Shown here in pieces: positions 1 to 64,000 of a stretch of DNA of 64,000 nucleotides. The notes below the pieces were generated by a model that saw only the letters and a list, made by a program, of their open reading frames with translations, did not search any database and was not told where the DNA came from. Position 1 is the first letter of the stretch. Every line of letters begins with the position of its first letter. The stretch covers positions 157,879 through 221,878 of IMG/VR virus record IMGVR_UViG_3300008954_003475. One strand, given 5' to 3'. The position numbers and the translations under genes were made by a program.

Positions 1-717
1 CAGCCTATTTACATAAGAGTCTTCAGATTCGTCTGACTCAAAGAACTTTTGTTCTAAATTCATATTTAAATACAAATTATGTATAACAGAAATATCATCT
101 CTTATTTTGACATTCTTCTTAAGTATGTCATCCACAGGTCGTGAAATTGGTATACCGCCTATGGTCGGCACAGGAACAGCTTCTGGCTCAGCTTCGGGCT
201 CAGCACCTGGCTCACTCAGTGTTATGGAAATATCTGAAAAATCATCTTTAACAAAATTAGAAAAACCATATGCTACAACAAACAACTGCACGGGCTCTTC
301 GAATGGACTAATGCTATCTAAGTCTAAACTAAAACCTGAAATAATCTCCGAAAGCTCTTCAGCTACAGCCTCAAGGCCCCCAGACGCAAACGCCCCTCCT
401 AATGATTCTGTTAAATCTTTTATAGAAAGACCGCCCTGTTCGGTTGAATCTTCCTCTATCTCGACATACTCAGGATCATCCTCATCTTCTGATTCACCAC
501 CAAAACTAGGAACCCACTCAGCGCCCTGCAAATCCTCTTCGTCTTCGTATGCGCCCTCATCTTCTAACTCTTCATCTTCATCTGCAGCGGACATCAGAAC
601 TGCCATCTCTACTGCTCTGTTAAGGTTAGAGTGTAAATTCCCCAAAGAAACAAGAAATTCATCCAGGTTGTCATCCCCTACCTGACTTATAACCACCTGT
701 ATCTTCTCGTTGTCCAT
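1..717 (-). CDS. Acidic hypothetical protein, 3' end runs off the window (missing from ORF track)
   Basis: Manual translation from ATG at 717 (MDNEKIQVVISQVGDDNLDEF...) stays open to base 1; GGAGG RBS just upstream; very D/E-rich. Confidence 0.8.
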   Translation of the reverse strand, partial: MDNEKIQVVISQVGDDNLDEFLVSLGNLHSNLNRAVEMAVLMSAADEDEELEDEGAYEDEEDLQGAEWVPSFGGESEDEDDPEYVEIEEDSTEQGGLSIKDLTESLGGAFASGGLEAVAEELSEIISGFSLDLDSISPFEEPVQLFVVAYGFSNFVKDDFSDISITLSEPGAEPEAEPEAVPVPTIGGIPISRPVDDILKKNVKIRDDISVIHNLYLNMNLEQKFFESDESEDSYVNRL

Positions 718-726
718 GCGCCTCCT

Positions 727-2076
727 CTACTCTCCAAGCTTTTTAACTTTCTCTACCCTATCAATCCTATCTTTATCTTGTAAAGTAATAGGATGAAAAA
801 GACTTTTATAATCATCTCTTATTTCTTTTATTAGTAAATCAATCCAGCCGCAAGCTTCTTTGATATGTTCCGACTCAGACCTTGTTGCGGCAATAAGTAT
901 TTTACTAGACTCAGAACAAATAGACATCTTTCCTTTATCCATTTTATTTATTTTATCTAAGATTGAAAGATTCCCAAAGTCAATACCATCAACGAGCGGT
1001 TCGTCCTCTAATTCAAAAAGTGATAATGCCTCTCTTAATAAGAAATTATTATCTATATTTTGATTAAATGCCCATACTGGCTTTGAGGCTATTGCTTTGT
1101 AATAATCATTATTTATACTAAGATTAAAAAATTCTTTTTCCATAATACTATTTATGGAAATACCGTTATTTGTCCAAAGATCTAAATACAAAAGATTTAT
1201 AGCCTCATTTCCAATACGGCGAATTGGAGTGACCATCGCAACTCCTCTTTTGATATTTTTTTTATTTACTGGCCTCTTATTTTTGCCAAAAAAAACCTTA
1301 TCTTTTGTAAGAACTCTTTTTAGACAATAGCTATCCGGATATTTGTCTACTACGTTTACTAATGGATAAATGGTATGAACAAAATTATTATGCCCTAATG
1401 TTCCATTTATTAACAAAGGAACTTCTTTAATCCCATTGTTATAATGATTAAAAAGTTCATACTTAATATCTGTAAAAAAATTATCAAGAGATTTTCTTAA
1501 TTCATCATATAACTCAAAAGACATTTGACCTATCGCAAGAAGGGGTCCAATTTTTTTTGTTTTATGATAAATAAATCTAGAAAGACAATATAACAAGATC
1601 TGTATTCTTGCCCGCTTTTTCGCCAAACTAACGCCCTCTGTCTCGGACAGGCTATCTATTCCTGCCGGTATTATTTCATCGGCATTCTTTAATTTAGACT
1701 TTATATATTCATTTTGTAATAAATTAATTTCTTTTATTTTTATATCCAATAAATATTTATACAAATCTTCATAATACTCATTCTTCTTTTTCAAAGAAGA
1801 TATATGACGATCAGAAACAAGTCTTGTTTTTGTTACTATATTTTTGGAAAAGTTCCTTTCGAACTGCGACCTATCTGTCTTAAACAAAGACATAGCATGC
1901 TTTAATTCATCTAGATCTTTAAAGCTATTTTTTTCAAAAGGATAATCAATAAAATCTTTTTCTATTGAAATCAATCTATACTTATATTCTTTATTTGTTC
2001 TCTCTTCCAATAAGGAAATTTTGTATCTAGAAATATCCTTTTCATCTTTTATATATTTTAAAAAATCATCATTCAT
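727..2076 (-). CDS. Hypothetical protein (449 aa)
   Basis: Long ORF in the co-directional gene run; no motif recognised. Confidence 0.8.
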   Translation of the reverse strand: MNDDFLKYIKDEKDISRYKISLLEERTNKEYKYRLISIEKDFIDYPFEKNSFKDLDELKHAMSLFKTDRSQFERNFSKNIVTKTRLVSDRHISSLKKKNEYYEDLYKYLLDIKIKEINLLQNEYIKSKLKNADEIIPAGIDSLSETEGVSLAKKRARIQILLYCLSRFIYHKTKKIGPLLAIGQMSFELYDELRKSLDNFFTDIKYELFNHYNNGIKEVPLLINGTLGHNNFVHTIYPLVNVVDKYPDSYCLKRVLTKDKVFFGKNKRPVNKKNIKRGVAMVTPIRRIGNEAINLLYLDLWTNNGISINSIMEKEFFNLSINNDYYKAIASKPVWAFNQNIDNNFLLREALSLFELEDEPLVDGIDFGNLSILDKINKMDKGKMSICSESSKILIAATRSESEHIKEACGWIDLLIKEIRDDYKSLFHPITLQDKDRIDRVEKVKKLGE

Positions 2077-2078
2077 TT

Positions 2079-2876
2079 TTAATCAAGATATTCTGCCAAT
2101 AAGTCTTTTATTATTTTATATCTATCAAGCTTCTTAAGCCTCATGCTTGCGGCCCAACCGGTGAGGCCCACCTTCTTTGCTGCATCTTTTATAGAAAAAC
2201 CCTCAAGGCATACCATCTTTAATATTTCAGCTGTCTTATTATCTATTATCTCTGATAATCTTTCTATAGCAATCTCAAGATCGATCCGGTCATAGACGGT
2301 GGTGGTGTCTGCATACAAACTATCCGTTTCTGCCAAAGAGCTTTGAAACTCGGCATACTCTTCTCCGCTTCCAGGATCTGTTTTCGGCATAGAACTGAAA
2401 ACAAGTTCTTCTCTAGATTTTCTATAATTTGGCTTATACTCCTGATTGCACTGTTCGCAAAGATGTCTTGAAACAACAGAATTGTTTTTTGGATTTCTTA
2501 TCTTCTTAAGAGCTATAAGGCCACCGCATTCGCATAGGTCTCCAGCTATTTTCTCATAAAGACTAAAGGCATCATTTGACAACTTATTAACACTCTTTAT
2601 TTTTGAAACTAATTTATTTCTAAGATGCGTATGAAGAAAGGTGCTAAGCTTAACATTCTTACTTGTGTCAAAAGCATTTATACCCTCTATAATTATTATA
2701 GATAATTCTTGCTTTATATCTTCAAAGTTATATCCTGGCATATATGTTTTAGATGCCCACTTGCAAAGCAATGGATCAATTCTTTCAAGAACCCTGTTAT
2801 ACCCTTGCTTGGTGGTGGTATTAACATAAACATCTTCATCATACATTCTAACCACACCTTCATATTCACGCTTCAT
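2079..2876 (-). CDS. Sigma-70 family RNA polymerase sigma factor with Zn-ribbon insertion
   Basis: Region 2-like EDIKQELSIIIIEGINAFDTSKNVKLSTFLHTHLRNKL; region 4 HTH LEGFSIKDAAKKVGLTGWAASMRLKKL; CEC...CEQC between them; start set at MKREY (GGAG RBS). Confidence 0.8.
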   Translation of the reverse strand: MKREYEGVVRMYDEDVYVNTTTKQGYNRVLERIDPLLCKWASKTYMPGYNFEDIKQELSIIIIEGINAFDTSKNVKLSTFLHTHLRNKLVSKIKSVNKLSNDAFSLYEKIAGDLCECGGLIALKKIRNPKNNSVVSRHLCEQCNQEYKPNYRKSREELVFSSMPKTDPGSGEEYAEFQSSLAETDSLYADTTTVYDRIDLEIAIERLSEIIDNKTAEILKMVCLEGFSIKDAAKKVGLTGWAASMRLKKLDRYKIIKDLLAEYLD

Positions 2877-2884
2877 ATAAACTC

Positions 2885-3649
2885 CTATTCTGCCCAAGCA
2901 TCTTGGCATATCGGCTTGTAATCACACCACCTGCAAAGTGCCGATGGTTTTTTAACCCAGGTTGAATCAGTATCGATAAAACCTGCTCTTTTTATAATAT
3001 TCTTCTCACAACTCTTTAGATCATCCATTGTGAACGTGTAATCATAAGACTTGCAGTCATGCTTTAACATGATGAAAGAACCATGAACAATCTTAACATC
3101 TTTAAACCTTCGCCTTAAAGCTTCCGAATAAACAAGCAGCTGAAAATCTGTCAAGTACTTGGCGTTCTTGCTAGTCTTATAATCAACAACTCTATATTCT
3201 CCCGGGCCGACCAAGTCAACCCTGTCAATAAAGCCTCTAATCAAAGTGTTCTGATCTGTTTTGAAATTAAATGGCATCTCGATACCAATAACATTGGGAG
3301 TGCCTTCGGCTCTGATCTTATCCAAATAAGTTTGCATAATGCCCCTGAGACAAACTAGCCCTGGAGTGTCCCCATTTGGAGTCCAAACACGTTCCTCAAG
3401 AAGATTTATATCAAACTCTTTAACGGCAGTCTTGAAACATTCTTTCATCAGAATAGAATATTGATTCTCGCCTATTTTTTCTTCTTTTATTTTTTTATGG
3501 AAAAGCTCTAAAACCCTATGCGCGCAAGAGCCAAACTCTGTAAACCCCCACTTTTGCTGGGGTAAATCAGGCTTTTCTATATATCTATAATGATATTTCT
3601 TAGGACACTTCTCATAGGTATCCATTGATGATACAGATAATTTTAACAA
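2885..3649 (-). CDS. PD-(D/E)XK RecB/Cas4-like exonuclease with 4Fe-4S cysteines
   Basis: CPKKY N-terminal Cys, FGSCAH, GFIDRVD, VVDYKTS, QLLVY, C-terminal CRWCDYKPIC. Confidence 0.85.
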   Translation of the reverse strand: MLKLSVSSMDTYEKCPKKYHYRYIEKPDLPQQKWGFTEFGSCAHRVLELFHKKIKEEKIGENQYSILMKECFKTAVKEFDINLLEERVWTPNGDTPGLVCLRGIMQTYLDKIRAEGTPNVIGIEMPFNFKTDQNTLIRGFIDRVDLVGPGEYRVVDYKTSKNAKYLTDFQLLVYSEALRRRFKDVKIVHGSFIMLKHDCKSYDYTFTMDDLKSCEKNIIKRAGFIDTDSTWVKKPSALCRWCDYKPICQDAWAE

Positions 3650-3671
3650 AACAAACTCCTTAAAAGATTTT

Positions 3672-4547
3672 TTAGAACAACTGACTCATAGCCCGATCCT
3701 GTATCCACCTATAAACAAATTTGGATCCTACATTCGGGCCAACACTTAACTCTGTCCGCTCTATCTTCTGAATTGATTTAATCCATCTAGACTCTAAACT
3801 TTCCCAGTAATAAGAAATATATATTCCAGTCGATGGATTGTAATAACTTCTAACATAGTTCCCCGTCACAATAGGCTCTTGTTGCCCAAGTCTTTCTTCA
3901 TAGAATTTACTTGTGGGCCCAAAAGTACTATAAGGACGATTCACTATCTTGACAACTTGATTTTCAAATTTAGCATCAGTTGATCCATCTATGATTATAA
4001 ATCTAGCACTTGGATCAAATTCTACATTATCATTTGGCGTTGACTCTACAGTCTCTATACTTATGGGCGAAGATTCTGAAAAGTTAACAAAAGGAATAGA
4101 AGTCTTTTTGTCATCCAACATTACTCCTCCAGAGTCTGTTCTGGAGGCTTTTATCTCTAAGTCTGAAAACGCAACAGCTACCTCTTGAGCTTCATTTCCA
4201 TCAGCATCAAATGACAGACTGTCTACAACCTCTGCCCCATAAGAAAGAATAGAAATACCTTCATCTCCTAAGTACCTCGGACCATCAAGATCAGTTGAAT
4301 CTGTTTTGTACTCTTCTTCAAGAATAGCAGATGAATCATCTAAAGATATAGCAATTGCTTTCAATGTAAAAGCAGAACCATTTGTTGGCAGATACACATT
4401 GTCAACCGCTATTAAAGAAGTTTCGTCCGGGTCTGTTCCGTCCAAAGTATAATATACCGTTGCTGGATTGCTTGTTGAAAAAGAAACATATTCTGGAAAA
4501 CCAGAAATATATTCAACAGTGCTTTCTTCTAAAGTTAATACTATCAT
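3672..4547 (-). CDS. Hypothetical protein with N-terminal Fn3-associated/CHB_HEX_C-like domain
   Basis: ATVYYTLDGTDPD motif followed by TLKAIA. Confidence 0.6.
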   Translation of the reverse strand: MIVLTLEESTVEYISGFPEYVSFSTSNPATVYYTLDGTDPDETSLIAVDNVYLPTNGSAFTLKAIAISLDDSSAILEEEYKTDSTDLDGPRYLGDEGISILSYGAEVVDSLSFDADGNEAQEVAVAFSDLEIKASRTDSGGVMLDDKKTSIPFVNFSESSPISIETVESTPNDNVEFDPSARFIIIDGSTDAKFENQVVKIVNRPYSTFGPTSKFYEERLGQQEPIVTGNYVRSYYNPSTGIYISYYWESLESRWIKSIQKIERTELSVGPNVGSKFVYRWIQDRAMSQLF

Positions 4548-4580
4548 ATTATCCTCACATGTTATGAGAAAATTAGCAGA

Positions 4581-6686
4581 CTATCGAGTTATAAACTCAA
4601 GTTCGCTTTCCCCATTAATCTTTGTAATATTAACTACATTGTCAAACTTTTCTTTCAAAGATTCATCATGAGTAATTACCAAAATCTTATATTTATCCTC
4701 TAAAGATTTTATTACATTTACAAACAGAGTCTCTACACCAAACCTATCCAGCGGAGAGTTGACTTCATCTAAAAGCAAAAACTCTAGAGAAGAACCGCCA
4801 TACCTGCTTGATATATCACTTAGCGCAACCCTAAGGGCCAGAGAGATTCTGAACTTCTCTCCACCGCTGAGTGACTTAAAGTTTTGTAAATGTCCATCTT
4901 TTCTTACTTTAAGATCTAAAGTTTCAATGATAGAGGTTCCATCTGCCCCAAGTCTTTGTGTTTCCAAAACAATAATAACTGGCTCATTACATATTGATGC
5001 CAATATAGTATTTGCGCTCTTCTCAAGATCTTCTATAACAGCGTCTAATAAAATCGTCTGAATACCTCCCTTGCCAAATATCTTTGCAAGCTTATCAAAC
5101 AACGCGGATCTCTCCATCTTTTTAGCGACCTTGTTTTTATCAGACCTCATTTTAGATTCTTGCTCTTTAAGCAGAGAAGCTCTTTCCGTCAGCCTTCCCA
5201 TCTTCTTGTCTTCCTCAGACACATCCTCTACAACACTATCCTTTTCCTCTCTAAGTTGTCCCAGCTTTAACCTTAAGCTTTGAAAATCTTCATTCTTAAT
5301 AGATTCCAAAATATCCATATTAGTTTTTAATTTAAACTTTGCCTTATCCAAAGAGGAATCAACCTTCTCCAAAGACTTATTAGCATCTTCCAAACCAACT
5401 ACAACCAAATCTAACTTGTAAGTTAATGATCCAATATTTGTATCAATTTCTTTTAATTCATTATTATCTTTTCTTATTGCAAGCCACTTATCAACCTCCT
5501 TCTCTAAAGATCGAACTTCCTTGTTGGCCTCTCCAGATTGAAACTTATAGTGCTTAACCTTAAAATTGTGATCGCCCTCTAGCTTTCTAAAAAGCTTATT
5601 ATCAATAGTTTGATTGCAAACATAACATTCATCAGAAGAAACGTTTATTTCCCCCAACGACTTAAGAGCCTCTTCCGAAGATGCCTTTTGCGACTTATAA
5701 TGAGTAAGTTGCGCTCTTAGGTCTTCAATCTTTCCATCTGGAATCTCTATAGCTTTTCTGTTTTTTATTTTCTTTTTTAAAGTATTTATCTTTTTATCAA
5801 TTTCTTTTTTATCAACTTTATATTTTTCTACAGATTCTGCAGCAGAAGATGATTTATCAGAAAACTCTTTACATTCTTGTTTTAAAATCTTTATTTGATC
5901 AATAACCTTATCATATGTGTCCGTATCAAGAGACTTCTTTATAACCGTATATTTCTTGCTCAAAGAATCAATCTGCTCAAATAAGACTTTCTTCTTTGAG
6001 CTAAGCTCATTAGCCTTCTTCTTTGACTCTTTGATTTCAATATTTGTAGTTTGAAGCTTTTCAACTACCGAATCATATTCTTCTACTGACTTCTTTAAAA
6101 CCTTACACTCTATATTGATATCTCTGACCTTTTTTCTAGCAGCTTTTTCATAATCATCCCACCTAGAGATATCAACAATAGACTTTAAAATCTCCTTCTT
6201 TCTTGAAGGATCTGACTCTGCAAATTCAGAAATATCATTCTGCCTAAAGTAAACAGAGTTTATAAAGGTTTTATTATCTAATTTTATTGTTGATTCAATC
6301 TTATCATTTGTATCTCCAGATGTAGAGCAAGATATATCTTGCCACTCGCCAGACTTATCTAACATAGAAAACTCAACTGTTGAGGTTGAATTTGCGCGAT
6401 TTCTGAATCTTTCAACAAGATAGCTTTCTCCATCATGCTTAAACTCAAGAGACACAGAGCAGGTTGTCTCGCCCCATCGAATTATATCATCCATCATGGC
6501 TGCTCTAGACTTGTTGAACAAACACCAAAGAATTGCCTCAAAGATCGCGCTCTTGCCCGAACCGTTAGACTTATTGTAATTCCCTTCTGTATTCCCAATA
6601 AGAAGTGCTGAATTAAATTTAGAAAAATCTATTTCACTATCTTTGTGAGAAAAGAAGTTTTCCAATCTAAGTTTAGATGGTATCAT
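4581..6686 (-). CDS. sbcC: SbcC/Rad50 (T4 gp46-like) recombination ATPase
   Basis: Walker A NGSGKS, coiled coils, Zn-hook CYVC, signature LSGGEKFR, Walker B LLLDE, ITHD. Confidence 0.93.
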   Translation of the reverse strand: MIPSKLRLENFFSHKDSEIDFSKFNSALLIGNTEGNYNKSNGSGKSAIFEAILWCLFNKSRAAMMDDIIRWGETTCSVSLEFKHDGESYLVERFRNRANSTSTVEFSMLDKSGEWQDISCSTSGDTNDKIESTIKLDNKTFINSVYFRQNDISEFAESDPSRKKEILKSIVDISRWDDYEKAARKKVRDINIECKVLKKSVEEYDSVVEKLQTTNIEIKESKKKANELSSKKKVLFEQIDSLSKKYTVIKKSLDTDTYDKVIDQIKILKQECKEFSDKSSSAAESVEKYKVDKKEIDKKINTLKKKIKNRKAIEIPDGKIEDLRAQLTHYKSQKASSEEALKSLGEINVSSDECYVCNQTIDNKLFRKLEGDHNFKVKHYKFQSGEANKEVRSLEKEVDKWLAIRKDNNELKEIDTNIGSLTYKLDLVVVGLEDANKSLEKVDSSLDKAKFKLKTNMDILESIKNEDFQSLRLKLGQLREEKDSVVEDVSEEDKKMGRLTERASLLKEQESKMRSDKNKVAKKMERSALFDKLAKIFGKGGIQTILLDAVIEDLEKSANTILASICNEPVIIVLETQRLGADGTSIIETLDLKVRKDGHLQNFKSLSGGEKFRISLALRVALSDISSRYGGSSLEFLLLDEVNSPLDRFGVETLFVNVIKSLEDKYKILVITHDESLKEKFDNVVNITKINGESELEFITR

Positions 6687-7852
6687 ACTTCTCCCATTAT
6701 TATCTTAGCCTCTTTAATCAAAGCTTTTTCGTATTCTTTTTCAATGCCTTGTGAATCAACAAAGGCCTTAAACATCGAAAAATCATCTTTATGATCTAAT
6801 ATAGAATTATCTCTGACAAGCCTTTGCACAATTGTTTCTATACCAATTTTCGAAACATGGAAAGCTCCAAGATTATAAAGAGCTGATTGAATCAACTCCT
6901 TATCCATAGCTGGCAGGACCTTTTCATCAACTGCAAACTTGAACCTAACAATCTTATCTTTTACATCATGTTCTTCCAAAGAGTTATCGATAGCATCATT
7001 TATTTCCGAAAAGTCAACCCCCGATAAGTTGACAGAAGCATCTAGCAAATCTCTTACCGGAATTTTACAAAACTTTGCTTTTTTCTTTGAAATATCATAA
7101 TCAACAAAATACTTATCTACCCCTGCATCTCCAAAGTTAGATCGCTCCATAGAACCTGTATACACACACACGGGCGCTTGCTTGCGCAAAACCCTAAACT
7201 GGTGCAGGTGGCCCATCATAGTAATGTCGCAACCCTTAAAGGCTGATGGGCTTGCCATGACTTCTGTTCCGCCATAATCATTATAGCTTCCTTCATAAAA
7301 GAAGTTGTGACCGACAGATACTATTGGATCATCATTTGAAATTGACCCTATAAGCTCTCTGACCTGTGAATCATATGCTTCGGATTGCTCCTTTGTGTTG
7401 CTTCCCTCGTACATCTTTCTATCTCTATAAGGAAGCAAAATCAAGTTTACCTTTTGATTCTTTGCATTACAAACCTCTACAACCTCTGGCTCAAGCAGCA
7501 TTCTAACGTTTGGATATTCTGCTGCAGATAAGGAAACTATAGAGCTTGTAAAGCTCGTTCCACTCTTCTTATAGTCATGGTTACCCATGATTACAAATGT
7601 TGCTATATTTGCATTCGACAACCGCTTCAACGCCTTGTCCACAATATTCATATGCTCAATGCTCGGATCTCTTTGTTCAAACATATCTCCCGTCTGAACA
7701 AAGACATCAGCTTTTGTTTTAATTGTATGGTCAATTATATAATTAAGAGTTTTCTCATAATCATCAACCCTAGTATTTCCGCCTGCCCCATTCGACCTTC
7801 CAAGGCCAAATACAGCACCGATATGAGTGTCTCCACAAACAACTATTCTCAT
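6683..7852 (-). CDS. sbcD: SbcD/Mre11 (T4 gp47-like) nuclease
   Basis: GDTHIG, GDMFE, GNHD, GHN, GHLH, YTGSMER metallophosphoesterase motifs; adjacent to SbcC. Confidence 0.92.
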   Translation of the reverse strand: MRIVVCGDTHIGAVFGLGRSNGAGGNTRVDDYEKTLNYIIDHTIKTKADVFVQTGDMFEQRDPSIEHMNIVDKALKRLSNANIATFVIMGNHDYKKSGTSFTSSIVSLSAAEYPNVRMLLEPEVVEVCNAKNQKVNLILLPYRDRKMYEGSNTKEQSEAYDSQVRELIGSISNDDPIVSVGHNFFYEGSYNDYGGTEVMASPSAFKGCDITMMGHLHQFRVLRKQAPVCVYTGSMERSNFGDAGVDKYFVDYDISKKKAKFCKIPVRDLLDASVNLSGVDFSEINDAIDNSLEEHDVKDKIVRFKFAVDEKVLPAMDKELIQSALYNLGAFHVSKIGIETIVQRLVRDNSILDHKDDFSMFKAFVDSQGIEKEYEKALIKEAKIIMGEV

Positions 7853-8388
7853 TTGTTAGAATACCTCCTACGTATAGTAACCTTTACTTTCTTAAGTAAT
7901 TTCTTTGCAGCTTGAACATTCTTTCGATCAATAGTCTCTAGATATTCATCTGTCTTTTTCATAAGCTTTTCTACCCATTCAATATCATCTGAATGCATAG
8001 CCTGTGTTCTTCTAAACACATGTGACAACTCCAAGAGTTGTGAGAAATTTGAAACATGCTTTTTTCTAGCAACCTTTGTAACTTTGGCTGGATCAACAAT
8101 CTTTGATAGCTCAATCAAAGATGTAGAAAAATCAACCCCTTTACATAGAATATAAAAGTCTATGACATTATTCGAAGCACCACAGCCAAAGCAATAAAAA
8201 TTATTATTGTCCTCATCTATATAAAGCGAACCAGTCCTTTCGGAACCACTCTTGTGTTCCTTGGATGGACACTTACACCTGTGCGTAAAATTGCCACTGT
8301 TCACTTGCTCTAAAGCAATTGAAAACTTGCTGGCTAATTCTGTTATACTTACAGCTATGTTTATTTCTTCTTTCGAATATTTAATCAA
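7849..8388 (-). CDS. Stand-alone CHC2 zinc-finger (DnaG primase Zn-binding-domain-like) protein
   Basis: CKCP..EH...FYCFGCGASNNVIDF...GVDFSTSLIEL; no TOPRIM domain in 179 aa. Confidence 0.75.
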   Translation of the reverse strand: MIKYSKEEINIAVSITELASKFSIALEQVNSGNFTHRCKCPSKEHKSGSERTGSLYIDEDNNNFYCFGCGASNNVIDFYILCKGVDFSTSLIELSKIVDPAKVTKVARKKHVSNFSQLLELSHVFRRTQAMHSDDIEWVEKLMKKTDEYLETIDRKNVQAAKKLLKKVKVTIRRRYSNK

Positions 8389-9476
8389 GATAAAAACCTA
8401 TTCCAAAATGAAGTCTTCTTCTTTCCTGGTTTAATTTTATCAATTTCTTTTTGAATATCAGTTATAAATGGCGCTCTAAAAAGCATTGGCTTCGATAGGG
8501 TTCCGTCTAAATACAGCCCTGTTCCAACATCTGTTATCTTTTCTGCACCGCCTCGATCAAGAATAACCCTACTGTCAACAGCTGATGCTACTTTTAACGC
8601 CACTCTTCCAGAGAAGTTCGCTTTAATTAATCCCGATATTACTCTACACGATGGCCTTTGTGTTGCCAAAATAATTGAGATCCCTGCGGCTCGGCCCTTT
8701 TGGGCGACAAGACACAAGGTCTTTTGTATATCCTTATCTTGCAAAACAATGTCTGCCCACTCATCAACGATAACAACAACGGGCTTCATCCTGTTTCTAT
8801 GATCTGCTCGCTTATTATATTCAATAACACTTCTTGTTCCAGACTTTTGCAGATATGAAAATCTTGTCTCCATAAGAGATCTAACCTCTTCTATAATCTC
8901 CCCAGCATCTTCTGCAGAGTTAACAATAGATTTTACAGAAGATAGATTCTCATACGCTCCAAACTCTACCATCTTGGGATCTACCAAATATAATATGGCA
9001 TCCGATCCCAATAGAGAAAGGATAAAGCTGTGAAGCAAGACGCTCTTTCCAGAGCCTGTCGTTCCCCCTACAAGTAGGTTCGGTAACGAATTCAGATCAA
9101 CAAACGAAAACTCTCCTAATGAATCTACTCCCAAGGCAACTGGTGCATAATAATTCTTTGGAAAAGAATTAAACACCTGTTCAAAGCTGGGAGAAATTAT
9201 CTCTTCCCTTTGCATTTCAATTCTATAAATTCCATCCTTCATAACTGGAAACCCAGTAGGATGGGAATGTGAAGACATTGCCATACCAATATCTACCAAT
9301 ACTCTATCGAGTCTTGATGATCTAATTCCATTGGCTAACTTTATATCATATACATCAAAAAATCTCTTTTGATCTAGTTTAACAGAGTTAGCCTTTATAC
9401 CAAAGGATTTAAGCAGTCCAAATAGCTTTTCTTCCTTTTTTGGTTCAAATATCTCTATCACTCCGGACGTTTTCAT
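8385..9476 (-). CDS. FtsK/SpoIIIE-family P-loop ATPase
   Basis: LVGGTTGSGKS, LVDPKMVEF, VDEWAD, GRAAGI..ILATQRPS, SRVILD..GAEK; no N-terminal TM or gamma domain. Confidence 0.9.
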   Translation of the reverse strand: MKTSGVIEIFEPKKEEKLFGLLKSFGIKANSVKLDQKRFFDVYDIKLANGIRSSRLDRVLVDIGMAMSSHSHPTGFPVMKDGIYRIEMQREEIISPSFEQVFNSFPKNYYAPVALGVDSLGEFSFVDLNSLPNLLVGGTTGSGKSVLLHSFILSLLGSDAILYLVDPKMVEFGAYENLSSVKSIVNSAEDAGEIIEEVRSLMETRFSYLQKSGTRSVIEYNKRADHRNRMKPVVVIVDEWADIVLQDKDIQKTLCLVAQKGRAAGISIILATQRPSCRVISGLIKANFSGRVALKVASAVDSRVILDRGGAEKITDVGTGLYLDGTLSKPMLFRAPFITDIQKEIDKIKPGKKKTSFWNRFLS

Positions 9477-9663
9477 TAAGGCTCCTTATTTCAGATAAAA
9501 TATCCTGAAGGGCTTCGCGGCACCCTACAAGACCAATATAGACACCGTTGGAGGATGGAGCAACAGAAAATTTCTTGCTTTCATCTTCGATCTTTCTGAT
9601 TCTTTTATTTGCCTCAGCTATCTTATCCAAGATAAGTTTTATAGCTCTATTCTTAAATGTCAT
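9445..9663 (-). CDS. Hypothetical protein
   Basis: 72-aa ORF tiling between neighbours. Confidence 0.6.
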   Translation of the reverse strand: MTFKNRAIKLILDKIAEANKRIRKIEDESKKFSVAPSSNGVYIGLVGCREALQDILSEIRSLNENVRSDRDI

Positions 9664-10026
9664 TTAATTTTTAGATTTAATCTTTGGATTCTTTTTAAGC
9701 CTATTGATTTCTCGCCTTAACTCTCTAATTTCTACTTCTAATTTTACATTTTCATCGCTAAGCTTCAAGCTTGATCTTAATGCCAAAATGATTAATCCAA
9801 ATATTCCTTCGCCGGGGTTTACCCCGTCTAGCTCATCGGCTGCAACAAGCAGTCTGTTTAAAACAGAAACAACATTATTATGATAGGCAGGCGTTTGATT
9901 GTCTGGATGTGTTTTGTCTGCAAGTAACTGCTTAAAGTCATTAAACGCTTTCTCCACATCGCTTTGCGCCTTAACCTTCTTGGCATCTATATATTTTGTA
10001 TTCGTTGGAACTTTTACGTCTGACAT
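9664..10026 (-). CDS. Hypothetical protein with C-terminal coiled coil
   Basis: ORF; start set at MSDVK after a GAGGA RBS. Confidence 0.65.
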   Translation of the reverse strand: MSDVKVPTNTKYIDAKKVKAQSDVEKAFNDFKQLLADKTHPDNQTPAYHNNVVSVLNRLLVAADELDGVNPGEGIFGLIILALRSSLKLSDENVKLEVEIRELRREINRLKKNPKIKSKN

Positions 10027-10349
10027 ATGTAATCCTCTTTTAAAATTAACATAATATACAAGCCGCATCTTTTATGCATTCGCAAAAAGGCCTGTATTTT
10101 ATGTAGCATATCTTCGTCAATAATACTAAATTGTTTATATAAAAAGTTAATTATATTAACACACTTGTTATAGTCATAGCAGGGTGAATCGAATAATCCA
10201 CAAGCATTCTCTAAGAATCCAAAGATCTTATCCTTGTATGCCTTTTCTATCTTTGACAAATCAACCAAAGCATTTGAGGTTGACTCGCAATATATAAAGT
10301 TATCAGGATCTGTATATCCATTACAACCCAAGATTAAATAGGCATTCAA
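10014..10349 (-). CDS. Hypothetical protein
   Basis: 111-aa ORF tiling between neighbours. Confidence 0.6.
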   Translation of the reverse strand: MNAYLILGCNGYTDPDNFIYCESTSNALVDLSKIEKAYKDKIFGFLENACGLFDSPCYDYNKCVNIINFLYKQFSIIDEDMLHKIQAFLRMHKRCGLYIMLILKEDYICQT

Positions 10350-10390
10350 AATTAGACTCCGGCATTCTGTGCTATTTATATTTTACTGCT

Positions 10391-12637
10391 TTACGCCCAA
10401 ATCCACTGCAGCCTTGCCCCTACAAAATAAAGATGACTTGTATTGAAAAGCCCCGCTGATGTAGTGTCATCTATTTGGTCTACCCAGAGTCTAAATTGAA
10501 ATAATCCACAATTTGAACCATCTACCTCTATTTCTTTTGAGGAAAAATCACTAATAGCATGGTACCACCCCATAGAAGAAAATGCTGATGTATAATCATG
10601 TAGGTTTTCTCTTACAATTCCTGATGACGGATGATTGTTGGTCCACACAGTGCCTGTAACAAGCTCTCCATTTGCAAATTCATGCATAGAATCATTTGAG
10701 GTTGGTGCATTATGATATAGTTTTACTCTAAACACTGGCTCAACCACCTGTGCTGATAAATCCATAACAAAATAAGCAGTTATCCTACAATTCAATGGGG
10801 CAGATGCTGAAAATCCAGCCACACTGTCTGGGCCAGGTGTGGTCGCATGAGCGCCGGTCATCACCCCTGATGCTGTTAGTGCTTGACTCAGAGGTATTGG
10901 AACTGTAGTATAATATTTGTTTGCGCCACCATTGTTGTCCCTCAAGGCTCTCATCCCAGTCTCTCTGCTGCCATCATTTACGATAATCGTTTCAGCAAAC
11001 TTTCCATAAATATCTTTGGACGGAACCCAAGACTCAGCCCCAACCCATTGGGTTGCCATGTGCGAACCACCACCGCCAGACCCTGTTGCTGTAATGGTGA
11101 TTGTATCAGCACCAACAGAGGCCGAGTCAGAAGAGACTAGATCTATACCACTTCCTGCTACCAGAGTCAATGTGTCTGACGAAGAAACGGGAGAAACAGG
11201 AGATCCGCTGTGAGTGCCTCCGCTTGAATCAACTCCGATTGAACTATATAAATTCTGATCTACATTTGGAGAAGCATTTGTAATGGTTAAAGTATCTCCA
11301 GAAATCGCAGTGCTTATGCTAGAACCGTCTCCAGCAATAGTTAAGTTATCTGTGGTTGAATTGGCAGTGGCAGTGCTTGCATCATCCGCAGTAAATGTTG
11401 CCCACAAGTCTTGATCCGATCCAATAGAGGAATCAATATACACATCGCCTGTAGACGAATCCCATACCATAACATCGCCAGTACTCGCTGTTAAAGTATT
11501 TATTCTAATCGGAGGATTGCTTGTGTCTTGTACATGCAAAGCTCTTCCTGGAGAGGTCCCTATGCCAACCTTTCCATCCCCCAATATCTTAAGGATATTT
11601 GCTCCGGTCCCACTGCCATCATTATCTCCATACCAAACATTGAAAACTGCATTTTCAGGACTTCCATCTGCACTAGATAATCCGTATATCGTCCAGTCAT
11701 AACTACCCCCTGTTGGGCCAGCTGTGCCTTCCGTATTTGTAAAAGAGATTCTCCCACCCCATTGGCTTTCTTCATGAATTAGAATTGAGGGATTTGTACC
11801 AGAGTTAGTCGCACCAACTGTAAGAAAGCCCTGAGGATCTTCTTCGCCTATGCCAACCTTACCACTTTGCAAAACAGTCATAAGAAGAGTTCCGGAGTCT
11901 TGACCGCCGCTGCCATCCTGCGGGGTTACGCCCATGTTCGCACCTGTCGGACCTACAATGTCAAAGCTCTTGGACAAAGTGGAGTAGTCATTGCCATTGT
12001 TATCAATAACAACACGGACACTTCCGAAGCTTTCAAGACTCAAGGTGTCAACGCTAGAGTGTAAGTTTCCAAGCCTTGCATAAGTAGAATCAGATACATC
12101 TATATAAACCTTGGAATTATCGGCCACTATAACTCTTCCTGAGTCATATTCATACACGAATCCCGAATCGCCCCCAAAGGCTCCATCTTCATTGTATTGA
12201 ACATGAGTATCGGAACCGCCTGCCGCCATAGATAAATCAAGATAGAAATCCCCTGCGGCATCCATATATGGTATACAAGGGTTTACACCCCCTGCGGCTA
12301 TTGCTGCATCAATCTCTGACTGACTATACCCTTGAACATTTTTGGCCTGAACAGCTGCGGTTGTACCGCCAAAGCCTCCAAGGTTGCCATGCATCAACTG
12401 GCCTCTAACATGCTTGCGTCCCGATGAAGTATCTGGAGATAAACTGACCCTTGCAGCATGTCCGTCGATGTGTTGACCATCATGAACATGGCCTCCTAAG
12501 GAGGGGTGAAACTCATCATCCTCAGGGGCTACAACTCCGGCATACTCTCCTCCATAAAGGGAGTTTGCAAACTCTGCAGTTACAACGGTAACTGCCGTTG
12601 TATGCTTAGTTAATTTTGCATCACTATCTACTGACAT
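10391..12637 (-). CDS. Putative tail fibre / virion structural protein
   Basis: GKVGIG repeats, QDLWATFTAD..DNLTIAG and QNLYSSIG..DTLTLVAG fibre-shaft motifs, G/S/T-rich; N-terminus paralogous to the next gene. Confidence 0.7.
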   Translation of the reverse strand: MSVDSDAKLTKHTTAVTVVTAEFANSLYGGEYAGVVAPEDDEFHPSLGGHVHDGQHIDGHAARVSLSPDTSSGRKHVRGQLMHGNLGGFGGTTAAVQAKNVQGYSQSEIDAAIAAGGVNPCIPYMDAAGDFYLDLSMAAGGSDTHVQYNEDGAFGGDSGFVYEYDSGRVIVADNSKVYIDVSDSTYARLGNLHSSVDTLSLESFGSVRVVIDNNGNDYSTLSKSFDIVGPTGANMGVTPQDGSGGQDSGTLLMTVLQSGKVGIGEEDPQGFLTVGATNSGTNPSILIHEESQWGGRISFTNTEGTAGPTGGSYDWTIYGLSSADGSPENAVFNVWYGDNDGSGTGANILKILGDGKVGIGTSPGRALHVQDTSNPPIRINTLTASTGDVMVWDSSTGDVYIDSSIGSDQDLWATFTADDASTATANSTTDNLTIAGDGSSISTAISGDTLTITNASPNVDQNLYSSIGVDSSGGTHSGSPVSPVSSSDTLTLVAGSGIDLVSSDSASVGADTITITATGSGGGGSHMATQWVGAESWVPSKDIYGKFAETIIVNDGSRETGMRALRDNNGGANKYYTTVPIPLSQALTASGVMTGAHATTPGPDSVAGFSASAPLNCRITAYFVMDLSAQVVEPVFRVKLYHNAPTSNDSMHEFANGELVTGTVWTNNHPSSGIVRENLHDYTSAFSSMGWYHAISDFSSKEIEVDGSNCGLFQFRLWVDQIDDTTSAGLFNTSHLYFVGARLQWIWA

Positions 12638-12655
12638 TAGAATCCTCTATAGTAT

Positions 12656-15600
12656 TTATGGAAGTGTATCAAAATTGCCATCCCAATATAGTCCATTTTC
12701 AATAAGCTCTACGTTTATAACTGCAGATGATAAATTTGGTCGAGCCCCATCAGGCTTAGGAGAGTAGACTCCAGCGTTGTAATTTTCTCTTATAATAAAT
12801 TTCACAGTAGGATAATCAGGAAAAGAAGAAGCAGAAGACGATGTCCACGGCGGGGAAGCACTTTCGTCAGTTGGTCCATGAGTTATGATGAAACTGAAAT
12901 CATGCGATGTTCCTATTGCGTCTGGATCTGTCCCGCCCATAGTAACCGGATACCCTCCGGCACCTGTAGGATAATAAAAAAATGTAAAATGAGCGACTTC
13001 AACACCGCCACCTTCGCTGGCAAGTCGTGGCAAAAATACCCCTTTTGCGCCAAACATTGTAGCATTCTGCATCCCCCCGCCGCTCTTCCACGCTTTGCAG
13101 TGTAGTAATCCTTTTACTTCAAACATATAGGCATGGCCCGTCTTTAACTGAAGGCGGGTACCTGCCCCATCTGCTGTAAGCTCATAAAACGGCAAACCAT
13201 TAGAGTCTAAATGCGGACCAAAACTAGAAACAGTTCCTAGGTTTGGAACCGTAGCTGGCGCATCTACCGTATAAGACCAGTGACCTCTGGCTACAAAATT
13301 GCTTCGTTGTGCAGACCCAGCACCGCAGTTCATAAGAGGCGCACCTCCCATGGTGGTTACAGCTCCAGTGGCCGGCTCTCCCGCTGCTGCTGCAGCCTCT
13401 ATATCAAAGGGCATCCCGCTTTGAGCGGCCATACCAAAGTGATGAGCCCTTGCCCCTGCTCCATATGCTATTGCATGCTTGGTTGAATTAGCTGGCGTAT
13501 CAAGCGATAATGATATTGTATTTCCTTCTCCATTAAGTATAGAGCAATTATGATTGTTAGCCGTTATTGTATTTTTATATCCACATAAAACAGAATTAAA
13601 GTTTGTGCCTTGCGCTATGACATTTGATGCGCCACCCCCAATGAAGGCATGATTACTATTTGCAATGACATTGAGTTCTCCACCGACAATCGAGTTTTTG
13701 GTAGATGCCTCATCTATATAATTTCCTGCACCACCTCCTACAAAGCACATCTTGGCTCCATTGTTAATATAATTTCCTGCACCACCTCCTACAAAAGACT
13801 GGTCTGCATCGGACAGGTAGTTTCCATCCCCACCAACTATAACTCCATCTTGGGATTTATTTATATAATTATTTTTACCAGCACCTATAAAAGAAAACGG
13901 CGCAGAGTCTCCCGTCTCTCCTATCTCATTGCTTTGGCCAGCACCTACAAAAGAGTGAGTGCTGGCTTTTATTTTGTTTTCTTGTCCTGAACATATAGCA
14001 GCATATCCGGAAGGAGTAGCTCCATTGCTGATTACATTTAAACTGCCACCAGCTATTACTGAAAAACTGCCTTTGGTTATTGAACAATCTGATCCACCAA
14101 CTATGCTTGCACTGGCAGACATAGAAATGGCCGAGTTTAACCCTGCCCCTATAAAGGCTGAAGAAGATTGGTTTGAATTTGTCCCACTGATTCCACAATT
14201 ATTTCCTCCAGAAATAGCTGCACGAGAAGAGTATGCTCCTACAGAATTAGACTCACCACCCGAAACTGTAGAGTGTTGCGAGCTTATAGAGTTATCCTGA
14301 CCCCCTCCAATCGCGGAGTGTTGCGAGCTTATAGAGTTACTCTGACCACCAGCTATTGTTGAATAAGTAGATGCAGACTCTATGTAGCATGAGCTACCGC
14401 CGCCTATAACAGAGTGAGTAGATGCTCCATAAATACTGTTAGTCTGACCGCCGCCTATAACAGAGTGAGGAGATGCTCCATAAATATTATTTTGTTGACC
14501 GCCGGTTACAGAAGAATGAGGAGATACTTCGTGTACGTTATTGCTCTGACCTCCAGTTACAGAAGAATGAGTAGATGTTCCATAGACATTATTTCCCTGG
14601 CCTCCACCTACAACAGAATAAGGAGATGTTCCATAGACGTTATTATTCCGACCCCCACTTACGGTCGAATAAGAAGATGCTTGATTTAAGCCATCTACTC
14701 CAATATCGTTTTGATACCCGCCGGCGACTACTGAATATTCAGAACCATCTAAAATCTTATTTTCATACCCGCCACCTATGTTTGAATAATCTGGCTTAGC
14801 CCCTACTGAGTCATCAATTATATTTGACTGCCCACCACCAATAGATGCGTGGGCAGCATTAGCTTGGTTTCCTTGCCCGCCGAGAACCGCCGCCCAATCG
14901 GAATCTGAGTCATTGCTATCTCCTCCGGCTGTTGCAGAACAATACCCATCAGCAGTGTTGTAACTGCCTCCGCCTATGGCTCCAAAATCCCCACCTGAAG
15001 AATTGCCTTGACCACCGCCTATAGCCGAATGTGTTACATTTACAGTATTGCCTTGACCACCGCTAACCGTTGAATAGTTTCCAAGCGCATTATTACCACT
15101 GCCTCCGCCGACAGTTGAAGAAAGTTTGGATGCAGTATTGCTGCCGCCTCCGCCTACAGTTGAAGAAGCTTCGGACGCAGTATTTCCTGTACCTCCGCCT
15201 ACAGTTGAAGAAGCTTCGGACGCAGTATTTCCTGTACCTCCGCCTACAGTTGAAGAATTGCCGCTAGCAGTATTGGCACTTCCGCCACTTACAACAGAAT
15301 GGCTTCCGGAAGCTGTATTGTTCTGACCAAAGGCCGCAGAATAACTACCTCTGTTTGAATTAGTATCAGTACCATCCCATTGTAGCCCGCTAGCAGAGCC
15401 TGCTCTAAATGCAGCAGTAGATTTGTCGAATATGATTCTGTTATTGCCCTCAGTTCCGCCGCCCGCATGCATAGACTCAAGCGATTCAGATCCAAATACA
15501 AAATCATATCCATCGTCTGCATCCCATAAGCCGTCCGAACCTTCTACGCGCTGCCTTATAAGCATATGTTCGCCTTCGGTAGTATGCGGAGTATGAGCGC

Positions 15601-16033
15601 TCGATGGGCTTTCTATCTCGTGAAACGTAAAGTCTTCACGCACAATTCTCAGATCTAGATAATAATACTTAAGACTATCTGTGTCACTTATTATGTATTC
15701 AGGGATTGCATCATCAGGAGCCTCTCCGGTGGACGACTCAGCCCATCTTTCTACGTTGTTCTTATAGACAGCAGCAGCAGAAGAATCGCGAGAGCCCAAG
15801 TTGGCATGCTGCAACTGATCTTCTACATGATCTTGCAAATGAATCTTTTGAAGGTGACCATCAGCATGATCTCCATCGTGTACGTGTCCGCGCACACGTG
15901 GATCATTCGGATCTAATGATGCGGCCTCTCCCGAACCATATAGACCTCCAAAGATTGAATTTGCAAAATCAGATGTAACTACAGTAACTGTAGATTCAAA
16001 CTTTGTAAGTGTTGCATCACTATCTACTGACAT
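12656..16033 (-). CDS. Putative tail fibre / adhesin with long Gly-rich beta-roll repeats
   Basis: Many S-x-[VI]-x-GG-x-x-N repeats of 15-17 aa; FDKSTAAFRAG..QWD motif; YGAGARAHHFG; shared N-terminus with 10391-12637. Confidence 0.75.
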   Translation of the reverse strand: MSVDSDATLTKFESTVTVVTSDFANSIFGGLYGSGEAASLDPNDPRVRGHVHDGDHADGHLQKIHLQDHVEDQLQHANLGSRDSSAAAVYKNNVERWAESSTGEAPDDAIPEYIISDTDSLKYYYLDLRIVREDFTFHEIESPSSAHTPHTTEGEHMLIRQRVEGSDGLWDADDGYDFVFGSESLESMHAGGGTEGNNRIIFDKSTAAFRAGSASGLQWDGTDTNSNRGSYSAAFGQNNTASGSHSVVSGGSANTASGNSSTVGGGTGNTASEASSTVGGGTGNTASEASSTVGGGGSNTASKLSSTVGGGSGNNALGNYSTVSGGQGNTVNVTHSAIGGGQGNSSGGDFGAIGGGSYNTADGYCSATAGGDSNDSDSDWAAVLGGQGNQANAAHASIGGGQSNIIDDSVGAKPDYSNIGGGYENKILDGSEYSVVAGGYQNDIGVDGLNQASSYSTVSGGRNNNVYGTSPYSVVGGGQGNNVYGTSTHSSVTGGQSNNVHEVSPHSSVTGGQQNNIYGASPHSVIGGGQTNSIYGASTHSVIGGGSSCYIESASTYSTIAGGQSNSISSQHSAIGGGQDNSISSQHSTVSGGESNSVGAYSSRAAISGGNNCGISGTNSNQSSSAFIGAGLNSAISMSASASIVGGSDCSITKGSFSVIAGGSLNVISNGATPSGYAAICSGQENKIKASTHSFVGAGQSNEIGETGDSAPFSFIGAGKNNYINKSQDGVIVGGDGNYLSDADQSFVGGGAGNYINNGAKMCFVGGGAGNYIDEASTKNSIVGGELNVIANSNHAFIGGGASNVIAQGTNFNSVLCGYKNTITANNHNCSILNGEGNTISLSLDTPANSTKHAIAYGAGARAHHFGMAAQSGMPFDIEAAAAAGEPATGAVTTMGGAPLMNCGAGSAQRSNFVARGHWSYTVDAPATVPNLGTVSSFGPHLDSNGLPFYELTADGAGTRLQLKTGHAYMFEVKGLLHCKAWKSGGGMQNATMFGAKGVFLPRLASEGGGVEVAHFTFFYYPTGAGGYPVTMGGTDPDAIGTSHDFSFIITHGPTDESASPPWTSSSASSFPDYPTVKFIIRENYNAGVYSPKPDGARPNLSSAVINVELIENGLYWDGNFDTLP
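15147..15256. repeat. Exact 45-bp tandem repeat (about 2.4 copies) encoding STVGGGTGNTASEAS
   Basis: CCTCCGCCTACAGTTGAAGAA starts at 15147, 15192 and 15237. Confidence 0.9.
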
Positions 16034-16042
16034 TCCAATCCC

Positions 16043-16327
16043 TTAGTCTAACTTTTTAAAATGCTTTTTGATTTTATCACTAACCTTAAATTTTACAGAC
16101 TTATAAGGTTTTAATACCATCTCCTCTTGTGTCTTTGGGTTTCTAACAGGACGCGAAGCGTGTGTGTACAAATAATACTTTCCAAACCCTACGATAGAAA
16201 CTTCGCCATCTTCTTCTAATGATTCAATAATTGTATCAATTAATGAATCAATAACCTGCAAAGCTTCTTTCTGAGACAAGAGAGTTTTTGCCGCGACCTT
16301 TTTTGCTAAATCTTTTTTATTTACCAT
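16043..16327 (-). CDS. hup: HU/IHF-family DNA-binding protein
   Basis: MVNKKDLAKKVA, EVSIVGFGKY, RPVRNPKTQEEM, VKFKVSDKIK. Confidence 0.92.
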   Translation of the reverse strand: MVNKKDLAKKVAAKTLLSQKEALQVIDSLIDTIIESLEEDGEVSIVGFGKYYLYTHASRPVRNPKTQEEMVLKPYKSVKFKVSDKIKKHFKKLD

Positions 16328-16396
16328 ACTTATAACCCTTTTAAGCACAAGTGTGCATGCGTATATAACGATACAATCTCAAATATTAATAGTACA

Positions 16397-16609
16397 TTAT
16401 ATCATATCATCTTCGTCAAAAGATCCTGCATGCTTCTTTGATTGCTCGTAATCAGCCTCCAGGTCTTCTCTTTTGTCAAAATAGTACCTATAGACTCTTG
16501 CTAAGTCAGACTCGTCCATTCCTGTCGGATCAATGCCGTAATTTTCATACATCTCATCAACTTTTTTTTTAATCTTTTCTACTTCTGTTAATGACACCGA
16601 TCTCTCCAC
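16397..16609 (-). CDS. Small acidic hypothetical protein
   Basis: 70-aa ORF, GTG start with AGAAG/GAG upstream. Confidence 0.6.
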   Translation of the reverse strand: MERSVSLTEVEKIKKKVDEMYENYGIDPTGMDESDLARVYRYYFDKREDLEADYEQSKKHAGSFDEDDMI

Positions 16610-16618
16610 CTTCTACTC

Positions 16619-16999
16619 TCAAGAATTATCTGCCTTTTTAACTATATGTCTACATATATCAATCATGTCTTCTTTTGACATTTTTAGCTTTAATGCATTC
16701 ACACAGTATGCGCACCATACAACATTTCCTTTTACATAACCTAATTTTGGATTTACACAATCTAAAGACATCTTAAACGGATCATGCGTTCTATCTTTAT
16801 TTTCTTTTACAATATTTAACTTTATATCAGAATAAAAACATCTTCCGTTTTGTACTTCAAATAAATCCATTATATACTCTTTTGTTATATCAAAAGATAT
16901 ATCTTTCTTTTTAGCCCTATTACGAGCGTTTTGAACAGCTCTTCCAAACATAATGCTTGGATAGTCTAAACATTTTTGCCGCCAAACACCAACGCTCAT
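16619..16999 (-). CDS. Putative HNH-like (beta-beta-alpha-Me) endonuclease
   Basis: ISFDIT..GRCFYS..SLDCVNPKLGYVKGNVVWCAYCVNALK. Confidence 0.6.
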   Translation of the reverse strand: MSVGVWRQKCLDYPSIMFGRAVQNARNRAKKKDISFDITKEYIMDLFEVQNGRCFYSDIKLNIVKENKDRTHDPFKMSLDCVNPKLGYVKGNVVWCAYCVNALKLKMSKEDMIDICRHIVKKADNS

Positions 17000-17250
17000 T
17001 CTTCCCCCAGGGGTTTGTTAAACACATTAACCATTATCTTTTCGCCATTCTTTGCGGCAGCTGCCTTAGCAACCGTCCTAATAGCATTGGCTATGCGCCC
17101 TTGTTTTCCAATAACTTTTCCAACATCATCTTTGCCGACCTTAACCTCAAAGAGCCGACCCTTGTCTGACTCTGCCTCTGTAACACTTACGGTATCTACA
17201 TCATCTACGATGCTTGTAACCATAGTCTTTATTAATGCTTCAATACTCAT
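16996..17250 (-). CDS. khpA: KH-domain RNA-binding protein KhpA (UPF0109)
   Basis: DDVGKVIGKQGRIANAIRTV with GxxG loop; 84-aa single KH domain. Confidence 0.9.
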   Translation of the reverse strand: MSIEALIKTMVTSIVDDVDTVSVTEAESDKGRLFEVKVGKDDVGKVIGKQGRIANAIRTVAKAAAAKNGEKIMVNVFNKPLGEE

Positions 17251-17251
17251 T

Positions 17252-17773
17252 TTATCTCTCCTCTATTTCAATAGAATGTAATAATCCTTCTTCTTTTCTT
17301 GGAATCAAGATCTCAAGAAGCCCATTTTCCATGGAAGCATCAGCTTTTGATAAGTCAAATGCAGGATTTATAAAATATTTTGTTTTAAAATTCCTTCTAG
17401 CAATACCACGAACTATTATACCATGTTGAACTCCAATCTTTGGAGACTTAGCTGGATATTCATCTTCATCATCTTTTGTAATAAGACCAGAAGGCTCTGT
17501 AGTATCTACTTTAGATCCCAACCCATTTATATGAAGTTCATTGTTTTTAATGGCAACCTCAACATCATTCGGAGAATATCCGGCTAAAGCAAAAGCCATA
17601 TGAAAACCTTTATCATCACACCACTGGTCACACCTTGGAAACTTTCCGGCAGATGAAACCTTTTTGTGAGAGGATATATCTCTAAAGAATTCATCATCTG
17701 ACCATAAAAGGTCTAAAAGCCTGCCCGGTATAGATACTCTATTCAGTGTTTCTTTCATCATCTTTCTCTCCAT
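17252..17773 (-). CDS. Small heat-shock protein Hsp20 (IbpA-like)
   Basis: FALAGYSPNDVEV, RGIARRNF, ADASMENGLLEILIP alpha-crystallin motifs. Confidence 0.88.
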   Translation of the reverse strand: MERKMMKETLNRVSIPGRLLDLLWSDDEFFRDISSHKKVSSAGKFPRCDQWCDDKGFHMAFALAGYSPNDVEVAIKNNELHINGLGSKVDTTEPSGLITKDDEDEYPAKSPKIGVQHGIIVRGIARRNFKTKYFINPAFDLSKADASMENGLLEILIPRKEEGLLHSIEIEER

Positions 17774-18071
17774 CTTCTAACATAGTGTCAAAGTAAAAAC
17801 CAATTGCAAAAACCGCTTCTACAATATTTGATATTGACCAACTAAACAAACTTGAAATCGAAGCTCCCCATAACGGATTTATATCCGAATAGAAAGAAGC
17901 TACTAGCCCAACCCAAAATCCAAGACACATTGGGCAATTAACCATCTTTCCTAAGAAGGTTGACTTTTCAGATACAAAATCTCTAACTGGCTCAAATATA
18001 TCACTTGATGCAAGTATTGTCGTTAGACCTGCGCATCCAAATATAAAAACAATTAAATCAACTATATTCAT
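17739..18071 (-). CDS. DUF1360-like membrane protein
   Basis: IFEPVR...GKMVNCPMCLGFWVG with hydrophobic helices. Confidence 0.7.
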   Translation of the reverse strand: MNIVDLIVFIFGCAGLTTILASSDIFEPVRDFVSEKSTFLGKMVNCPMCLGFWVGLVASFYSDINPLWGASISSLFSWSISNIVEAVFAIGFYFDTMLEDGEKDDERNTE

Positions 18072-18151
18072 ATATAACTCCGACTAATTTATATATACTT
18101 AAAAAACGTATTAATATCAATTAATTTTTAAGTATACAAGCATTAAACATC

Positions 18152-18180
18152 CTTATAAATAATCTAAATATTTATGTCAA
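18152..18180 (-). promoter_or_regulatory. Sigma70-type promoter for the DUF1360-hsp20-khpA-HNH unit
   Basis: Minus strand TTGACA-N17-TATAAG in the intergenic region. Confidence 0.7.
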
Positions 18181-18223
18181 GCTTTTGCCCGGAATTTTCT
18201 CGTAAAAAGCAGAGAAACAAACA

Positions 18224-18922
18224 CTATTTAGAATTACGGTAAGCGGCCACAGAGATAGGCCATAAATCTGTGGCTATATCCAGACAAGCTTTAGCCACCT
18301 GCTGAATCTCCCACTGTGCCCCTTCATGCGTCCTAAGATCAATAAACTTCAAAAGATTATTAAGATTTGTTGTCCCATAATACTCAGTATACATATTCTG
18401 CGGAAGAACCCCTCTAGCCTGCTCTCTGCAAACGCCAGCTTCAATCAGCCTGTTATATAGCTTAATACTTATATCATTGTGCAGCCTAACAGCCTCCGAC
18501 GCGACCTGCGCTGAATATGTATCTCTCGGATAGCTAACCAACGGATTGATGAGGTCACTCTCAACACTTGCCTGCCTATTTGATTTATGCTGTGTTCTGA
18601 ATTCTTTTGGCTCATAAAATTTAATATTTATATTGGTATACCTTCTGGATATCTCATTAAATGACCAAGTTCTGTGTCTATGATGTTGGCTGCGAATAAA
18701 CAAAGGAACACGAAAACGAAAGGTAACAACATTATGTTCTAAGGTAGAAGTATGTTTGTTCTTAATCAAGTAACCAATAAGCTTCTCGTCCTTAGCGTCA
18801 AGTGTATTCTTTTGTTCTCCAAAAGAAACCCTTGCGCTGTTTACAACAGTAAGGTCGCTACCCATATAATCAACAAGCTCTACCTTGCCAATCCCATCAT
18901 TATACAGATCAATCCTCGCCAC
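18224..18922 (-). CDS. thyX: FAD-dependent thymidylate synthase ThyX
   Basis: VVNSARVSF, HTSTLEH, RSQHHRHRTWSFNEISRRY, REQARGVLP. Confidence 0.95.
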   Translation of the reverse strand: MARIDLYNDGIGKVELVDYMGSDLTVVNSARVSFGEQKNTLDAKDEKLIGYLIKNKHTSTLEHNVVTFRFRVPLFIRSQHHRHRTWSFNEISRRYTNINIKFYEPKEFRTQHKSNRQASVESDLINPLVSYPRDTYSAQVASEAVRLHNDISIKLYNRLIEAGVCREQARGVLPQNMYTEYYGTTNLNNLLKFIDLRTHEGAQWEIQQVAKACLDIATDLWPISVAAYRNSK

Positions 18923-20120
18923 GCTCTCCCCTTCCGGTACAGGTCAAGAACAACTGTCGTTGTTCATCAAACATAATATTTGCAGCCTCCGTAACGTCTT
19001 TCGCCGTTACACTTTCCAGACTCTTCATATAATCCTCTATATCTGGGAGGCCAAAAAGCTTTCGCTTAACCGCCCAATAACAAAGACTATAGCTATCTTC
19101 CATGGCAGAATAAAATGATGATCTCATTTTATTTTTGGCTCGCTGCACTTCTTCTTCCGTTGGTAATTCTATTTTAATCCTAGACAACTCGGTGTCCACA
19201 GTTTCAACTGCTTCCTGAACATTGTCTTGTCTTGTTGATAGCTCTATCAAACTTAATGCTCCATGCTGCCAATCGTTATAAGCCGTAGACACTCCATACA
19301 CTAAGCCGCGCTTCTCCCTGACCTCTGTGAACAGCCTACAGTCCATCCCTCGTCCCATAATGGTCATAAGCACCTGTATAGCCCCCTCATGTTCAGAGGC
19401 TGTGTTTGCCGCTGGCATACCCATCCATACATAAGTATGTTCTATACCATCCTTTGCAAGCTCTAAATATCTGCTTTCATCATAAGTCGTATCTTTAAAA
19501 TTATATGATCTCTTTATTTTTCCATTTGGCTTTCCAAAATATTTTCTAAGCAATTCCTTTGATTGCTTTTTATTTAAATTACTACAAAGAGAAACAACAG
19601 CATCTTTTCTTTGACAGAATTGAGAATGGAATCTTCTTACTTCATCACAAGTAAACTCTTCAATGCTTTCTTGAGTTCCAATAACAGGTATCTGAATATA
19701 ATTATCAAAGAAGTTCTTTGAAAAGTTTTGCCAAATAAACATCATTGGATCATCACCTGATGAAATCTCTTCCTCCTTAACTACTTCTTTTTCCTTTAAA
19801 AACTCTTCCTCTGGAAAGATTGGATTGAAAACCATATCAGAAAGAATTTCTATACAGGGTTCTAGATTTTCATACGGAACGGTTATGTAATATGCAACAG
19901 ATTCATGTGAAGTAAAAGCATTTGAATGACCTCCAAGAAAAGCTATCTCTCTTTGCAGTTGCACACTGTCTCTTTTCGCTGTGCCTTTAAACAAAGAATG
20001 CTCAAGCATATGGGCCATGCCTGAGCTATATCCGCCAATGGGTTCAACTCTTGAACCAGCATTGAAAGCAACCATTATCGTTGCTAATCTACTATGTGTC
20101 TTAGAGGTTACATGAATCAT
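18909..20120 (-). CDS. M16-family (pitrilysin/insulinase) zinc peptidase
   Basis: AHMLEHSLFKGT (HxxEH), NAFTSHE, LFTEVREKRGLVY; start moved to MIHVTS because a terminator lies at 20139-20173. Confidence 0.9.
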   Translation of the reverse strand: MIHVTSKTHSRLATIMVAFNAGSRVEPIGGYSSGMAHMLEHSLFKGTAKRDSVQLQREIAFLGGHSNAFTSHESVAYYITVPYENLEPCIEILSDMVFNPIFPEEEFLKEKEVVKEEEISSGDDPMMFIWQNFSKNFFDNYIQIPVIGTQESIEEFTCDEVRRFHSQFCQRKDAVVSLCSNLNKKQSKELLRKYFGKPNGKIKRSYNFKDTTYDESRYLELAKDGIEHTYVWMGMPAANTASEHEGAIQVLMTIMGRGMDCRLFTEVREKRGLVYGVSTAYNDWQHGALSLIELSTRQDNVQEAVETVDTELSRIKIELPTEEEVQRAKNKMRSSFYSAMEDSYSLCYWAVKRKLFGLPDIEDYMKSLESVTAKDVTEAANIMFDEQRQLFLTCTGRGERGED

Positions 20121-20138
20121 TAACCGCCTCCTTAAGAT

Positions 20139-20173
20139 AAAAAAAGGGTGGAGACATTGTGTCTCCACCCTTT
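20139..20173 (-). terminator. Rho-independent terminator after the VWA gene
   Basis: AAAGGGTGGAGAC-5 nt-GTCTCCACCCTTT perfect stem followed by a T-run on the minus strand. Confidence 0.85.
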
Positions 20174-20176
20174 ATA

Positions 20177-21319
20177 CTACCGATTTTTTTGTTCAATAAC
20201 TACTTTCTTTCCATACGGAAACTCTACATCCTTATCTTGGTCACAGACTGCCCACAAGACTCTTGTTTTAGGTCTATCTGGAAACGGAGCGTAACCATCT
20301 GTAAATACAACCAGACCGTCATACTTCTTTTCGTCTGCTAACTCAATCACAGGATGAAAGCAAGTCCCGCCTCGACCCTTTATATCAATCTTTCTTGCTT
20401 TCTTACCGAAAGGTTCAGGGTCGCCATAGATTTGAGTATCGAACTGAACAAAGTCCACTTTTACATGGTCAATCATTCCATTTAACTCAGTAGCAAAATA
20501 CTCAAGCTGTGTATCAGATACAGAACCTGATGTATCGAAGGCCACTAGCAGCTTGCTAGTATAGTTTCTCTTTGTGCCTGGAGAGGCAATACCATAGCGC
20601 CTATTAGGACGCATACGGGTATGCTTCCGACCCATAAGAATCAACTTATTAATAAACCATCTAACTTCCTTTTTCCAATTAACAATTGGCTTATTAGCGG
20701 CAATAATCTGTGCAGCAAGGTTTCCGGCAATATTGCCCCAGCCCTTCTTCTCCTGCTCTTTAATCGCCTTTTCTGCAATGTTTCTAATCTTTTCTTCTAC
20801 AATATCATCATCGAATTCATCCCACATAGAATGGTCGTCAACAGTATCTCCTTTGCCCTCAATAAGAGTATCGAAGTCTTTGCCTTCGCCTTCACACTCT
20901 TTCTTCAACTTCTCGTAATACCATTCCGAAGATTGATTAGACTCCAAGTTGAACTGATGCGGATACAAAGCACCTTCTGGAAGGCCCTCAATATGACAAT
21001 TGATAGCACAGTCAGCTGCAATATTGTATCCTCGCGGATTATATGCAAAGTGCTTTGCGCGTGTAAGATGATGAAGCAAAATATGCAAAGCCTCATGCTT
21101 CAATACACTACGCAACTCTGTTGGAGACAGAGTGTCAATAAAGTCTGGATTATAATACAAGGCTAAGTCAACCCTGCGAATAACTCCAACCGCCAAAGTC
21201 GGAACCTTCTTTGTTTCCTTTTTATTCAAATGGAGGAAAACCTCTCCATACAAAGGCTGGAATGTTACGAGTTTAGAAATCGCTGATTCTAGCCTATTTT
21301 TCACTTGGGTATTAGCCAT
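20177..21319 (-). CDS. DUF2201-type metallopeptidase-like + VWA domain protein
   Basis: LKHEALHILLHH (HExxH), NIAADCAIN, DDHSMW, FDTSGS MIDAS, GRGGT, VFTDG. Confidence 0.88.
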   Translation of the reverse strand: MANTQVKNRLESAISKLVTFQPLYGEVFLHLNKKETKKVPTLAVGVIRRVDLALYYNPDFIDTLSPTELRSVLKHEALHILLHHLTRAKHFAYNPRGYNIAADCAINCHIEGLPEGALYPHQFNLESNQSSEWYYEKLKKECEGEGKDFDTLIEGKGDTVDDHSMWDEFDDDIVEEKIRNIAEKAIKEQEKKGWGNIAGNLAAQIIAANKPIVNWKKEVRWFINKLILMGRKHTRMRPNRRYGIASPGTKRNYTSKLLVAFDTSGSVSDTQLEYFATELNGMIDHVKVDFVQFDTQIYGDPEPFGKKARKIDIKGRGGTCFHPVIELADEKKYDGLVVFTDGYAPFPDRPKTRVLWAVCDQDKDVEFPYGKKVVIEQKNR

Positions 21320-21385
21320 AATATCCTCCTAAAGACTTGAGACACCTGATTCCCTGTGCCTCCCTGTGGGGATGAAGTTTTGTGC

Positions 21386-22462
21386 TTAAGAAGAAAGGTA
21401 AATCTTCTTCAAGTGCTCACGGAAATCTTCATCATTCTGCCATTCCATAACAATCTTCTTGCTCTTTTGACCGCCAAGAAGTCCGACCCAAGCCTGCGAT
21501 GCAACATCACAAGGAAGCATCATAAAGAATTCTCTCAAATTCTTCCGCTGCTTTTCCTTAGTCTTAGTCAAAGACCGTTCGTTAACCTCTGCAACAACAG
21601 AGCGAGAAAGAGCCGCGACAACCTCAATGTCATTACATGCGGCTTCAACCTTATCCTTCACCTTCTCAAAGCTGTCAAGAATATCGGAAGGACGCAGTTG
21701 AGAGAATTCGTTAGTCAGAAACTTCTGAAACATAACAGCAATCTCTCTGCCTACCCAACCCTTTGTAACCTGAGTTAGCATACCATCATCAGTCCGCGAG
21801 TCAAGCCCCATTCCAATAAGAGTATCACTGAAGGCAACCCAACTTCTACGAGAAGGATAAATCCTTCCTGCTTCGAGGTTTCCAACAGGAGGGTCTAGCA
21901 GGTTTTGATTGCGGTTAATAAACTCTACCACAGCCTCATGCACATCGGTTGCTCTGGCCCATTCCATCCACTCATTAGCAGAAGGGTCAAAGTCAATATG
22001 AAACCACCTATCATGCAAAGCTGGGTCTAGCTCAACAACATCGTAATCATCATCGGAGTTAACCGCAGCTACAACGCGCCAACCATCCGGCAGCCTTTCT
22101 CCGTCCAAACGTCGGTCTAGACAGATTTCGAACACAGCTTGCAGTACATCCTTTGATGCTCGATTCAATTCATCAAAGAACAAGATTCCTTGACTACCCT
22201 GTGCCCGAGGCCACCACTCTTGCTTAAGAAAGCGAGTAATGTTTTCTTTAGCATCGAGATATGGCATACCCTTAATGTCGCCAACCTCACACTGTGAAAG
22301 GCGAACGTCCCAAAAACCACAAGGCTTTCCGCTCGCTTCCTCAATTTCTTCTGCAACCTGACGAACAACAGAGGACTTGCCAACACCATGCTTCGCATGA
22401 AGCATGATAGACTTATCCATCGGCATTGTTTTCAGAATTTCCTTAGTCTGATCAATATTCAT
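21386..22462 (-). CDS. MoxR-like AAA+ ATPase
   Basis: HGVGKS, DVRLSQ, LFFDELNRA, DPALHDRW, PSRRSW; upstream of a VWA partner. Confidence 0.88.
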   Translation of the reverse strand: MNIDQTKEILKTMPMDKSIMLHAKHGVGKSSVVRQVAEEIEEASGKPCGFWDVRLSQCEVGDIKGMPYLDAKENITRFLKQEWWPRAQGSQGILFFDELNRASKDVLQAVFEICLDRRLDGERLPDGWRVVAAVNSDDDYDVVELDPALHDRWFHIDFDPSANEWMEWARATDVHEAVVEFINRNQNLLDPPVGNLEAGRIYPSRRSWVAFSDTLIGMGLDSRTDDGMLTQVTKGWVGREIAVMFQKFLTNEFSQLRPSDILDSFEKVKDKVEAACNDIEVVAALSRSVVAEVNERSLTKTKEKQRKNLREFFMMLPCDVASQAWVGLLGGQKSKKIVMEWQNDEDFREHLKKIYLSS

Positions 22463-22555
22463 TTTTTCTCCTTTTCAATAAGAAAGCAACTTTATGGAGA
22501 ATTATCCCCACACCAATCCATAGTTGATGTAAAATCATAATTAAAAAATATTACC

Positions 22556-22921
22556 TCACCCTTCATCTGAGATATTAGATGATTCATCTGGAAGATCTGA
22601 TATAGCTTCTTTGATACCAGTTAATCTTTCCTTAAAGTTTTTCAGAGATCCAACCAACTCTTGCAAGGAGTCTGCGTCATACCCTGCCGTATCTGTTGCA
22701 TCTGTTGCACCTGACACACCCCCTGTCATTTGTGGTGTTAGAAAGGTGGACAACGTATCCTTTATAGAGCTAAGACCATCTGCACCAAACAAACCATCTT
22801 CGCCATCCATCAAGCTATCAGCAAAGCTTGTAGCTTCTTCAAACCTCGTCTCTATATTGGACAGCCTTTCTTCAATTGAAGAAAGTTTATCTAAAACTTC
22901 TTTTTGAAATGTCTTTGACAT
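22556..22921 (-). CDS. Hypothetical coiled-coil protein
   Basis: 121-aa ORF with GGAG RBS. Confidence 0.65.
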   Translation of the reverse strand: MSKTFQKEVLDKLSSIEERLSNIETRFEEATSFADSLMDGEDGLFGADGLSSIKDTLSTFLTPQMTGGVSGATDATDTAGYDADSLQELVGSLKNFKERLTGIKEAISDLPDESSNISDEG

Positions 22922-22932
22922 ATTATATACTC

Positions 22933-24033
22933 CTATTTCTTTGTTCCAAAAGCATGTGATTCCTCTAACGCAGAAGGCGTCAATCTTACGAAAAGAGAAT
23001 TCTCTCTTAAACTATTTATACTTAATGCGTTTGCATAAGTCATGGCCGACCTTAGCCCTCCGCAAAACTCTTCTAATATATAGTAAGCCTTGCCTTTCAA
23101 TGGAACATATGTCGAAACACCCTCTGCGCAGGTCCCCGGTCTTAACCCGCCTCTTCTGTCATCTTGAACTTCTTTAGACGCCATTCCTCGATATACTTTC
23201 ATACTCTTTCCTTCTATGACAGCAATCTCTCCCGGTGACTCTAATGTTCCCGCAAAAATCCTACCAGCCATTACCGCATCTGCTCCGGCAGCAATGCTCT
23301 TAACTAAGTCTGCTGGATACCTTATTCCTCCATCTGCAATAATAGATACATTAGAAAGATTAGAGTCTGCCAATTTAGCCTTATAGCAATCCACAACAGA
23401 TGCCAAGGTAGGGATGCCAACGCCAGTCATAATTCTTGTCTTACAAATAGAGCCACCACCGATGCCCACTCTTATCGCATCTGCCCCGGCATTGGCAAGA
23501 AAACGAAAGCCCTCCCCTGTGGCAACATTCCCAACCAACAGTGGCAACTCTCCATTGGTTTCCTGCTTAATCCAATCAATCATATCTCTCATTATAGAAG
23601 AATAACCATTAGCTACGTCTATAGCGATCCAATCTATATCTTTCATAAACAAATTATAAAGAGTTCTAAATCTTTGCTTTTCTTCCTTGCCTATCCCAAT
23701 GGCTATAGCAACCGGAGAATAACCATCATCCGTATTCGTATTGTTATATTCAACTATATGCTTTAGTTCTCCAGCTTGTTCCGAAGGAGACATAAATCTG
23801 TGAACAATGCCCATAGCGCCTCGCCTACCGAGAGACAGGGCCATTTCAGAGCCTGTAACAGTATCCATTGGAGAGGATATTATCGGAACATTCAAAGTGA
23901 ATGGACCTAATTTAGATGCCAAATTCGGATCAAGCCTAGACTTTACTGTTGAGTATCTAGGAACCAACATTACATCATCAAAGGATGGCGGCTCTCCAGA
24001 TTCATTTAAAGATAAGGGTGTCCATGTTTTCAT
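22933..24033 (-). CDS. IMPDH/GMP reductase family protein (no CBS domains; flap resembles GMP reductase)
   Basis: [46 protein letters not shown]...[11 protein letters not shown]. Confidence 0.9.
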
Positions 24034-24653
24034 CGTTGTGCCTCATAATATTCTTGAAATGCATCGGCAAAATCTTCTGTATCAGAAGGCCAATATCTAG
24101 CTATACACATCCTGTCCCACCAGTAATGGGACATTTCATGAGCAAGTAATGCATCATTAATGTCGGAGTTTATATTTGCCACTAATAAAACCGAATTCTT
24201 TTCAATTTCCAACGTAGAATCGTAATACCCCCAAAGAACTGTGCTTTTTATACCAGACTCTACAAAGTAATCCGAAAATCTGCCTCTATCATAAAGCACA
24301 CTTCTATCTACAACAAAGATATGTATATTATAATTCTCTCTACAATCTCTATATGGAATATCTTTTGCTCTAAGAAATTGTTTCAATACAGTCCAAGAGT
24401 CTTTCATAATATACTTTACATGCTGCGGACTATGATGAACATACAAAGATTTATCAACACCTCTATCGGAAGCTTGATAAGACAATGTAAACTCAACACT
24501 CCTATCTGACAACTGTATATCACCACTCTCTTGTTCTACAGTTTGTATGTCAGATAGAAAACTCGGCTTGTATGCATCAGCATAACAAAGGGTTGGAATT
24601 ATTAATGTAGCTAATAAATAACTAGCGCTCTTTAATCTTGAAGTTACGTTCAT
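24030..24653 (-). CDS. Secreted putative zinc metallopeptidase
   Basis: N-terminal signal-like hydrophobic stretch; LLAHEMSHYW (HExxH) and downstream EDFA. Confidence 0.55.
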   Translation of the reverse strand: MNVTSRLKSASYLLATLIIPTLCYADAYKPSFLSDIQTVEQESGDIQLSDRSVEFTLSYQASDRGVDKSLYVHHSPQHVKYIMKDSWTVLKQFLRAKDIPYRDCRENYNIHIFVVDRSVLYDRGRFSDYFVESGIKSTVLWGYYDSTLEIEKNSVLLVANINSDINDALLAHEMSHYWWDRMCIARYWPSDTEDFADAFQEYYEAQR

Positions 24654-24813
24654 TTGAGGTTCCTCTGGATTGACCAAGAACCTCAATCTTCAAGTTCTTG
24701 TTCATCCTAAGCATTTCTACATGCTCTAAGGGAACCCTTCCATGCAAGTAAACAGCCTTGGTATCAAGGTTGGTTACTCTAATCCTTAAGTTAATATATT
24801 TATCTTTATTCAT
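24622..24813 (-). CDS. Small basic hypothetical protein
   Basis: 63-aa ORF tiling between neighbours. Confidence 0.5.
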   Translation of the reverse strand: MNKDKYINLRIRVTNLDTKAVYLHGRVPLEHVEMLRMNKNLKIEVLGQSRGTSNERNFKIKER

Positions 24814-24821
24814 AAAATCAC

Positions 24822-25736
24822 CTATTCACTGCTATCAACCATGCTCTGCAATCTGTTCGCAAGATAATAATGTCCAGAAGCAGAAGGCATCAGCCAAGGA
24901 AGATTGTCCTTAGAGAGACAGTCTAGTAGATTGGACACGACCTCTCTGTCTGTACAATCTACAAACAACATAACCTTCCTTTCCAATGCGTCAACCTCTT
25001 TCTGAACAAAAGCTGCCAAAGCTACAGATTCTCTCTTCGTATCCCGCTCAAGCCTTTTAACTCTGTACTTTTTATCTGAAATTTCTCTAGAGAACTTATT
25101 AGTTATACTCCTTTTGATATTCTTGGGAGAAGACTTTGCAATCTTCTTTAAAAGATTATCTGAAAGAGCACTATTATCAAAAGCACTCTCTAAAATATGA
25201 AGCTTTGTATTGACAGCGCCCTTTTCGCGCTTCACCTTGCTCCATACATAATCATAAAAAGCAGAGTCTGTTGAGCTACACATACCTGCATGATGCCAAA
25301 TCATATACAGTTTGTGCTTATCTTCTTCCAAAGCAAACTTGCACATTTCCGATAAATAGTCAAAGTTTTTATCGACCTGTGGAAGCAGTCTGACTCTAAG
25401 ACGATTATCTTCTTCATCCTCATTAACCTTAATAAGGCTATACATATCTGTAACAAACTTTAAGCAAAAGTCCTGTGTCAAAGACTCAATCCTTGTAGTT
25501 GAATTGCAGACTCTCTCTGCTATGTTTAGCAACTCGTCTCTTGTGTCTGGATAATTCTTCCAAATAAATCCAAACGTAGCGTTTGTAATAATCTTTTCTG
25601 CATCCTTACTTTTCCAGTAGGAATCAATATCGTTAATCGCATTTGGAATAGCATAGTTCATCACCGTTGTGATGAAATCATCATTAACATCAAACTTGCT
25701 ATCAAAGGTTACTTGTTTAAATACTTTATTAGACAT
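24822..25736 (-). CDS. Helical-repeat hypothetical protein (paralog family A)
   Basis: C-terminal FVDCTDREVVSNLLDCLSKDNLPWLM aligns with 39558-40436. Confidence 0.7.
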   Translation of the reverse strand: MSNKVFKQVTFDSKFDVNDDFITTVMNYAIPNAINDIDSYWKSKDAEKIITNATFGFIWKNYPDTRDELLNIAERVCNSTTRIESLTQDFCLKFVTDMYSLIKVNEDEEDNRLRVRLLPQVDKNFDYLSEMCKFALEEDKHKLYMIWHHAGMCSSTDSAFYDYVWSKVKREKGAVNTKLHILESAFDNSALSDNLLKKIAKSSPKNIKRSITNKFSREISDKKYRVKRLERDTKRESVALAAFVQKEVDALERKVMLFVDCTDREVVSNLLDCLSKDNLPWLMPSASGHYYLANRLQSMVDSSE

Positions 25737-25744
25737 ATTGTCTC

Positions 25745-26476
25745 CTATCGTCCAGCGGTGATTCTTCGTTCAAATTGACGAGAAATCCAGTTATTTTTAA
25801 CATTTCTATTTGCAACAAGCATTGGCAAATAATCAAGAGGAATCTTCTCTAACAACAAAGAGAATGGCCCTCGGGCAATTTCTTTTGTGAATCCCTTTAG
25901 CTTGCTGTAATAATAAGGCGCTCTTGCAAGACCTTCGTATCTAATGTCTGCAATCTTATCGTCTAACATTTCATCTAGACACTCAACGGGGCCTAACCTA
26001 TTGTAGTAAATCTTTCTAACCTTCTTACACTTATGCCCCTTCAACTTTCTAAGAGCTTTAATGCTACAAAAGGTTACAGCCATCACCTGACTATCGCCAC
26101 TTCCATTTATTGCAACTTCATCAATAAGTGAAATATCTGTATAAAGACCCTTTTGTATTACCAAGGACTTTGCCAAGTCTACATCAGATTCCTTTAGAAT
26201 CTTATCCCCTATCTCTACATGCATTGGAAGCATGTAGGCTAGAACCTTTTGAGCCATCCAATAACCACGATTCCAACTTCTAGTGCGATCTGAGTCTGCA
26301 AAGACAATCTCAAAAAGATTTGAATCTAAACAAACTTTTTCTAAGTCACTCTTTTTCACAGAAGAGCAAACAGCTTGCATCTTCTCATCCAAATCTGACC
26401 ATGAAGCTGACGCAGAAAGCTCTTCAAGATCATTAGCAAGTTTCTTCAAACTAGGACTCATTTTTGTTTGACTCAT
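25745..26476 (-). CDS. HEAT/LRV-like repeat hypothetical protein (paralog family A)
   Basis: KKVRKIYYNRLGPVECLDEMLDDKIADIRYEGL aligns with 45482-46288. Confidence 0.7.
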   Translation of the reverse strand: MSQTKMSPSLKKLANDLEELSASASWSDLDEKMQAVCSSVKKSDLEKVCLDSNLFEIVFADSDRTRSWNRGYWMAQKVLAYMLPMHVEIGDKILKESDVDLAKSLVIQKGLYTDISLIDEVAINGSGDSQVMAVTFCSIKALRKLKGHKCKKVRKIYYNRLGPVECLDEMLDDKIADIRYEGLARAPYYYSKLKGFTKEIARGPFSLLLEKIPLDYLPMLVANRNVKNNWISRQFERRITAGR

Positions 26477-27308
26477 CAGTCACTCCAGTGTTTAATACAT
26501 TTAAATCAGCTACTCTAAAACCAGATGCATTCTTGTGTCCACCGCCACCAAACTCAGCAGCAATCACAGATACATCATCACCATCTTCTTTCGACCTAAG
26601 CGAAAACCTATAACTCTCTCCATCATAATAATACGCAGCAGCAAAAGGCTCTCCGTCTGCTAACTCTGATGCCATTTCTGATTGAAAAAATGGAGCGTTA
26701 ACAATGGGAACTTCTTTGCCTAAAATATTTGTTCTATAAGAATTTAACAAAAGAGATCTAATCAAGTTTCTCTTGTACTGCAAGATTCCTTCTCCCATAT
26801 TCTTTACGCGTTTCCATCTAATAGATTCTGCTGCATCTAAATAACTATGTAGCATATCCCAATTATCAAATGTTTTCTCGAAAGAATCTACGGCAGACAG
26901 CACTTCTTCTGTAAATGGAAGTTCCCACTTCCACAAGTCTCTATCTTCAACATACTGAATAAGGAGAGGAACATTATCATCTGGAAACAAATAATCCCAA
27001 GCCAAATATGCTCCAGAATGATTCATATCAAAATAACAAAACTCTAAATCTCCCGAATGTTCTTGAGCCGACTTATGATGATCTAACACAACAAGGCTGC
27101 TAGCCTCTTGTTCCATTTCCAGCATTATAGCCCTATCATATGAAAAGTCAACAATAAATACATCACGATCTTTAACGCAAGGTCTTTCCTCGCCATGAGT
27201 AACAGGGATATATTCAGCACTCGCTCCAAACTTTCGCCTAAAAGCCCATGCTGCACCGAATCCATCGGGACAATTAGCATGGTATAAAACCATTATTTTA
27301 TCTGACAT
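26451..27308 (-). CDS. DHH/DHHA1-family phosphoesterase
   Basis: YHANCPDG, VDFS, LDHHKS, EDRDLW, FSLRS, GGGGHKNASGF. Confidence 0.9.
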   Translation of the reverse strand: MSDKIMVLYHANCPDGFGAAWAFRRKFGASAEYIPVTHGEERPCVKDRDVFIVDFSYDRAIMLEMEQEASSLVVLDHHKSAQEHSGDLEFCYFDMNHSGAYLAWDYLFPDDNVPLLIQYVEDRDLWKWELPFTEEVLSAVDSFEKTFDNWDMLHSYLDAAESIRWKRVKNMGEGILQYKRNLIRSLLLNSYRTNILGKEVPIVNAPFFQSEMASELADGEPFAAAYYYDGESYRFSLRSKEDGDDVSVIAAEFGGGGHKNASGFRVADLNVLNTGVTDESNKNES

Positions 27309-28324
27309 TAAATTACCTCTGGTGAATACGAAAACTTAACATACTCTACAAGGGGTGAGTTGTTTCGTATTGTTGTTTCAACAAAGCTTATCATTTCGTC
27401 TAAGCTTAAGAACCTAACCAATCTTCCACCATAACTGAGCTTAAAATGCCCTAATTCATTTATTATATCACACTTACTTATAACAAGGTTTGTTGTCCCT
27501 GTTATGTTAACTGCTCTAATTAGCATATCCAGATTGAGCCAATTAACCTTTCTTCTTCTTCCGGTCGTGACTCCAAACTCTTGACCTAAATCTGTAAGAG
27601 CCTTTAACACAGGATCTTCAAGCAATCTATTTGGGAACCTTGGGTCCTCTCCGCTCTTTGTATCATAGATCTTTGCAACGCCCCAAACCTTATTAATCTT
27701 CTGAGTTGGAAAGCCTATGCTGCAAGCTCCATAAGGCAATGTGATACTTGATGTTACATAAGGATAAAGTCCATTATCAATATCAAGCCAAACACCTTGG
27801 GCTCCTTCACATAACAGATTGCCATTTAATTCTTCATTCCAAACAAAGTCTTTGTCTAAAACATCAACGGCAAGAGTTCCAACCCTTGCTGCTTTATCTG
27901 CATAACAAGGGGCTATGCCTCGACCTGTTGTGCCAAGCTTTGCTGCCAAATGTTCTTTATCAAAAGCTATATGTTCCTCTGTAACAATATGGCAATTTGG
28001 AGCCACCTTTACTAATGACGTATCAAAACCACTTTTTGATAAATAGTCAATCTCTTTATAAAAAGATTCTGGATTCAAAACACATCCTGGGCCTATAAGG
28101 GACTGAACTCCATGAAAAACTCCAGATGGAATCAAGTGAGTTTTGTACTTCTCTCCTTCTACGAATACGGTGTGTCCAGCATTATTTCCACCGCCCCAAC
28201 GGGCAACTATATCATAATAATTAGAACCATCTTCATTCTTTGTAGAAGCTAACTGACTGGTGACTTTTCCTTTAGATTCATCCCCCCAAGCTAGTCCTAC
28301 AACTATATCTGCTATATCAATCAT
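27308..28324 (-). CDS. purA: Adenylosuccinate synthetase (short form)
   Basis: GLAWGDESKGK, GGGNNAGHT, HLIPSG, EGAQG..LDID.G.YPYVTSS, EFGVTTGRRR. Confidence 0.93.
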   Translation of the reverse strand: MIDIADIVVGLAWGDESKGKVTSQLASTKNEDGSNYYDIVARWGGGNNAGHTVFVEGEKYKTHLIPSGVFHGVQSLIGPGCVLNPESFYKEIDYLSKSGFDTSLVKVAPNCHIVTEEHIAFDKEHLAAKLGTTGRGIAPCYADKAARVGTLAVDVLDKDFVWNEELNGNLLCEGAQGVWLDIDNGLYPYVTSSITLPYGACSIGFPTQKINKVWGVAKIYDTKSGEDPRFPNRLLEDPVLKALTDLGQEFGVTTGRRRKVNWLNLDMLIRAVNITGTTNLVISKCDIINELGHFKLSYGGRLVRFLSLDEMISFVETTIRNNSPLVEYVKFSYSPEVI

Positions 28325-28904
28325 CGCTATCCTCTTCGCTTCCATTAAGAATGTTTATAACCTTCTTAATTTTACTGGGACGGCGAAGAAAAGTAATACC
28401 CTCTTTATGAGTAGAAACAGTTGCTGTGAATGTAATCATTTCACCTACATTAAAGCTATGTGCCTTAGATGTTTTGAAATACCACTTCCAACCTCTTTCG
28501 TCAACACAGATGATAGCTGGCATAGGATATTCGGTATTCATCTTTGCTTCTGCAATCTTATAAATACCAAGCGGTCCAAGATCTAATCTTGCTCCAACCT
28601 CAACATCAGGCTCGTCTAACATGGTTGCTTTCACAATTGAGTCAACCCATCTATTGAGAGATCCAATCCACTTCTCAGTTAGTCTATGAGGATTTTCTGT
28701 AACAACAGAAATGCTTGATTTAAGAAACTCATTGTTTGGACTTTCTTGTAGCTTTACAGCAAGAAGGGGAATAACCATAGGGTTTAATTGCTCTAGGTTT
28801 TCTTGACCTACTCTGGCGGTATCAACCCCGCTCTTCTTGCGTCTATTGGTGGCAGACTTTCTGGACTTCTTTTTCTTTCGTCCATCACTAAAGATATTTA
28901 TCAT
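28317..28904 (-). CDS. Hypothetical phage protein with possible C-terminal OB-fold
   Basis: EFLKS...LTEKW helical motif; VGEMITFTATVSTHKEGITFLRRP. Confidence 0.6.
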   Translation of the reverse strand: MINIFSDGRKKKKSRKSATNRRKKSGVDTARVGQENLEQLNPMVIPLLAVKLQESPNNEFLKSSISVVTENPHRLTEKWIGSLNRWVDSIVKATMLDEPDVEVGARLDLGPLGIYKIAEAKMNTEYPMPAIICVDERGWKWYFKTSKAHSFNVGEMITFTATVSTHKEGITFLRRPSKIKKVINILNGSEEDSDD

Positions 28905-28977
28905 AAGAAAACCCCGCACCTATCTGGTACAGGGTATTCGATGAAAAAACTATATTAGTTTATTTTATGTATGTTGC

Positions 28978-30486
28978 TTATAGCCTACGACTTGTACGAC
29001 TTGGCGGATATCCTGCTGCGGCTCTTTCTCGCGGAGTCATTCTTCTCCACTCTCTTTTTTGCTCCCTAGTCATATTATCCCAGTCTCTTCTTTGACCTCT
29101 TCTTGCCTCTTCTCTAAGATATCGCCGTTGTCTACGAGTTGTAGTACCTGAATCTCTAAGGTTGTTATTCACAGCAGATCTCTCTCTATCTGAAAAAGAA
29201 CTTCTCTGCTCCGGAATAAGCTGGCGTCTATAAGTAATAGGGATCCACAGCTTTGCGTCTACTGCTGCATTTCCAATCGGAGGTTTCGGATCTGTTGTAT
29301 TTTTCTTTTTATTGGTAAAGAAAAATACAGGAATCATTCTATTCTCTGCTGTATCATGAAATGCCCCTACGGAGCCATCCCTATCTCCGTTTGTCTTACC
29401 TTTAATCTCCGCTGCAGGATAGCCTCTAAAGCTACCACTCTGTCCCGCTTGTCCTGTCTGCCCTGCGCCACCAGACTCAGGCGTAAAGGTTGAAAGGGCA
29501 ATGCTGAAAGCACTTCCTGTATTGTCGTTATCATAAGCTGTTCTGACAGCAGCTTTGTTTGCGCCTCTTCCCAATACTGCAGTTGCAGTTGCTTTATCTA
29601 GAGGAAGATCTAATCCTGTTCCGTCAAATAATTTCGTTCTGGCCTCAAGAGGAAAGGACTCTGTTGCGGGGAACATGAGATAGCTTTCAAGCATCCTATC
29701 TCCATCTGTACCCTGTATCCCTCCGGTGTCCAGCCTTCCTGATAACATCCGTAAAGCTTCTTCTGCTGTTTCCGGAAGAGCACCCTTATCTGCTTTGGCC
29801 CAAGCCTGTTTAGATTTAGGTCCAAAATACCCATCGGGTACCAAATCTTTATCGCTATCATCTTTATACCCAAGCTCTTTAAGCTTCTCCTGAACAGCCT
29901 CTGCTGCATCTGATTTAAACAGCTTACCATCTTTCTTAAAAGGAGTAGCGGCCTGTGCAGCTTGTTGCTGACCGCCTTGCTGATCGCCTTGCTGATCGCC
30001 TTGCTGATCGCCTTGCTCCGAACTTCTACTGCTTAAGTGATGCCAGTCTCCAGGCCCGTCAGTCTTTTCATAAACAGCAGATGCCGCCGTGGAGCTCCAA
30101 CTCCCTTTAGGTAACTTTTTCCAGTCATAAAAGGAACCGCCACGGTTTCCTGCATTTAAACCCATGTAAATCCATCCTGACGGACCACCTGTACCTCCAT
30201 ATGCCTCTGCTTTGGCTTTGTCCCATTTCTCAACATCACCTCTGGTTAAACTATTTTCTGTATCAATGGTTAAAAGCTGCATCTTACCGGCTTGATTTCC
30301 CGTGCCTGCCCATACTGCATGTAGCTTTCCATCGGCCCCTTGCTTTACATGATAACTGTTGGGTTCTGGATCATCTTGTATACCCTTAGTAACAGCAGTC
30401 TTTACAAGCCCCTTTACAATCCTTGCCTGAGACTTGTAGCCTAACTTATAAAGCTCTTTAGCCAATGTGTTTAATTCATTATTCAT
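28978..30486 (-). CDS. Tag-family putative virion/ejection protein with peptidoglycan-binding-like domain and Arg-rich tail
   Basis: N-terminal ELNTLAKELYKLG...LVKTA; VQEKLKELGY..VPDGYFGPKSKQAW; GTGLDLPLD domain; Arg-rich C-terminus. Confidence 0.7.
   Translation of the reverse strand: MNNELNTLAKELYKLGYKSQARIVKGLVKTAVTKGIQDDPEPNSYHVKQGADGKLHAVWAGTGNQAGKMQLLTIDTENSLTRGDVEKWDKAKAEAYGGTGGPSGWIYMGLNAGNRGGSFYDWKKLPKGSWSSTAASAVYEKTDGPGDWHHLSSRSSEQGDQQGDQQGDQQGGQQQAAQAATPFKKDGKLFKSDAAEAVQEKLKELGYKDDSDKDLVPDGYFGPKSKQAWAKADKGALPETAEEALRMLSGRLDTGGIQGTDGDRMLESYLMFPATESFPLEARTKLFDGTGLDLPLDKATATAVLGRGANKAAVRTAYDNDNTGSAFSIALSTFTPESGGAGQTGQAGQSGSFRGYPAAEIKGKTNGDRDGSVGAFHDTAENRMIPVFFFTNKKKNTTDPKPPIGNAAVDAKLWIPITYRRQLIPEQRSSFSDRERSAVNNNLRDSGTTTRRQRRYLREEARRGQRRDWDNMTREQKREWRRMTPRERAAAGYPPSRTSRRL
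29974..30017. repeat. 12-bp tandem repeat encoding QQGD
   Basis: GCCTTGCTGATC x3 plus a partial copy. Confidence 0.85.
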
Positions 30487-30508
30487 TATTTATATCACCC
30501 TATTGATT

Positions 30509-32833
30509 TTAGCTTGGATTCTTTCCGCGCCACTGTTGTCTACGAGCATCTCTTGCGGCTCTATTGCGCTGTTGTATAGTTGTTTGCAGTGGCCCCGTTT
30601 GATTTTTCATAGCCTTTCTAACAGCTCGTCGTTCTTGATCTGTATGATAAGGAAGACCTTGTGCAAGCTGCTGTCTAAAGCGTACAGGCACCCACTTTCC
30701 TTCATAATTAAATAAAGGCTCATATCGTGTTGAGTTTGCCGGAAGATGTGTTGCCACAGTTCCCGCTCCTGCTCCGGAAACTCTCTCGGCAGGAATAACA
30801 GGAACATCGCCTGCTTGACCGCCGAGACCACCACCGAGTCCACCGCCGTCACCTCCGAGGTCTAACGGAGTACTAAATGCGGATAATGCAAAGTCAAGTC
30901 TTCCTTCTGCATTGTCTTTGTCATAAGCTTCTTCTACAGCCGTCTTGTTTGTTCCCTTGCCCAATACAGCAGCTGCGGTACCTGGATCCAAAGGAAGGTC
31001 CAAACCTGTTCCTTGAAACAATGCTGCTCTAGCCGGAAGATCTGCCTCTCCACTATATATAAGATACTTAGAAAGAGGCTTCTCTTCTCCGGTTTGTGCG
31101 GCTCCTCCAGCTTCGGCTGTATCGGAAGATCCACCGGCAGTTCTTTCTTCACTCTTACCTTCATCAAGTGCTTTTAAGGCCAAACCAGGAGATGATGGTC
31201 GGCCTCCTTTGTTTGCTTTGTTCCAAGCCTGTTGAGATTTTGTTCCCCAATCATTATCAATGTCTAACCTGTTTCCATCATCGTCTGTGAAACCAAGGTC
31301 ATTAAGCCTTCTTTGAACATCACCTATTGCAGAGTTACCCGCCGACCAACCGCTGGGAGATGATCCTGATCTTCTTGATGTTCCCGGGTCTGTTCCTGCT
31401 CCTGTTCCCGGGTCTGTTCCTGCTCCTGCAGAACCATCAGCAACTATTACCCAGCTACCGTCTTCCTTATCCGCAACACCAAAGCCAGGAACATCAGCCA
31501 TCATACTCTTGTATTGGCTGGCTGCTGACCAACCATCCATTTTTCTATATTCTGGATAAGCATGGTCGGTGTCTGGAAATCCATTTACCGGAATGCTATC
31601 AGATGAAGACGCGTTATTTACCTCATCGCTTACCCAGGTATCGGTTGCGCTATATCTCTTCGATGTCCACCTCGCATTACCTGTTAACTGTTTGTTAAAC
31701 ACAATACGGTGTAAATCGCCTCCGATGATTCGCCATCTAATGGGATTTGAACCCCATTCTTGATCAAGAGCATACTCACTTACTCCAGCGGCGACCCGTT
31801 CCTCCACAGTTGCTGCCTCAGAAACCGTCCCAGCAGCCGCATGTGCTGCGGCTTGTTCGGCAACTTGTCTGTCATTTTCTCTTACAAAGTCATCCCAATT
31901 TGTCTTGGCACGGTCGGCGGCTCGGGCAGCATCATCCTTGAAGGCACTTGAAGCTCCACTCAACATTATTGATTTAAACCAACTGCCGCTGGAATGGCCC
32001 GGCGTATAGGAGATCGCTGGCTCTTTCGTCGCCCCAGTGTCAAGCAGGCTCTCAGGGAGTCCTTCGCGGTAGTCGTCGGCGGCGAATGCGGCCCACACCG
32101 CTCTAGCAACCGCTGCTGCTTGCTCCTCATCACCCCCTGAATAAAAGTTCACGGTTGCCATTCTGTCGATTGCGTTAGTATATTCCTCAAGAGCTTTACC
32201 CAGCTTGTTCTGGCCTACGCTTCCATCCGAGGTGTAATTCCATGGAGCAGCAGTCTTTACAAGCCTCAAAGTCTCATTTGCTTGTTTTTCATACCCAGAC
32301 TTTCTCAAGGCTGTTGCAAGTTTGGTTAATTCTTTTTGTTCTGTATTCATAATGGTTCCTACCTTTGGTATCCTTCTTCTTTTTAATCTTCCAGTCTCCA
32401 AGAAACTAAAGTAATCTTCTGACTCAGTTTTAAACGGAATATTAATAGGTTTGGATCTTTCTCTTCTGTCAATATTAGATGGTGGTTTATCCTCATCAAT
32501 ATCAATAACCGATGGACCTCCAAAACCTGTGATAAATGATGCTTCAAAATCTTGCTGTTCGTAGCTAGACCTTGGTCTATAACCTTGCGCTCCGGGAGGA
32601 CTTCCGCCGGGAATGTCCGTTAAGCCCAAAGCTTGTTTGTGTATCTCTTGGAGTTTATTCTTTTTTGTCAACTTTTTGCCCTCGTCGGGTTCGTCGTCAG
32701 CATAATTATAAACTAACTCATGTGGATGAGAAGGAGTCCTTATAACATCCGGAGTCCTCTCTTTTATTACCGGTCCAGATTCATAATACGAAATTAAATC
32801 AAGGAGAGATAAACCCCTCTTCTTTTTTTTCAT
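30509..32833 (-). CDS. Tag-family putative virion/ejection protein with peptidoglycan-binding-like domain (possible internal start at 32350)
   Basis: Internal ELTKLATALRKSG...LVKTA; VQRRLNDLGF..IDNDWGTKSQQAW; GTGLDLPLD domain; basic tail. Confidence 0.7.
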   Translation of the reverse strand: MKKKKRGLSLLDLISYYESGPVIKERTPDVIRTPSHPHELVYNYADDEPDEGKKLTKKNKLQEIHKQALGLTDIPGGSPPGAQGYRPRSSYEQQDFEASFITGFGGPSVIDIDEDKPPSNIDRRERSKPINIPFKTESEDYFSFLETGRLKRRRIPKVGTIMNTEQKELTKLATALRKSGYEKQANETLRLVKTAAPWNYTSDGSVGQNKLGKALEEYTNAIDRMATVNFYSGGDEEQAAAVARAVWAAFAADDYREGLPESLLDTGATKEPAISYTPGHSSGSWFKSIMLSGASSAFKDDAARAADRAKTNWDDFVRENDRQVAEQAAAHAAAGTVSEAATVEERVAAGVSEYALDQEWGSNPIRWRIIGGDLHRIVFNKQLTGNARWTSKRYSATDTWVSDEVNNASSSDSIPVNGFPDTDHAYPEYRKMDGWSAASQYKSMMADVPGFGVADKEDGSWVIVADGSAGAGTDPGTGAGTDPGTSRRSGSSPSGWSAGNSAIGDVQRRLNDLGFTDDDGNRLDIDNDWGTKSQQAWNKANKGGRPSSPGLALKALDEGKSEERTAGGSSDTAEAGGAAQTGEEKPLSKYLIYSGEADLPARAALFQGTGLDLPLDPGTAAAVLGKGTNKTAVEEAYDKDNAEGRLDFALSAFSTPLDLGGDGGGLGGGLGGQAGDVPVIPAERVSGAGAGTVATHLPANSTRYEPLFNYEGKWVPVRFRQQLAQGLPYHTDQERRAVRKAMKNQTGPLQTTIQQRNRAARDARRQQWRGKNPS
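31380..31427. repeat. 24-bp direct repeat x2 encoding GAGTDPGT
   Basis: GTTCCCGGGTCTGTTCCTGCTCCT occurs twice in tandem. Confidence 0.85.
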
Positions 32834-32834
32834 A

Positions 32835-33962
32835 CTATCTCCTTACTAGGGGTGCTTCTCCGTTACTGAATATTCCAGAAAGAAGATCTGCCGCTTTCTC
32901 TATTCTGTCAAACTGTGCGTTAGCAACCGAATCAAAGGCTGCATCTTCATCAAAATCAATATCTTCATGCTGAACTCTAAAGGCGTCCTCTCTTGTTCGA
33001 CGCTCTCTGGCTTGTGCTATTCCACTATCTACATCTGTTAACAAAGCTAAAGCATCTTTTGGATTAGAAGGAAGAGCGCCCTTCCCTGCTTTAGCCCAAG
33101 CCTGCTTAGATCTTCTTCCAAAATCATTATCTGTTGCTAACTCTTTCTCTTCATTATCTGTATGCCCTAGCTCATTAAGTCTGACTTGAACATGCTCCCA
33201 TGTTGCGACCTCTGGCGTTTGAGCAGCACCTCCAGTCTCTCCTGTTCCAGACTGCGCTAAAGCAGTTCCTTGCGGAAGTTCTTTGCCCATTCTTTGAGCA
33301 TAATTCTGAATCTCACTCCAGTGACTAGCGAGATCTGGACTGGTTCTGATCCTCTCCTGATGCTCTTCGTCTCCCGATATATAAGAATCATACCATGACT
33401 TTGCTACCGCCCCAACATCAGAAGAACCTCCCGATGTTCCGCGACTTGTACCTGCCGACTCCATCCAATCAACAGTGTATTGAAGCATTCCTGCCATATC
33501 TCCTTCTTGTGGGTTTTCCTTTCCTGGGTAACCGGCCTTTGGTCCTAAAGATTTCCAATTTCGTGCTAAGTCGTCTCTTCCTATATGAGAAGTAAACGAC
33601 TCCCATCCTTTTTGCAAATCTCTACTCCATTTTGGATTCGACAAAGAAACCTCTACAAGATTAGCTTCATCAAACTGGGCCCATTTACCTTCTTTTGCTT
33701 TATCAAAAAAGAATTTCAAAATAGCTCTAAACACATTTACTCTATCACCTGTAGATAAATTTGCAGCGGTATCTGCCGCCGTCTTCAAGGCGCGAATAGC
33801 AGGCCTGAAGTTATCACCAACCTCTTCTTCATAATGCTCCCGATCCTCTTCTTCCGCCACTTCTTCCTGGGCAGTCTTTAAAAGATTGTCCAGCCTATCA
33901 GCTAGGTCTCTGTGACCAATGCTGTCTAAGTGATTTGCTAATTTAACTAATTCTTTTTGCAT
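32835..33962 (-). CDS. Tag-family protein with peptidoglycan-binding-like domain and conserved C-cap
   Basis: MQKELVKLANHLDSIGHRDLADRLDNLLKTA; VQVRLNELGH..TDNDFGRRSKQAW; DRIEKAADLLS. Confidence 0.75.
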   Translation of the reverse strand: MQKELVKLANHLDSIGHRDLADRLDNLLKTAQEEVAEEEDREHYEEEVGDNFRPAIRALKTAADTAANLSTGDRVNVFRAILKFFFDKAKEGKWAQFDEANLVEVSLSNPKWSRDLQKGWESFTSHIGRDDLARNWKSLGPKAGYPGKENPQEGDMAGMLQYTVDWMESAGTSRGTSGGSSDVGAVAKSWYDSYISGDEEHQERIRTSPDLASHWSEIQNYAQRMGKELPQGTALAQSGTGETGGAAQTPEVATWEHVQVRLNELGHTDNEEKELATDNDFGRRSKQAWAKAGKGALPSNPKDALALLTDVDSGIAQARERRTREDAFRVQHEDIDFDEDAAFDSVANAQFDRIEKAADLLSGIFSNGEAPLVRR

Positions 33963-33976
33963 TTTAATATCCTTAT

Positions 33977-34534
33977 TTATCTAGAAAAGGTGCCTGGAAC
34001 GTATGTTGTAAATTCACGCGACATTAACTCTGCTAACTTATCAATTCTTTCCTGTGCAGAATTGGCTGCAAAAACTTGATCAAAAGCTTCATCGCTATCG
34101 AGGACACCCTGCTCTTCCAATCGAGCTTCTCTGTCAGCATTGTAGGCCTCAAGAATCTCCTCTTTCGTACCAGTTTGTGCCGATGTTTCTTCAGGAACAG
34201 GTGGAGGCTCATCAGATGCTACCTGCCCCTCGGCATCCTCACCATATTGATTTACGTCTGGTTCGGCATAACCGCCGGGGTTTGGGTCTCGTTCAAGCGA
34301 AACTGAATCAAGATTCTTTTGTGCGATCCATGAATTTCTCAATCGTTGATTCCATGTCCCATCATCTTCACCCTCGTGCCGAGGATACTGCAGCTTTAAA
34401 TCCTCGATCTCTTCGGCAGTAGGAGCTACTGCACTACTTTGCGCACTCTTTAAAATTACATCCAACTTATCAGCCAAGTCTCCATGCCCGATGTTGTCTA
34501 AGTGATTTGCTAATTTAACTAATTCTTTTTTCAT
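33977..34534 (-). CDS. Tag-family acidic protein with conserved C-cap
   Basis: MKKELVKLANHLDNIGHGDLADKLDVILKSA; ERIDKLAELMSREFTT. Confidence 0.75.
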   Translation of the reverse strand: MKKELVKLANHLDNIGHGDLADKLDVILKSAQSSAVAPTAEEIEDLKLQYPRHEGEDDGTWNQRLRNSWIAQKNLDSVSLERDPNPGGYAEPDVNQYGEDAEGQVASDEPPPVPEETSAQTGTKEEILEAYNADREARLEEQGVLDSDEAFDQVFAANSAQERIDKLAELMSREFTTYVPGTFSR

Positions 34535-34548
34535 TTTAATTTCTCCAA

Positions 34549-35502
34549 TTATCTTCTGAAAACTCCCGTAACATTAGTTGTAAATTCACGAGACATTAAC
34601 TCTGCTAACTTATTGATTCTATCATGAACCGATTCTGAAGCTTCCTTCTCTACTTCAGGATCAATAGGGCTAAACTCTACATCTAATTCTTCATCAGAAG
34701 AGCCTTCAGAGTCCTGCCAGCCACCAGTGTCACCACCTTCTGATCTCAACCTCTCTAAAATTTTATCCTTCAACTCTACCATTCTCATTATAAAGCTAGG
34801 GCCTTTTGGTTCTTTTCCGGCATCGGCAAACTCTTTGGCCGCCGCTCCTCTCGCCTCATCTTGAGCCTGTCTATCAAGAGCTTTGTCATCCGCACTCTTT
34901 GTCAAACTTAAAGAATCACTTCCCTCTTTTTTATTCAAGATACCATCAAGCCTATCGGCCAAGTCTCTGTGACCTATGTTGTCCAAATGATTTGCTAATT
35001 TAACTAGCTCACTTTGCATTTTATAGCTTCCTTTAGATCCCAGTTTGATAACATTATCAATACGATTCTTTTTATTAGTAGTATTTTTTGAAGCTTCTAA
35101 CTGCAATCTTTGATTGATCATTCCCTCTGCCGCTCTCTCTGCCGCTTCTGCAACACCTTCGCCGCCTGGAAACTCTCCTTTCTCTGCATCAAAATCTTCT
35201 ATATGACCATATTCATGAACCAAAGTTTTTGCTATTTGAGCTACCAAATACTTTATTTCTTCATCAGTAGCGTTTGGAGGAAACTTGTTTATAACAAAGT
35301 GTATCTTATCTATCTTCCCATCATTGTTTACATCTTCGGAAGAAACATAAGCTGCGGCGTTTGGATCGCCGGAAGCAGGTGCCGGACCCCATTCGCACTT
35401 ATTGCTATTCAACATAGACATTATCTCGGGCTTTAAACCAAGAGTTTGAAGACCCTGTTTGACCTTCGGCCAATATGGAGGTTGCGCTGTTTTCTTCAAC
35501 AT
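34549..35502 (-). CDS. HExxH metallopeptidase-like domain fused to a tag-family module
   Basis: MLKKTA; LVHEYGH followed by EGVAEAAE; internal MQSELVKLANHLDNIGHRDLADRLD; C-cap DRINKLAELMSREFTT. Confidence 0.7.
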   Translation of the reverse strand: MLKKTAQPPYWPKVKQGLQTLGLKPEIMSMLNSNKCEWGPAPASGDPNAAAYVSSEDVNNDGKIDKIHFVINKFPPNATDEEIKYLVAQIAKTLVHEYGHIEDFDAEKGEFPGGEGVAEAAERAAEGMINQRLQLEASKNTTNKKNRIDNVIKLGSKGSYKMQSELVKLANHLDNIGHRDLADRLDGILNKKEGSDSLSLTKSADDKALDRQAQDEARGAAAKEFADAGKEPKGPSFIMRMVELKDKILERLRSEGGDTGGWQDSEGSSDEELDVEFSPIDPEVEKEASESVHDRINKLAELMSREFTTNVTGVFRR

Positions 35503-38500
35503 GTTTTATACTCTCCTAATAATAGATTATTATTCAAAGAAAATTTATCAAATAGGTTATATAATTCTTCTGATTCCTTTATCATATCTTGATCAACCAA
35601 AAGATTATACAATGGAACAATCTTTTGCATACCCAGCTTTGTTAATCCAAACTCTTCCATAATTTCAGCAAATCTAAGATTAACAATCTTTGCCCTGATA
35701 TCCTTTAACCTGCTCTTGCTTATACCACTTTGCCTAAGAGCTCTCTCGTTGCCGCCCAAATACCTTAGAAGGCCTGTTACTGTGTCTTGTTCTGGACCGC
35801 CATAAGGAAGCTCTGCTTCGTGAAAAACTTCTTTAACTAACCTTTCACCTTCAAGATACTTATCTCTGCTTAATTCAACGTCTCTTTTTTCTTGATCAAG
35901 CCTTCTGGCATCTCTTTCTCTCTCTCTTCTTGTGCTTATTATTGCACCATTTTGGGCTGGAGTCAAAGAATAATTGTATCCACCCTTCTTTTGTATCGGC
36001 ATTAAAGACTTAACTTTTTCAATACTTTTATTATCTGCTGGAATCCTAAATACATTTAATCCCAATATAGTATCGTCCTCTGCTTCTAACTTCTCCGGAA
36101 GCTCTTGATATATCCTTTTTCTTTTCTTTAAATTCTGTATAGAATTTCCACCTGACTTCAATAAATAAACATATTCCATACCCATTCTTTTTGCGGTCTT
36201 CATAGCGTTAACAATAATTAAATATGGATAATTTTGAGAAATAATCTCAAGATGTTTCTTGGAATCTTTCAGTTCAGGCTCTGAATATTTTTCTTTTAAG
36301 CCATGAAGACTTGTCGGTATTAGCCCAAGGTTATCCAGCCTATCCCTTATCTCTTTTGCTCTATCTCTATAAAGCTCCGAAGCTTTAGCATAAGCTTCGG
36401 CCTTCTCACTTTCGCTAGACTTATAACTTCCACTTATTTTCTCAAACTCTTTGGCCTTACTAGAATATTCTAAAAAGTCTACTGAATCCATTATCTCTAT
36501 AGTCTTTTTGGTAAAATCATCTGGCGAATCTTCCAACCTTGCCTCAAGCTCAGGAGTAAGGCTTTCATCAGCACGAAGCTCTTTCAGTTCCACATAAGCC
36601 CCGCCCTCTCCGTCTTTATAATTCAACTCAAACCTAGCACCTGTATTGCTTATGTAAGATATAGACCTATAAGCTTTCTTTGTTGGAGGCATCCTGTTAA
36701 AAACCCTGTCCAATACAACCGGATAATCTGATTGTATTTGTTCTATAAGAAGTTTCTCTTCAGGAAAAGAGGCAAGGGCCCAGGCCGAAGTAAACCCGGA
36801 ACTACCCAGGTTAGTATGTCCAACAAAATCTGCAGCACTAATGTTGTTTTTGTTTATGTCATACATTATCGGGGTCGGTGTTTCGTTGTCTTGCGTTAAC
36901 TCATATCTATCTACATCTGCATCTGTCAACTCCATTGGTCTTTGCTGACTTTGATAACCAGAATATTTTATCTTAGAATCAGGAAATGCTTCCATGTCTA
37001 TATCATTATGAGATCTGCTATGTATATCTTGTGCTTCATCCAGATGATCAATCTTTTCCAATCTTTTTAAAGCATACCTAAAAGGCTCGGGTATCAAAGC
37101 ATATTCTGATCCCCTGCTATACCTTGAGTAAAAATGATCAAAGTATGTTACTGAATCTTTGTTGCTTATAACAGCTTCCAAAACCTTTCTGTCTATCCTT
37201 CTTCTTAGATCACTAACTAGACGACCTGTAAATTTATAGCTGCTATCCAAAAAACACTTGTAATATTCTTCTATATTTTCTTCTATTTTCTTTGCAAATT
37301 CTATGGTCAACTCTGTTTTTAATTCTTCATCATCTATGTGATACAAGCTATCAGTTAATTTTTCACAGGCAGATTTGTCCATTCTGTTTAATATTAAATT
37401 GAAAACTTTTCTTTTTCCATCATCATCTAATTCTTGAGCAAAATATTTAAAAGACTCTGCCAACTTAGCTGGATCCATAGCTTCCAACACAGATCCCTCA
37501 TCTACACTTTCTCTAAAAATCTTATTCAGATCCAACTGTCTAGCTGTATCGTTCACTCTTCCTTCTGGATTGTTCATATGATTTATAAAATCATTAGGAC
37601 TTACTGTCAACAAGCTTCTATAGGCTACCTCTACATATTTATCGCGTATACTCTCTAGATCAACTGGCGCTCCAAACCAAGTTCTTATTCCAAGAAATCT
37701 GTTAGGCATCTTCTCTGCCATAAGAAGAAACACACTATCTGCTAAGTCTGGAAACTTTTCATTTAATTTATTATAAAAGAATGGATTAAAAATATTATTC
37801 TCTAAAAACTCAACATCATCTGATTCTTTTGCCATTTGCAACATATGATTAACAATTGCCTTCTCATGTTTTGGCATATTTTTATCTATTGCTAAATCAT
37901 ATACTCTAGTTAAGTTGCCAGAACTTATAGCCTCCTTCACTTCATCTATATATATCTTCGTACCCCTTTCGCCTTGTGGACTCTGACGACTTGAATTGAA
38001 TATAATTCTATCTAATCTATTTAATCGATCCTGTCCCAATATACTTTCAAAAGCATTTATAAGACCCTCTGACATTTCTTCTTTCTCATAGAGATAATGA
38101 TTATTGTCAAACAAATCAATAAACAAGTCTATTTTATCTCTTGTCGCATCAAAGACTGCTTGCTTTGAATTTAAATCAAAACGACTAATTCCAGATAAGG
38201 TGTTATTTAAATCATTAGACTCTCTCCAACCGGACTCTCCTCCGCTCATTCTATCTGCTACATTGTTTATCATAAAAATATATTTATTTACAAAATATGG
38301 CTCAAGTTCTCTTACGCTAAAGAGCCTATAGTTACTATGAGAAGGCCCTTCGTCTGTCTTTGCATCTAAAGCTTCTTTTACTTTTCCGTAAGAAAAAATT
38401 GTATTTAAAACAACCTGACCTTTCTGACCATGCCTGCCTGATGACAAATGCCTAATTGCTGTTGGGAACTTATCTCCATAAAGATCACTGTGCAATATTC

Positions 38501-38780
38501 CAGAAAATAGATCTTCTGCGTATCCTATTCTTTTTTGTTCTTGCATGTTTGCGTTTAATATCCAAAAGATTATAGCACCAACATGCCTTATCCCATGAAT
38601 ATCTCCATCCAAAAGCTCTTGAAAGGCTGCCTCTAAATCTTCACCTTCGCCCTGCTCTTCCTCTGATTCAAAATCAGAGAAGCTGCTTGATAACATATTT
38701 TGAACAAATTTTGCTTCCAAAGTTTCATTCGCTACTTTGAATAAAGTAAAAATATTATTTAATCTAGAATTTTTAATCAT
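35496..38780 (-). CDS. Large (1094 aa) putative internal virion protein
   Basis: LFKVA near the N-terminus, LLIEQIQSD motif, divergent tag-like C-terminus; heads the tag-family cluster. Confidence 0.65.
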   Translation of the reverse strand: MIKNSRLNNIFTLFKVANETLEAKFVQNMLSSSFSDFESEEEQGEGEDLEAAFQELLDGDIHGIRHVGAIIFWILNANMQEQKRIGYAEDLFSGILHSDLYGDKFPTAIRHLSSGRHGQKGQVVLNTIFSYGKVKEALDAKTDEGPSHSNYRLFSVRELEPYFVNKYIFMINNVADRMSGGESGWRESNDLNNTLSGISRFDLNSKQAVFDATRDKIDLFIDLFDNNHYLYEKEEMSEGLINAFESILGQDRLNRLDRIIFNSSRQSPQGERGTKIYIDEVKEAISSGNLTRVYDLAIDKNMPKHEKAIVNHMLQMAKESDDVEFLENNIFNPFFYNKLNEKFPDLADSVFLLMAEKMPNRFLGIRTWFGAPVDLESIRDKYVEVAYRSLLTVSPNDFINHMNNPEGRVNDTARQLDLNKIFRESVDEGSVLEAMDPAKLAESFKYFAQELDDDGKRKVFNLILNRMDKSACEKLTDSLYHIDDEELKTELTIEFAKKIEENIEEYYKCFLDSSYKFTGRLVSDLRRRIDRKVLEAVISNKDSVTYFDHFYSRYSRGSEYALIPEPFRYALKRLEKIDHLDEAQDIHSRSHNDIDMEAFPDSKIKYSGYQSQQRPMELTDADVDRYELTQDNETPTPIMYDINKNNISAADFVGHTNLGSSGFTSAWALASFPEEKLLIEQIQSDYPVVLDRVFNRMPPTKKAYRSISYISNTGARFELNYKDGEGGAYVELKELRADESLTPELEARLEDSPDDFTKKTIEIMDSVDFLEYSSKAKEFEKISGSYKSSESEKAEAYAKASELYRDRAKEIRDRLDNLGLIPTSLHGLKEKYSEPELKDSKKHLEIISQNYPYLIIVNAMKTAKRMGMEYVYLLKSGGNSIQNLKKRKRIYQELPEKLEAEDDTILGLNVFRIPADNKSIEKVKSLMPIQKKGGYNYSLTPAQNGAIISTRRERERDARRLDQEKRDVELSRDKYLEGERLVKEVFHEAELPYGGPEQDTVTGLLRYLGGNERALRQSGISKSRLKDIRAKIVNLRFAEIMEEFGLTKLGMQKIVPLYNLLVDQDMIKESEELYNLFDKFSLNNNLLLGEYKTC

Positions 38781-38784
38781 ACCT

Positions 38785-39195
38785 TTAACACTTAGGGACG
38801 AACAATCTTGGCTTATTAGGCTTTATATATCTTGTTGATGTTGTAATGATATCAATTCCATCACACCTTATTATAGAAAAGAAATAGTTAAATGCCGATC
38901 TTGAGCTAACCTTTCTAACCTCTATCCATTCTCTTCTCTTAGAAGTAATGTCCGATGACTTTGCAAGAAACATATGAAGAGCAGAGCCGGCACTTGCCGC
39001 AAAGTCTTGTGCTATTATATCATTCAACTGCCTGTTGCTCAAGTCATATAAAACATCTCTATGAGAAAATCGCTCATTGAAATACTTTCTATACTTAATC
39101 CTCGCTGTCGTAGAAACACGAATGGGAAGACTTGTTCTAGGATCGGTCAATGAAGACTCTTCAATCTCTGCTTTCTTGTGTATATCTTTTGACAT
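38785..39195 (-). CDS. Basic hypothetical protein
   Basis: 136-aa ORF, first gene after the terminator at 39236-39267. Confidence 0.65.
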   Translation of the reverse strand: MSKDIHKKAEIEESSLTDPRTSLPIRVSTTARIKYRKYFNERFSHRDVLYDLSNRQLNDIIAQDFAASAGSALHMFLAKSSDITSKRREWIEVRKVSSRSAFNYFFSIIRCDGIDIITTSTRYIKPNKPRLFVPKC

Positions 39196-39235
39196 TATAC
39201 GCCCTTAAAATTCATAATTAATATAAATAATTAGC

Positions 39236-39267
39236 ATAAAAAAAGCCCGACCAAAATGGTCGGGCTT
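39236..39267 (-). terminator. Rho-independent terminator
   Basis: AAGCCCGACCA-loop-TGGTCGGGCTT stem followed by T7 on the minus strand. Confidence 0.88.
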
Positions 39268-39295
39268 AATATAATCATCTTTATAAGATATAAAA

Positions 39296-39565
39296 TTATT
39301 CCATATTTATATGGTATGCCAAATATTTATAGAATCCTTCTTCATCTTCTACCTTAATCTTTTTAGGCATCCTCTCATAGCCATGCCTGATTAAAGAAAC
39401 ATTTTGTTCCCTATAATGAGCTTCGACTCTATCTTTCAGAACGGCCATTATAGCTCCATCAAAACTTAGCTTCAAAGAATCTTCAACCCCTGGGTGTTCA
39501 TCCAGCTTAAATCCTCTTAACTTATTTTTATGAAGTGGCTCGATAAGCCAAATGTATTTATCCAT
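39296..39565 (-). CDS. Hypothetical protein
   Basis: ORF; start set at MDKY after GAGGAG RBS. Confidence 0.6.
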   Translation of the reverse strand: MDKYIWLIEPLHKNKLRGFKLDEHPGVEDSLKLSFDGAIMAVLKDRVEAHYREQNVSLIRHGYERMPKKIKVEDEEGFYKYLAYHINME

Positions 39566-40436
39566 TACTAAGCTCCTCATTGGCTTGGTTTCTTTCCGCC
39601 TCAATGCGTTCAAGCCTTCTTTCTAACTTCTGCTTTGCATAGTAAAAAGGAGTACCCATAACAGAGGCGAGAAGATACTCTGGCAAACTATCAACAAGCT
39701 CGCTAACTACACGTTCATATTTTGAATCAGTAAATTGAAGCAGTAGTTCATCAGAGTTTGAATAAAGCTCTGTATTCTCAACTAAAGCTTTAAGTCCAGA
39801 AACAGAAGAATCTTCACTTCCATCGCTCCGAATTTTTCTAGCTGTTTTCTTTGTAAGAAAACCCTGTTCAACATAAAGCTTATACATCAAACCTCTAACC
39901 GGATACGACGGCTTTCCTTCTTTGGAGAAGAAGATTTGATTCTCTACATGCTCTTTCAAAGAAGCCGAATCAGACTTTGCAAATCCTTTAGAGATTTCTA
40001 CATATGATGGCCTTAAGTAATTATTAGAGTTTTGATAAACAGAAACAGCATTAAACAACGGCTTCCAATCATACCCCTCTATCATATTTGCAGCAGAAAT
40101 CATATAGTCTGCCTGACCATACCATACCTCTCGACTCTTACCATCTTCCTTCAACGAAGCTGTTAAGCCTTCAATCTTCTCTTTCCAAAAAGGTATTGAA
40201 TACAAATCTATCTCTGCCCTTTTAGCAGTAGAAAAAACCTCATTTAATGAGTCACAATTATCAATTGCATCATAGCGATTAGACAAAACATCAGGATGAT
40301 AAATTATCATTCTTCGCATCTTTTCAATTTCATCATCCACCTTATACCCTCTGTAGGTTCTTGCAAAAAGATGTTCAATACCCCTATGTATTAGCTTCTC
40401 CTTTGTCAAACCTATTTCAACAGAATTTTTAGACAT
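39558..40436 (-). CDS. Helical-repeat hypothetical protein (paralog family A)
   Basis: FTDSKYERVVSELVDSLPEYLLASVM aligns with 24822-25736. Confidence 0.7.
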   Translation of the reverse strand: MSKNSVEIGLTKEKLIHRGIEHLFARTYRGYKVDDEIEKMRRMIIYHPDVLSNRYDAIDNCDSLNEVFSTAKRAEIDLYSIPFWKEKIEGLTASLKEDGKSREVWYGQADYMISAANMIEGYDWKPLFNAVSVYQNSNNYLRPSYVEISKGFAKSDSASLKEHVENQIFFSKEGKPSYPVRGLMYKLYVEQGFLTKKTARKIRSDGSEDSSVSGLKALVENTELYSNSDELLLQFTDSKYERVVSELVDSLPEYLLASVMGTPFYYAKQKLERRLERIEAERNQANEELSNG

Positions 40437-40438
40437 AA

Positions 40439-40705
40439 TCACTCCCCATTTACCCAAGCCTTGAATTCATCAAGGTGGGCATTAAGAACTGCTATTCTAA
40501 CTGCATCGTCAAGATTATCCCAAGTTGGAGCAATATCTTTTAATGACATTTCCAAAAAAGAACTCTTCAACTCCTTATGATCTGTATCATAACTTCTGTT
40601 GCAGGTATTTACACCAATGGCAATAAGAAAGTTTAGCACTTCCTCCTTCGACATTACTTCTACTTCCTCTACAATTTCTAGAGGCACACTTTCTACGGCT
40701 GACAT
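40439..40705 (-). CDS. Hypothetical protein
   Basis: 88-aa ORF with GGAG RBS. Confidence 0.65.
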   Translation of the reverse strand: MSAVESVPLEIVEEVEVMSKEEVLNFLIAIGVNTCNRSYDTDHKELKSSFLEMSLKDIAPTWDNLDDAVRIAVLNAHLDEFKAWVNGE

Positions 40706-40775
40706 AAAACTCTCCTAATAAGACGAACCTAGCCTTACTGTTAAGTAATTGGTGGTAAAAGAAAATTAAAAACTT

Positions 40776-42380
40776 TTACGAGTTATCGTTAGTGATCGAT
40801 TCATATATTGCAACTTCCGTAGTTAACAACGTGCCACTAGCTGATGCTGCATTTTCCAAAGCTGATCTCACAACTTTTACTGGATCAATAATTCCGCTCT
40901 TTAACATATCATCAACATAACAATCATTAAAGGCATCGTATCCACTAAACATTTTTTTAGAATTGATTATTTTTTCCATATAAGAAAAGTGTTCAATTCC
41001 AGCATTTGTTAAAATCTGAACAAAAGGTGCCCGTATTGATTTCATTATTACATCAACACCAATCAACTCTTCTGTAATAAGAGAGGTATCATTTTTTAAT
41101 TTTTGCAATACAGGAATACAATGCAAAAGAGCCGCACCGCCGCCGGGGACTATACCCTCTTCTACAGCAGCCTTAACAGCGTTTATAGCATCTTCCACTC
41201 GATCCTTCCTTTCTTTTACCTCTGCCTCTGAAATACCACCGACTTTAAACACGGCCACAGAACCAGATAGTGCTGACAACCTTTGCTTTATAGAGGCTAT
41301 CTCATAAGTCTCAAGGCTCTGCTCCAGCTGTACCCTTAGAGTCTTAATGCGTTCATCTATCTCATCTTGAGGACAAACCCCATCTATGATAGTTGTATCG
41401 GCTCTTGTGACAAGCACTCTTCTTGCAGTACCTAAATGCTCAACAGATATATTTCTTAGTGGACAACCTGCTTCATTAGTAAATAAAGTTGTTCCACAAA
41501 CCGTTGCAATATCTGAAAGCATACCTCTTCTTATATCTCCGAACCCTGGCGCTCTTACGGCACAGGAGTGTAATGCTCCACGCGCCTTGTTAAGAACAAG
41601 GGTCTGCAAAGCCTCCCCTTCAGTAGTCTGAGATATAACCAACAGGGGTCTTGCCTGTTCTGAAACTGCTTCTAATATAGGAAGTATATCATATGTATTA
41701 GATATCCTTCCATCATAAACCAAAATTAATGGATTATCAAACTCTACAGTAAGCTTTTCTAGATTTGTAGCAAACGTGGGCGTTATATATCCTTTATCAA
41801 AGGTCATACCTTCCGTATATACTACAGCTGTTTCAAAGCCTGGAGCATCTTCTACAGATATCATTCCATGATCTCCAACAGCCGAAACAGCTTCTCCAAT
41901 AGTTGTGCCAAGACCTACATCATTATTTGAAGATACAATCGCTACATTCCTTATAGTCTCTTCATCATCAACAGACTTGCTAATATCCTTTAACTTTTTA
42001 ACAACTGTATTAACAGCTTTGTCTATCCCTCTTTTGATCAAGACCGGATTGTGACCAGCTGCAACCATTTTAGCCCCCTCTGTAAAAATAGATTGAGCTA
42101 AAACAGTTGCAGTGGTTGTTCCGTCACCTGCCGATGCATTTGTGGACGAAGCTACACTCTTAATGAGTTCTGCCCCCATGCTATGCATCTTATCCTCTAG
42201 AGTTATAGATCTAGCGACTGTAACTCCATCCTTGGTAATGAGTGGTGGGCCAAAGCTTCTTTCTATAGCTGCATGACGCCCCTTCGGTCCAAGCGTTGCC
42301 TTCACAGCATTAGCCAATACATCAAGCCCATCTTTAAGACCATTTCTTGCATCAGCGCTAAACTTAACTTCCTTGCCCAC
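40776..42380 (-). CDS. groEL: GroEL-like chaperonin
   Basis: [53 protein letters not shown]; lacks the GGM tail. Confidence 0.95.
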
Positions 42381-42390
42381 CTTGCCTCCT

Positions 42391-42663
42391 TTACTCTGCT
42401 GTTGCAGCGGTATTTGTCTCGTTCGTACCAGCAGTTTCGACCGTACCAGTGATCGTGCCAGTGGCCTCTGTTGCTTCTCCCGTTACACTTGCCGTATTTG
42501 ATACCGCAGTAGTCTCCGCTGTAACTTCTTCAACAACACTTGCGGATTGACTGTTTGTTTCAAACGTATAATTGCCCCAAACTGTAGCGGCAACAACCGC
42601 CCCGGCCACAACTACCGCATGAACCTTGTACTTACTTATAAAATCTCTTACTTGACTTGACAT
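42391..42663 (-). CDS. Membrane-anchored Thr-rich small protein
   Basis: N-terminal hydrophobic helix followed by a T/E/A-rich tail. Confidence 0.65.
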   Translation of the reverse strand: MSSQVRDFISKYKVHAVVVAGAVVAATVWGNYTFETNSQSASVVEEVTAETTAVSNTASVTGEATEATGTITGTVETAGTNETNTAATAE

Positions 42664-42761
42664 AATATCTCCTTATTATATTTTACCCACAAATGGTTGC
42701 TTCCACAAGTGGTTCCTTTACGAAGGGATTATTGTACTCAAGGCTCAAAAAAACTCAACAA

Positions 42762-43427
42762 CTATTGAAAATCTGCTTCTGATTTCAACCTAACTATTCC
42801 GTCTTTTATAGAAACCCATGTTTGATGAGAAACCCAATCGCCACAATTTACATATGTCTTAATAGTTTGCTTATTATCTAACCAAATTATAGCCTCTGGA
42901 TGATGAGAGTGTCCCATTATAATCACATCAACATCATCATTCCACTTTAATATATCCCAAATCCTTCTTAGCTTTCTCTTTTTTAATTTATACTCAACAA
43001 ACCAAGTTGCCAAATCTAAATTAAATCTTCTCTCAAGCCAGTCATGACAGATAGATATAATCTTCATAAGAAAATCTTTTTTAATGATACCCTTCTCATA
43101 CCTGTCGCCATGCTCTATTCTTATCAATCTTCCGTTATCTTCAAATTCATATTTGTCAACAAACTTTAGATTATAAATACTCAACCCAATCAAGCCTTTT
43201 AGCGAATACTCATGATTTCCAACTACATAAATTATTTCTTTTGAAAAATCAATAGCTTCAATAATTTCCAAGAACCTTTTGGTAAAGGATGGAATCTTTA
43301 TAAGATCTATAATATCACCAGCCAGTATAAGCTGATCATATTCGACCTTTTTCAGAAAGGTTATTAACTCTTCTGCTTTATAATTTTTACTACCGATATG
43401 TATATCGGAAATAACCACTCTTTGCAT
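42762..43427 (-). CDS. Calcineurin-like metallophosphoesterase (LpxH-like)
   Basis: SDIHIG, GDIID, GNHE, EHGD, GHSH, NCGDW. Confidence 0.85.
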   Translation of the reverse strand: MQRVVISDIHIGSKNYKAEELITFLKKVEYDQLILAGDIIDLIKIPSFTKRFLEIIEAIDFSKEIIYVVGNHEYSLKGLIGLSIYNLKFVDKYEFEDNGRLIRIEHGDRYEKGIIKKDFLMKIISICHDWLERRFNLDLATWFVEYKLKKRKLRRIWDILKWNDDVDVIIMGHSHHPEAIIWLDNKQTIKTYVNCGDWVSHQTWVSIKDGIVRLKSEADFQ

Positions 43428-43444
43428 ATTCTACTTCACTAATC

Positions 43445-43762
43445 TCATGTGTCGATTGTTTCGGCATCATCCGATTCTTCTATCTTACTCTCTTTGCCTT
43501 TATTTTCCTCAGCTCTTTGCAGCCTCCTAAGCCTTCCTGAAATGCGCTCTGTTGCAAAAACAATCTCATCTTCATCAAGCTCTTCTGCAAAGAAGTAAAA
43601 GATAGCCTTTCCACCATCAGTGAGTCCCGACTCAAGTGCTTCTAGCTTTAGACGTAATTCATTAATTTGAATCATTTCCCTAAGCAACGCCTGTCCTGAT
43701 TCAAGAACCTTTGGATCTTCAACTCCATCAATCATTTCTCTAAAATCTTCTAGCCTTGGCAT
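43445..43762 (-). CDS. Hypothetical protein
   Basis: 105-aa ORF with AGGA RBS. Confidence 0.65.
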   Translation of the reverse strand: MPRLEDFREMIDGVEDPKVLESGQALLREMIQINELRLKLEALESGLTDGGKAIFYFFAEELDEDEIVFATERISGRLRRLQRAEENKGKESKIEESDDAETIDT

Positions 43763-43864
43763 TATATATTCCTAAATGTTTAAAAGTTAACAGTATAGTA
43801 TTACTACTAATAATATTGTAAAATTTGATTAAGCGTTTGTGCTTTATAAGTTGTTAAGGTTAAA

Positions 43865-45334
43865 ATGAAAAAAGATCTAAAATTATTATCATCAAAGTTA
43901 AAAGAGTATGGGGAATACGAAGCCTCCTTGTCTGTGAATGAATTGATAAAAAGTATAAGCGAAATACGCGATATATCGTTATTAAAAACTGCCGAAACCT
44001 CCGTGGCATCAGGCGATGTAGGAAGTGTGACTCAAGACTCAACAAACCCAGGTTTGGCAGGGTTTATTGAAGCTACTAGTCAGGAGCCGACCGTGACTGC
44101 TCCAACAAACCCAGGTTTGGCAGGGTTTATTGAAGCTACTAGTCAAGAGCCACAACCCCAACAAGCCTCGCAGTCTTTTGAAGATAATCCAGAGTTTAAA
44201 GCATGGTACAAAATCCTAGAAGATTATGAAAAAGTCCCAGGACGAGTAGAGAAGTTTCATGAAATATCAGACAAAATAATGTCAACAGTACTATCTCCTA
44301 TTTTAGGCCATAAAAAAGACCTAGTAGCGGAAGGCGCTCAAGAACCAAGCGAAGCCCAAAAGAATCATATGGCTTCAAAGATGAGAGAACAAGGCAGAAG
44401 CGTCAATACAGCCATGGAAATGTCAGAAGAAATGCAAGGTGGCGAAGAAGGCCCTTTGTTTATGACTGCATCAAACTTTTATATTAAACAAAAAAAAATT
44501 GCATCAACAAACAATTATCTAGACAACTACCTTTCAAGTATTGATCTGATGAATCATGACTTTAAATTAATATCTCTCGCAGCAAGCGAAGTAAACCCGA
44601 TGGGTATGTTGGAAATGATGGACAAAGAAGAAAGAGGACTATTAGGAGCGGTTGACCCAAGAACAGGGCAAACAAGCTGGGGAGAATTAGCTGGGGCTAA
44701 CAAGATCAAGCCAGCAGGCGTTAAGCCTGGACTTCTCGGCAGAGGAATGGCTGTTATCGGCATTTTGTTTTCTGGACCATTATTGGTTAAAAATTTAGTT
44801 GAAGCTATAAGAAATGGAAATACAATTGTTAATGAATTACCCTTGGAAAAATATGAAATATCAATAACTAGCGCACTCACCGGCCTTAGTGCAAATAAAC
44901 TTATTGGAAAAATAAGAAAAGCAATAAGAGAAAATCAAGAAAATCCAGAAGCTTTATATGAAATACTTGAAATTGCTAAAACATTATCTGCATATTGGCT
45001 TGATGTTATTTTCATGGTAACAAATGCATTAATGGCAATCATAGATATTCTAACACTAGTCGCTATGTTCGCAACGGCCCCACTTCCGATAGTGTCTGCT
45101 GCGGCTGGAGGCATTGGTATGCTTCTATCTATGGGCCTAATGGGATTAGAATTTGGTGCAGAATCTATGGTTCATAGTTATTGGGATGCTCAAAAACTAA
45201 AGATAAAGAAAATTGCAGAAAAAAATATAATATCCATGACAGGCGGGGAAGAAAAATCAGGTCTAATTGCCGGGGCCGAAGCGCCCACTATAACGTCTGA
45301 TACCTTTCAAGTGGCCGCATCATTAACAGGTTAG
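43865..45334 (+). CDS. Tag-family protein with C-terminal hydrophobic hairpin
   Basis: Only large plus-strand ORF; MKKDLKLLSSKLKEYG...LLKTA; two long hydrophobic segments near the C-terminus. Confidence 0.75.
   Translation: MKKDLKLLSSKLKEYGEYEASLSVNELIKSISEIRDISLLKTAETSVASGDVGSVTQDSTNPGLAGFIEATSQEPTVTAPTNPGLAGFIEATSQEPQPQQASQSFEDNPEFKAWYKILEDYEKVPGRVEKFHEISDKIMSTVLSPILGHKKDLVAEGAQEPSEAQKNHMASKMREQGRSVNTAMEMSEEMQGGEEGPLFMTASNFYIKQKKIASTNNYLDNYLSSIDLMNHDFKLISLAASEVNPMGMLEMMDKEERGLLGAVDPRTGQTSWGELAGANKIKPAGVKPGLLGRGMAVIGILFSGPLLVKNLVEAIRNGNTIVNELPLEKYEISITSALTGLSANKLIGKIRKAIRENQENPEALYEILEIAKTLSAYWLDVIFMVTNALMAIIDILTLVAMFATAPLPIVSAAAGGIGMLLSMGLMGLEFGAESMVHSYWDAQKLKIKKIAEKNIISMTGGEEKSGLIAGAEAPTITSDTFQVAASLTG
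44040..44145. repeat. 43-bp direct repeat, period 63 bp (TNPGLAGFIEATSQEP x2)
   Basis: CAACAAACCCAGGTTTGGCAGGGTTTATTGAAGCTACTAGTCA at 44040 and 44103. Confidence 0.9.
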
Positions 45335-45480
45335 ATCTCTAATGCCTTCTCAGAATCTTCTTTGTTGGCATTGGTTCTATCCCACCACTCTAACCACTCC
45401 TTCTCCCATTCCTCTTTAGACACCTGCTTAGAACGGCCACCCTTGTAAGAAAAGAAAAACTCAGTCTTTTTATCGCTCAT
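45331..45480 (-). CDS. Small hypothetical protein
   Basis: Start set at MSDKK; Trp-rich helix. Confidence 0.5.
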   Translation of the reverse strand: MSDKKTEFFFSYKGGRSKQVSKEEWEKEWLEWWDRTNANKEDSEKALEI

Positions 45481-45481
45481 G

Positions 45482-46288
45482 TTACACCTTTGCTTCTGGT
45501 TTAATCTCAATGTTTGCATATTCCAAACGCTTCTTTATATGCTCAGAAATTCTACTCCATCTGTCTCCTAAATCTAGAAAATAAAGTAATTCTTCATCTG
45601 ATAACTTTTGAATCAATGCTAGCATTTCCCAGGACCGATACCAACTAGCTGTATCTTTAACGTCTTTTAGTTTATCAATCCTGCCTCTAACATCTTCATC
45701 CGAAAGAGAATCAGCGGCGCTAATAGCCCGAGTTCTAATCCACGAACACTTGTCGTCCACAAGACTTTCGGCGCAATTATCAATACCAATTCTTTTTATA
45801 ACAACATTTCTAACAGAAGCGTTTGAATCTGAAACTAGATTCTTAAGCCTACTTACTGGCAAAACCTTAGCCGCTCGCAATCTTGCTCTAGAATCTTTTG
45901 ATTTCAACGCCTTACGAGAAGCTTTAAGCCTATCTTTTCCATATGTATAATCAATTGTATAACTCAAGAAGATACCTTCGGCACTCTCTATCAAAACTTT
46001 TCTTGCTCTACTGTTATACTGACATAACTCATGAACAACCGTTCCAAGAATTTGACCATAAGAACGACTGCTTGCGCTGGCGGGATAGCACAGATAAAAA
46101 GGATATTTATTCCAATGCTTATCCGAAACAAGCCTCTTCAATTCTTTATCAGTTAACTCTGAAAGGTAGTTACAAACTCTATCAATCCTTTTCTGTGCGG
46201 TATTCATACCGGTATTTCGGTCAATTGTCTTGTTTGAACTTTTTAAAACATTCAAAAAACTTCTTACAACCTTGCTTTCTTTCGTCAT
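45482..46288 (-). CDS. HEAT/LRV-like repeat protein (paralog family A)
   Basis: RARLRAAKVL..LVSDSNASVRNVVIKRIG..LVDDKCSWIRTRAI. Confidence 0.72.
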   Translation of the reverse strand: MTKESKVVRSFLNVLKSSNKTIDRNTGMNTAQKRIDRVCNYLSELTDKELKRLVSDKHWNKYPFYLCYPASASSRSYGQILGTVVHELCQYNSRARKVLIESAEGIFLSYTIDYTYGKDRLKASRKALKSKDSRARLRAAKVLPVSRLKNLVSDSNASVRNVVIKRIGIDNCAESLVDDKCSWIRTRAISAADSLSDEDVRGRIDKLKDVKDTASWYRSWEMLALIQKLSDEELLYFLDLGDRWSRISEHIKKRLEYANIEIKPEAKV

Positions 46289-46315
46289 TCTTTCCTCATC
46301 TTAAGGTTAAAACAA

Positions 46316-46344
46316 ATTATAGGTGTCCACTATAATATAGTCGA
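46316..46344 (-). promoter_or_regulatory. Sigma70-like promoter for 45482-46288
   Basis: Minus strand TCGACT-N17-TATAAT. Confidence 0.5.
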
Positions 46345-46367
46345 TGCCAATTCGAAGTTACATTTTT

Positions 46368-46409
46368 ATAAAAGTAGAGACAGAAGGATTTTAAGGCCTC
46401 CTGCCTCCG
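46368..46409 (-). terminator. Putative intrinsic terminator after hsp20
   Basis: GAGGCAGGAGG / CCUUCUGUCUC 11-bp stem with two GU pairs, then UACUUUU. Confidence 0.55.
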
Positions 46410-46418
46410 CCAGTCTTG

Positions 46419-46895
46419 TTATCCTATATCAATAACTCTTGCAACTCTCTTATCCTTATCCGGTTCGACTTTTGGAATTTCTAAAGTCAAAACTCCGTCA
46501 GAACAAGAGGCTGTGATTTCATCCTGATTTAAGTGTTCACCTAAAGCGAAAGATCTTTGAAACTTAGATCTCTTAAGCTCCCTTCTTACGAAGGATGCAT
46601 CAGAATATTCATCGTTCTGTCTTTTATCTCCGGACAGTGTCAACACATCGTCCTTTAATTCAACAGCAATATCTTTTTTGGTCATACCTGGAATTGCCGC
46701 CTCTATTACGACCCTATCCTTTAAATCAAGGACATTAACCTTTGGATAAGAACCCTTTACAAAAAAGTCGTCCCCAAAAGTTTTAGCTAGTCCAGAGTAA
46801 CTATCGTTAAAAAATTCGTTAATTAACGAATCAAATGGTGTAATAAGTTCTGCGTGTGAAAAAGCTTTACGCCTTTGTAATCTATTTTTGCTCAT
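46419..46895 (-). CDS. Small heat-shock protein Hsp20 (second copy)
   Basis: YPKVNV, EAAIPGMTKKDI, RRELKRSKFQRSF, DGVLTLEIPK. Confidence 0.92.
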   Translation of the reverse strand: MSKNRLQRRKAFSHAELITPFDSLINEFFNDSYSGLAKTFGDDFFVKGSYPKVNVLDLKDRVVIEAAIPGMTKKDIAVELKDDVLTLSGDKRQNDEYSDASFVRRELKRSKFQRSFALGEHLNQDEITASCSDGVLTLEIPKVEPDKDKRVARVIDIG

Positions 46896-46979
46896 ACTAT
46901 CTCCTTTATGAGTTGTTTTAAACTTAGCCTTATAAGGTCTAAGGGTTAAGAGTGCCCAGCATGAGTCACTCTCAAAGTT

Positions 46980-47007
46980 AATATACTCACTTGCTTTAAT
47001 AAGTCAA
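46980..47007 (-). promoter_or_regulatory. Sigma70-like promoter for hsp20
   Basis: Minus strand TTGACT-N16-TATATT upstream of a structured leader. Confidence 0.55.
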
Positions 47008-47540
47008 GTTATTTTTTTTAAATATTGTCTATAATATTCATTCATAACAGCCGTTCCTGTCTGACTAACATTAAGACAGTAACCGGGACCGGGCATTGGG
47101 ATATAAATAGTATCATTATTAATGACTAAATCACCAGGAACCCCGGTTGATTCATGCCCTAACAATAAGATTGTTTTCTTATCAAACGAGAACTTATAAT
47201 CATATATGCTTATTGCCGTGTCGCAAAGCTCTATAGCCACTATCTTGTAGCCATTATCTCTGGCATATTTAGAAAACTCTAAAGTATTAGAGAATGATTT
47301 TATAGAAACATAGTCATAAAGAGAACCAGATTTTGCTTTTAAAAAGCTTCTGTCTGGAACCTTGCCTATGATAAACACTTCTGATATACCAAAACATGCA
47401 GCGCTTCTTATTAAGAAGGCTACATTTTCATCAAAATCAAAGCTAATAGCGGCCACAGCAGCAGGTATCTCAACAGAGCTAGCCTTCTTCTTATCATAAC
47501 GCTGTCTGCGACTATTAGCTCTATGCTTGTCTAAAAACAT
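47004..47540 (-). CDS. SpoU/TrmH-family (SPOUT) RNA methyltransferase
   Basis: ENVAFLIRSAACFG, LLLGHESTGVP, IPMPG..CLNVS. Confidence 0.88.
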   Translation of the reverse strand: MFLDKHRANSRRQRYDKKKASSVEIPAAVAAISFDFDENVAFLIRSAACFGISEVFIIGKVPDRSFLKAKSGSLYDYVSIKSFSNTLEFSKYARDNGYKIVAIELCDTAISIYDYKFSFDKKTILLLGHESTGVPGDLVINNDTIYIPMPGPGYCLNVSQTGTAVMNEYYRQYLKKIT

Positions 47541-47570
47541 ATTTTCAGCCTACCGAAAGAATTGTTTTTT

Positions 47571-48014
47571 TCAAGTGTTCATATCGACTATTTTATATAC
47601 TCTTCCAAATTTAGAAAACTTCTTTCCATTAGAAATAAGTTCTGCCAAACTTAATAAGAAAGCTCCTTCTTCTTCTTTATATCTCTGACTGCTTACTTTT
47701 CTAACACTCTCCAGCTCTTCTGTCTTTTCTTTCCATATCTTTAAGAAATCAGCTGGAGAGTCTCCGGTCAAAGACTTAAAATATTTATCATAATCAGACA
47801 AAGTTGCTGCGCTATTACCCTCTTTTGCAGACCACTCTTTATCTGATTCTAAAACTTTTTTACTTTTAGATATAGAGGATACTACCATAGATTCGTCTGA
47901 CCTCAAAGACTCAGAAAGAACCCATCCAAAAGAAGTTGTATCGCCAACGCTTTCTTCATGATAAGAATAAAGCTTGTTGATCTTATACTTTTTTATAAAA
48001 TCATCCACCTTCAT
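47571..48014 (-). CDS. Hypothetical protein
   Basis: ORF; start set at MKVDD, overlapping the glnII stop. Confidence 0.6.
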   Translation of the reverse strand: MKVDDFIKKYKINKLYSYHEESVGDTTSFGWVLSESLRSDESMVVSSISKSKKVLESDKEWSAKEGNSAATLSDYDKYFKSLTGDSPADFLKIWKEKTEELESVRKVSSQRYKEEEGAFLLSLAELISNGKKFSKFGRVYKIVDMNT

Positions 48015-49083
48015 TCGTCTCTTCGGCTTTAACCTCATTAACAGGACAAACAGCCTCAACCAAGGTTGTTACAACGCGATAGGGGTCAGCATTACTGTTG
48101 GGCCTTCTATCCTCAAAGTAACCACGACCCTGTCTGTCAACTAACCACGGAATCCTAATGGACGCACCACGATCTGAAACTCCATATCTAAACTCTGATA
48201 TGTCACAAGTCTCATGCTTTCCAGTAAGCCTTCTGTCCAAGCCTTCTCCGTAAGTTGCCTTTGCTCTATCTACATTAGCAGTTTCAGACAAAGTTTCGCA
48301 GGCTGCAACGATATGTTCTACACCACCCTCTGCTCTCATTTGTAAAGTGCTAAAGTTTGTATGTAACCCGCTTCCGTTCCAGTCACCACTTACCGGCTTT
48401 GGATCCAACGTAACCTCTACTCTCTGAGATTCTGCAACTCTATGCAGCAGAAATCTTGTTAGCCATAAATGATCACATGCAGCAACAGCATTTACATTTG
48501 GACCACCAACCTGATACTCCCACTGGCCCAAAGCTACTTCTGCATTTATACCAACAATTGATAATCCAGAGTTAATACATGAACTCAAATGAACTTCCGC
48601 AACGTCTCTGCCAGCAACTTTACCCTCTCCAACTGCACAATAATAAGGACCCTGTGCTTCTGGATCAGTTGTTCCAGCAGGCCAGCCCAAAGGTCTGCCC
48701 TCTCTCCATAAGAAATACTCTTGCTCAAAGCCAACCGCTGGCAGGCTATCTCCATGCTTCAACATAGCATCAATTAGTCTAGCTCTATAATTAGACTCAT
48801 GAGGAGTTAAATCTGTATTTAACACATCACATAAAATCAAAACACCACTTGGTCGATTAGAGTCTACGCAAGCAAAGACTGGCCTTAAAACACAGTCTGA
48901 ATTTACAGTTGTTGCCTGACCTGTACTTGAACCATCAAAACCCCATACTGGAAAGTCTGACAAGTTTAGCTGCCAATTTTCATCTTCTGAATTTACAGTT
49001 ATAACCCTGGTCTTTGACCTAAGCTGTGGAGTTTCGCCACCATCTAACCATATATATTCGCATCGTAATGTTGCTGTTCCCAT
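48001..49083 (-). CDS. glnII: Glutamine synthetase type II
   Basis: EYIWLDG, WGFDGSSTGQA, GFEQEY, INAEVALGQWEYQVG, DWNGSGLHTNFST, RLTGKHET, RGASIRIP, YFEDRRP. Confidence 0.95.
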   Translation of the reverse strand: MGTATLRCEYIWLDGGETPQLRSKTRVITVNSEDENWQLNLSDFPVWGFDGSSTGQATTVNSDCVLRPVFACVDSNRPSGVLILCDVLNTDLTPHESNYRARLIDAMLKHGDSLPAVGFEQEYFLWREGRPLGWPAGTTDPEAQGPYYCAVGEGKVAGRDVAEVHLSSCINSGLSIVGINAEVALGQWEYQVGGPNVNAVAACDHLWLTRFLLHRVAESQRVEVTLDPKPVSGDWNGSGLHTNFSTLQMRAEGGVEHIVAACETLSETANVDRAKATYGEGLDRRLTGKHETCDISEFRYGVSDRGASIRIPWLVDRQGRGYFEDRRPNSNADPYRVVTTLVEAVCPVNEVKAEETNEGG

Positions 49084-49134
49084 TTAATTTCTCCTTCTGT
49101 AAATGTAGAAATATTATTTATACTATAATACTCT

Positions 49135-50025
49135 TCAACTTATATTTTCGAAGGTATTAAAATACCTTTCTAAGTATTTTTCTTCAAGCATAGAATTGAA
49201 TTCCATATCAAAAAACAAGTTTTTAATCGCATCGCAATTTAATCTCGCCTTTGTAAACTCTATTTGCTCTTCATCCTCTTCTAAGTTCATAAGCTTTATT
49301 AACTCATAACTTTTGTCAAAAGCCCTTTTAAAGATTGGGTCTTCAAGTCTTTTACTCAACTCCCCATCAGTAGTCAATATTTTTGTTGCAGTCTTTTTGC
49401 CAATCCCATAAACCCCAGGAATATTGTCAGACTTATCTCCAACCATAGCCTTCCATGCAACATAATCATAATCCGTATTTTCCCTGTATACTTTAGAAAC
49501 AGGGTTGTACAATTTTACGTTATCTGGATAACCATTTAAAATCTGAATAAAATCTGTATCGCTTGAGATTATCACGACTTCATCATCATGATGATACTCT
49601 TCTATCAAAAAGAGAACAAGATCATCACATTCATGGTCGGGATGATAAACTGTTGTGAGAGGATGATGATCCTTTAGCGATTCAATAATTATTCGCTTCT
49701 GCCTTCTAAAAGATTCCCAATAAGCAATCTCGTCTGGATCATCTGTCTCGACCCTCCTATTGCCCTTATAATCTTCAAACATATCTAAACGCTTAGTCGG
49801 CCTACCGTCCAGCGGAAAGTAAACCAAATCAGGAGAAAACTCTTCTATTGTAGACCTAAGCGTTCTAAAAAAGTTATATATAATCTGATATTCACCATCT
49901 GCATTGCCACCTCCCCATTGGAAGCGGCACCTGTGAATCATATTATAGCCATCAATAATCAATACTTTTCGACTATCTTCTTTATCGAAGCAAGCTAATG
50001 TCAACGGAACTCTCCTTAGCGTCAT
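49135..50025 (-). CDS. 5'-3' exonuclease / flap endonuclease (PolA N-terminal or T4 RNase H-like)
   Basis: IIDGYN, YKGNR, ECDDL, SSDTDFIQ, GDKSDNIPGVYGIGKKTA. Confidence 0.9.
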   Translation of the reverse strand: MTLRRVPLTLACFDKEDSRKVLIIDGYNMIHRCRFQWGGGNADGEYQIIYNFFRTLRSTIEEFSPDLVYFPLDGRPTKRLDMFEDYKGNRRVETDDPDEIAYWESFRRQKRIIIESLKDHHPLTTVYHPDHECDDLVLFLIEEYHHDDEVVIISSDTDFIQILNGYPDNVKLYNPVSKVYRENTDYDYVAWKAMVGDKSDNIPGVYGIGKKTATKILTTDGELSKRLEDPIFKRAFDKSYELIKLMNLEEDEEQIEFTKARLNCDAIKNLFFDMEFNSMLEEKYLERYFNTFENIS

Positions 50026-50659
50026 TAATTGTCTTCTTTGTACCATGCACTTCAAACATTACAACAATATCCTTGGTCTTATCTGTAACCTTACATAACG
50101 TGCAATCATTACATGTAATATCCTTCTTCCCAGGCACATCATGACGAGCAGGACACAAGACACCTTTTTGTCCAAGAACGTCGATACTCTTAGGAATATC
50201 CTCACCATGAATAGCTACGGTGGTTGACCAACCCATAGCCTTAGCCTTCTCTATATCTTCAAGAGAATTGCATGACGCTCTGAACCACCCCTTTAACGGC
50301 TGCGCAGATTCGGATTCCCAATCATGTGTATAGCCAATATTGATCAACCCTTCTCGCTCAACAAGGTGACACTCATCAATGGTGCCTTCTACGTCACCAA
50401 CTATATCGCCAGCAACTCTGTGTCTGACAACCTTACAGTTCTTATCCCTGGAAGCCAAAGCTTCCTTTAAAGTTTTAATTTTAATTCTTCCATCCTCAAT
50501 CTTTTTACCCAAGATTCTAAGATAGAACAACCCCCAAGCATAACACCCTCCTGTCTTGAATGAACAAGAATCAGGACACGTATCCAACGGAGAATATGAT
50601 GCAACAATCTTTCCAATCTTTGAATCAGAAGATTTAGATACCCAATGTACTAAACGCAT
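49982..50659 (-). CDS. Gp88-like Cys-rich phage protein
   Basis: TCPDSC..GGCY, RHRVAGD, YTHDW, RASC, CPA..CNDCTLC, FEVHG. Confidence 0.65.
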   Translation of the reverse strand: MRLVHWVSKSSDSKIGKIVASYSPLDTCPDSCSFKTGGCYAWGLFYLRILGKKIEDGRIKIKTLKEALASRDKNCKVVRHRVAGDIVGDVEGTIDECHLVEREGLINIGYTHDWESESAQPLKGWFRASCNSLEDIEKAKAMGWSTTVAIHGEDIPKSIDVLGQKGVLCPARHDVPGKKDITCNDCTLCKVTDKTKDIVVMFEVHGTKKTINDAKESSVDISLLR

Positions 50660-50728
50660 AATTTACTATATACCTTTGTTTGCTCTTTGTTAAGAAAATA
50701 TACCGGTGCGTTGAAAAAAAACAAGTCT

Positions 50729-50773
50729 AAAAATAAAAAAAGTAGCCGTAGGCTTTTTGTGCCTACGGCTACT
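50729..50773 (-). terminator. Rho-independent terminator
   Basis: AGTAGCCGTAGGC-7 nt-GCCTACGGCTACT perfect 13-bp stem followed by a T-run on the minus strand. Confidence 0.88.
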
Positions 50774-50792
50774 CTCTAAAGACTTCTAGCTT

Positions 50793-50996
50793 TTACTCAC
50801 CAAGATATTGGTTAAGGAAATTGCGCAAAGCCTGTGCTTCACGAATAGTGATGCTTACAGACTGATCCTGAATGCGCCAATCATCAGACAACACTGTTAC
50901 TTCAAGTCGGTTGCTACCTGCTTGCTTGCGGGAATCACCATTTCGAAGATTCATTCTAACACTCTTTGTTCTATGCGAACGATTAATAAACGACAT
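50793..50996 (-). CDS. Small hypothetical protein
   Basis: 67-aa ORF with AGGAGG RBS, followed by a terminator. Confidence 0.65.
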   Translation of the reverse strand: MSFINRSHRTKSVRMNLRNGDSRKQAGSNRLEVTVLSDDWRIQDQSVSITIREAQALRNFLNQYLGE

Positions 50997-50999
50997 TTT

Positions 51000-51152
51000 T
51001 TAGTCCTCCTTGTTAAAGATCATAATTCGATCTGACTTTGTGGTCGTACTTGTCTTTCGACTTTTATTATTTACAGGTTTAGATTCTGTATCCACTACGG
51101 TATCATTAGAATCAAGACGCACCTCTGCATCACGCTTATCGCCTTTGCTCAT
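51000..51152 (-). CDS. Small hypothetical protein (50 aa; not in ORF track)
   Basis: MSKGDKRDAEVRLDS... with GGAG RBS; fills the gap between neighbours. Confidence 0.5.
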   Translation of the reverse strand: MSKGDKRDAEVRLDSNDTVVDTESKPVNNKSRKTSTTTKSDRIMIFNKED

Positions 51153-51173
51153 ACACACTCCTTTCAGTGTTTG

Positions 51174-51485
51174 TTAATTCTCTTCATCAAGAAGAGAGGG
51201 ATCAAGACCCCAAGATCTATTGAGGCCGATTAAATAAAATGGTTTATTTCGAGGTTTAAAAACAGTAGGCATTATATGAGACGAGTCAGAGATCATGCCT
51301 AAAATATCTTCAATTGATTCATTAATCTCTTCCGCCTCTTCTTCGCCTAAAAAGTTTAATGAGCTAAACAATAAGTTTGCAGACAATAAGGCTCCGTCTT
51401 CCGGAGAAACTTGATTCTCTTCAAGCACTTCCAGTAAAGAGTTGAAGATTTCTTCAAGACGTTCTTTGCTATCAGAATTCATCAT
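51174..51485 (-). CDS. Acidic hypothetical protein
   Basis: 103-aa ORF; ATGA overlap with the upstream gene. Confidence 0.6.
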   Translation of the reverse strand: MMNSDSKERLEEIFNSLLEVLEENQVSPEDGALLSANLLFSSLNFLGEEEAEEINESIEDILGMISDSSHIMPTVFKPRNKPFYLIGLNRSWGLDPSLLDEEN

Positions 51486-51769
51486 CCTTCACCTAAAAAG
51501 TCTGGCTTATATTCTTCTAAAGAAACAATGTATTCGATAGTTGTGCGATTTTCATCAGCATCAGCTGTCTTATAAATGATGTTGCAAGTTTCTAAATCTA
51601 TATCCAAAACAACTCCGCGAGTTGCTTTTTCATCATTAGAAAATTTAACCCTAATAGAATCCCCTTTGCTAAAGTCTTTGATGTAAAAACACCTGTATTG
51701 GTCAAACGGCTTACCCATTAATTCTTTATCCATAATCTTATCTAGTCCAACATTCTTCATTTTAACCAT
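51482..51769 (-). CDS. Hypothetical protein (SH3-like beta fold possible)
   Basis: KGDSIRVKF..TRGVVLDID pattern. Confidence 0.6.
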   Translation of the reverse strand: MVKMKNVGLDKIMDKELMGKPFDQYRCFYIKDFSKGDSIRVKFSNDEKATRGVVLDIDLETCNIIYKTADADENRTTIEYIVSLEEYKPDFLGEG

Positions 51770-51840
51770 CCTGCTATCTCGATAGCAACATTACATTGTA
51801 TAATATATAATTAGCAACTATATAATAGTACTTAAAAAGA

Positions 51841-52029
51841 CTATTCAATACGAGAAGGGTCTTGATATATATCATGCATTCCTGCAATAATAGCTACCAT
51901 TGTCCAATCATATTTGTTTAAAATAAAACTCCAAGCGTCTTTTGCTCCATGAGGAGCATCAACGACCTTTGACAAAAGGTTATTATCAGAATCTTTATAC
52001 AATACTGTCCATGTCATTCTAACATCCAT
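51841..52029 (-). CDS. Small hypothetical protein
   Basis: 62-aa ORF, IVAIIAG.H-type phage motif. Confidence 0.55.
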   Translation of the reverse strand: MDVRMTWTVLYKDSDNNLLSKVVDAPHGAKDAWSFILNKYDWTMVAIIAGMHDIYQDPSRIE

Positions 52030-52052
52030 AAGTTTATATCACTCTTTGTAAA

Positions 52053-52138
52053 TGGTAGGGACGGTGGGACTCGAACCCACAAGGTCTTTGACCGACAGAT
52101 TTTAAGTCTGTTGCGTATACCAATTCCGCCACATCCCC
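52053..52138 (-). tRNA. tRNA-Leu(UAA), type II with encoded CCA
   Basis: GGGGATGTGGCGGAATTGGTATACGC-ACAGA-CTTAAAA-TCTGT-variable arm-GTGGGTTCGAGTCCCAC-CGTCCCTACCA. Confidence 0.95.
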
Positions 52139-52152
52139 ATTATAGTCACTTG

Positions 52153-52794
52153 TTAGATAACGTCTACAGTTTTATCATACTGCTCTAACACTTTCTTTTT
52201 TACAACCTTATGAAGACCAGGGTTTACCATTAAAGCATTAGGAAGCAAAACATGACGAATATAATTCCGCATGTATGCTATATCCTCATTGCTTGGGTCA
52301 GTAAGGAACGGAACCCCTCTTCTCTTACACCACTCTGTAAGATCATCCTTTCTTGTGGAAAGAAATGGACGAATAAAATTGTCTCGCTTATACGGAATAA
52401 GTCTTGAGTTTCCATGAAGAGAGGTGAAGATCCATGTTTCAACAGCATCATCAAGGTGGTGACAAGTGATGATTGGAATTGGAGAAATACAATGCTGATG
52501 GTGCCAGCTTGCGAACCACCCATAGCGTTCTGACCGCCAGTAAGCCTCTCTGGACTCCCCTGGCTCAATCTCTCTTAGAACGCCGCCTGTGACGAGAGGA
52601 ACGCCTCTATCGTCGCAGTATTTACGAACGAACTGCTCTGCAACTTGAGCATGATCTGTTCCGTGGTTAAAATGCAGAGCAGTTATTTCTCTTTTCGTAT
52701 TATTAGAAAGGAAGTCGATAGCCGCCATACTGTCCGGCCCGCCAGATATAGCAATAGCGATTTTATTTGGAATGTTACCAAGCAGTTTAATCAT
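52153..52794 (-). CDS. tilS: tRNA(Ile)-lysidine synthase TilS (catalytic domain only)
   Basis: AISGGPDS PP-loop, HFNHG, HHLDDAVET, IRPFL, DPSN..RNYIRH. Confidence 0.9.
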   Translation of the reverse strand: MIKLLGNIPNKIAIAISGGPDSMAAIDFLSNNTKREITALHFNHGTDHAQVAEQFVRKYCDDRGVPLVTGGVLREIEPGESREAYWRSERYGWFASWHHQHCISPIPIITCHHLDDAVETWIFTSLHGNSRLIPYKRDNFIRPFLSTRKDDLTEWCKRRGVPFLTDPSNEDIAYMRNYIRHVLLPNALMVNPGLHKVVKKKVLEQYDKTVDVI

Positions 52795-52891
52795 AACAAA
52801 TTCTCGCACTAAGGCTTACTGTTGAATAGCCGATGCCAAAATGGTATTTAGAATTATGGAATATTTTATTAAAGGTAAATCTTATATCTTT

Positions 52892-53179
52892 TTAGTGCAT
52901 AACCCCACCGTCGTCACCTCCAGAGTAAGAAGATACGACCATAGCTGATATAATCTTTTCAATAGCTTCGAGTCTTTTTGACTCGACTTCTGTTCTTACT
53001 TGCAAGAACAGATATTGTCTTTGTAATAGCTCAAATTCTTTTGTGTTTAGCCCAAAGGCCCGCTCTGTTGAATTTTTATTGATTTTAAACAATAAATAAC
53101 TCAATATAGTTAGATTGAAAAAAGAGGTTAGAAAAAAAATAGTAGGCAATAATATCGTAAGATATGTTGAGTTATCCAT
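52892..53179 (-). CDS. Hypothetical membrane protein
   Basis: N-terminal TM helix followed by a coiled segment. Confidence 0.6.
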   Translation of the reverse strand: MDNSTYLTILLPTIFFLTSFFNLTILSYLLFKINKNSTERAFGLNTKEFELLQRQYLFLQVRTEVESKRLEAIEKIISAMVVSSYSGGDDGGVMH

Positions 53180-53181
53180 AT

Positions 53182-53502
53182 TTAGTCCAAATATTCTGAT
53201 ATAGCTTCTTTTATAAGATCTAAATCTTCAACGTCAAGAGCTTCAATTAAAATGTCAGATATTCCTGCTTTAAATTCTTCATTTTTTGAATTTACAAGAA
53301 TACTTTTCAAATCCTCTAGAGAAGAATACTTAGCATTAGGTATTGATTCGTCTTCATTAAAGTATACTTCATCACAAGAAGGTTCACTAAGATCGCCCCC
53401 TACGCTATACAGTTTATGAATTAAAGAATCAATTTCTAAAGATTCTTTAATCAACTCCATTTCAAACAATTCTTTAGATAATTTTATCAGGTCTTCTAAC
53501 AA
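53182..53502 (-). CDS. Small acidic protein with divergent tag-family N-terminus
   Basis: LEDLIKLSKELFEMELIKESLEIDSLI; TTG start with GGAG RBS. Confidence 0.6.
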   Translation of the reverse strand: MLEDLIKLSKELFEMELIKESLEIDSLIHKLYSVGGDLSEPSCDEVYFNEDESIPNAKYSSLEDLKSILVNSKNEEFKAGISDILIEALDVEDLDLIKEAISEYLD

Positions 53503-53587
53503 TGTTTTCTCCGTTTCTATTACTTAGGCAACATGTCTTTGTAAACCGTTGCTTCAATTTAGCTTAATTGAATAATAGAAGCAGTTT

Positions 53588-53842
53588 ATGTGTAAGTTTA
53601 AGAGAGTTATGTTAGTAAAAACCATATTAAAAATTTCTATAATTTTCATATCTTTATTTATAATAACAAATAAATATATTGTGGACACAGAAGAGCTTGT
53701 CGAAAAGTCTGTCGAAAGCTCATATGTTCAACGAGAACACGTCCCAAATGAGGTAAGAAAAGTTGAAACTTTGCCATACATAGAGTCGATAGGAAAGGTT
53801 CCTTTAACACGTCCTGTTTTCAAAACAAATATAAAAATGTGA
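53588..53842 (+). CDS. Possible small membrane-anchored protein
   Basis: Plus-strand ORF filling a 340-bp gap; N-terminal hydrophobic helix. Confidence 0.4.
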   Translation: MCKFKRVMLVKTILKISIIFISLFIITNKYIVDTEELVEKSVESSYVQREHVPNEVRKVETLPYIESIGKVPLTRPVFKTNIKM

Positions 53843-53845
53843 ACA

Positions 53846-54169
53846 TTAATTTTCAATCAAAGAAGTTTGTCTTTCAAATGCTGCATAAGCATCACAATGT
53901 ATCTTATCTACAAACTCTAGAAATAAATCCGAAGTAGGAAACACTATCGTAGATACAATAGCGCCACCCGTTGGCTTTGCTATGCAGAATGTTAAGACCG
54001 GGAAGGGTGCTGGTTCAAAGTTATTTCTTCCAACGGTTGATACAAACCCTTGCATCTCTTCTTCGTCAGAGCCGAATGGAATCGTTAACAATATTCTTCC
54101 ACCAAGATTCTGTTGCTCTTCCCATATTGATTGGGGCGTTTCTTCATTAAGCTTTGAAGCAAATGTCAT
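53846..54169 (-). CDS. Hypothetical protein
   Basis: 107-aa ORF with AGGAG RBS. Confidence 0.6.
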   Translation of the reverse strand: MTFASKLNEETPQSIWEEQQNLGGRILLTIPFGSDEEEMQGFVSTVGRNNFEPAPFPVLTFCIAKPTGGAIVSTIVFPTSDLFLEFVDKIHCDAYAAFERQTSLIEN

Positions 54170-54170
54170 T

Positions 54171-54464
54171 TTATTCTCCTATTTTTATTTTATCAATTAA
54201 AAACAAAATGGGATAAGCTGAAACTTCAGATAACTCAACTATTTCCCAATTAGCTATATCATTGATTACTTCTTCATATTCTGATTTTTTAAAACTTCTA
54301 TATCTATGATAAAAGCTAAGACCCTGATTGACAGCCCTAATGGCATCACCTCTTCGGGGCCAAGTCTTTCCAATCTTTGTCCACTTCTTTTTTGATACAG
54401 ATGATAAATATAATTTCGTTTTTAAATGTCTTATTTTATATCCAAGAATCTTTTCTTTTTCCAT
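54171..54464 (-). CDS. Basic hypothetical protein
   Basis: YKIRHLKTKLY..WTKIGKTW phage-type motif. Confidence 0.6.
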   Translation of the reverse strand: MEKEKILGYKIRHLKTKLYLSSVSKKKWTKIGKTWPRRGDAIRAVNQGLSFYHRYRSFKKSEYEEVINDIANWEIVELSEVSAYPILFLIDKIKIGE

Positions 54465-54505
54465 AGCAATCCCTATAGAGATTGTACCTATAAAGAAAAC
54501 TATGT

Positions 54506-54760
54506 TTACTTATTTTCTTCTGTAATTACATTTCCTATAACACCGGAAAATTCTTTATTATTTAATTTAGATGTATTATTTTTTAAAGATTCTTTTATAA
54601 ATTTTGAAAATCTTTTATGAGAAAATCTTTTAAGACCTTCATGTTTTTTGAACCATTCTATAAAATCTTCGTCAAGATCAAAATGAAGAGTGCTGGTGCC
54701 ATTATCATTTTCGATAATTTTTGAAATTTTAAGTCTGGCTATATGTTCTTGGTTAGACAT
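54506..54760 (-). CDS. Hypothetical protein
   Basis: 84-aa ORF. Confidence 0.55.
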   Translation of the reverse strand: MSNQEHIARLKISKIIENDNGTSTLHFDLDEDFIEWFKKHEGLKRFSHKRFSKFIKESLKNNTSKLNNKEFSGVIGNVITEENK

Positions 54761-55314
54761 GTATCTCTTTCCTCTGTAAAAATTTCATATAATGATCTTG
54801 ACTCTTTCGTTAAAGATGCAAGTCCCAATTTCTTTTCCCATTTATCTATTACCGCAACACCTTCTTTTACAGAAGAGTAGTCAACCGCTTCTAGTTCAAC
54901 AACGTCTCTTCCGTCCGAAAGAGTATAGTAAGAAACGTCACAATCTTCAAAGTTCCAAATCCAAGCCTCTTTGTAAACTTGAAAAGATCTTTCATAACTG
55001 CTAAGTGTTAAAAATTCTACTATTGCAGAATCTTCGTTATCAGTAACATTTAAATTGATTTCTTTTCTAACAACATTTTCTCGCTCTTTGCGCTTTAATG
55101 TTAGCTCATATCGACCGCCGCCTTTTCTAAAGCGAACAAAGTCATTACCATTACCATTAGGCTTAGTGTAATAGTCATCACACGACACTACATATATTAC
55201 CTCTGGCATCTCTATGTCTTTAGCCTTTGCAACGACAACTTCTATTCTTTTTAAGAATTCTTCCTTGGACAATTCATGTGCCCAATATTTATATTCTATT
55301 TCTTTGTAATCCAT
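54739..55314 (-). CDS. CYTH-domain protein (class IV adenylate cyclase / triphosphatase fold)
   Basis: ExE.K motif KEIEYK, DDYY, VRFR, ELTLK, RKEIN, VELE. Confidence 0.82.
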   Translation of the reverse strand: MDYKEIEYKYWAHELSKEEFLKRIEVVVAKAKDIEMPEVIYVVSCDDYYTKPNGNGNDFVRFRKGGGRYELTLKRKERENVVRKEINLNVTDNEDSAIVEFLTLSSYERSFQVYKEAWIWNFEDCDVSYYTLSDGRDVVELEAVDYSSVKEGVAVIDKWEKKLGLASLTKESRSLYEIFTEERDTCLTKNI

Positions 55315-55322
55315 ACAAACTC

Positions 55323-55676
55323 CTAATATTGCTTATAAATAGCCAAGCCATTTTCTACAATATAATCATTTATACAAACCATATTTCCAGACATATCTAA
55401 CCATATATTTGCAAGATATCTTCCATACTTGCCCTTGCCATCTTTTATGGTTTGTATAACAACTTTTTGATTTAATACTAAAGATCTTAAAAAATCTCTA
55501 GATTCTCTTCCCTGTTCTAAGGTTTCTCCTCTTAACTCTGGAGCGTTAATTCCATAAAGTCTAATCTTTACTTTTTCTTTTTTAATAAAAAGCCCAAGAT
55601 CAACTGTGGCAGTCACGGTATCTCCATCATATACGGAGGTTATAAATGCTTTATAGTGGTAAAGGCTTTCTATCAT
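55323..55676 (-). CDS. Thermonuclease (SNase-like) protein
   Basis: VYDGDTV, IRLYGINAPE, GKYGRYLA. Confidence 0.88.
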   Translation of the reverse strand: MIESLYHYKAFITSVYDGDTVTATVDLGLFIKKEKVKIRLYGINAPELRGETLEQGRESRDFLRSLVLNQKVVIQTIKDGKGKYGRYLANIWLDMSGNMVCINDYIVENGLAIYKQY

Positions 55677-57325
55677 TCTTTGTAATCTCCAAGTTCTCTA
55701 GCTGACGGGTCAATAACGTCTGTCCATTTTGGCATCCAAAAATGAGGAATTAAGTTATCGTGCTTACCGTCCTTGAATAAACTATTGAAAATCTTTCGAT
55801 AATAATAGCTTTCTTTTAGCAATGGTTTGCAATGTATTATTGCCCTTGAAGCTTCTTCAAATTCTTTATCAGTAACCATTGTATCAATATATTCCTTAAG
55901 AGACTTATGCCAAGAACTTTTTATACTGCTAACCCCATCTGAGAAAGCACATTTGTGTCGCCACAAAACATCTATAGGCAAAAGATCATCTTTTTCAAAA
56001 GCTTTTCTCAATAAATGTTTTTCAATCCTGTTGATCTTATCAAAGGTTTTCTGCTCTGGAGGAATACTCATATAAAAGTCAACAAAACCTTTGTCCAAGA
56101 ATGGAGTTCTTGCTTCTAATCCATTAGAGCTTATACTCCTATCTGATCTTAATCCATCAAACAGATATATCTCTCGGAGCAGCCTGGATGATTCGTTGTG
56201 AATGTCCGCAGGTGTTGGGGCATTTAAGTTGTAAACATAGCCACAGCAAGCCTCATCGCTTCCATCTCCATTGAAGATCACTTTACAGTCTGTATTCTCC
56301 TTAACAAACTTTGACACAAGATAGTTTCCAACACTAGCTCTGACCGTTGTTGTGTCAAATGATTCAATCTTATATATAACTTCCTCTATTGCGCTCAAAA
56401 ATTCTAGCTCTGATAGCTCAACCTCATTATGGTCACTGTCGATATGGTTGGCAACTTTTTTTGCATATTCCAAATCAGGGCTTCCATTCATGCCTATACT
56501 AAAAGTTTTAACTGGAGACTTATCCTCAAGGTCTGGAAACATTTTCCACTCATCATCAATAAGCCTGTATCCCTTTTTCATATGACAAACTAAAGACGCT
56601 ATAAGACTTGAATCAAGGCCTCCCGATAACAAGCATCCAATCTCCCTATCTGACATCAATCTTTTCTCTACAGCTTTTACCAGGCTTCTCTTTATGCCTT
56701 TTAGAATTTCATCTTCCGAAAGATTATTATCTATATTATATTCACAACAATAATGTGAAGTAAATGATTCTGGATCTTCTGAACTCCACCATGTTCCTGG
56801 AGGCATGGGTATTATTGTGTGACAAAGATCGACCAAAGCCTTTGCTTCTGATGCAAAAAAGATCTCTCCGTTAATATCTGTTTGTCCAAAAAATGCTGGC
56901 CGGACCCCAAATGGATCTCTTGCGGCATAAAGTATATCTGTATTTCCATCGTATAAGGTGAAGGCAAAGACTCCATCTAACATGGGTAGAGTTTTTTCTA
57001 TTCCAAACTTTTTATAAAGATGCAATATAATTTCACAATCAGAGTTAGAGTATGTATCAAAGCCAAAGCGTGACCTTAACTCTTTATGGTTATAGATTTC
57101 TCCATTACAAACAATAGATATCTTTGAATCCTCTGGCAAAAACAAAGGCTGATCTCCAAGGTCAGATGTATCAATAATTGAAAGCCTATGAAAGAAAAAG
57201 ATAACATCAGAAGCTACTTGGGCATGCTTTGAGTTATCCGGACCTCTATAGTTTATTCTATCAGAATGTTCGACCAGATCTGCTGTCGAAAGTGTATTCC
57301 CAAGGTATGATAAAAAACCGCACAT
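55673..57325 (-). CDS. asnB: Asparagine synthase B (glutamine-hydrolysing)
   Basis: N-terminal MCG, RGPD, HRLSI, CNGEIYNH, ARDPFGVRP, LLSGGLDSSL, TTVRAS, EARTPFLD. Confidence 0.95.
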   Translation of the reverse strand: MCGFLSYLGNTLSTADLVEHSDRINYRGPDNSKHAQVASDVIFFFHRLSIIDTSDLGDQPLFLPEDSKISIVCNGEIYNHKELRSRFGFDTYSNSDCEIILHLYKKFGIEKTLPMLDGVFAFTLYDGNTDILYAARDPFGVRPAFFGQTDINGEIFFASEAKALVDLCHTIIPMPPGTWWSSEDPESFTSHYCCEYNIDNNLSEDEILKGIKRSLVKAVEKRLMSDREIGCLLSGGLDSSLIASLVCHMKKGYRLIDDEWKMFPDLEDKSPVKTFSIGMNGSPDLEYAKKVANHIDSDHNEVELSELEFLSAIEEVIYKIESFDTTTVRASVGNYLVSKFVKENTDCKVIFNGDGSDEACCGYVYNLNAPTPADIHNESSRLLREIYLFDGLRSDRSISSNGLEARTPFLDKGFVDFYMSIPPEQKTFDKINRIEKHLLRKAFEKDDLLPIDVLWRHKCAFSDGVSSIKSSWHKSLKEYIDTMVTDKEFEEASRAIIHCKPLLKESYYYRKIFNSLFKDGKHDNLIPHFWMPKWTDVIDPSARELGDYKE

Positions 57326-57730
57326 TTAATTGTCCTTTTGTAATATAGAAAAGTTAAAAGCATCAAAGATATCATAACCATTTTCTGTTGCTAAAATATC
57401 AGTTTTCAACATTGCAAGCTCTATATTAGGTTCGCGAAAATTAATATGATCAAATCTTTTCTGCCTACTTCCTCTGACTAGACAAAAAACTTCTGATAAT
57501 TTATCTCTAAAACGCTCTGTATTTCTAAACTCTACGGGGTCTGTATAGATAGGGAAAACGACCGTTGCTATTTCTGCTCTTCTTTTCCAGGTTGGCTCTG
57601 TATTTCTAAAGTAGATTTCAGAATCTATTTCATCAGACCTATGAGCGCCAATATAAAAGTCAAAATGATGTTTAGAAAAAACGCTATACATCATTTTAAC
57701 CCAAGGCATTAGAGAGGGTGTATTACTCAT
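57326..57730 (-). CDS. Hypothetical protein
   Basis: 134-aa ORF tiling between neighbours. Confidence 0.6.
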   Translation of the reverse strand: MSNTPSLMPWVKMMYSVFSKHHFDFYIGAHRSDEIDSEIYFRNTEPTWKRRAEIATVVFPIYTDPVEFRNTERFRDKLSEVFCLVRGSRQKRFDHINFREPNIELAMLKTDILATENGYDIFDAFNFSILQKDN

Positions 57731-57732
57731 CT

Positions 57733-58107
57733 TCAGTTAGGCAGACTTCCGCTTATAAGCTTGTTGCAACATGAACATATAAATGGGCTAGCCATAACTG
57801 TTTCGTTATCTGAATAATCAAAGGTTACTTCATCATCGACATTTATCTCTTTGATTGCAATAACTTTGTGACCGTCTATTTTGCAGGAGGGGTTACAACT
57901 GTGGTTTATAAATGCGCCGATTTTGTCTTCAATATGCTTATTTTTTGCAACCTGAATAGATGTACGAGTCGGCCTATGTAATACTTCTCCACTCAAATAC
58001 AGAACCGTATCATTAGCATCAAACTTTCGTTTAACAAAGATACCGCTCTGTCCAGGCTTATTTGCTATTGGGGCTATACAAAGACTGTTTAGGTCTAAGT
58101 CTTTCAT
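57733..58107 (-). CDS. SET-domain protein with post-SET-like cysteines
   Basis: GIFVKR, FINHSCNPSC, DEVTFDY, FICSCC. Confidence 0.85.
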   Translation of the reverse strand: MKDLDLNSLCIAPIANKPGQSGIFVKRKFDANDTVLYLSGEVLHRPTRTSIQVAKNKHIEDKIGAFINHSCNPSCKIDGHKVIAIKEINVDDEVTFDYSDNETVMASPFICSCCNKLISGSLPN

Positions 58108-58108
58108 T

Positions 58109-58618
58109 TTAAGAGTCCTTGTTGTATTGTGTTACTTTTATTCCATAATTTTTAAGAAGAGCAACCCCTTCATCGTCATATTTGTTTATATAAATAATAT
58201 GTTTTATATCTGAATTTATTATAGCCTTTGCACACATAATACAGGGAGATAGTGTGATATACATTTTCTTATCTTTTGGAAAATTAAAATCACATTTAAG
58301 CAAAGCATTTACTTCAGCATGTATAAAACCAGAGCAATCTTTTTCTTGAGAGAACCTCCTGTTTGGACCTCCCTTTTCATCGCCATTATAGCCTATTGCC
58401 AAAACTTGAGTGTTGTCCAGAGTTACAATGACAGCCCCAACTTTATACTTTGTATCACACGATCTTTGTGATATTGACTTTGCAAAGTTAGACCAAATAT
58501 AATCCCAGCTTGGTCTAACATTAGCGGTTGGGCAGTTAGTTGGGCAGCTCTCAGGATTTTTTAGTATCGTCTCTTGACGCCAACCATATTTGTATGAATC
58601 TGTAATTCCATCAGACAT
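58109..58618 (-). CDS. dCMP deaminase
   Basis: KVGAVIV, IGYNG, HAEVNAL, LSPCIMC. Confidence 0.9.
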   Translation of the reverse strand: MSDGITDSYKYGWRQETILKNPESCPTNCPTANVRPSWDYIWSNFAKSISQRSCDTKYKVGAVIVTLDNTQVLAIGYNGDEKGGPNRRFSQEKDCSGFIHAEVNALLKCDFNFPKDKKMYITLSPCIMCAKAIINSDIKHIIYINKYDDEGVALLKNYGIKVTQYNKDS

Positions 58619-58684
58619 TTAATTCTCCTATAATAAACTTAAGATGGTTATACTTTTATGATAAACACAAATCAATTTTTATAG

Positions 58685-59011
58685 CTAAAAGGCTATAGAC
58701 TCGCCACAGCCGCAGGTTCTAGTTGCCCCTGGTACGTTTAATTTTATTCCAGATTTAAAGGGACTTTCTTCATAGTCAATTTCCATTCCATTTAAAAAAA
58801 GATATGATTTTTTATCTATACAAATCTTTACTGAATCAAATTCAAAAACCTTATCAGCCTCGGAAGCTTCTGATATAAAATCAAAAACATAAGTGAAGCC
58901 AGAACAGCCGCCGCCCTTTAGTCCTATCCGCAAATAAGAATCTTCACATTGAGTTCTTTTCATAAGGTTATGAATCCTATCAGCTGCGAAGTCTGTTATT
59001 GTAATTGCCAT
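58685..59011 (-). CDS. iscA: IscA/HesB-family Fe-S cluster assembly A-type carrier
   Basis: GGGCSGFTY, LNGMEIDY, CGCGES. Confidence 0.92.
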   Translation of the reverse strand: MAITITDFAADRIHNLMKRTQCEDSYLRIGLKGGGCSGFTYVFDFISEASEADKVFEFDSVKICIDKKSYLFLNGMEIDYEESPFKSGIKLNVPGATRTCGCGESIAF

Positions 59012-59883
59012 TATAATATCCTTGTAAATAACGAAGAATTATCAGAAAGCTTTAAATGTTTCTTGAATTTTACAACATTTCTCATAACGCCCCAAGGCGG
59101 ATAACGCAAACCAAGCTCTTCGCCCATAAGCCTTGCAGCTTCTAACTGTTTGCTCTCAGCCAAATTATATACATCATCAACTGCAAATCCCAAGTTTTCA
59201 AAATCTTCTTTCAACTCTTTCAATCCATCAACCTCTATCAGCATCAGGCGTAGCTGCCAAAGGAATAAATCTAAAACTTCATAGTAACTCATTTCTTTGA
59301 TCAAAACGGGCAAAAACTTCACACCTAATGCGATATGTCTGGCTTCGTCCTTTTCATATAGCCTTAAAAGGTTGCACAAGACTGGGTCAATATCGCTTTG
59401 TATTACAAGCTTAAAGATGGTGATTGCTATTGGCTCAACCATAAGCTGCATACCCAACAGCTTTTTGGGCAAACTATTTGTGTTTAAAACAAAGTTTAAA
59501 GCTTTAGAGGCATTTCGAGGCAAAGGCTCGGGCTCAACACCGATGTAATTAAGATAATCTCGCATAACATAAAAATGTCTTGCTTCATCATGAGCCTGTG
59601 ATGTTGCTGCCATTTTGGCTTCAAAGGAATCAATCTTTAAAGCAAGTTCTGCAGATACATTCCAAGCCGCATATTCTCCCCAGAATATTACAGAAAATAT
59701 ATTTTTTATAGAATCTATCTGTTCTTTAGAAAGGCTCGGACTCCCATGTTCTTCTATTAATGAAGACAGGATGCTCTTACCGTCCCAAATATTATTTTGA
59801 CCCTTGTGATACAACCCCTCTAAAACCCTAGAGTACTCAAGGTTATTATCGGATAATATATTATATGGTAAAAGATGCTTCAT
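59011..59883 (-). CDS. Ferritin-like diiron protein (AurF / aldehyde-deformylase-like)
   Basis: GEYAA...DEARH...VEPIA...DEARH paired E / ExxH ligands. Confidence 0.8.
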   Translation of the reverse strand: MKHLLPYNILSDNNLEYSRVLEGLYHKGQNNIWDGKSILSSLIEEHGSPSLSKEQIDSIKNIFSVIFWGEYAAWNVSAELALKIDSFEAKMAATSQAHDEARHFYVMRDYLNYIGVEPEPLPRNASKALNFVLNTNSLPKKLLGMQLMVEPIAITIFKLVIQSDIDPVLCNLLRLYEKDEARHIALGVKFLPVLIKEMSYYEVLDLFLWQLRLMLIEVDGLKELKEDFENLGFAVDDVYNLAESKQLEAARLMGEELGLRYPPWGVMRNVVKFKKHLKLSDNSSLFTRIL

Positions 59884-59905
59884 AACACTTTATGCTTATA
59901 CATTA

Positions 59906-60142
59906 CTAACTTTTGATATTTAAATGTCTATGCTCATTGATAAGGTCTATCATATAGACTTTATACCTAGCCTCTGACATGCCGCCTATTACATGCTCAA
60001 GCTGTTCGTCACTTAGTTCGAAACTAATATCTGTCACAATCTCTTCAAGCATAGCATTTTTTTCTTTAAGCTTCTCTATCTGATCTAAAGACTTCATATA
60101 ATTATCAGATTGAAGCTGAAACCATCGCTTATAATCATTCAT
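59906..60142 (-). CDS. Small protein with internal double-glycine leader-like motif
   Basis: ELSDEQLEHVIGG followed by a 24-aa tail. Confidence 0.6.
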   Translation of the reverse strand: MNDYKRWFQLQSDNYMKSLDQIEKLKEKNAMLEEIVTDISFELSDEQLEHVIGGMSEARYKVYMIDLINEHRHLNIKS

Positions 60143-60440
60143 CCTTTCCTCTTATTTTTACCCACAAACCCCATGTTGCCGGAACCATAATTGGATGCAA
60201 ACAAAGCATCCAGCTGATTGGTGCGCCTGTTATAAACCAGGGGTTTACATGCTTTCCAAGCCAAAGAAACAGGATCGGAAACATTATATCTTCAATTACT
60301 TCCCAGATTATTATAATGACAAGCAAAGCTGTGCCATGCTTTTTTAATATACCTAATAAATAAGATGGTTTAAAATGTTCCAACTTATGCTTGAGCCTGT
60401 TTTTTATCCAGACAAAAGGCTTTAAAAATGATTTAAACAT
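60135..60440 (-). CDS. Hypothetical membrane protein
   Basis: Two to three hydrophobic helices. Confidence 0.6.
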   Translation of the reverse strand: MFKSFLKPFVWIKNRLKHKLEHFKPSYLLGILKKHGTALLVIIIIWEVIEDIMFPILFLWLGKHVNPWFITGAPISWMLCLHPIMVPATWGLWVKIRGKDE

Positions 60441-60446
60441 TGTATT

Positions 60447-61499
60447 TTAGAATGGTATATTTTTCTTAGAAGTACAAGGTATAGTTGCAACTAATCCTTT
60501 TGTGTATCTAGAGTTTATTTTGCTATCTGGCTCACCAATAAGCTCTTTTAATCCTTTAAACTTTTCTGCATAGTCAACAAGATAAAGCGCATATTCCTTT
60601 TTAAAATATTTCATATCTGAAAACTTTTTAAACAAAGAATGAAAATGCGTAACCATAGTCTTTAAAGTGTTTATAGAAGAAATCTTCTTTCCATAAATTG
60701 TTTCAAGCTCAATTATTTTATTGCCATATTCTTCGTAATTTATATTTTTTGTATCAACATACAGTTTAAAGATATAATCTGTTAGTTTTGGTCCAAAATT
60801 AATACTGTATCTATCTGAATATTTATAGGCCCTAAGAGCGCCAAAGACCCTCATTGCAATTGACGTTCTTTCGAATGGCTCTTGGCTGTTTATGCGTAAT
60901 TCAAAATTAGAAAATGCATCATCAATTCTATCATCATAATACAATACTCCATTGTGCCATGCGACTGCACAGTTGATGAAGTCAAATGATGATAGCAATT
61001 CTTCTACAGAAGATATAGGCTTCTTGATAAATTGAATCTCGCCACCATAGACGGGATGTATCTTTCTGTGTGTAGAAGATCGAAAGGAATTAGCCCAACC
61101 AGTTGATTTGCATAATCCGTCCAAGCCTAGTGGACCACCAATAAAAGTTTTTTGATTATAGGTTGGGTCAGGAGATAAACTTTTTGCTTTAGATCCTAAC
61201 TGATCCTCTTTCTTTCCCACTAGCCAATGATGTTCGTGAGCATTATTATGAATTGGATTCGTATCATCAAACCAAATGTCAATATCACCGAAAGAATCTA
61301 TCATTGCATTTTTTGGAGTTGTTACCAAAGAACGCTTTAAGGTTTCCCATCTAAGATCTGTATCATGAAGATTGAAAGCGCGATACAGAGATAACATTGA
61401 CCCGCCAGCAATTATTGGATCAAGAGAAAGCAGTTTGCCAGGAGGCAGAATAAACTCTACAAACCAATTTATACGATCATTTTCGATGGTTTTAATCAC
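60447..61499 (-). CDS. Putative nucleotidyltransferase (CCA / polyA-polymerase head-like)
   Basis: IIAGGS, GDIDIWF (GG + DxD), IQFI, SFDFINCAVAW. Confidence 0.6.
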   Translation of the reverse strand: MIKTIENDRINWFVEFILPPGKLLSLDPIIAGGSMLSLYRAFNLHDTDLRWETLKRSLVTTPKNAMIDSFGDIDIWFDDTNPIHNNAHEHHWLVGKKEDQLGSKAKSLSPDPTYNQKTFIGGPLGLDGLCKSTGWANSFRSSTHRKIHPVYGGEIQFIKKPISSVEELLSSFDFINCAVAWHNGVLYYDDRIDDAFSNFELRINSQEPFERTSIAMRVFGALRAYKYSDRYSINFGPKLTDYIFKLYVDTKNINYEEYGNKIIELETIYGKKISSINTLKTMVTHFHSLFKKFSDMKYFKKEYALYLVDYAEKFKGLKELIGEPDSKINSRYTKGLVATIPCTSKKNIPF

Positions 61500-61509
61500 A
61501 ATGTTTTCC

Positions 61510-61626
61510 TTATGATAATCGGTTTAAATATTCTTTTATAAGAACAAGTTGCGCTTCGTCTAAAGTTGTAATCTCAGGATGACAAATATAGCCGCGAAGC
61601 CAAAATACAAATTCACGTTCAGTCAT
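61510..61626 (-). CDS. Small phage protein (38 aa; not in ORF track)
   Basis: MTEREFVFWLRGY...LDEAQLVLIKEYL; start overlaps the upstream stop. Confidence 0.55.
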   Translation of the reverse strand: MTEREFVFWLRGYICHPEITTLDEAQLVLIKEYLNRLS

Positions 61627-61897
61627 TACTGCGCCCCCAATGGGTAGATCTTTCTCTTAGCCTATCAAGAATCCAAGTGTCTGGCTCTCCAGTTCTGCAC
61701 TTAGCTATGCCGTATGGCATTTCCTCTGCGTAATAATCAAATAATTTATAATACGCCTCTGTTTCGCAGAAGAAAATATGTTCCGCATCAACCTTAGATA
61801 CATCTAATAGAATTAAAGAAACATATATTATTTCTTCTGGAGTTAAAACCTCCAAAAGTTCTTCATCAAAACATAAATCAAACTCTGTATTAATCAT
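61619..61897 (-). CDS. Hypothetical protein
   Basis: MPYGIAKCRTGEPDTWI phage-type motif. Confidence 0.6.
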   Translation of the reverse strand: MINTEFDLCFDEELLEVLTPEEIIYVSLILLDVSKVDAEHIFFCETEAYYKLFDYYAEEMPYGIAKCRTGEPDTWILDRLRERSTHWGRSND

Positions 61898-62246
61898 TAT
61901 CCAGCTTTATACCGTATGGTGCAGAATACATTTTAACATATCTGTCTTCACAAAACAGAAACCAATTAGAATACCCAACCTGTTGATTGTGCGGCACGGC
62001 ATAAAAGGTCGCTCTTGTCCATACATTATCTTCTGGAGCGTAGGTACAGCGAATCTTTAGAGTAAGACTGTTTGGAACAGTGCCCCAATAAAGACTTTCG
62101 CAACCTGCTTGATCCATATTGACAAGAGTGCCGTCTATACAGGGGCTTTCTGAAACTGCAATATAAGTTTCTTTAGAAATCTTATAAGGAGAAATCTTAT
62201 GAGAATTGCATCCAATCAAAAACAGCAGGGGCAAAGCTTTATTCAT
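61890..62246 (-). CDS. Putative lipoprotein
   Basis: Lipobox-like LFLIG-C after a short hydrophobic signal. Confidence 0.6.
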   Translation of the reverse strand: MNKALPLLFLIGCNSHKISPYKISKETYIAVSESPCIDGTLVNMDQAGCESLYWGTVPNSLTLKIRCTYAPEDNVWTRATFYAVPHNQQVGYSNWFLFCEDRYVKMYSAPYGIKLDND

Positions 62247-62255
62247 ATCTTTCGA

Positions 62256-62477
62256 CTAACAAAAGCCACCCTCTGTTGGGTTGGTAAAAAGGTGTAAGGA
62301 TAAGATGATTTCTTTTACATTTTTATCATAGTACATCATCATCATATCTTTCTTGGTAACTGCATCCATTTCATCTTCGGAAATTCTAATTTCTCCATCA
62401 CTCTTTTTTACAATTGCAGTTAAAAGTGTAAATAGCATTTCTTTGTCATTAAGAGCGGATCTTTCGTTACTATCCAT
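62256..62477 (-). CDS. Hypothetical protein
   Basis: 73-aa ORF. Confidence 0.6.
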   Translation of the reverse strand: MDSNERSALNDKEMLFTLLTAIVKKSDGEIRISEDEMDAVTKKDMMMMYYDKNVKEIILSLHLFTNPTEGGFC

Positions 62478-62494
62478 TGTGTTGTCTTCCTGTG

Positions 62495-62716
62495 TTATCT
62501 TGCAGAATTTATATCATATTTGTTATACAAATCATTTTTACCAATAATGCTTCCACTGTAATCTGGGTTTACTACCTTTCTGTTGTTCCAATAAATTGTT
62601 TCAACAACATACTTTTCTATATCTGGATAATAAGTCAAAACACGGTGTCCGTAATCTTTATCGTCTAAAGCACGAACTTCTTTCCCAGCCAAACTATCTG
62701 AATCAAACATTATCAC
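62495..62716 (-). CDS. Hypothetical protein
   Basis: 73-aa ORF. Confidence 0.55.
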   Translation of the reverse strand: MIMFDSDSLAGKEVRALDDKDYGHRVLTYYPDIEKYVVETIYWNNRKVVNPDYSGSIIGKNDLYNKYDINSAR

Positions 62717-63206
62717 ACCCTTCTATGATAAGTAAATCAATTTCATCGGCAGCTTTGATATGTCCCATCGAATCTAAATAATTAGAAAGTTTTATAAGGC
62801 TGTGCTTAACCTTTGAAGTAATATCGTTAGGCCGGGAAGAACTATCTTTATTACCCAGAAGAATTGCATGATCTTCTTTTATTCTGGTCAATATTTCGCA
62901 AGGAACGCCAGCCTCTTCAAACCACTTTACTTCACGCTTGCTATGTGCAAGCATTTCTTTTTCCGGAAACCCTTTTTCTTCAAGTTCTTTATGCTCTTTT
63001 AAAAGTTTCTTTTTAATTTTATCGGAAAGAAAAGGAACCGCCTCTTCTTTTTCAAATTCAAAATGACATTCGGGGCAACATGAAGTTTCCTCTTTCGCCT
63101 GTTTTTTTTCGCTGCATGATTCACATGCGGCTTTATTTAAAGAATCAACACTCCAGGTGTATGGTTCGTTCAAATAGGTTGCAAGATTTGTAATTCTATC
63201 AGTCAT
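62703..63206 (-). CDS. Cys/His-containing protein with C-terminal tag-family motif
   Basis: CESC, CCPECH, EH..HSKRE..EDH; SLIKLSNYLDSMGHIKAADEIDLL. Confidence 0.7.
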   Translation of the reverse strand: MTDRITNLATYLNEPYTWSVDSLNKAACESCSEKKQAKEETSCCPECHFEFEKEEAVPFLSDKIKKKLLKEHKELEEKGFPEKEMLAHSKREVKWFEEAGVPCEILTRIKEDHAILLGNKDSSSRPNDITSKVKHSLIKLSNYLDSMGHIKAADEIDLLIIEGCDNV

Positions 63207-63234
63207 TTATAATCCTTCATGTATACCGATACTA

Positions 63235-63432
63235 TTAGTATTTCTCATCCACCCAGCTATAGAACAAACATCCGATTATTATAGAAATAAATCCTGGCAA
63301 AAATGCAAGATGAGTTCTCAGCGTCCACGGTTTGTCGAAGTTTTTGAATGGACCATCGAAAACAAAGAACCATCGATCTGCAAATTCAATGAAAACATTG
63401 CCAATGAATCTACATGCTTTATTCTTTCTCAC
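63235..63432 (-). CDS. Small membrane protein
   Basis: 65-aa ORF with a C-terminal TM helix. Confidence 0.5.
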   Translation of the reverse strand: MRKNKACRFIGNVFIEFADRWFFVFDGPFKNFDKPWTLRTHLAFLPGFISIIIGCLFYSWVDEKY

Positions 63433-63536
63433 TCTGCGCCTCCAGCTATAACAGGATTTGTTGACATTAAAAATTCATTATCAACAAGGCTGCTGATAAG
63501 CCAGCTTGCATTATCATTTTTAATTTTTCTTATCAT
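63429..63536 (-). pseudogene. 35-aa remnant resembling the N-terminus of the 60447-61499 nucleotidyltransferase
   Basis: MIRKIKNDNASWLISSLVDNEFLMSTNPVIAGG vs MIKTIENDRINWFVEFILPPGKLLSLDPIIAGG; stops right after the GG motif. Confidence 0.55.
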
Positions 63537-63554
63537 CAGATTACTTTTCTTTAT

Positions 63555-63788
63555 TCATTTTACCTGCTCAAAATAGGCGTCCATTCTTTCTGCTGTGATG
63601 TAGTGGACGTATTCAAAGAAATACTCCACACGGACATATTCATCACGCCGCCATTTCAGGCAGTAGAGATAGAAGAACAGACCACGAATCCAGTTGGGTC
63701 CAAAGTCCTTTCCAGGAATCCCATCCATGTCTTCCACGTCATAGCCTGGAGCAATCCGCAACAGGTAGAGAATAGAGCGCAGCATCAC
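63555..63788 (-). CDS. Hypothetical protein
   Basis: 77-aa aromatic-rich ORF. Confidence 0.5.
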   Translation of the reverse strand: MMLRSILYLLRIAPGYDVEDMDGIPGKDFGPNWIRGLFFYLYCLKWRRDEYVRVEYFFEYVHYITAERMDAYFEQVK

Positions 63789-63913
63789 TCATTTCCTTGG
63801 TCATATACTGTCGTCGCAAAACAGCCTTCTTCATATTCTGAACCAGCAAACACGATCCATCCGTTTGCTACTCGTCTGATTATAATGTCTGTGTCTTCGA
63901 TGTTAGGTTTCAT
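63785..63913 (-). CDS. Small hypothetical protein (42 aa; not in ORF track)
   Basis: MKPNIEDTDIIIRRVANGWIV...; ATGA overlaps at both ends. Confidence 0.5.
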   Translation of the reverse strand: MKPNIEDTDIIIRRVANGWIVFAGSEYEEGCFATTVYDQGNE

Positions 63914-64000
63914 TTTATTTCTTCTCTCGGATTCTTCGTTAGATTTGATAGAATGAATCCCTTGTGTTCGCCCCAGTCTTCACAGATTTCTGTCTCCCCC

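What the first reader, a model, noticed from the sequence alone, without database searches (positions are those of the whole stretch)
32835..35502. Cassette architecture: conserved N-cap and C-cap around swapped interiors, with near-identical DNA at the caps
Seen: C-caps DRIEKAADLLSGIF, ERIDKLAELMSREFTTYVPGTFSR and DRINKLAELMSREFTTNVTGVFRR end three consecutive genes whose middles differ in length and content. The N-cap DNA is identical over 36 bp (33923-33958 vs 34495-34530) and the C-cap DNA matches at 35 of 36 bp (34006-34041 vs 34578-34613). The C-cap (RIxKLAxL) resembles the first half of the N-tag, and 62703-63206 begins MTDRITNLATYL. Inference: homogenised caps act as recombination handles or are strongly selected docking helices, allowing cargo exchange within an array.
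Basis: partly seen in the sequence, partly recalled or inferred. Interest (0 to 1): 0.6.

Follow-up and report, generated by a model that had tools for sequence, protein, structure and literature searches.

The report
Swappable cargo genes with conserved caps
An uncultured marine jumbo phage carries a row of genes whose products keep a conserved 30-residue helical tag and a conserved tail around interchangeable middles, and closely related phages carry different combinations of those middles, with the switch points in the conserved ends.

Summary
33923-33958 equals 34495-34530 at 36/36 bases, and 34006-34041 matches 34578-34613 at 35/36. The repeated unit is a junction: C-cap, 14-nt spacer, then the next gene's N-cap.

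The window lies in a 222-kb marine virus record. One minus-strand operon holds five tagged genes.

The N-cap is an unannotated ~30-residue helix-turn-helix tag found in 405 metagenomic protein clusters. It is mostly N-terminal, but also internal, C-terminal or repeated. I found it in no cultured phage, Pfam or PHROGs. The C-cap was found only in tag-bearing proteins (59 of 163).

Three metagenome contigs that are 93-96% identical in the flanks carry other cargo alleles, and the four haplotypes combine alleles differently. Cargo identity is 18-37% or undetectable. Similarity switches off and on at the caps.

Synonymous sites vary between lineages, so the caps are held at protein level. The resulting DNA homology then serves as crossover sites.

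What the caps bind is not shown. My best guess (about 0.35) is loading into the capsid, as with T4 internal proteins. The co-fold of N-cap with C-cap gave no answer.

This is a new variant of a known kind.

The parts
39243..39267 (-). Terminator-like stem-loop (11 pairs, T run) that closes the upstream unit, so the operon holding the array starts just after it.
38785..39195 (-). First gene of the operon (136 aa, basic, pI 9.9). It is conserved in all six related lineages at this position. No tag.
35496..38780 (-). 1094-aa acidic protein of unknown function, overlapping the g5 start by 7 nt. Present in L013 and L010, absent from L006, L012 and L009.
34549..35502 (-). g5 (317 aa): zincin-like HExxH domain (residues 1 to about 145), internal tag (residues 162-193 = 34924-35019), acidic cargo (34642-34923), C-cap (34552-34641).
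34439..34644 (-). Junction module J1: g5 C-cap + 14-nt spacer with a Shine-Dalgarno-like site + g4 N-cap. It is 96.6% identical to L013 while both neighbouring interiors are unalignable.
33977..34534 (-). g4 (185 aa): N-terminal tag (34439-34534), very acidic cargo (pI 4.1), C-cap (33980-34069).
33895..34088 (-). Junction module J2: g4 C-cap + spacer + g3 N-cap. It is 88.7% identical to L013. It holds the 36-nt stretch identical to J1.
32835..33962 (-). g3 (375 aa): N-terminal tag (33867-33962), helical cargo with a PG_binding_1-like stretch, C-cap (32838-32927).
32440..32949 (-). Junction module J3: g3 C-cap + conserved N-terminal part of g2. It is 92.9% identical to L013 (up to that contig's end) and 92% identical to L026.
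30509..32833 (-). g2 (774 aa): conserved 165-residue N-part, divergent internal tag (about 32240-32338), variable interior with a PG_binding-like stretch, arginine-rich tail (last 60 aa, pI 12).
28978..30486 (-). g1 (502 aa): divergent N-terminal tag (30391-30486), sub-threshold PG_binding_1 hit, arginine-rich tail (last 90 aa, pI 11.8).
28911..28935 (-). Terminator-like stem-loop (10 pairs) 43 nt after the g1 stop. This is the end of the operon.
62703..63206 (-). Separate 167-aa cysteine-rich protein with a bona fide tag at its C-terminus (residues 136-160, about 62727-62801).

Best explanation
Shown:
- g3, g4 and g5 (and, more distantly, g1 and g2) are modular proteins of an uncultured marine jumbo phage.
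- Each has a ~30-residue helix-turn-helix tag (consensus M-x-K-E-L-V-K-L-A-N-H-L-D-x-I-G-H-R-D-L-A-D-R-L-D-x-I-L-K).
- In g3-g5 there is also a ~25-30-residue C-terminal amphipathic helix ending in F...R-R.
- Between these lies a mostly acidic middle, modelled with low confidence over much of its length, that differs from relative to relative.
- Both caps are held by selection on the protein.
- Because the genes are packed head to tail, C-cap + 14-nt spacer + next N-cap forms a ~200-nt island of DNA homology between otherwise unalignable cargo. These islands are where similarity between related phage genomes switches.

Inferred from the mosaic:
- Homologous recombination in the islands replaces one cargo at a time while keeping frame, order and caps.

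Inferred by analogy only:
- The caps dock every family member onto one common partner.
- The most likely partner is the assembling capsid or its core, so that varied cargo is packaged and delivered with the DNA, as the capsid-targeting sequence does for T4 internal proteins.

My confidence is about 0.85 for the cassette and recombination part, about 0.8 that the caps are protein-level functional modules, and about 0.35 for capsid loading specifically.
For: Architecture:
- Searches give the genes and caps.
- The tag profile finds 405 clusters at E<=1e-3 among 1.84 billion representatives. Most have the tag at residue 1. Others have it at about 160-200 behind the HExxH domain, at the C-terminus, or 2-6 times.
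- The C-cap occurs in 59 of 163 tag proteins. All 6 ORFs with a C-cap in 20 IMG/VR loci also carry the tag.

Protein-level constraint:
- Between unrelated genomes the N-caps are 67% identical in DNA, and only 47% of same-residue codons are identical.
- There are no Rfam hits.

Mosaic:
- Window vs L013 is 94.8% identical over 9,037 nt up to 34952, inside the g5 tag. After that, only J1 (96.6%), J2 (88.7%) and J3 (92.9%) align.
- Four haplotypes carry g5/g4/g3 cargo alleles a/a/a (window), b/b/b (L013), b/a/c (L026) and b/a'/b (L051).
- Cargo identity between different alleles is 18-37%. Tags are 81-100% identical, C-caps 80-100%, and the g5 N-domain 98-100%.
- P0003 vs P0004 and P0007 vs P0008 share caps with no alignable interior.
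- Contigs of an independent run (X7) cover the caps and g4 but not the g3 or g5 interiors, and they break away at 32939/32968, 34515 and 34968-35004.
- Array content differs in all six lineages.
- Tag genes are often tandem elsewhere, up to five in a row.

Hints for a virion role:
- A tag protein sits two genes upstream of the large terminase and portal.
- g1 and g2 have arginine-rich tails with pI about 12, and 119 of 159 tag proteins have pI below 5.5.
- There are peptidoglycan-binding-like stretches in g1-g3.
- T4 internal proteins are described as a highly diverse set sharing only a capsid-targeting sequence (PMC3012670).
Against: - No partner of either cap was identified. The N-cap + C-cap co-fold gave no verdict.
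- The array lies between a GroEL gene and a PurZ-like gene, not in the head module.
- The tag works at N-terminal, internal and C-terminal positions, unlike the strictly N-terminal, cleaved T4 targeting sequence.
- No protease site was recognised.
- All relatives are metagenome assemblies, so the phase of cassettes along a contig could in principle be chimeric.
- Copies 99.6-100% identical to the window from several samples show no array variation.
- The haplotypes show three of the four allele combinations per gene pair, not all four.
Confidence: 0.55

Rival explanations
1. The caps are docking or oligomerisation modules, but for an intracellular job rather than for the virion. Tag-bearing proteins would assemble on a phage or host hub during infection, for example a host-takeover or anti-defence complex. 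The cassette turnover would reflect an arms race with host factors.
For: - The array is in an operon next to GroEL and metabolic genes, not in the head module.
- The tag is position-independent and sometimes repeated within one protein, as expected of a general interaction domain.
- Cargo is acidic, as many DNA-mimic anti-restriction proteins are (from general knowledge).
- One member carries a zincin-like peptidase domain.
Against: - No hub was identified.
- The arginine-rich tails and peptidoglycan-binding-like stretches fit particle and entry roles better.
- One tag gene lies beside the terminase and portal genes.
Confidence: 0.25
2. The mosaic is an artefact. Metagenome assemblers switched between co-occurring strains at the conserved caps, so the reassorted haplotypes are chimeras.
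For: - All relatives are short-read assemblies.
- The caps are exactly the kind of shared sequence where assembly graphs branch.
- Loose ends at internal places in runs X4 and X6 (33038/33072, 33707) show graph branching in this region.
Against: - The window haplotype is recovered identically in at least nine contigs from several samples and two data sources.
- L026 and L051 come from other samples and studies.
- Even if the phase were wrong, distinct deeply divergent cargo alleles between the same caps exist. That already requires replacement bounded by the caps.
Confidence: 0.07
3. The genes are host-recognition (tail fibre or receptor-binding) cassettes. The conserved ends would attach them to the tail and the variable middles would read host surfaces.
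For: Hypervariable islands in marine phage populations are usually host-recognition genes (general knowledge). Peptidoglycan-binding-like stretches hint at cell-envelope contact.
Against: - Interiors are acidic, helical or modelled with low confidence, with no beta-rich fibre or knob domains.
- There are no tail-fibre hits in PHROGs or Pfam.
- In fibres the distal end varies, whereas here the C-terminus is conserved.
- No tail genes are nearby.
Confidence: 0.07
4. There is no recombination. The middles are disordered linkers under relaxed constraint that simply diverged in place much faster than the structured caps.
For: Most of the g5 interior and parts of the g3 interior are modelled at pLDDT below 50, and cargo composition is biased. 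Some allele pairs are still detectably homologous (g3: 39% over 182 aa; g4: 35%).
Against: - Flanks differ by only 4-7% in DNA while interiors are unalignable, so in-place divergence would need synonymous saturation inside and near-zero change outside.
- Allele sharing is incongruent between neighbouring genes: g5 groups L013 with L026, and g4 groups the window with L026.
- Some cap-sharing pairs have unrelated interiors of different length.
Confidence: 0.04
5. The junction is conserved as a nucleic-acid element (translational coupling signal, RNA structure or processing site), not for the protein.
For: The spacer keeps a Shine-Dalgarno-like GGAG/AGGA and ...ATTAAAATG before every tag, even before internal tags.
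Against: Outside close relatives, synonymous positions in the caps vary freely (47% identical codons) while residues stay. There is no Rfam match. The tag is equally conserved when internal or C-terminal.
Confidence: 0.02

Closest known systems
T4-type internal proteins (IPI, IPII, IPIII and their polymorphic locus) with the capsid-targeting sequence
   Same: A set of highly diverse, mostly non-essential proteins shares only a short conserved terminal sequence. The genes are clustered and differ between close relatives. The conserved part makes cargo interchangeable (PMC3012670).
   Different: - The T4 signal is about 10 N-terminal residues removed by the prohead protease. Here the tag is a 30-residue helical hairpin that also works internally and C-terminally.
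- Here a second, C-terminal cap exists.
- There is no sequence similarity.
- Packaging is unproven here.
PeSL (promoter-early stem-loop) mediated modular shuffling in T4-like hyperplastic regions
   Same: Short conserved sequences flanking variable genes act as crossover sites that insert, delete or replace single genes between closely related phages (PMC2839356, PMC4122927).
   Different: PeSLs are intergenic regulatory cassettes (promoter plus terminator). Here the handles are coding sequence kept by selection on the protein, and the spacer is only 14 nt with no terminator, so exchanges are in-frame domain swaps rather than whole-gene swaps.
Cargo-loading peptides and scaffold docking helices of HK97-fold shells (P22 scaffolding protein coat-binding helix-turn-helix; encapsulin targeting peptides)
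   Same: A small terminal helical element is enough to direct an arbitrary cargo into the shell. The tag superposes on the P22 domain 2gp8 (Z 4.8, 40 of 40 residues).
   Different: That Z is no higher than for dozens of unrelated helical hairpins in the same list. The tag's invariant residues are acidic or polar (N, H, D), not the basic face of the P22 domain (general knowledge). No shell contact was tested.
Paralogous families of head, inner-body and ejection proteins in giant phages (phiKZ-like phages, SPN3US)
   Same: Jumbo phages with many tandem paralogues of head-internal proteins processed by the prohead protease (PMC5694885, PMC7411985, listed; details from general knowledge).
   Different: No homology was detected. 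Those families are conserved along their length rather than cap-only, and cassette reassortment has not been described for them as far as I know.
Gene-conversion cassette systems of bacteria (pilE/pilS, polymorphic toxin orphan modules)
   Same: Conserved flanks bracket variable segments, and homologous recombination swaps the middle (general knowledge).
   Different: Those use silent donor copies within one genome. Here every copy is an expressed gene and the donors are other phage genomes.

Membership tests
T4 internal-protein / capsid-targeting-sequence system | About 10-residue N-terminal targeting sequence followed by a prohead-protease cleavage site | tested here: not met
   The tag is 30-32 residues, forms a helical hairpin in the model, and occurs N-terminally, internally, C-terminally and repeated. 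PHROGs and Pfam give no hit.
T4 internal-protein / capsid-targeting-sequence system | Diverse cargo sharing only the targeting element, in a locus that is polymorphic among close relatives | tested here: met
   Only 15 of 325 pairs have interior similarity, against 69% mean tag identity. Four haplotypes differ in cargo within 93-96% identical flanks.
T4 internal-protein / capsid-targeting-sequence system | Proteins are packaged in the head and injected | not testable with these tools
   This needs virion proteomics or tagged-cargo packaging assays.
PeSL modular shuffling | Intergenic sigma-70 promoter plus stem-loop terminator flanking each shuffled gene | tested here: not met
   Junction spacers are 14 nt. 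Terminator-like sites lie only at the operon ends (39267-39243, 28935-28911). Promoter-like hits are at the chance level, 31 against 25.5 +/- 4.9.
P22-type scaffolding coat-binding helix-turn-helix | Fold match that stands out from other helical hairpins | tested here: inconclusive
   2gp8 scores Z 4.8, rmsd 2.9, 40 residues. Many unrelated hairpins score 4.4-5.3 in the same list.
Zincin metallopeptidase (g5 N-domain only) | HExxH with a downstream glutamate ligand, conserved in homologues | tested here: met
   H96, E97, H100, D103, E115, E119 and E122 are invariant in 12 sequences.
Zincin metallopeptidase (g5 N-domain only) | Zincin fold | tested here: inconclusive
   VIA gives Z 6.1 (lugdulysin) and 5.7 (3e11). 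The Foldseek best hit is 3e11, E 0.076. All top hits are zincins, but the scores are below the tools' confidence marks.
PG_binding_1 (stretch shared by g1, g2, g3) | Pfam gathering score | tested here: not met
   g1 scores 20.8 bits against a cut-off of 23 (E 4.5e-4). g2 and g3 have no hit. Atlas feature hits to PG_binding clusters are at 0.80, which is lead level only.
Diversity-generating retroelement target | Variable region differing from a template repeat by adenine-specific substitutions, with a nearby reverse transcriptase | tested here: not met
   Alleles differ in length and are unalignable. No second copy of any interior exists in the region. No reverse transcriptase appeared among the operon proteins scanned. 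The whole genome was not scanned for one.

The most novel reading that the evidence does not exclude
The tag, with the C-cap as an accessory, is a general address label of a large clade of marine jumbo phages. It would load any attached polypeptide into the capsid or another phage-built compartment. The tandem arrays would then be exchangeable payload racks, whose cargo is reassorted across the phage population by in-frame recombination at the labels. That would be a protein-delivery platform evolving by domain-level shuffling in an arms race with host defences.
Probability: 0.3. Interest if true: 0.8.

Novelty: new variant of a known kind. Interest (0 to 1): 0.62.

Why it matters
- It gives a first handle on at least 405 clusters of dark-matter proteins from marine jumbo phages. 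They share one small module, and so probably one partner.
- It is a clear natural case where selection on protein docking elements creates the DNA homology that then drives in-frame cassette exchange between genomes. This is a mechanism for metagenomic islands that is not based on tail fibres or intergenic elements.
- If the tag is a packaging or recruitment label, it is directly usable for loading foreign cargo. It would also point to a large reservoir of injected or recruited effectors, possibly counter-defence proteins.

Tried and rejected
- Complex prediction of the N-cap (A1) with the C-cap (A4) scored 0.02 against a mark of 0.32. That is no verdict, and I do not count it for or against binding.
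- Megablast of the region and tblastn of g3 and of a tag against 50,697 cultured-phage records found nothing. The one weak tag hit (Sphingomonas phage PAU gp25, E=4) lies in a thymidylate synthase and is chance.
- Single-protein pattern scans of IMG/VR with g3 and with the 1094-aa protein found no relatives. The profile scan did.
- The word search restricted to the g4 C-cap returned only 5 proteins, too few for a co-occurrence test. I used a local C-cap HMM instead.
- A Pfam census of 138 tag proteins found no recurrent cargo domain, only coiled-coil noise in one protein.
- The AF2 model of g3 (mean pLDDT 60) had no match at E<=0.001 in PDB or BFVD, so the cargo fold is unknown.
- Context look-ups for two distant tag proteins (P0024, P0145) gave short uninformative contigs.
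- A full-text search for the motif strings found nothing relevant.
- The X7 joint 32964 to 34982 rests on a 20-letter side and is not counted.
Only genetic code 11 was used. Read laying was given 5,001 letters.
Full report
**1. What is there**

The window is the last 64 kb of a 221,878-bp IMG/VR virus record. CheckV puts the record at 66% complete, so this is a jumbo phage. It encodes a GroEL, an SbcC-like nuclease and a short PurZ-like adenylosuccinate synthetase. Outside the window it encodes a second GroEL, the large terminase, the portal and a 1150-aa protein with a head-protease domain.

The finding lies in a minus-strand operon bracketed by two strong terminator-like hairpins at 39267-39243 and 28935-28911. 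The gene order is:
- a 136-aa gene
- a 1094-aa gene
- g5 (34549-35502)
- g4 (33977-34534)
- g3 (32835-33962)
- g2 (30509-32833)
- g1 (28978-30486)

**2.

Both DNA identities are exact as stated, 36/36 and 35/36.

A 36-nt identical run is not explained by the shared residues. In 59 N-cap pairs from unrelated genomes the longest run is 19 nt.

The tag also occurs elsewhere:
- inside g5, at residues 162-193 behind an HExxH domain
- in divergent form inside g2 and at the start of g1
- in three more proteins of the genome: one two genes upstream of the terminase, one carrying it twice, and 62703-63206 carrying it at its C-terminus

**3. The caps are protein modules of a large, unannotated family**

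A profile of 20 tags (A1) finds 405 clusters at E<=1e-3 among 1.84 billion representative proteins. In most of the 150 best hits listed, the tag starts at residue 1. In others it sits at about 160-200 behind the HExxH domain, at the very C-terminus, or in two to six copies.

Residues L5, L8, N10, H11, L12, D13, G16, D19, L20, D22 and D25 are invariant in A1. Pfam and PHROGs do not know the tag. Searches of 50,697 cultured-phage records found nothing. A Pfam census of 138 members finds no recurrent cargo domain.

The C-cap has the consensus D-R-I-x-K-L-A-x-L-M-S-G-E-F-x(4)-P-G-x-F-R-R, with F30 invariant. It is present in 59 of 163 tag proteins. In 20 IMG/VR loci, every ORF with a C-cap also has the tag (6 of 6), while 34 of 40 tag ORFs lack it. 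The C-cap is therefore an accessory of the tag, not an independent module.

Between unrelated genomes the N-cap DNA is 67% identical, and only 47% of same-residue codons are identical. There is no Rfam match. Conservation is therefore on the protein, not on a DNA or RNA element.

**4. Relatives: the decisive comparison**

Six syntenic lineages were fetched. Conserved genes (GroEL, three small genes and the 136-148-aa gene on one side; a ~190-aa gene and the PurZ-like gene on the other) flank arrays of different content:

| Lineage | Array (protein lengths in aa) |
|---|---|
| window | 1094, 317, 185, 375, 774, 502 |
| L013 | 1092, 321, 175, 285, then contig end |
| L010 | 1134, 384, 393, 241-251, 764 |
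| L006 | 287, 376, 703, 523 |
| L012 | 307, 1119 |
| L009 | 188, 376, 613 |

L013 is 94.8% identical to the window over 9,037 nt, up to position 34952 inside the g5 tag. Beyond that, only three islands align:
- 34439-34644 at 96.6%
- 33895-34088 at 88.7%
- 32440-32949 at 92.9%

These islands are exactly the junction modules.

Two more contigs from other samples (L026, L051) give four haplotypes for g5/g4/g3 cargo:

| Haplotype | g5 | g4 | g3 |
|---|---|---|---|
| window | a | a | a |
| L013 | b | b | b |
| L026 | b | a | c |
| L051 | b | a' | b |

Cargo identity between different alleles is 18-37%. The tags are 81-100% identical, the C-caps 80-100%, and the g5 N-domain 98-100%.

P0003 vs P0004 and P0007 vs P0008 share caps with no alignable interior.

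Those contigs break away at 32939/32968, 34515 and 34968-35004.

Each allele switch in a 4-7% divergent background is a replacement bounded by caps, and neighbouring genes group the genomes differently. That is recombination at the caps, unless the assemblies are chimeric. I rate the chimera rival at 0.07, because the window haplotype recurs in at least nine contigs from several samples.

Those near-identical copies show no array change. Turnover is therefore seen between strains about 5% apart, not within the sampled population.

**5. Homogenisation**

C-caps group by position, not by genome. The g5 C-cap is 100% identical to that of its L013 counterpart, and for g4 and g3 the figure is 87%.

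N-caps show a mild within-genome excess of identity, 0.74-0.82 against a median of 0.67. The 36-nt g3/g4 patch is absent from the g3 orthologue in L013.

One small conversion tract or a recent duplication would explain this. It is not strong concerted evolution.

**6. What the proteins may do**

- The AF2 model of g5 has a moderately confident N-domain (pLDDT 70-87), tag hairpin (about 72) and C-cap helix (about 70), with a low-confidence interior.
- The N-domain has invariant HExxH...E residues, and its best fold matches are all zincins at modest scores.
- In L009 the same domain ends with the tag and a stop codon, and the next gene starts with a tag. So g5 is a fused form.
- Tag proteins are mostly acidic: median pI is 4.9, and 119 of 159 have pI below 5.5. 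g1 and g2 end in arginine-rich tails with pI about 12.
- g1 has a sub-threshold PG_binding_1 hit, and the stretch it covers is repeated in the g2 and g3 DNA. Atlas features for g3 point the same way at lead level only.
- The g3 cargo fold has no match.

These traits fit particle-internal or ejected proteins, which are nucleic-acid-binding, scaffold-like or envelope-contacting. They do not prove it. The closest described system is the T4 internal-protein set, which shares only a capsid-targeting sequence (PMC3012670). PeSL shuffling (PMC2839356) is the closest recombination mechanism. Membership in either fails on defining features (see the table).

**7. Verdict**

The architecture and its population-level reassortment are real and well supported. 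The caps are selected protein modules. Their partner and the biological role are inferred.

This is a new variant of a known kind: coding, two-ended handles and a new tag family.

Noticed in passing
window 35017-35040 (before the g5 tag) and about 32336-32350 (before the g2 tag); L006, L010, L012 equivalents: Every internal tag of the g5 type is preceded by Met (GTG/Val in one homologue), with a Shine-Dalgarno-like GGAG/GGAA 9-12 nt upstream at the same spacing as in stand-alone tag genes (...GGAG-N-ATTAAAATG). This holds across lineages only about 40% identical. It suggests an internal start giving a short tag-first isoform beside the long fusion.
   Followed up: partly
L009:9416-9982 and L009:10001-11131: In the 232-kb relative, the HExxH domain is a separate 188-aa protein that ends with a tag and a stop. 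The next gene begins with a tag. g5 of the window is the fused version, so the tag marks a fusion/fission point.
   Followed up: partly
window 27308-28345: A short (345 aa) adenylosuccinate-synthetase homologue whose best PHROG is the PurZ-type enzyme (phrog_1211, 3.2e-66). It is conserved with a DHHA1-like neighbour in all relatives. The phage may replace adenine by 2-aminoadenine. Not tested.
   Followed up: no
window 40776-42380 and G000 144082-145737: There are two GroEL-type chaperonin genes in one phage genome. The first lies just upstream of the array operon in all six lineages.
   Followed up: no
window 29965-30024: A 12-nt tandem repeat (4 copies) inside g1 encodes (QQGD)n. A similar short GTDP repeat lies in g2 (about 31366-31413). 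These low-complexity tracts could vary in length.
   Followed up: no
window 29517-29650 vs 30907-31040; 29739-29901 vs 33035-33197 vs 31214-31320: g1, g2 and g3 share two further conserved blocks at 64-72% DNA identity. One is a PG_binding_1-like stretch, and the other (g1 and g2 only) is a motif LFxGTGLDLPLD...AVLGxGxNK. So parts of the cargo are also shared modules.
   Followed up: partly
G000 119771-123223 (outside the window): A 1150-aa protein has a head-maturation-protease domain near its N-terminus, followed by a long acidic region with DLGGGD(A/V)P repeats. It looks like a protease fused to a scaffold-like region and is a candidate partner for the caps.
   Followed up: no
L044 (IMGVR_UViG_3300010389_000001, 36013-48105): A second site in the 232-kb relative holds five consecutive genes that each start with the tag and lack the C-cap. 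Tandem tag arrays are therefore not confined to the locus studied.
   Followed up: partly
window 62703-63206: A tag-bearing protein with CxxC...CCPEC cysteine clusters (possibly zinc-binding) and the tag at its extreme C-terminus. Its N-terminal DRITNLATYL looks like a C-cap helix by eye, but the C-cap HMM does not hit it.
   Followed up: partly
window 20177-24033: An IMPDH-like dehydrogenase, a MoxR/AAA_5-type ATPase and a DUF2201-type partner lie downstream of the PurZ block. They are conserved in the relatives.
   Followed up: no
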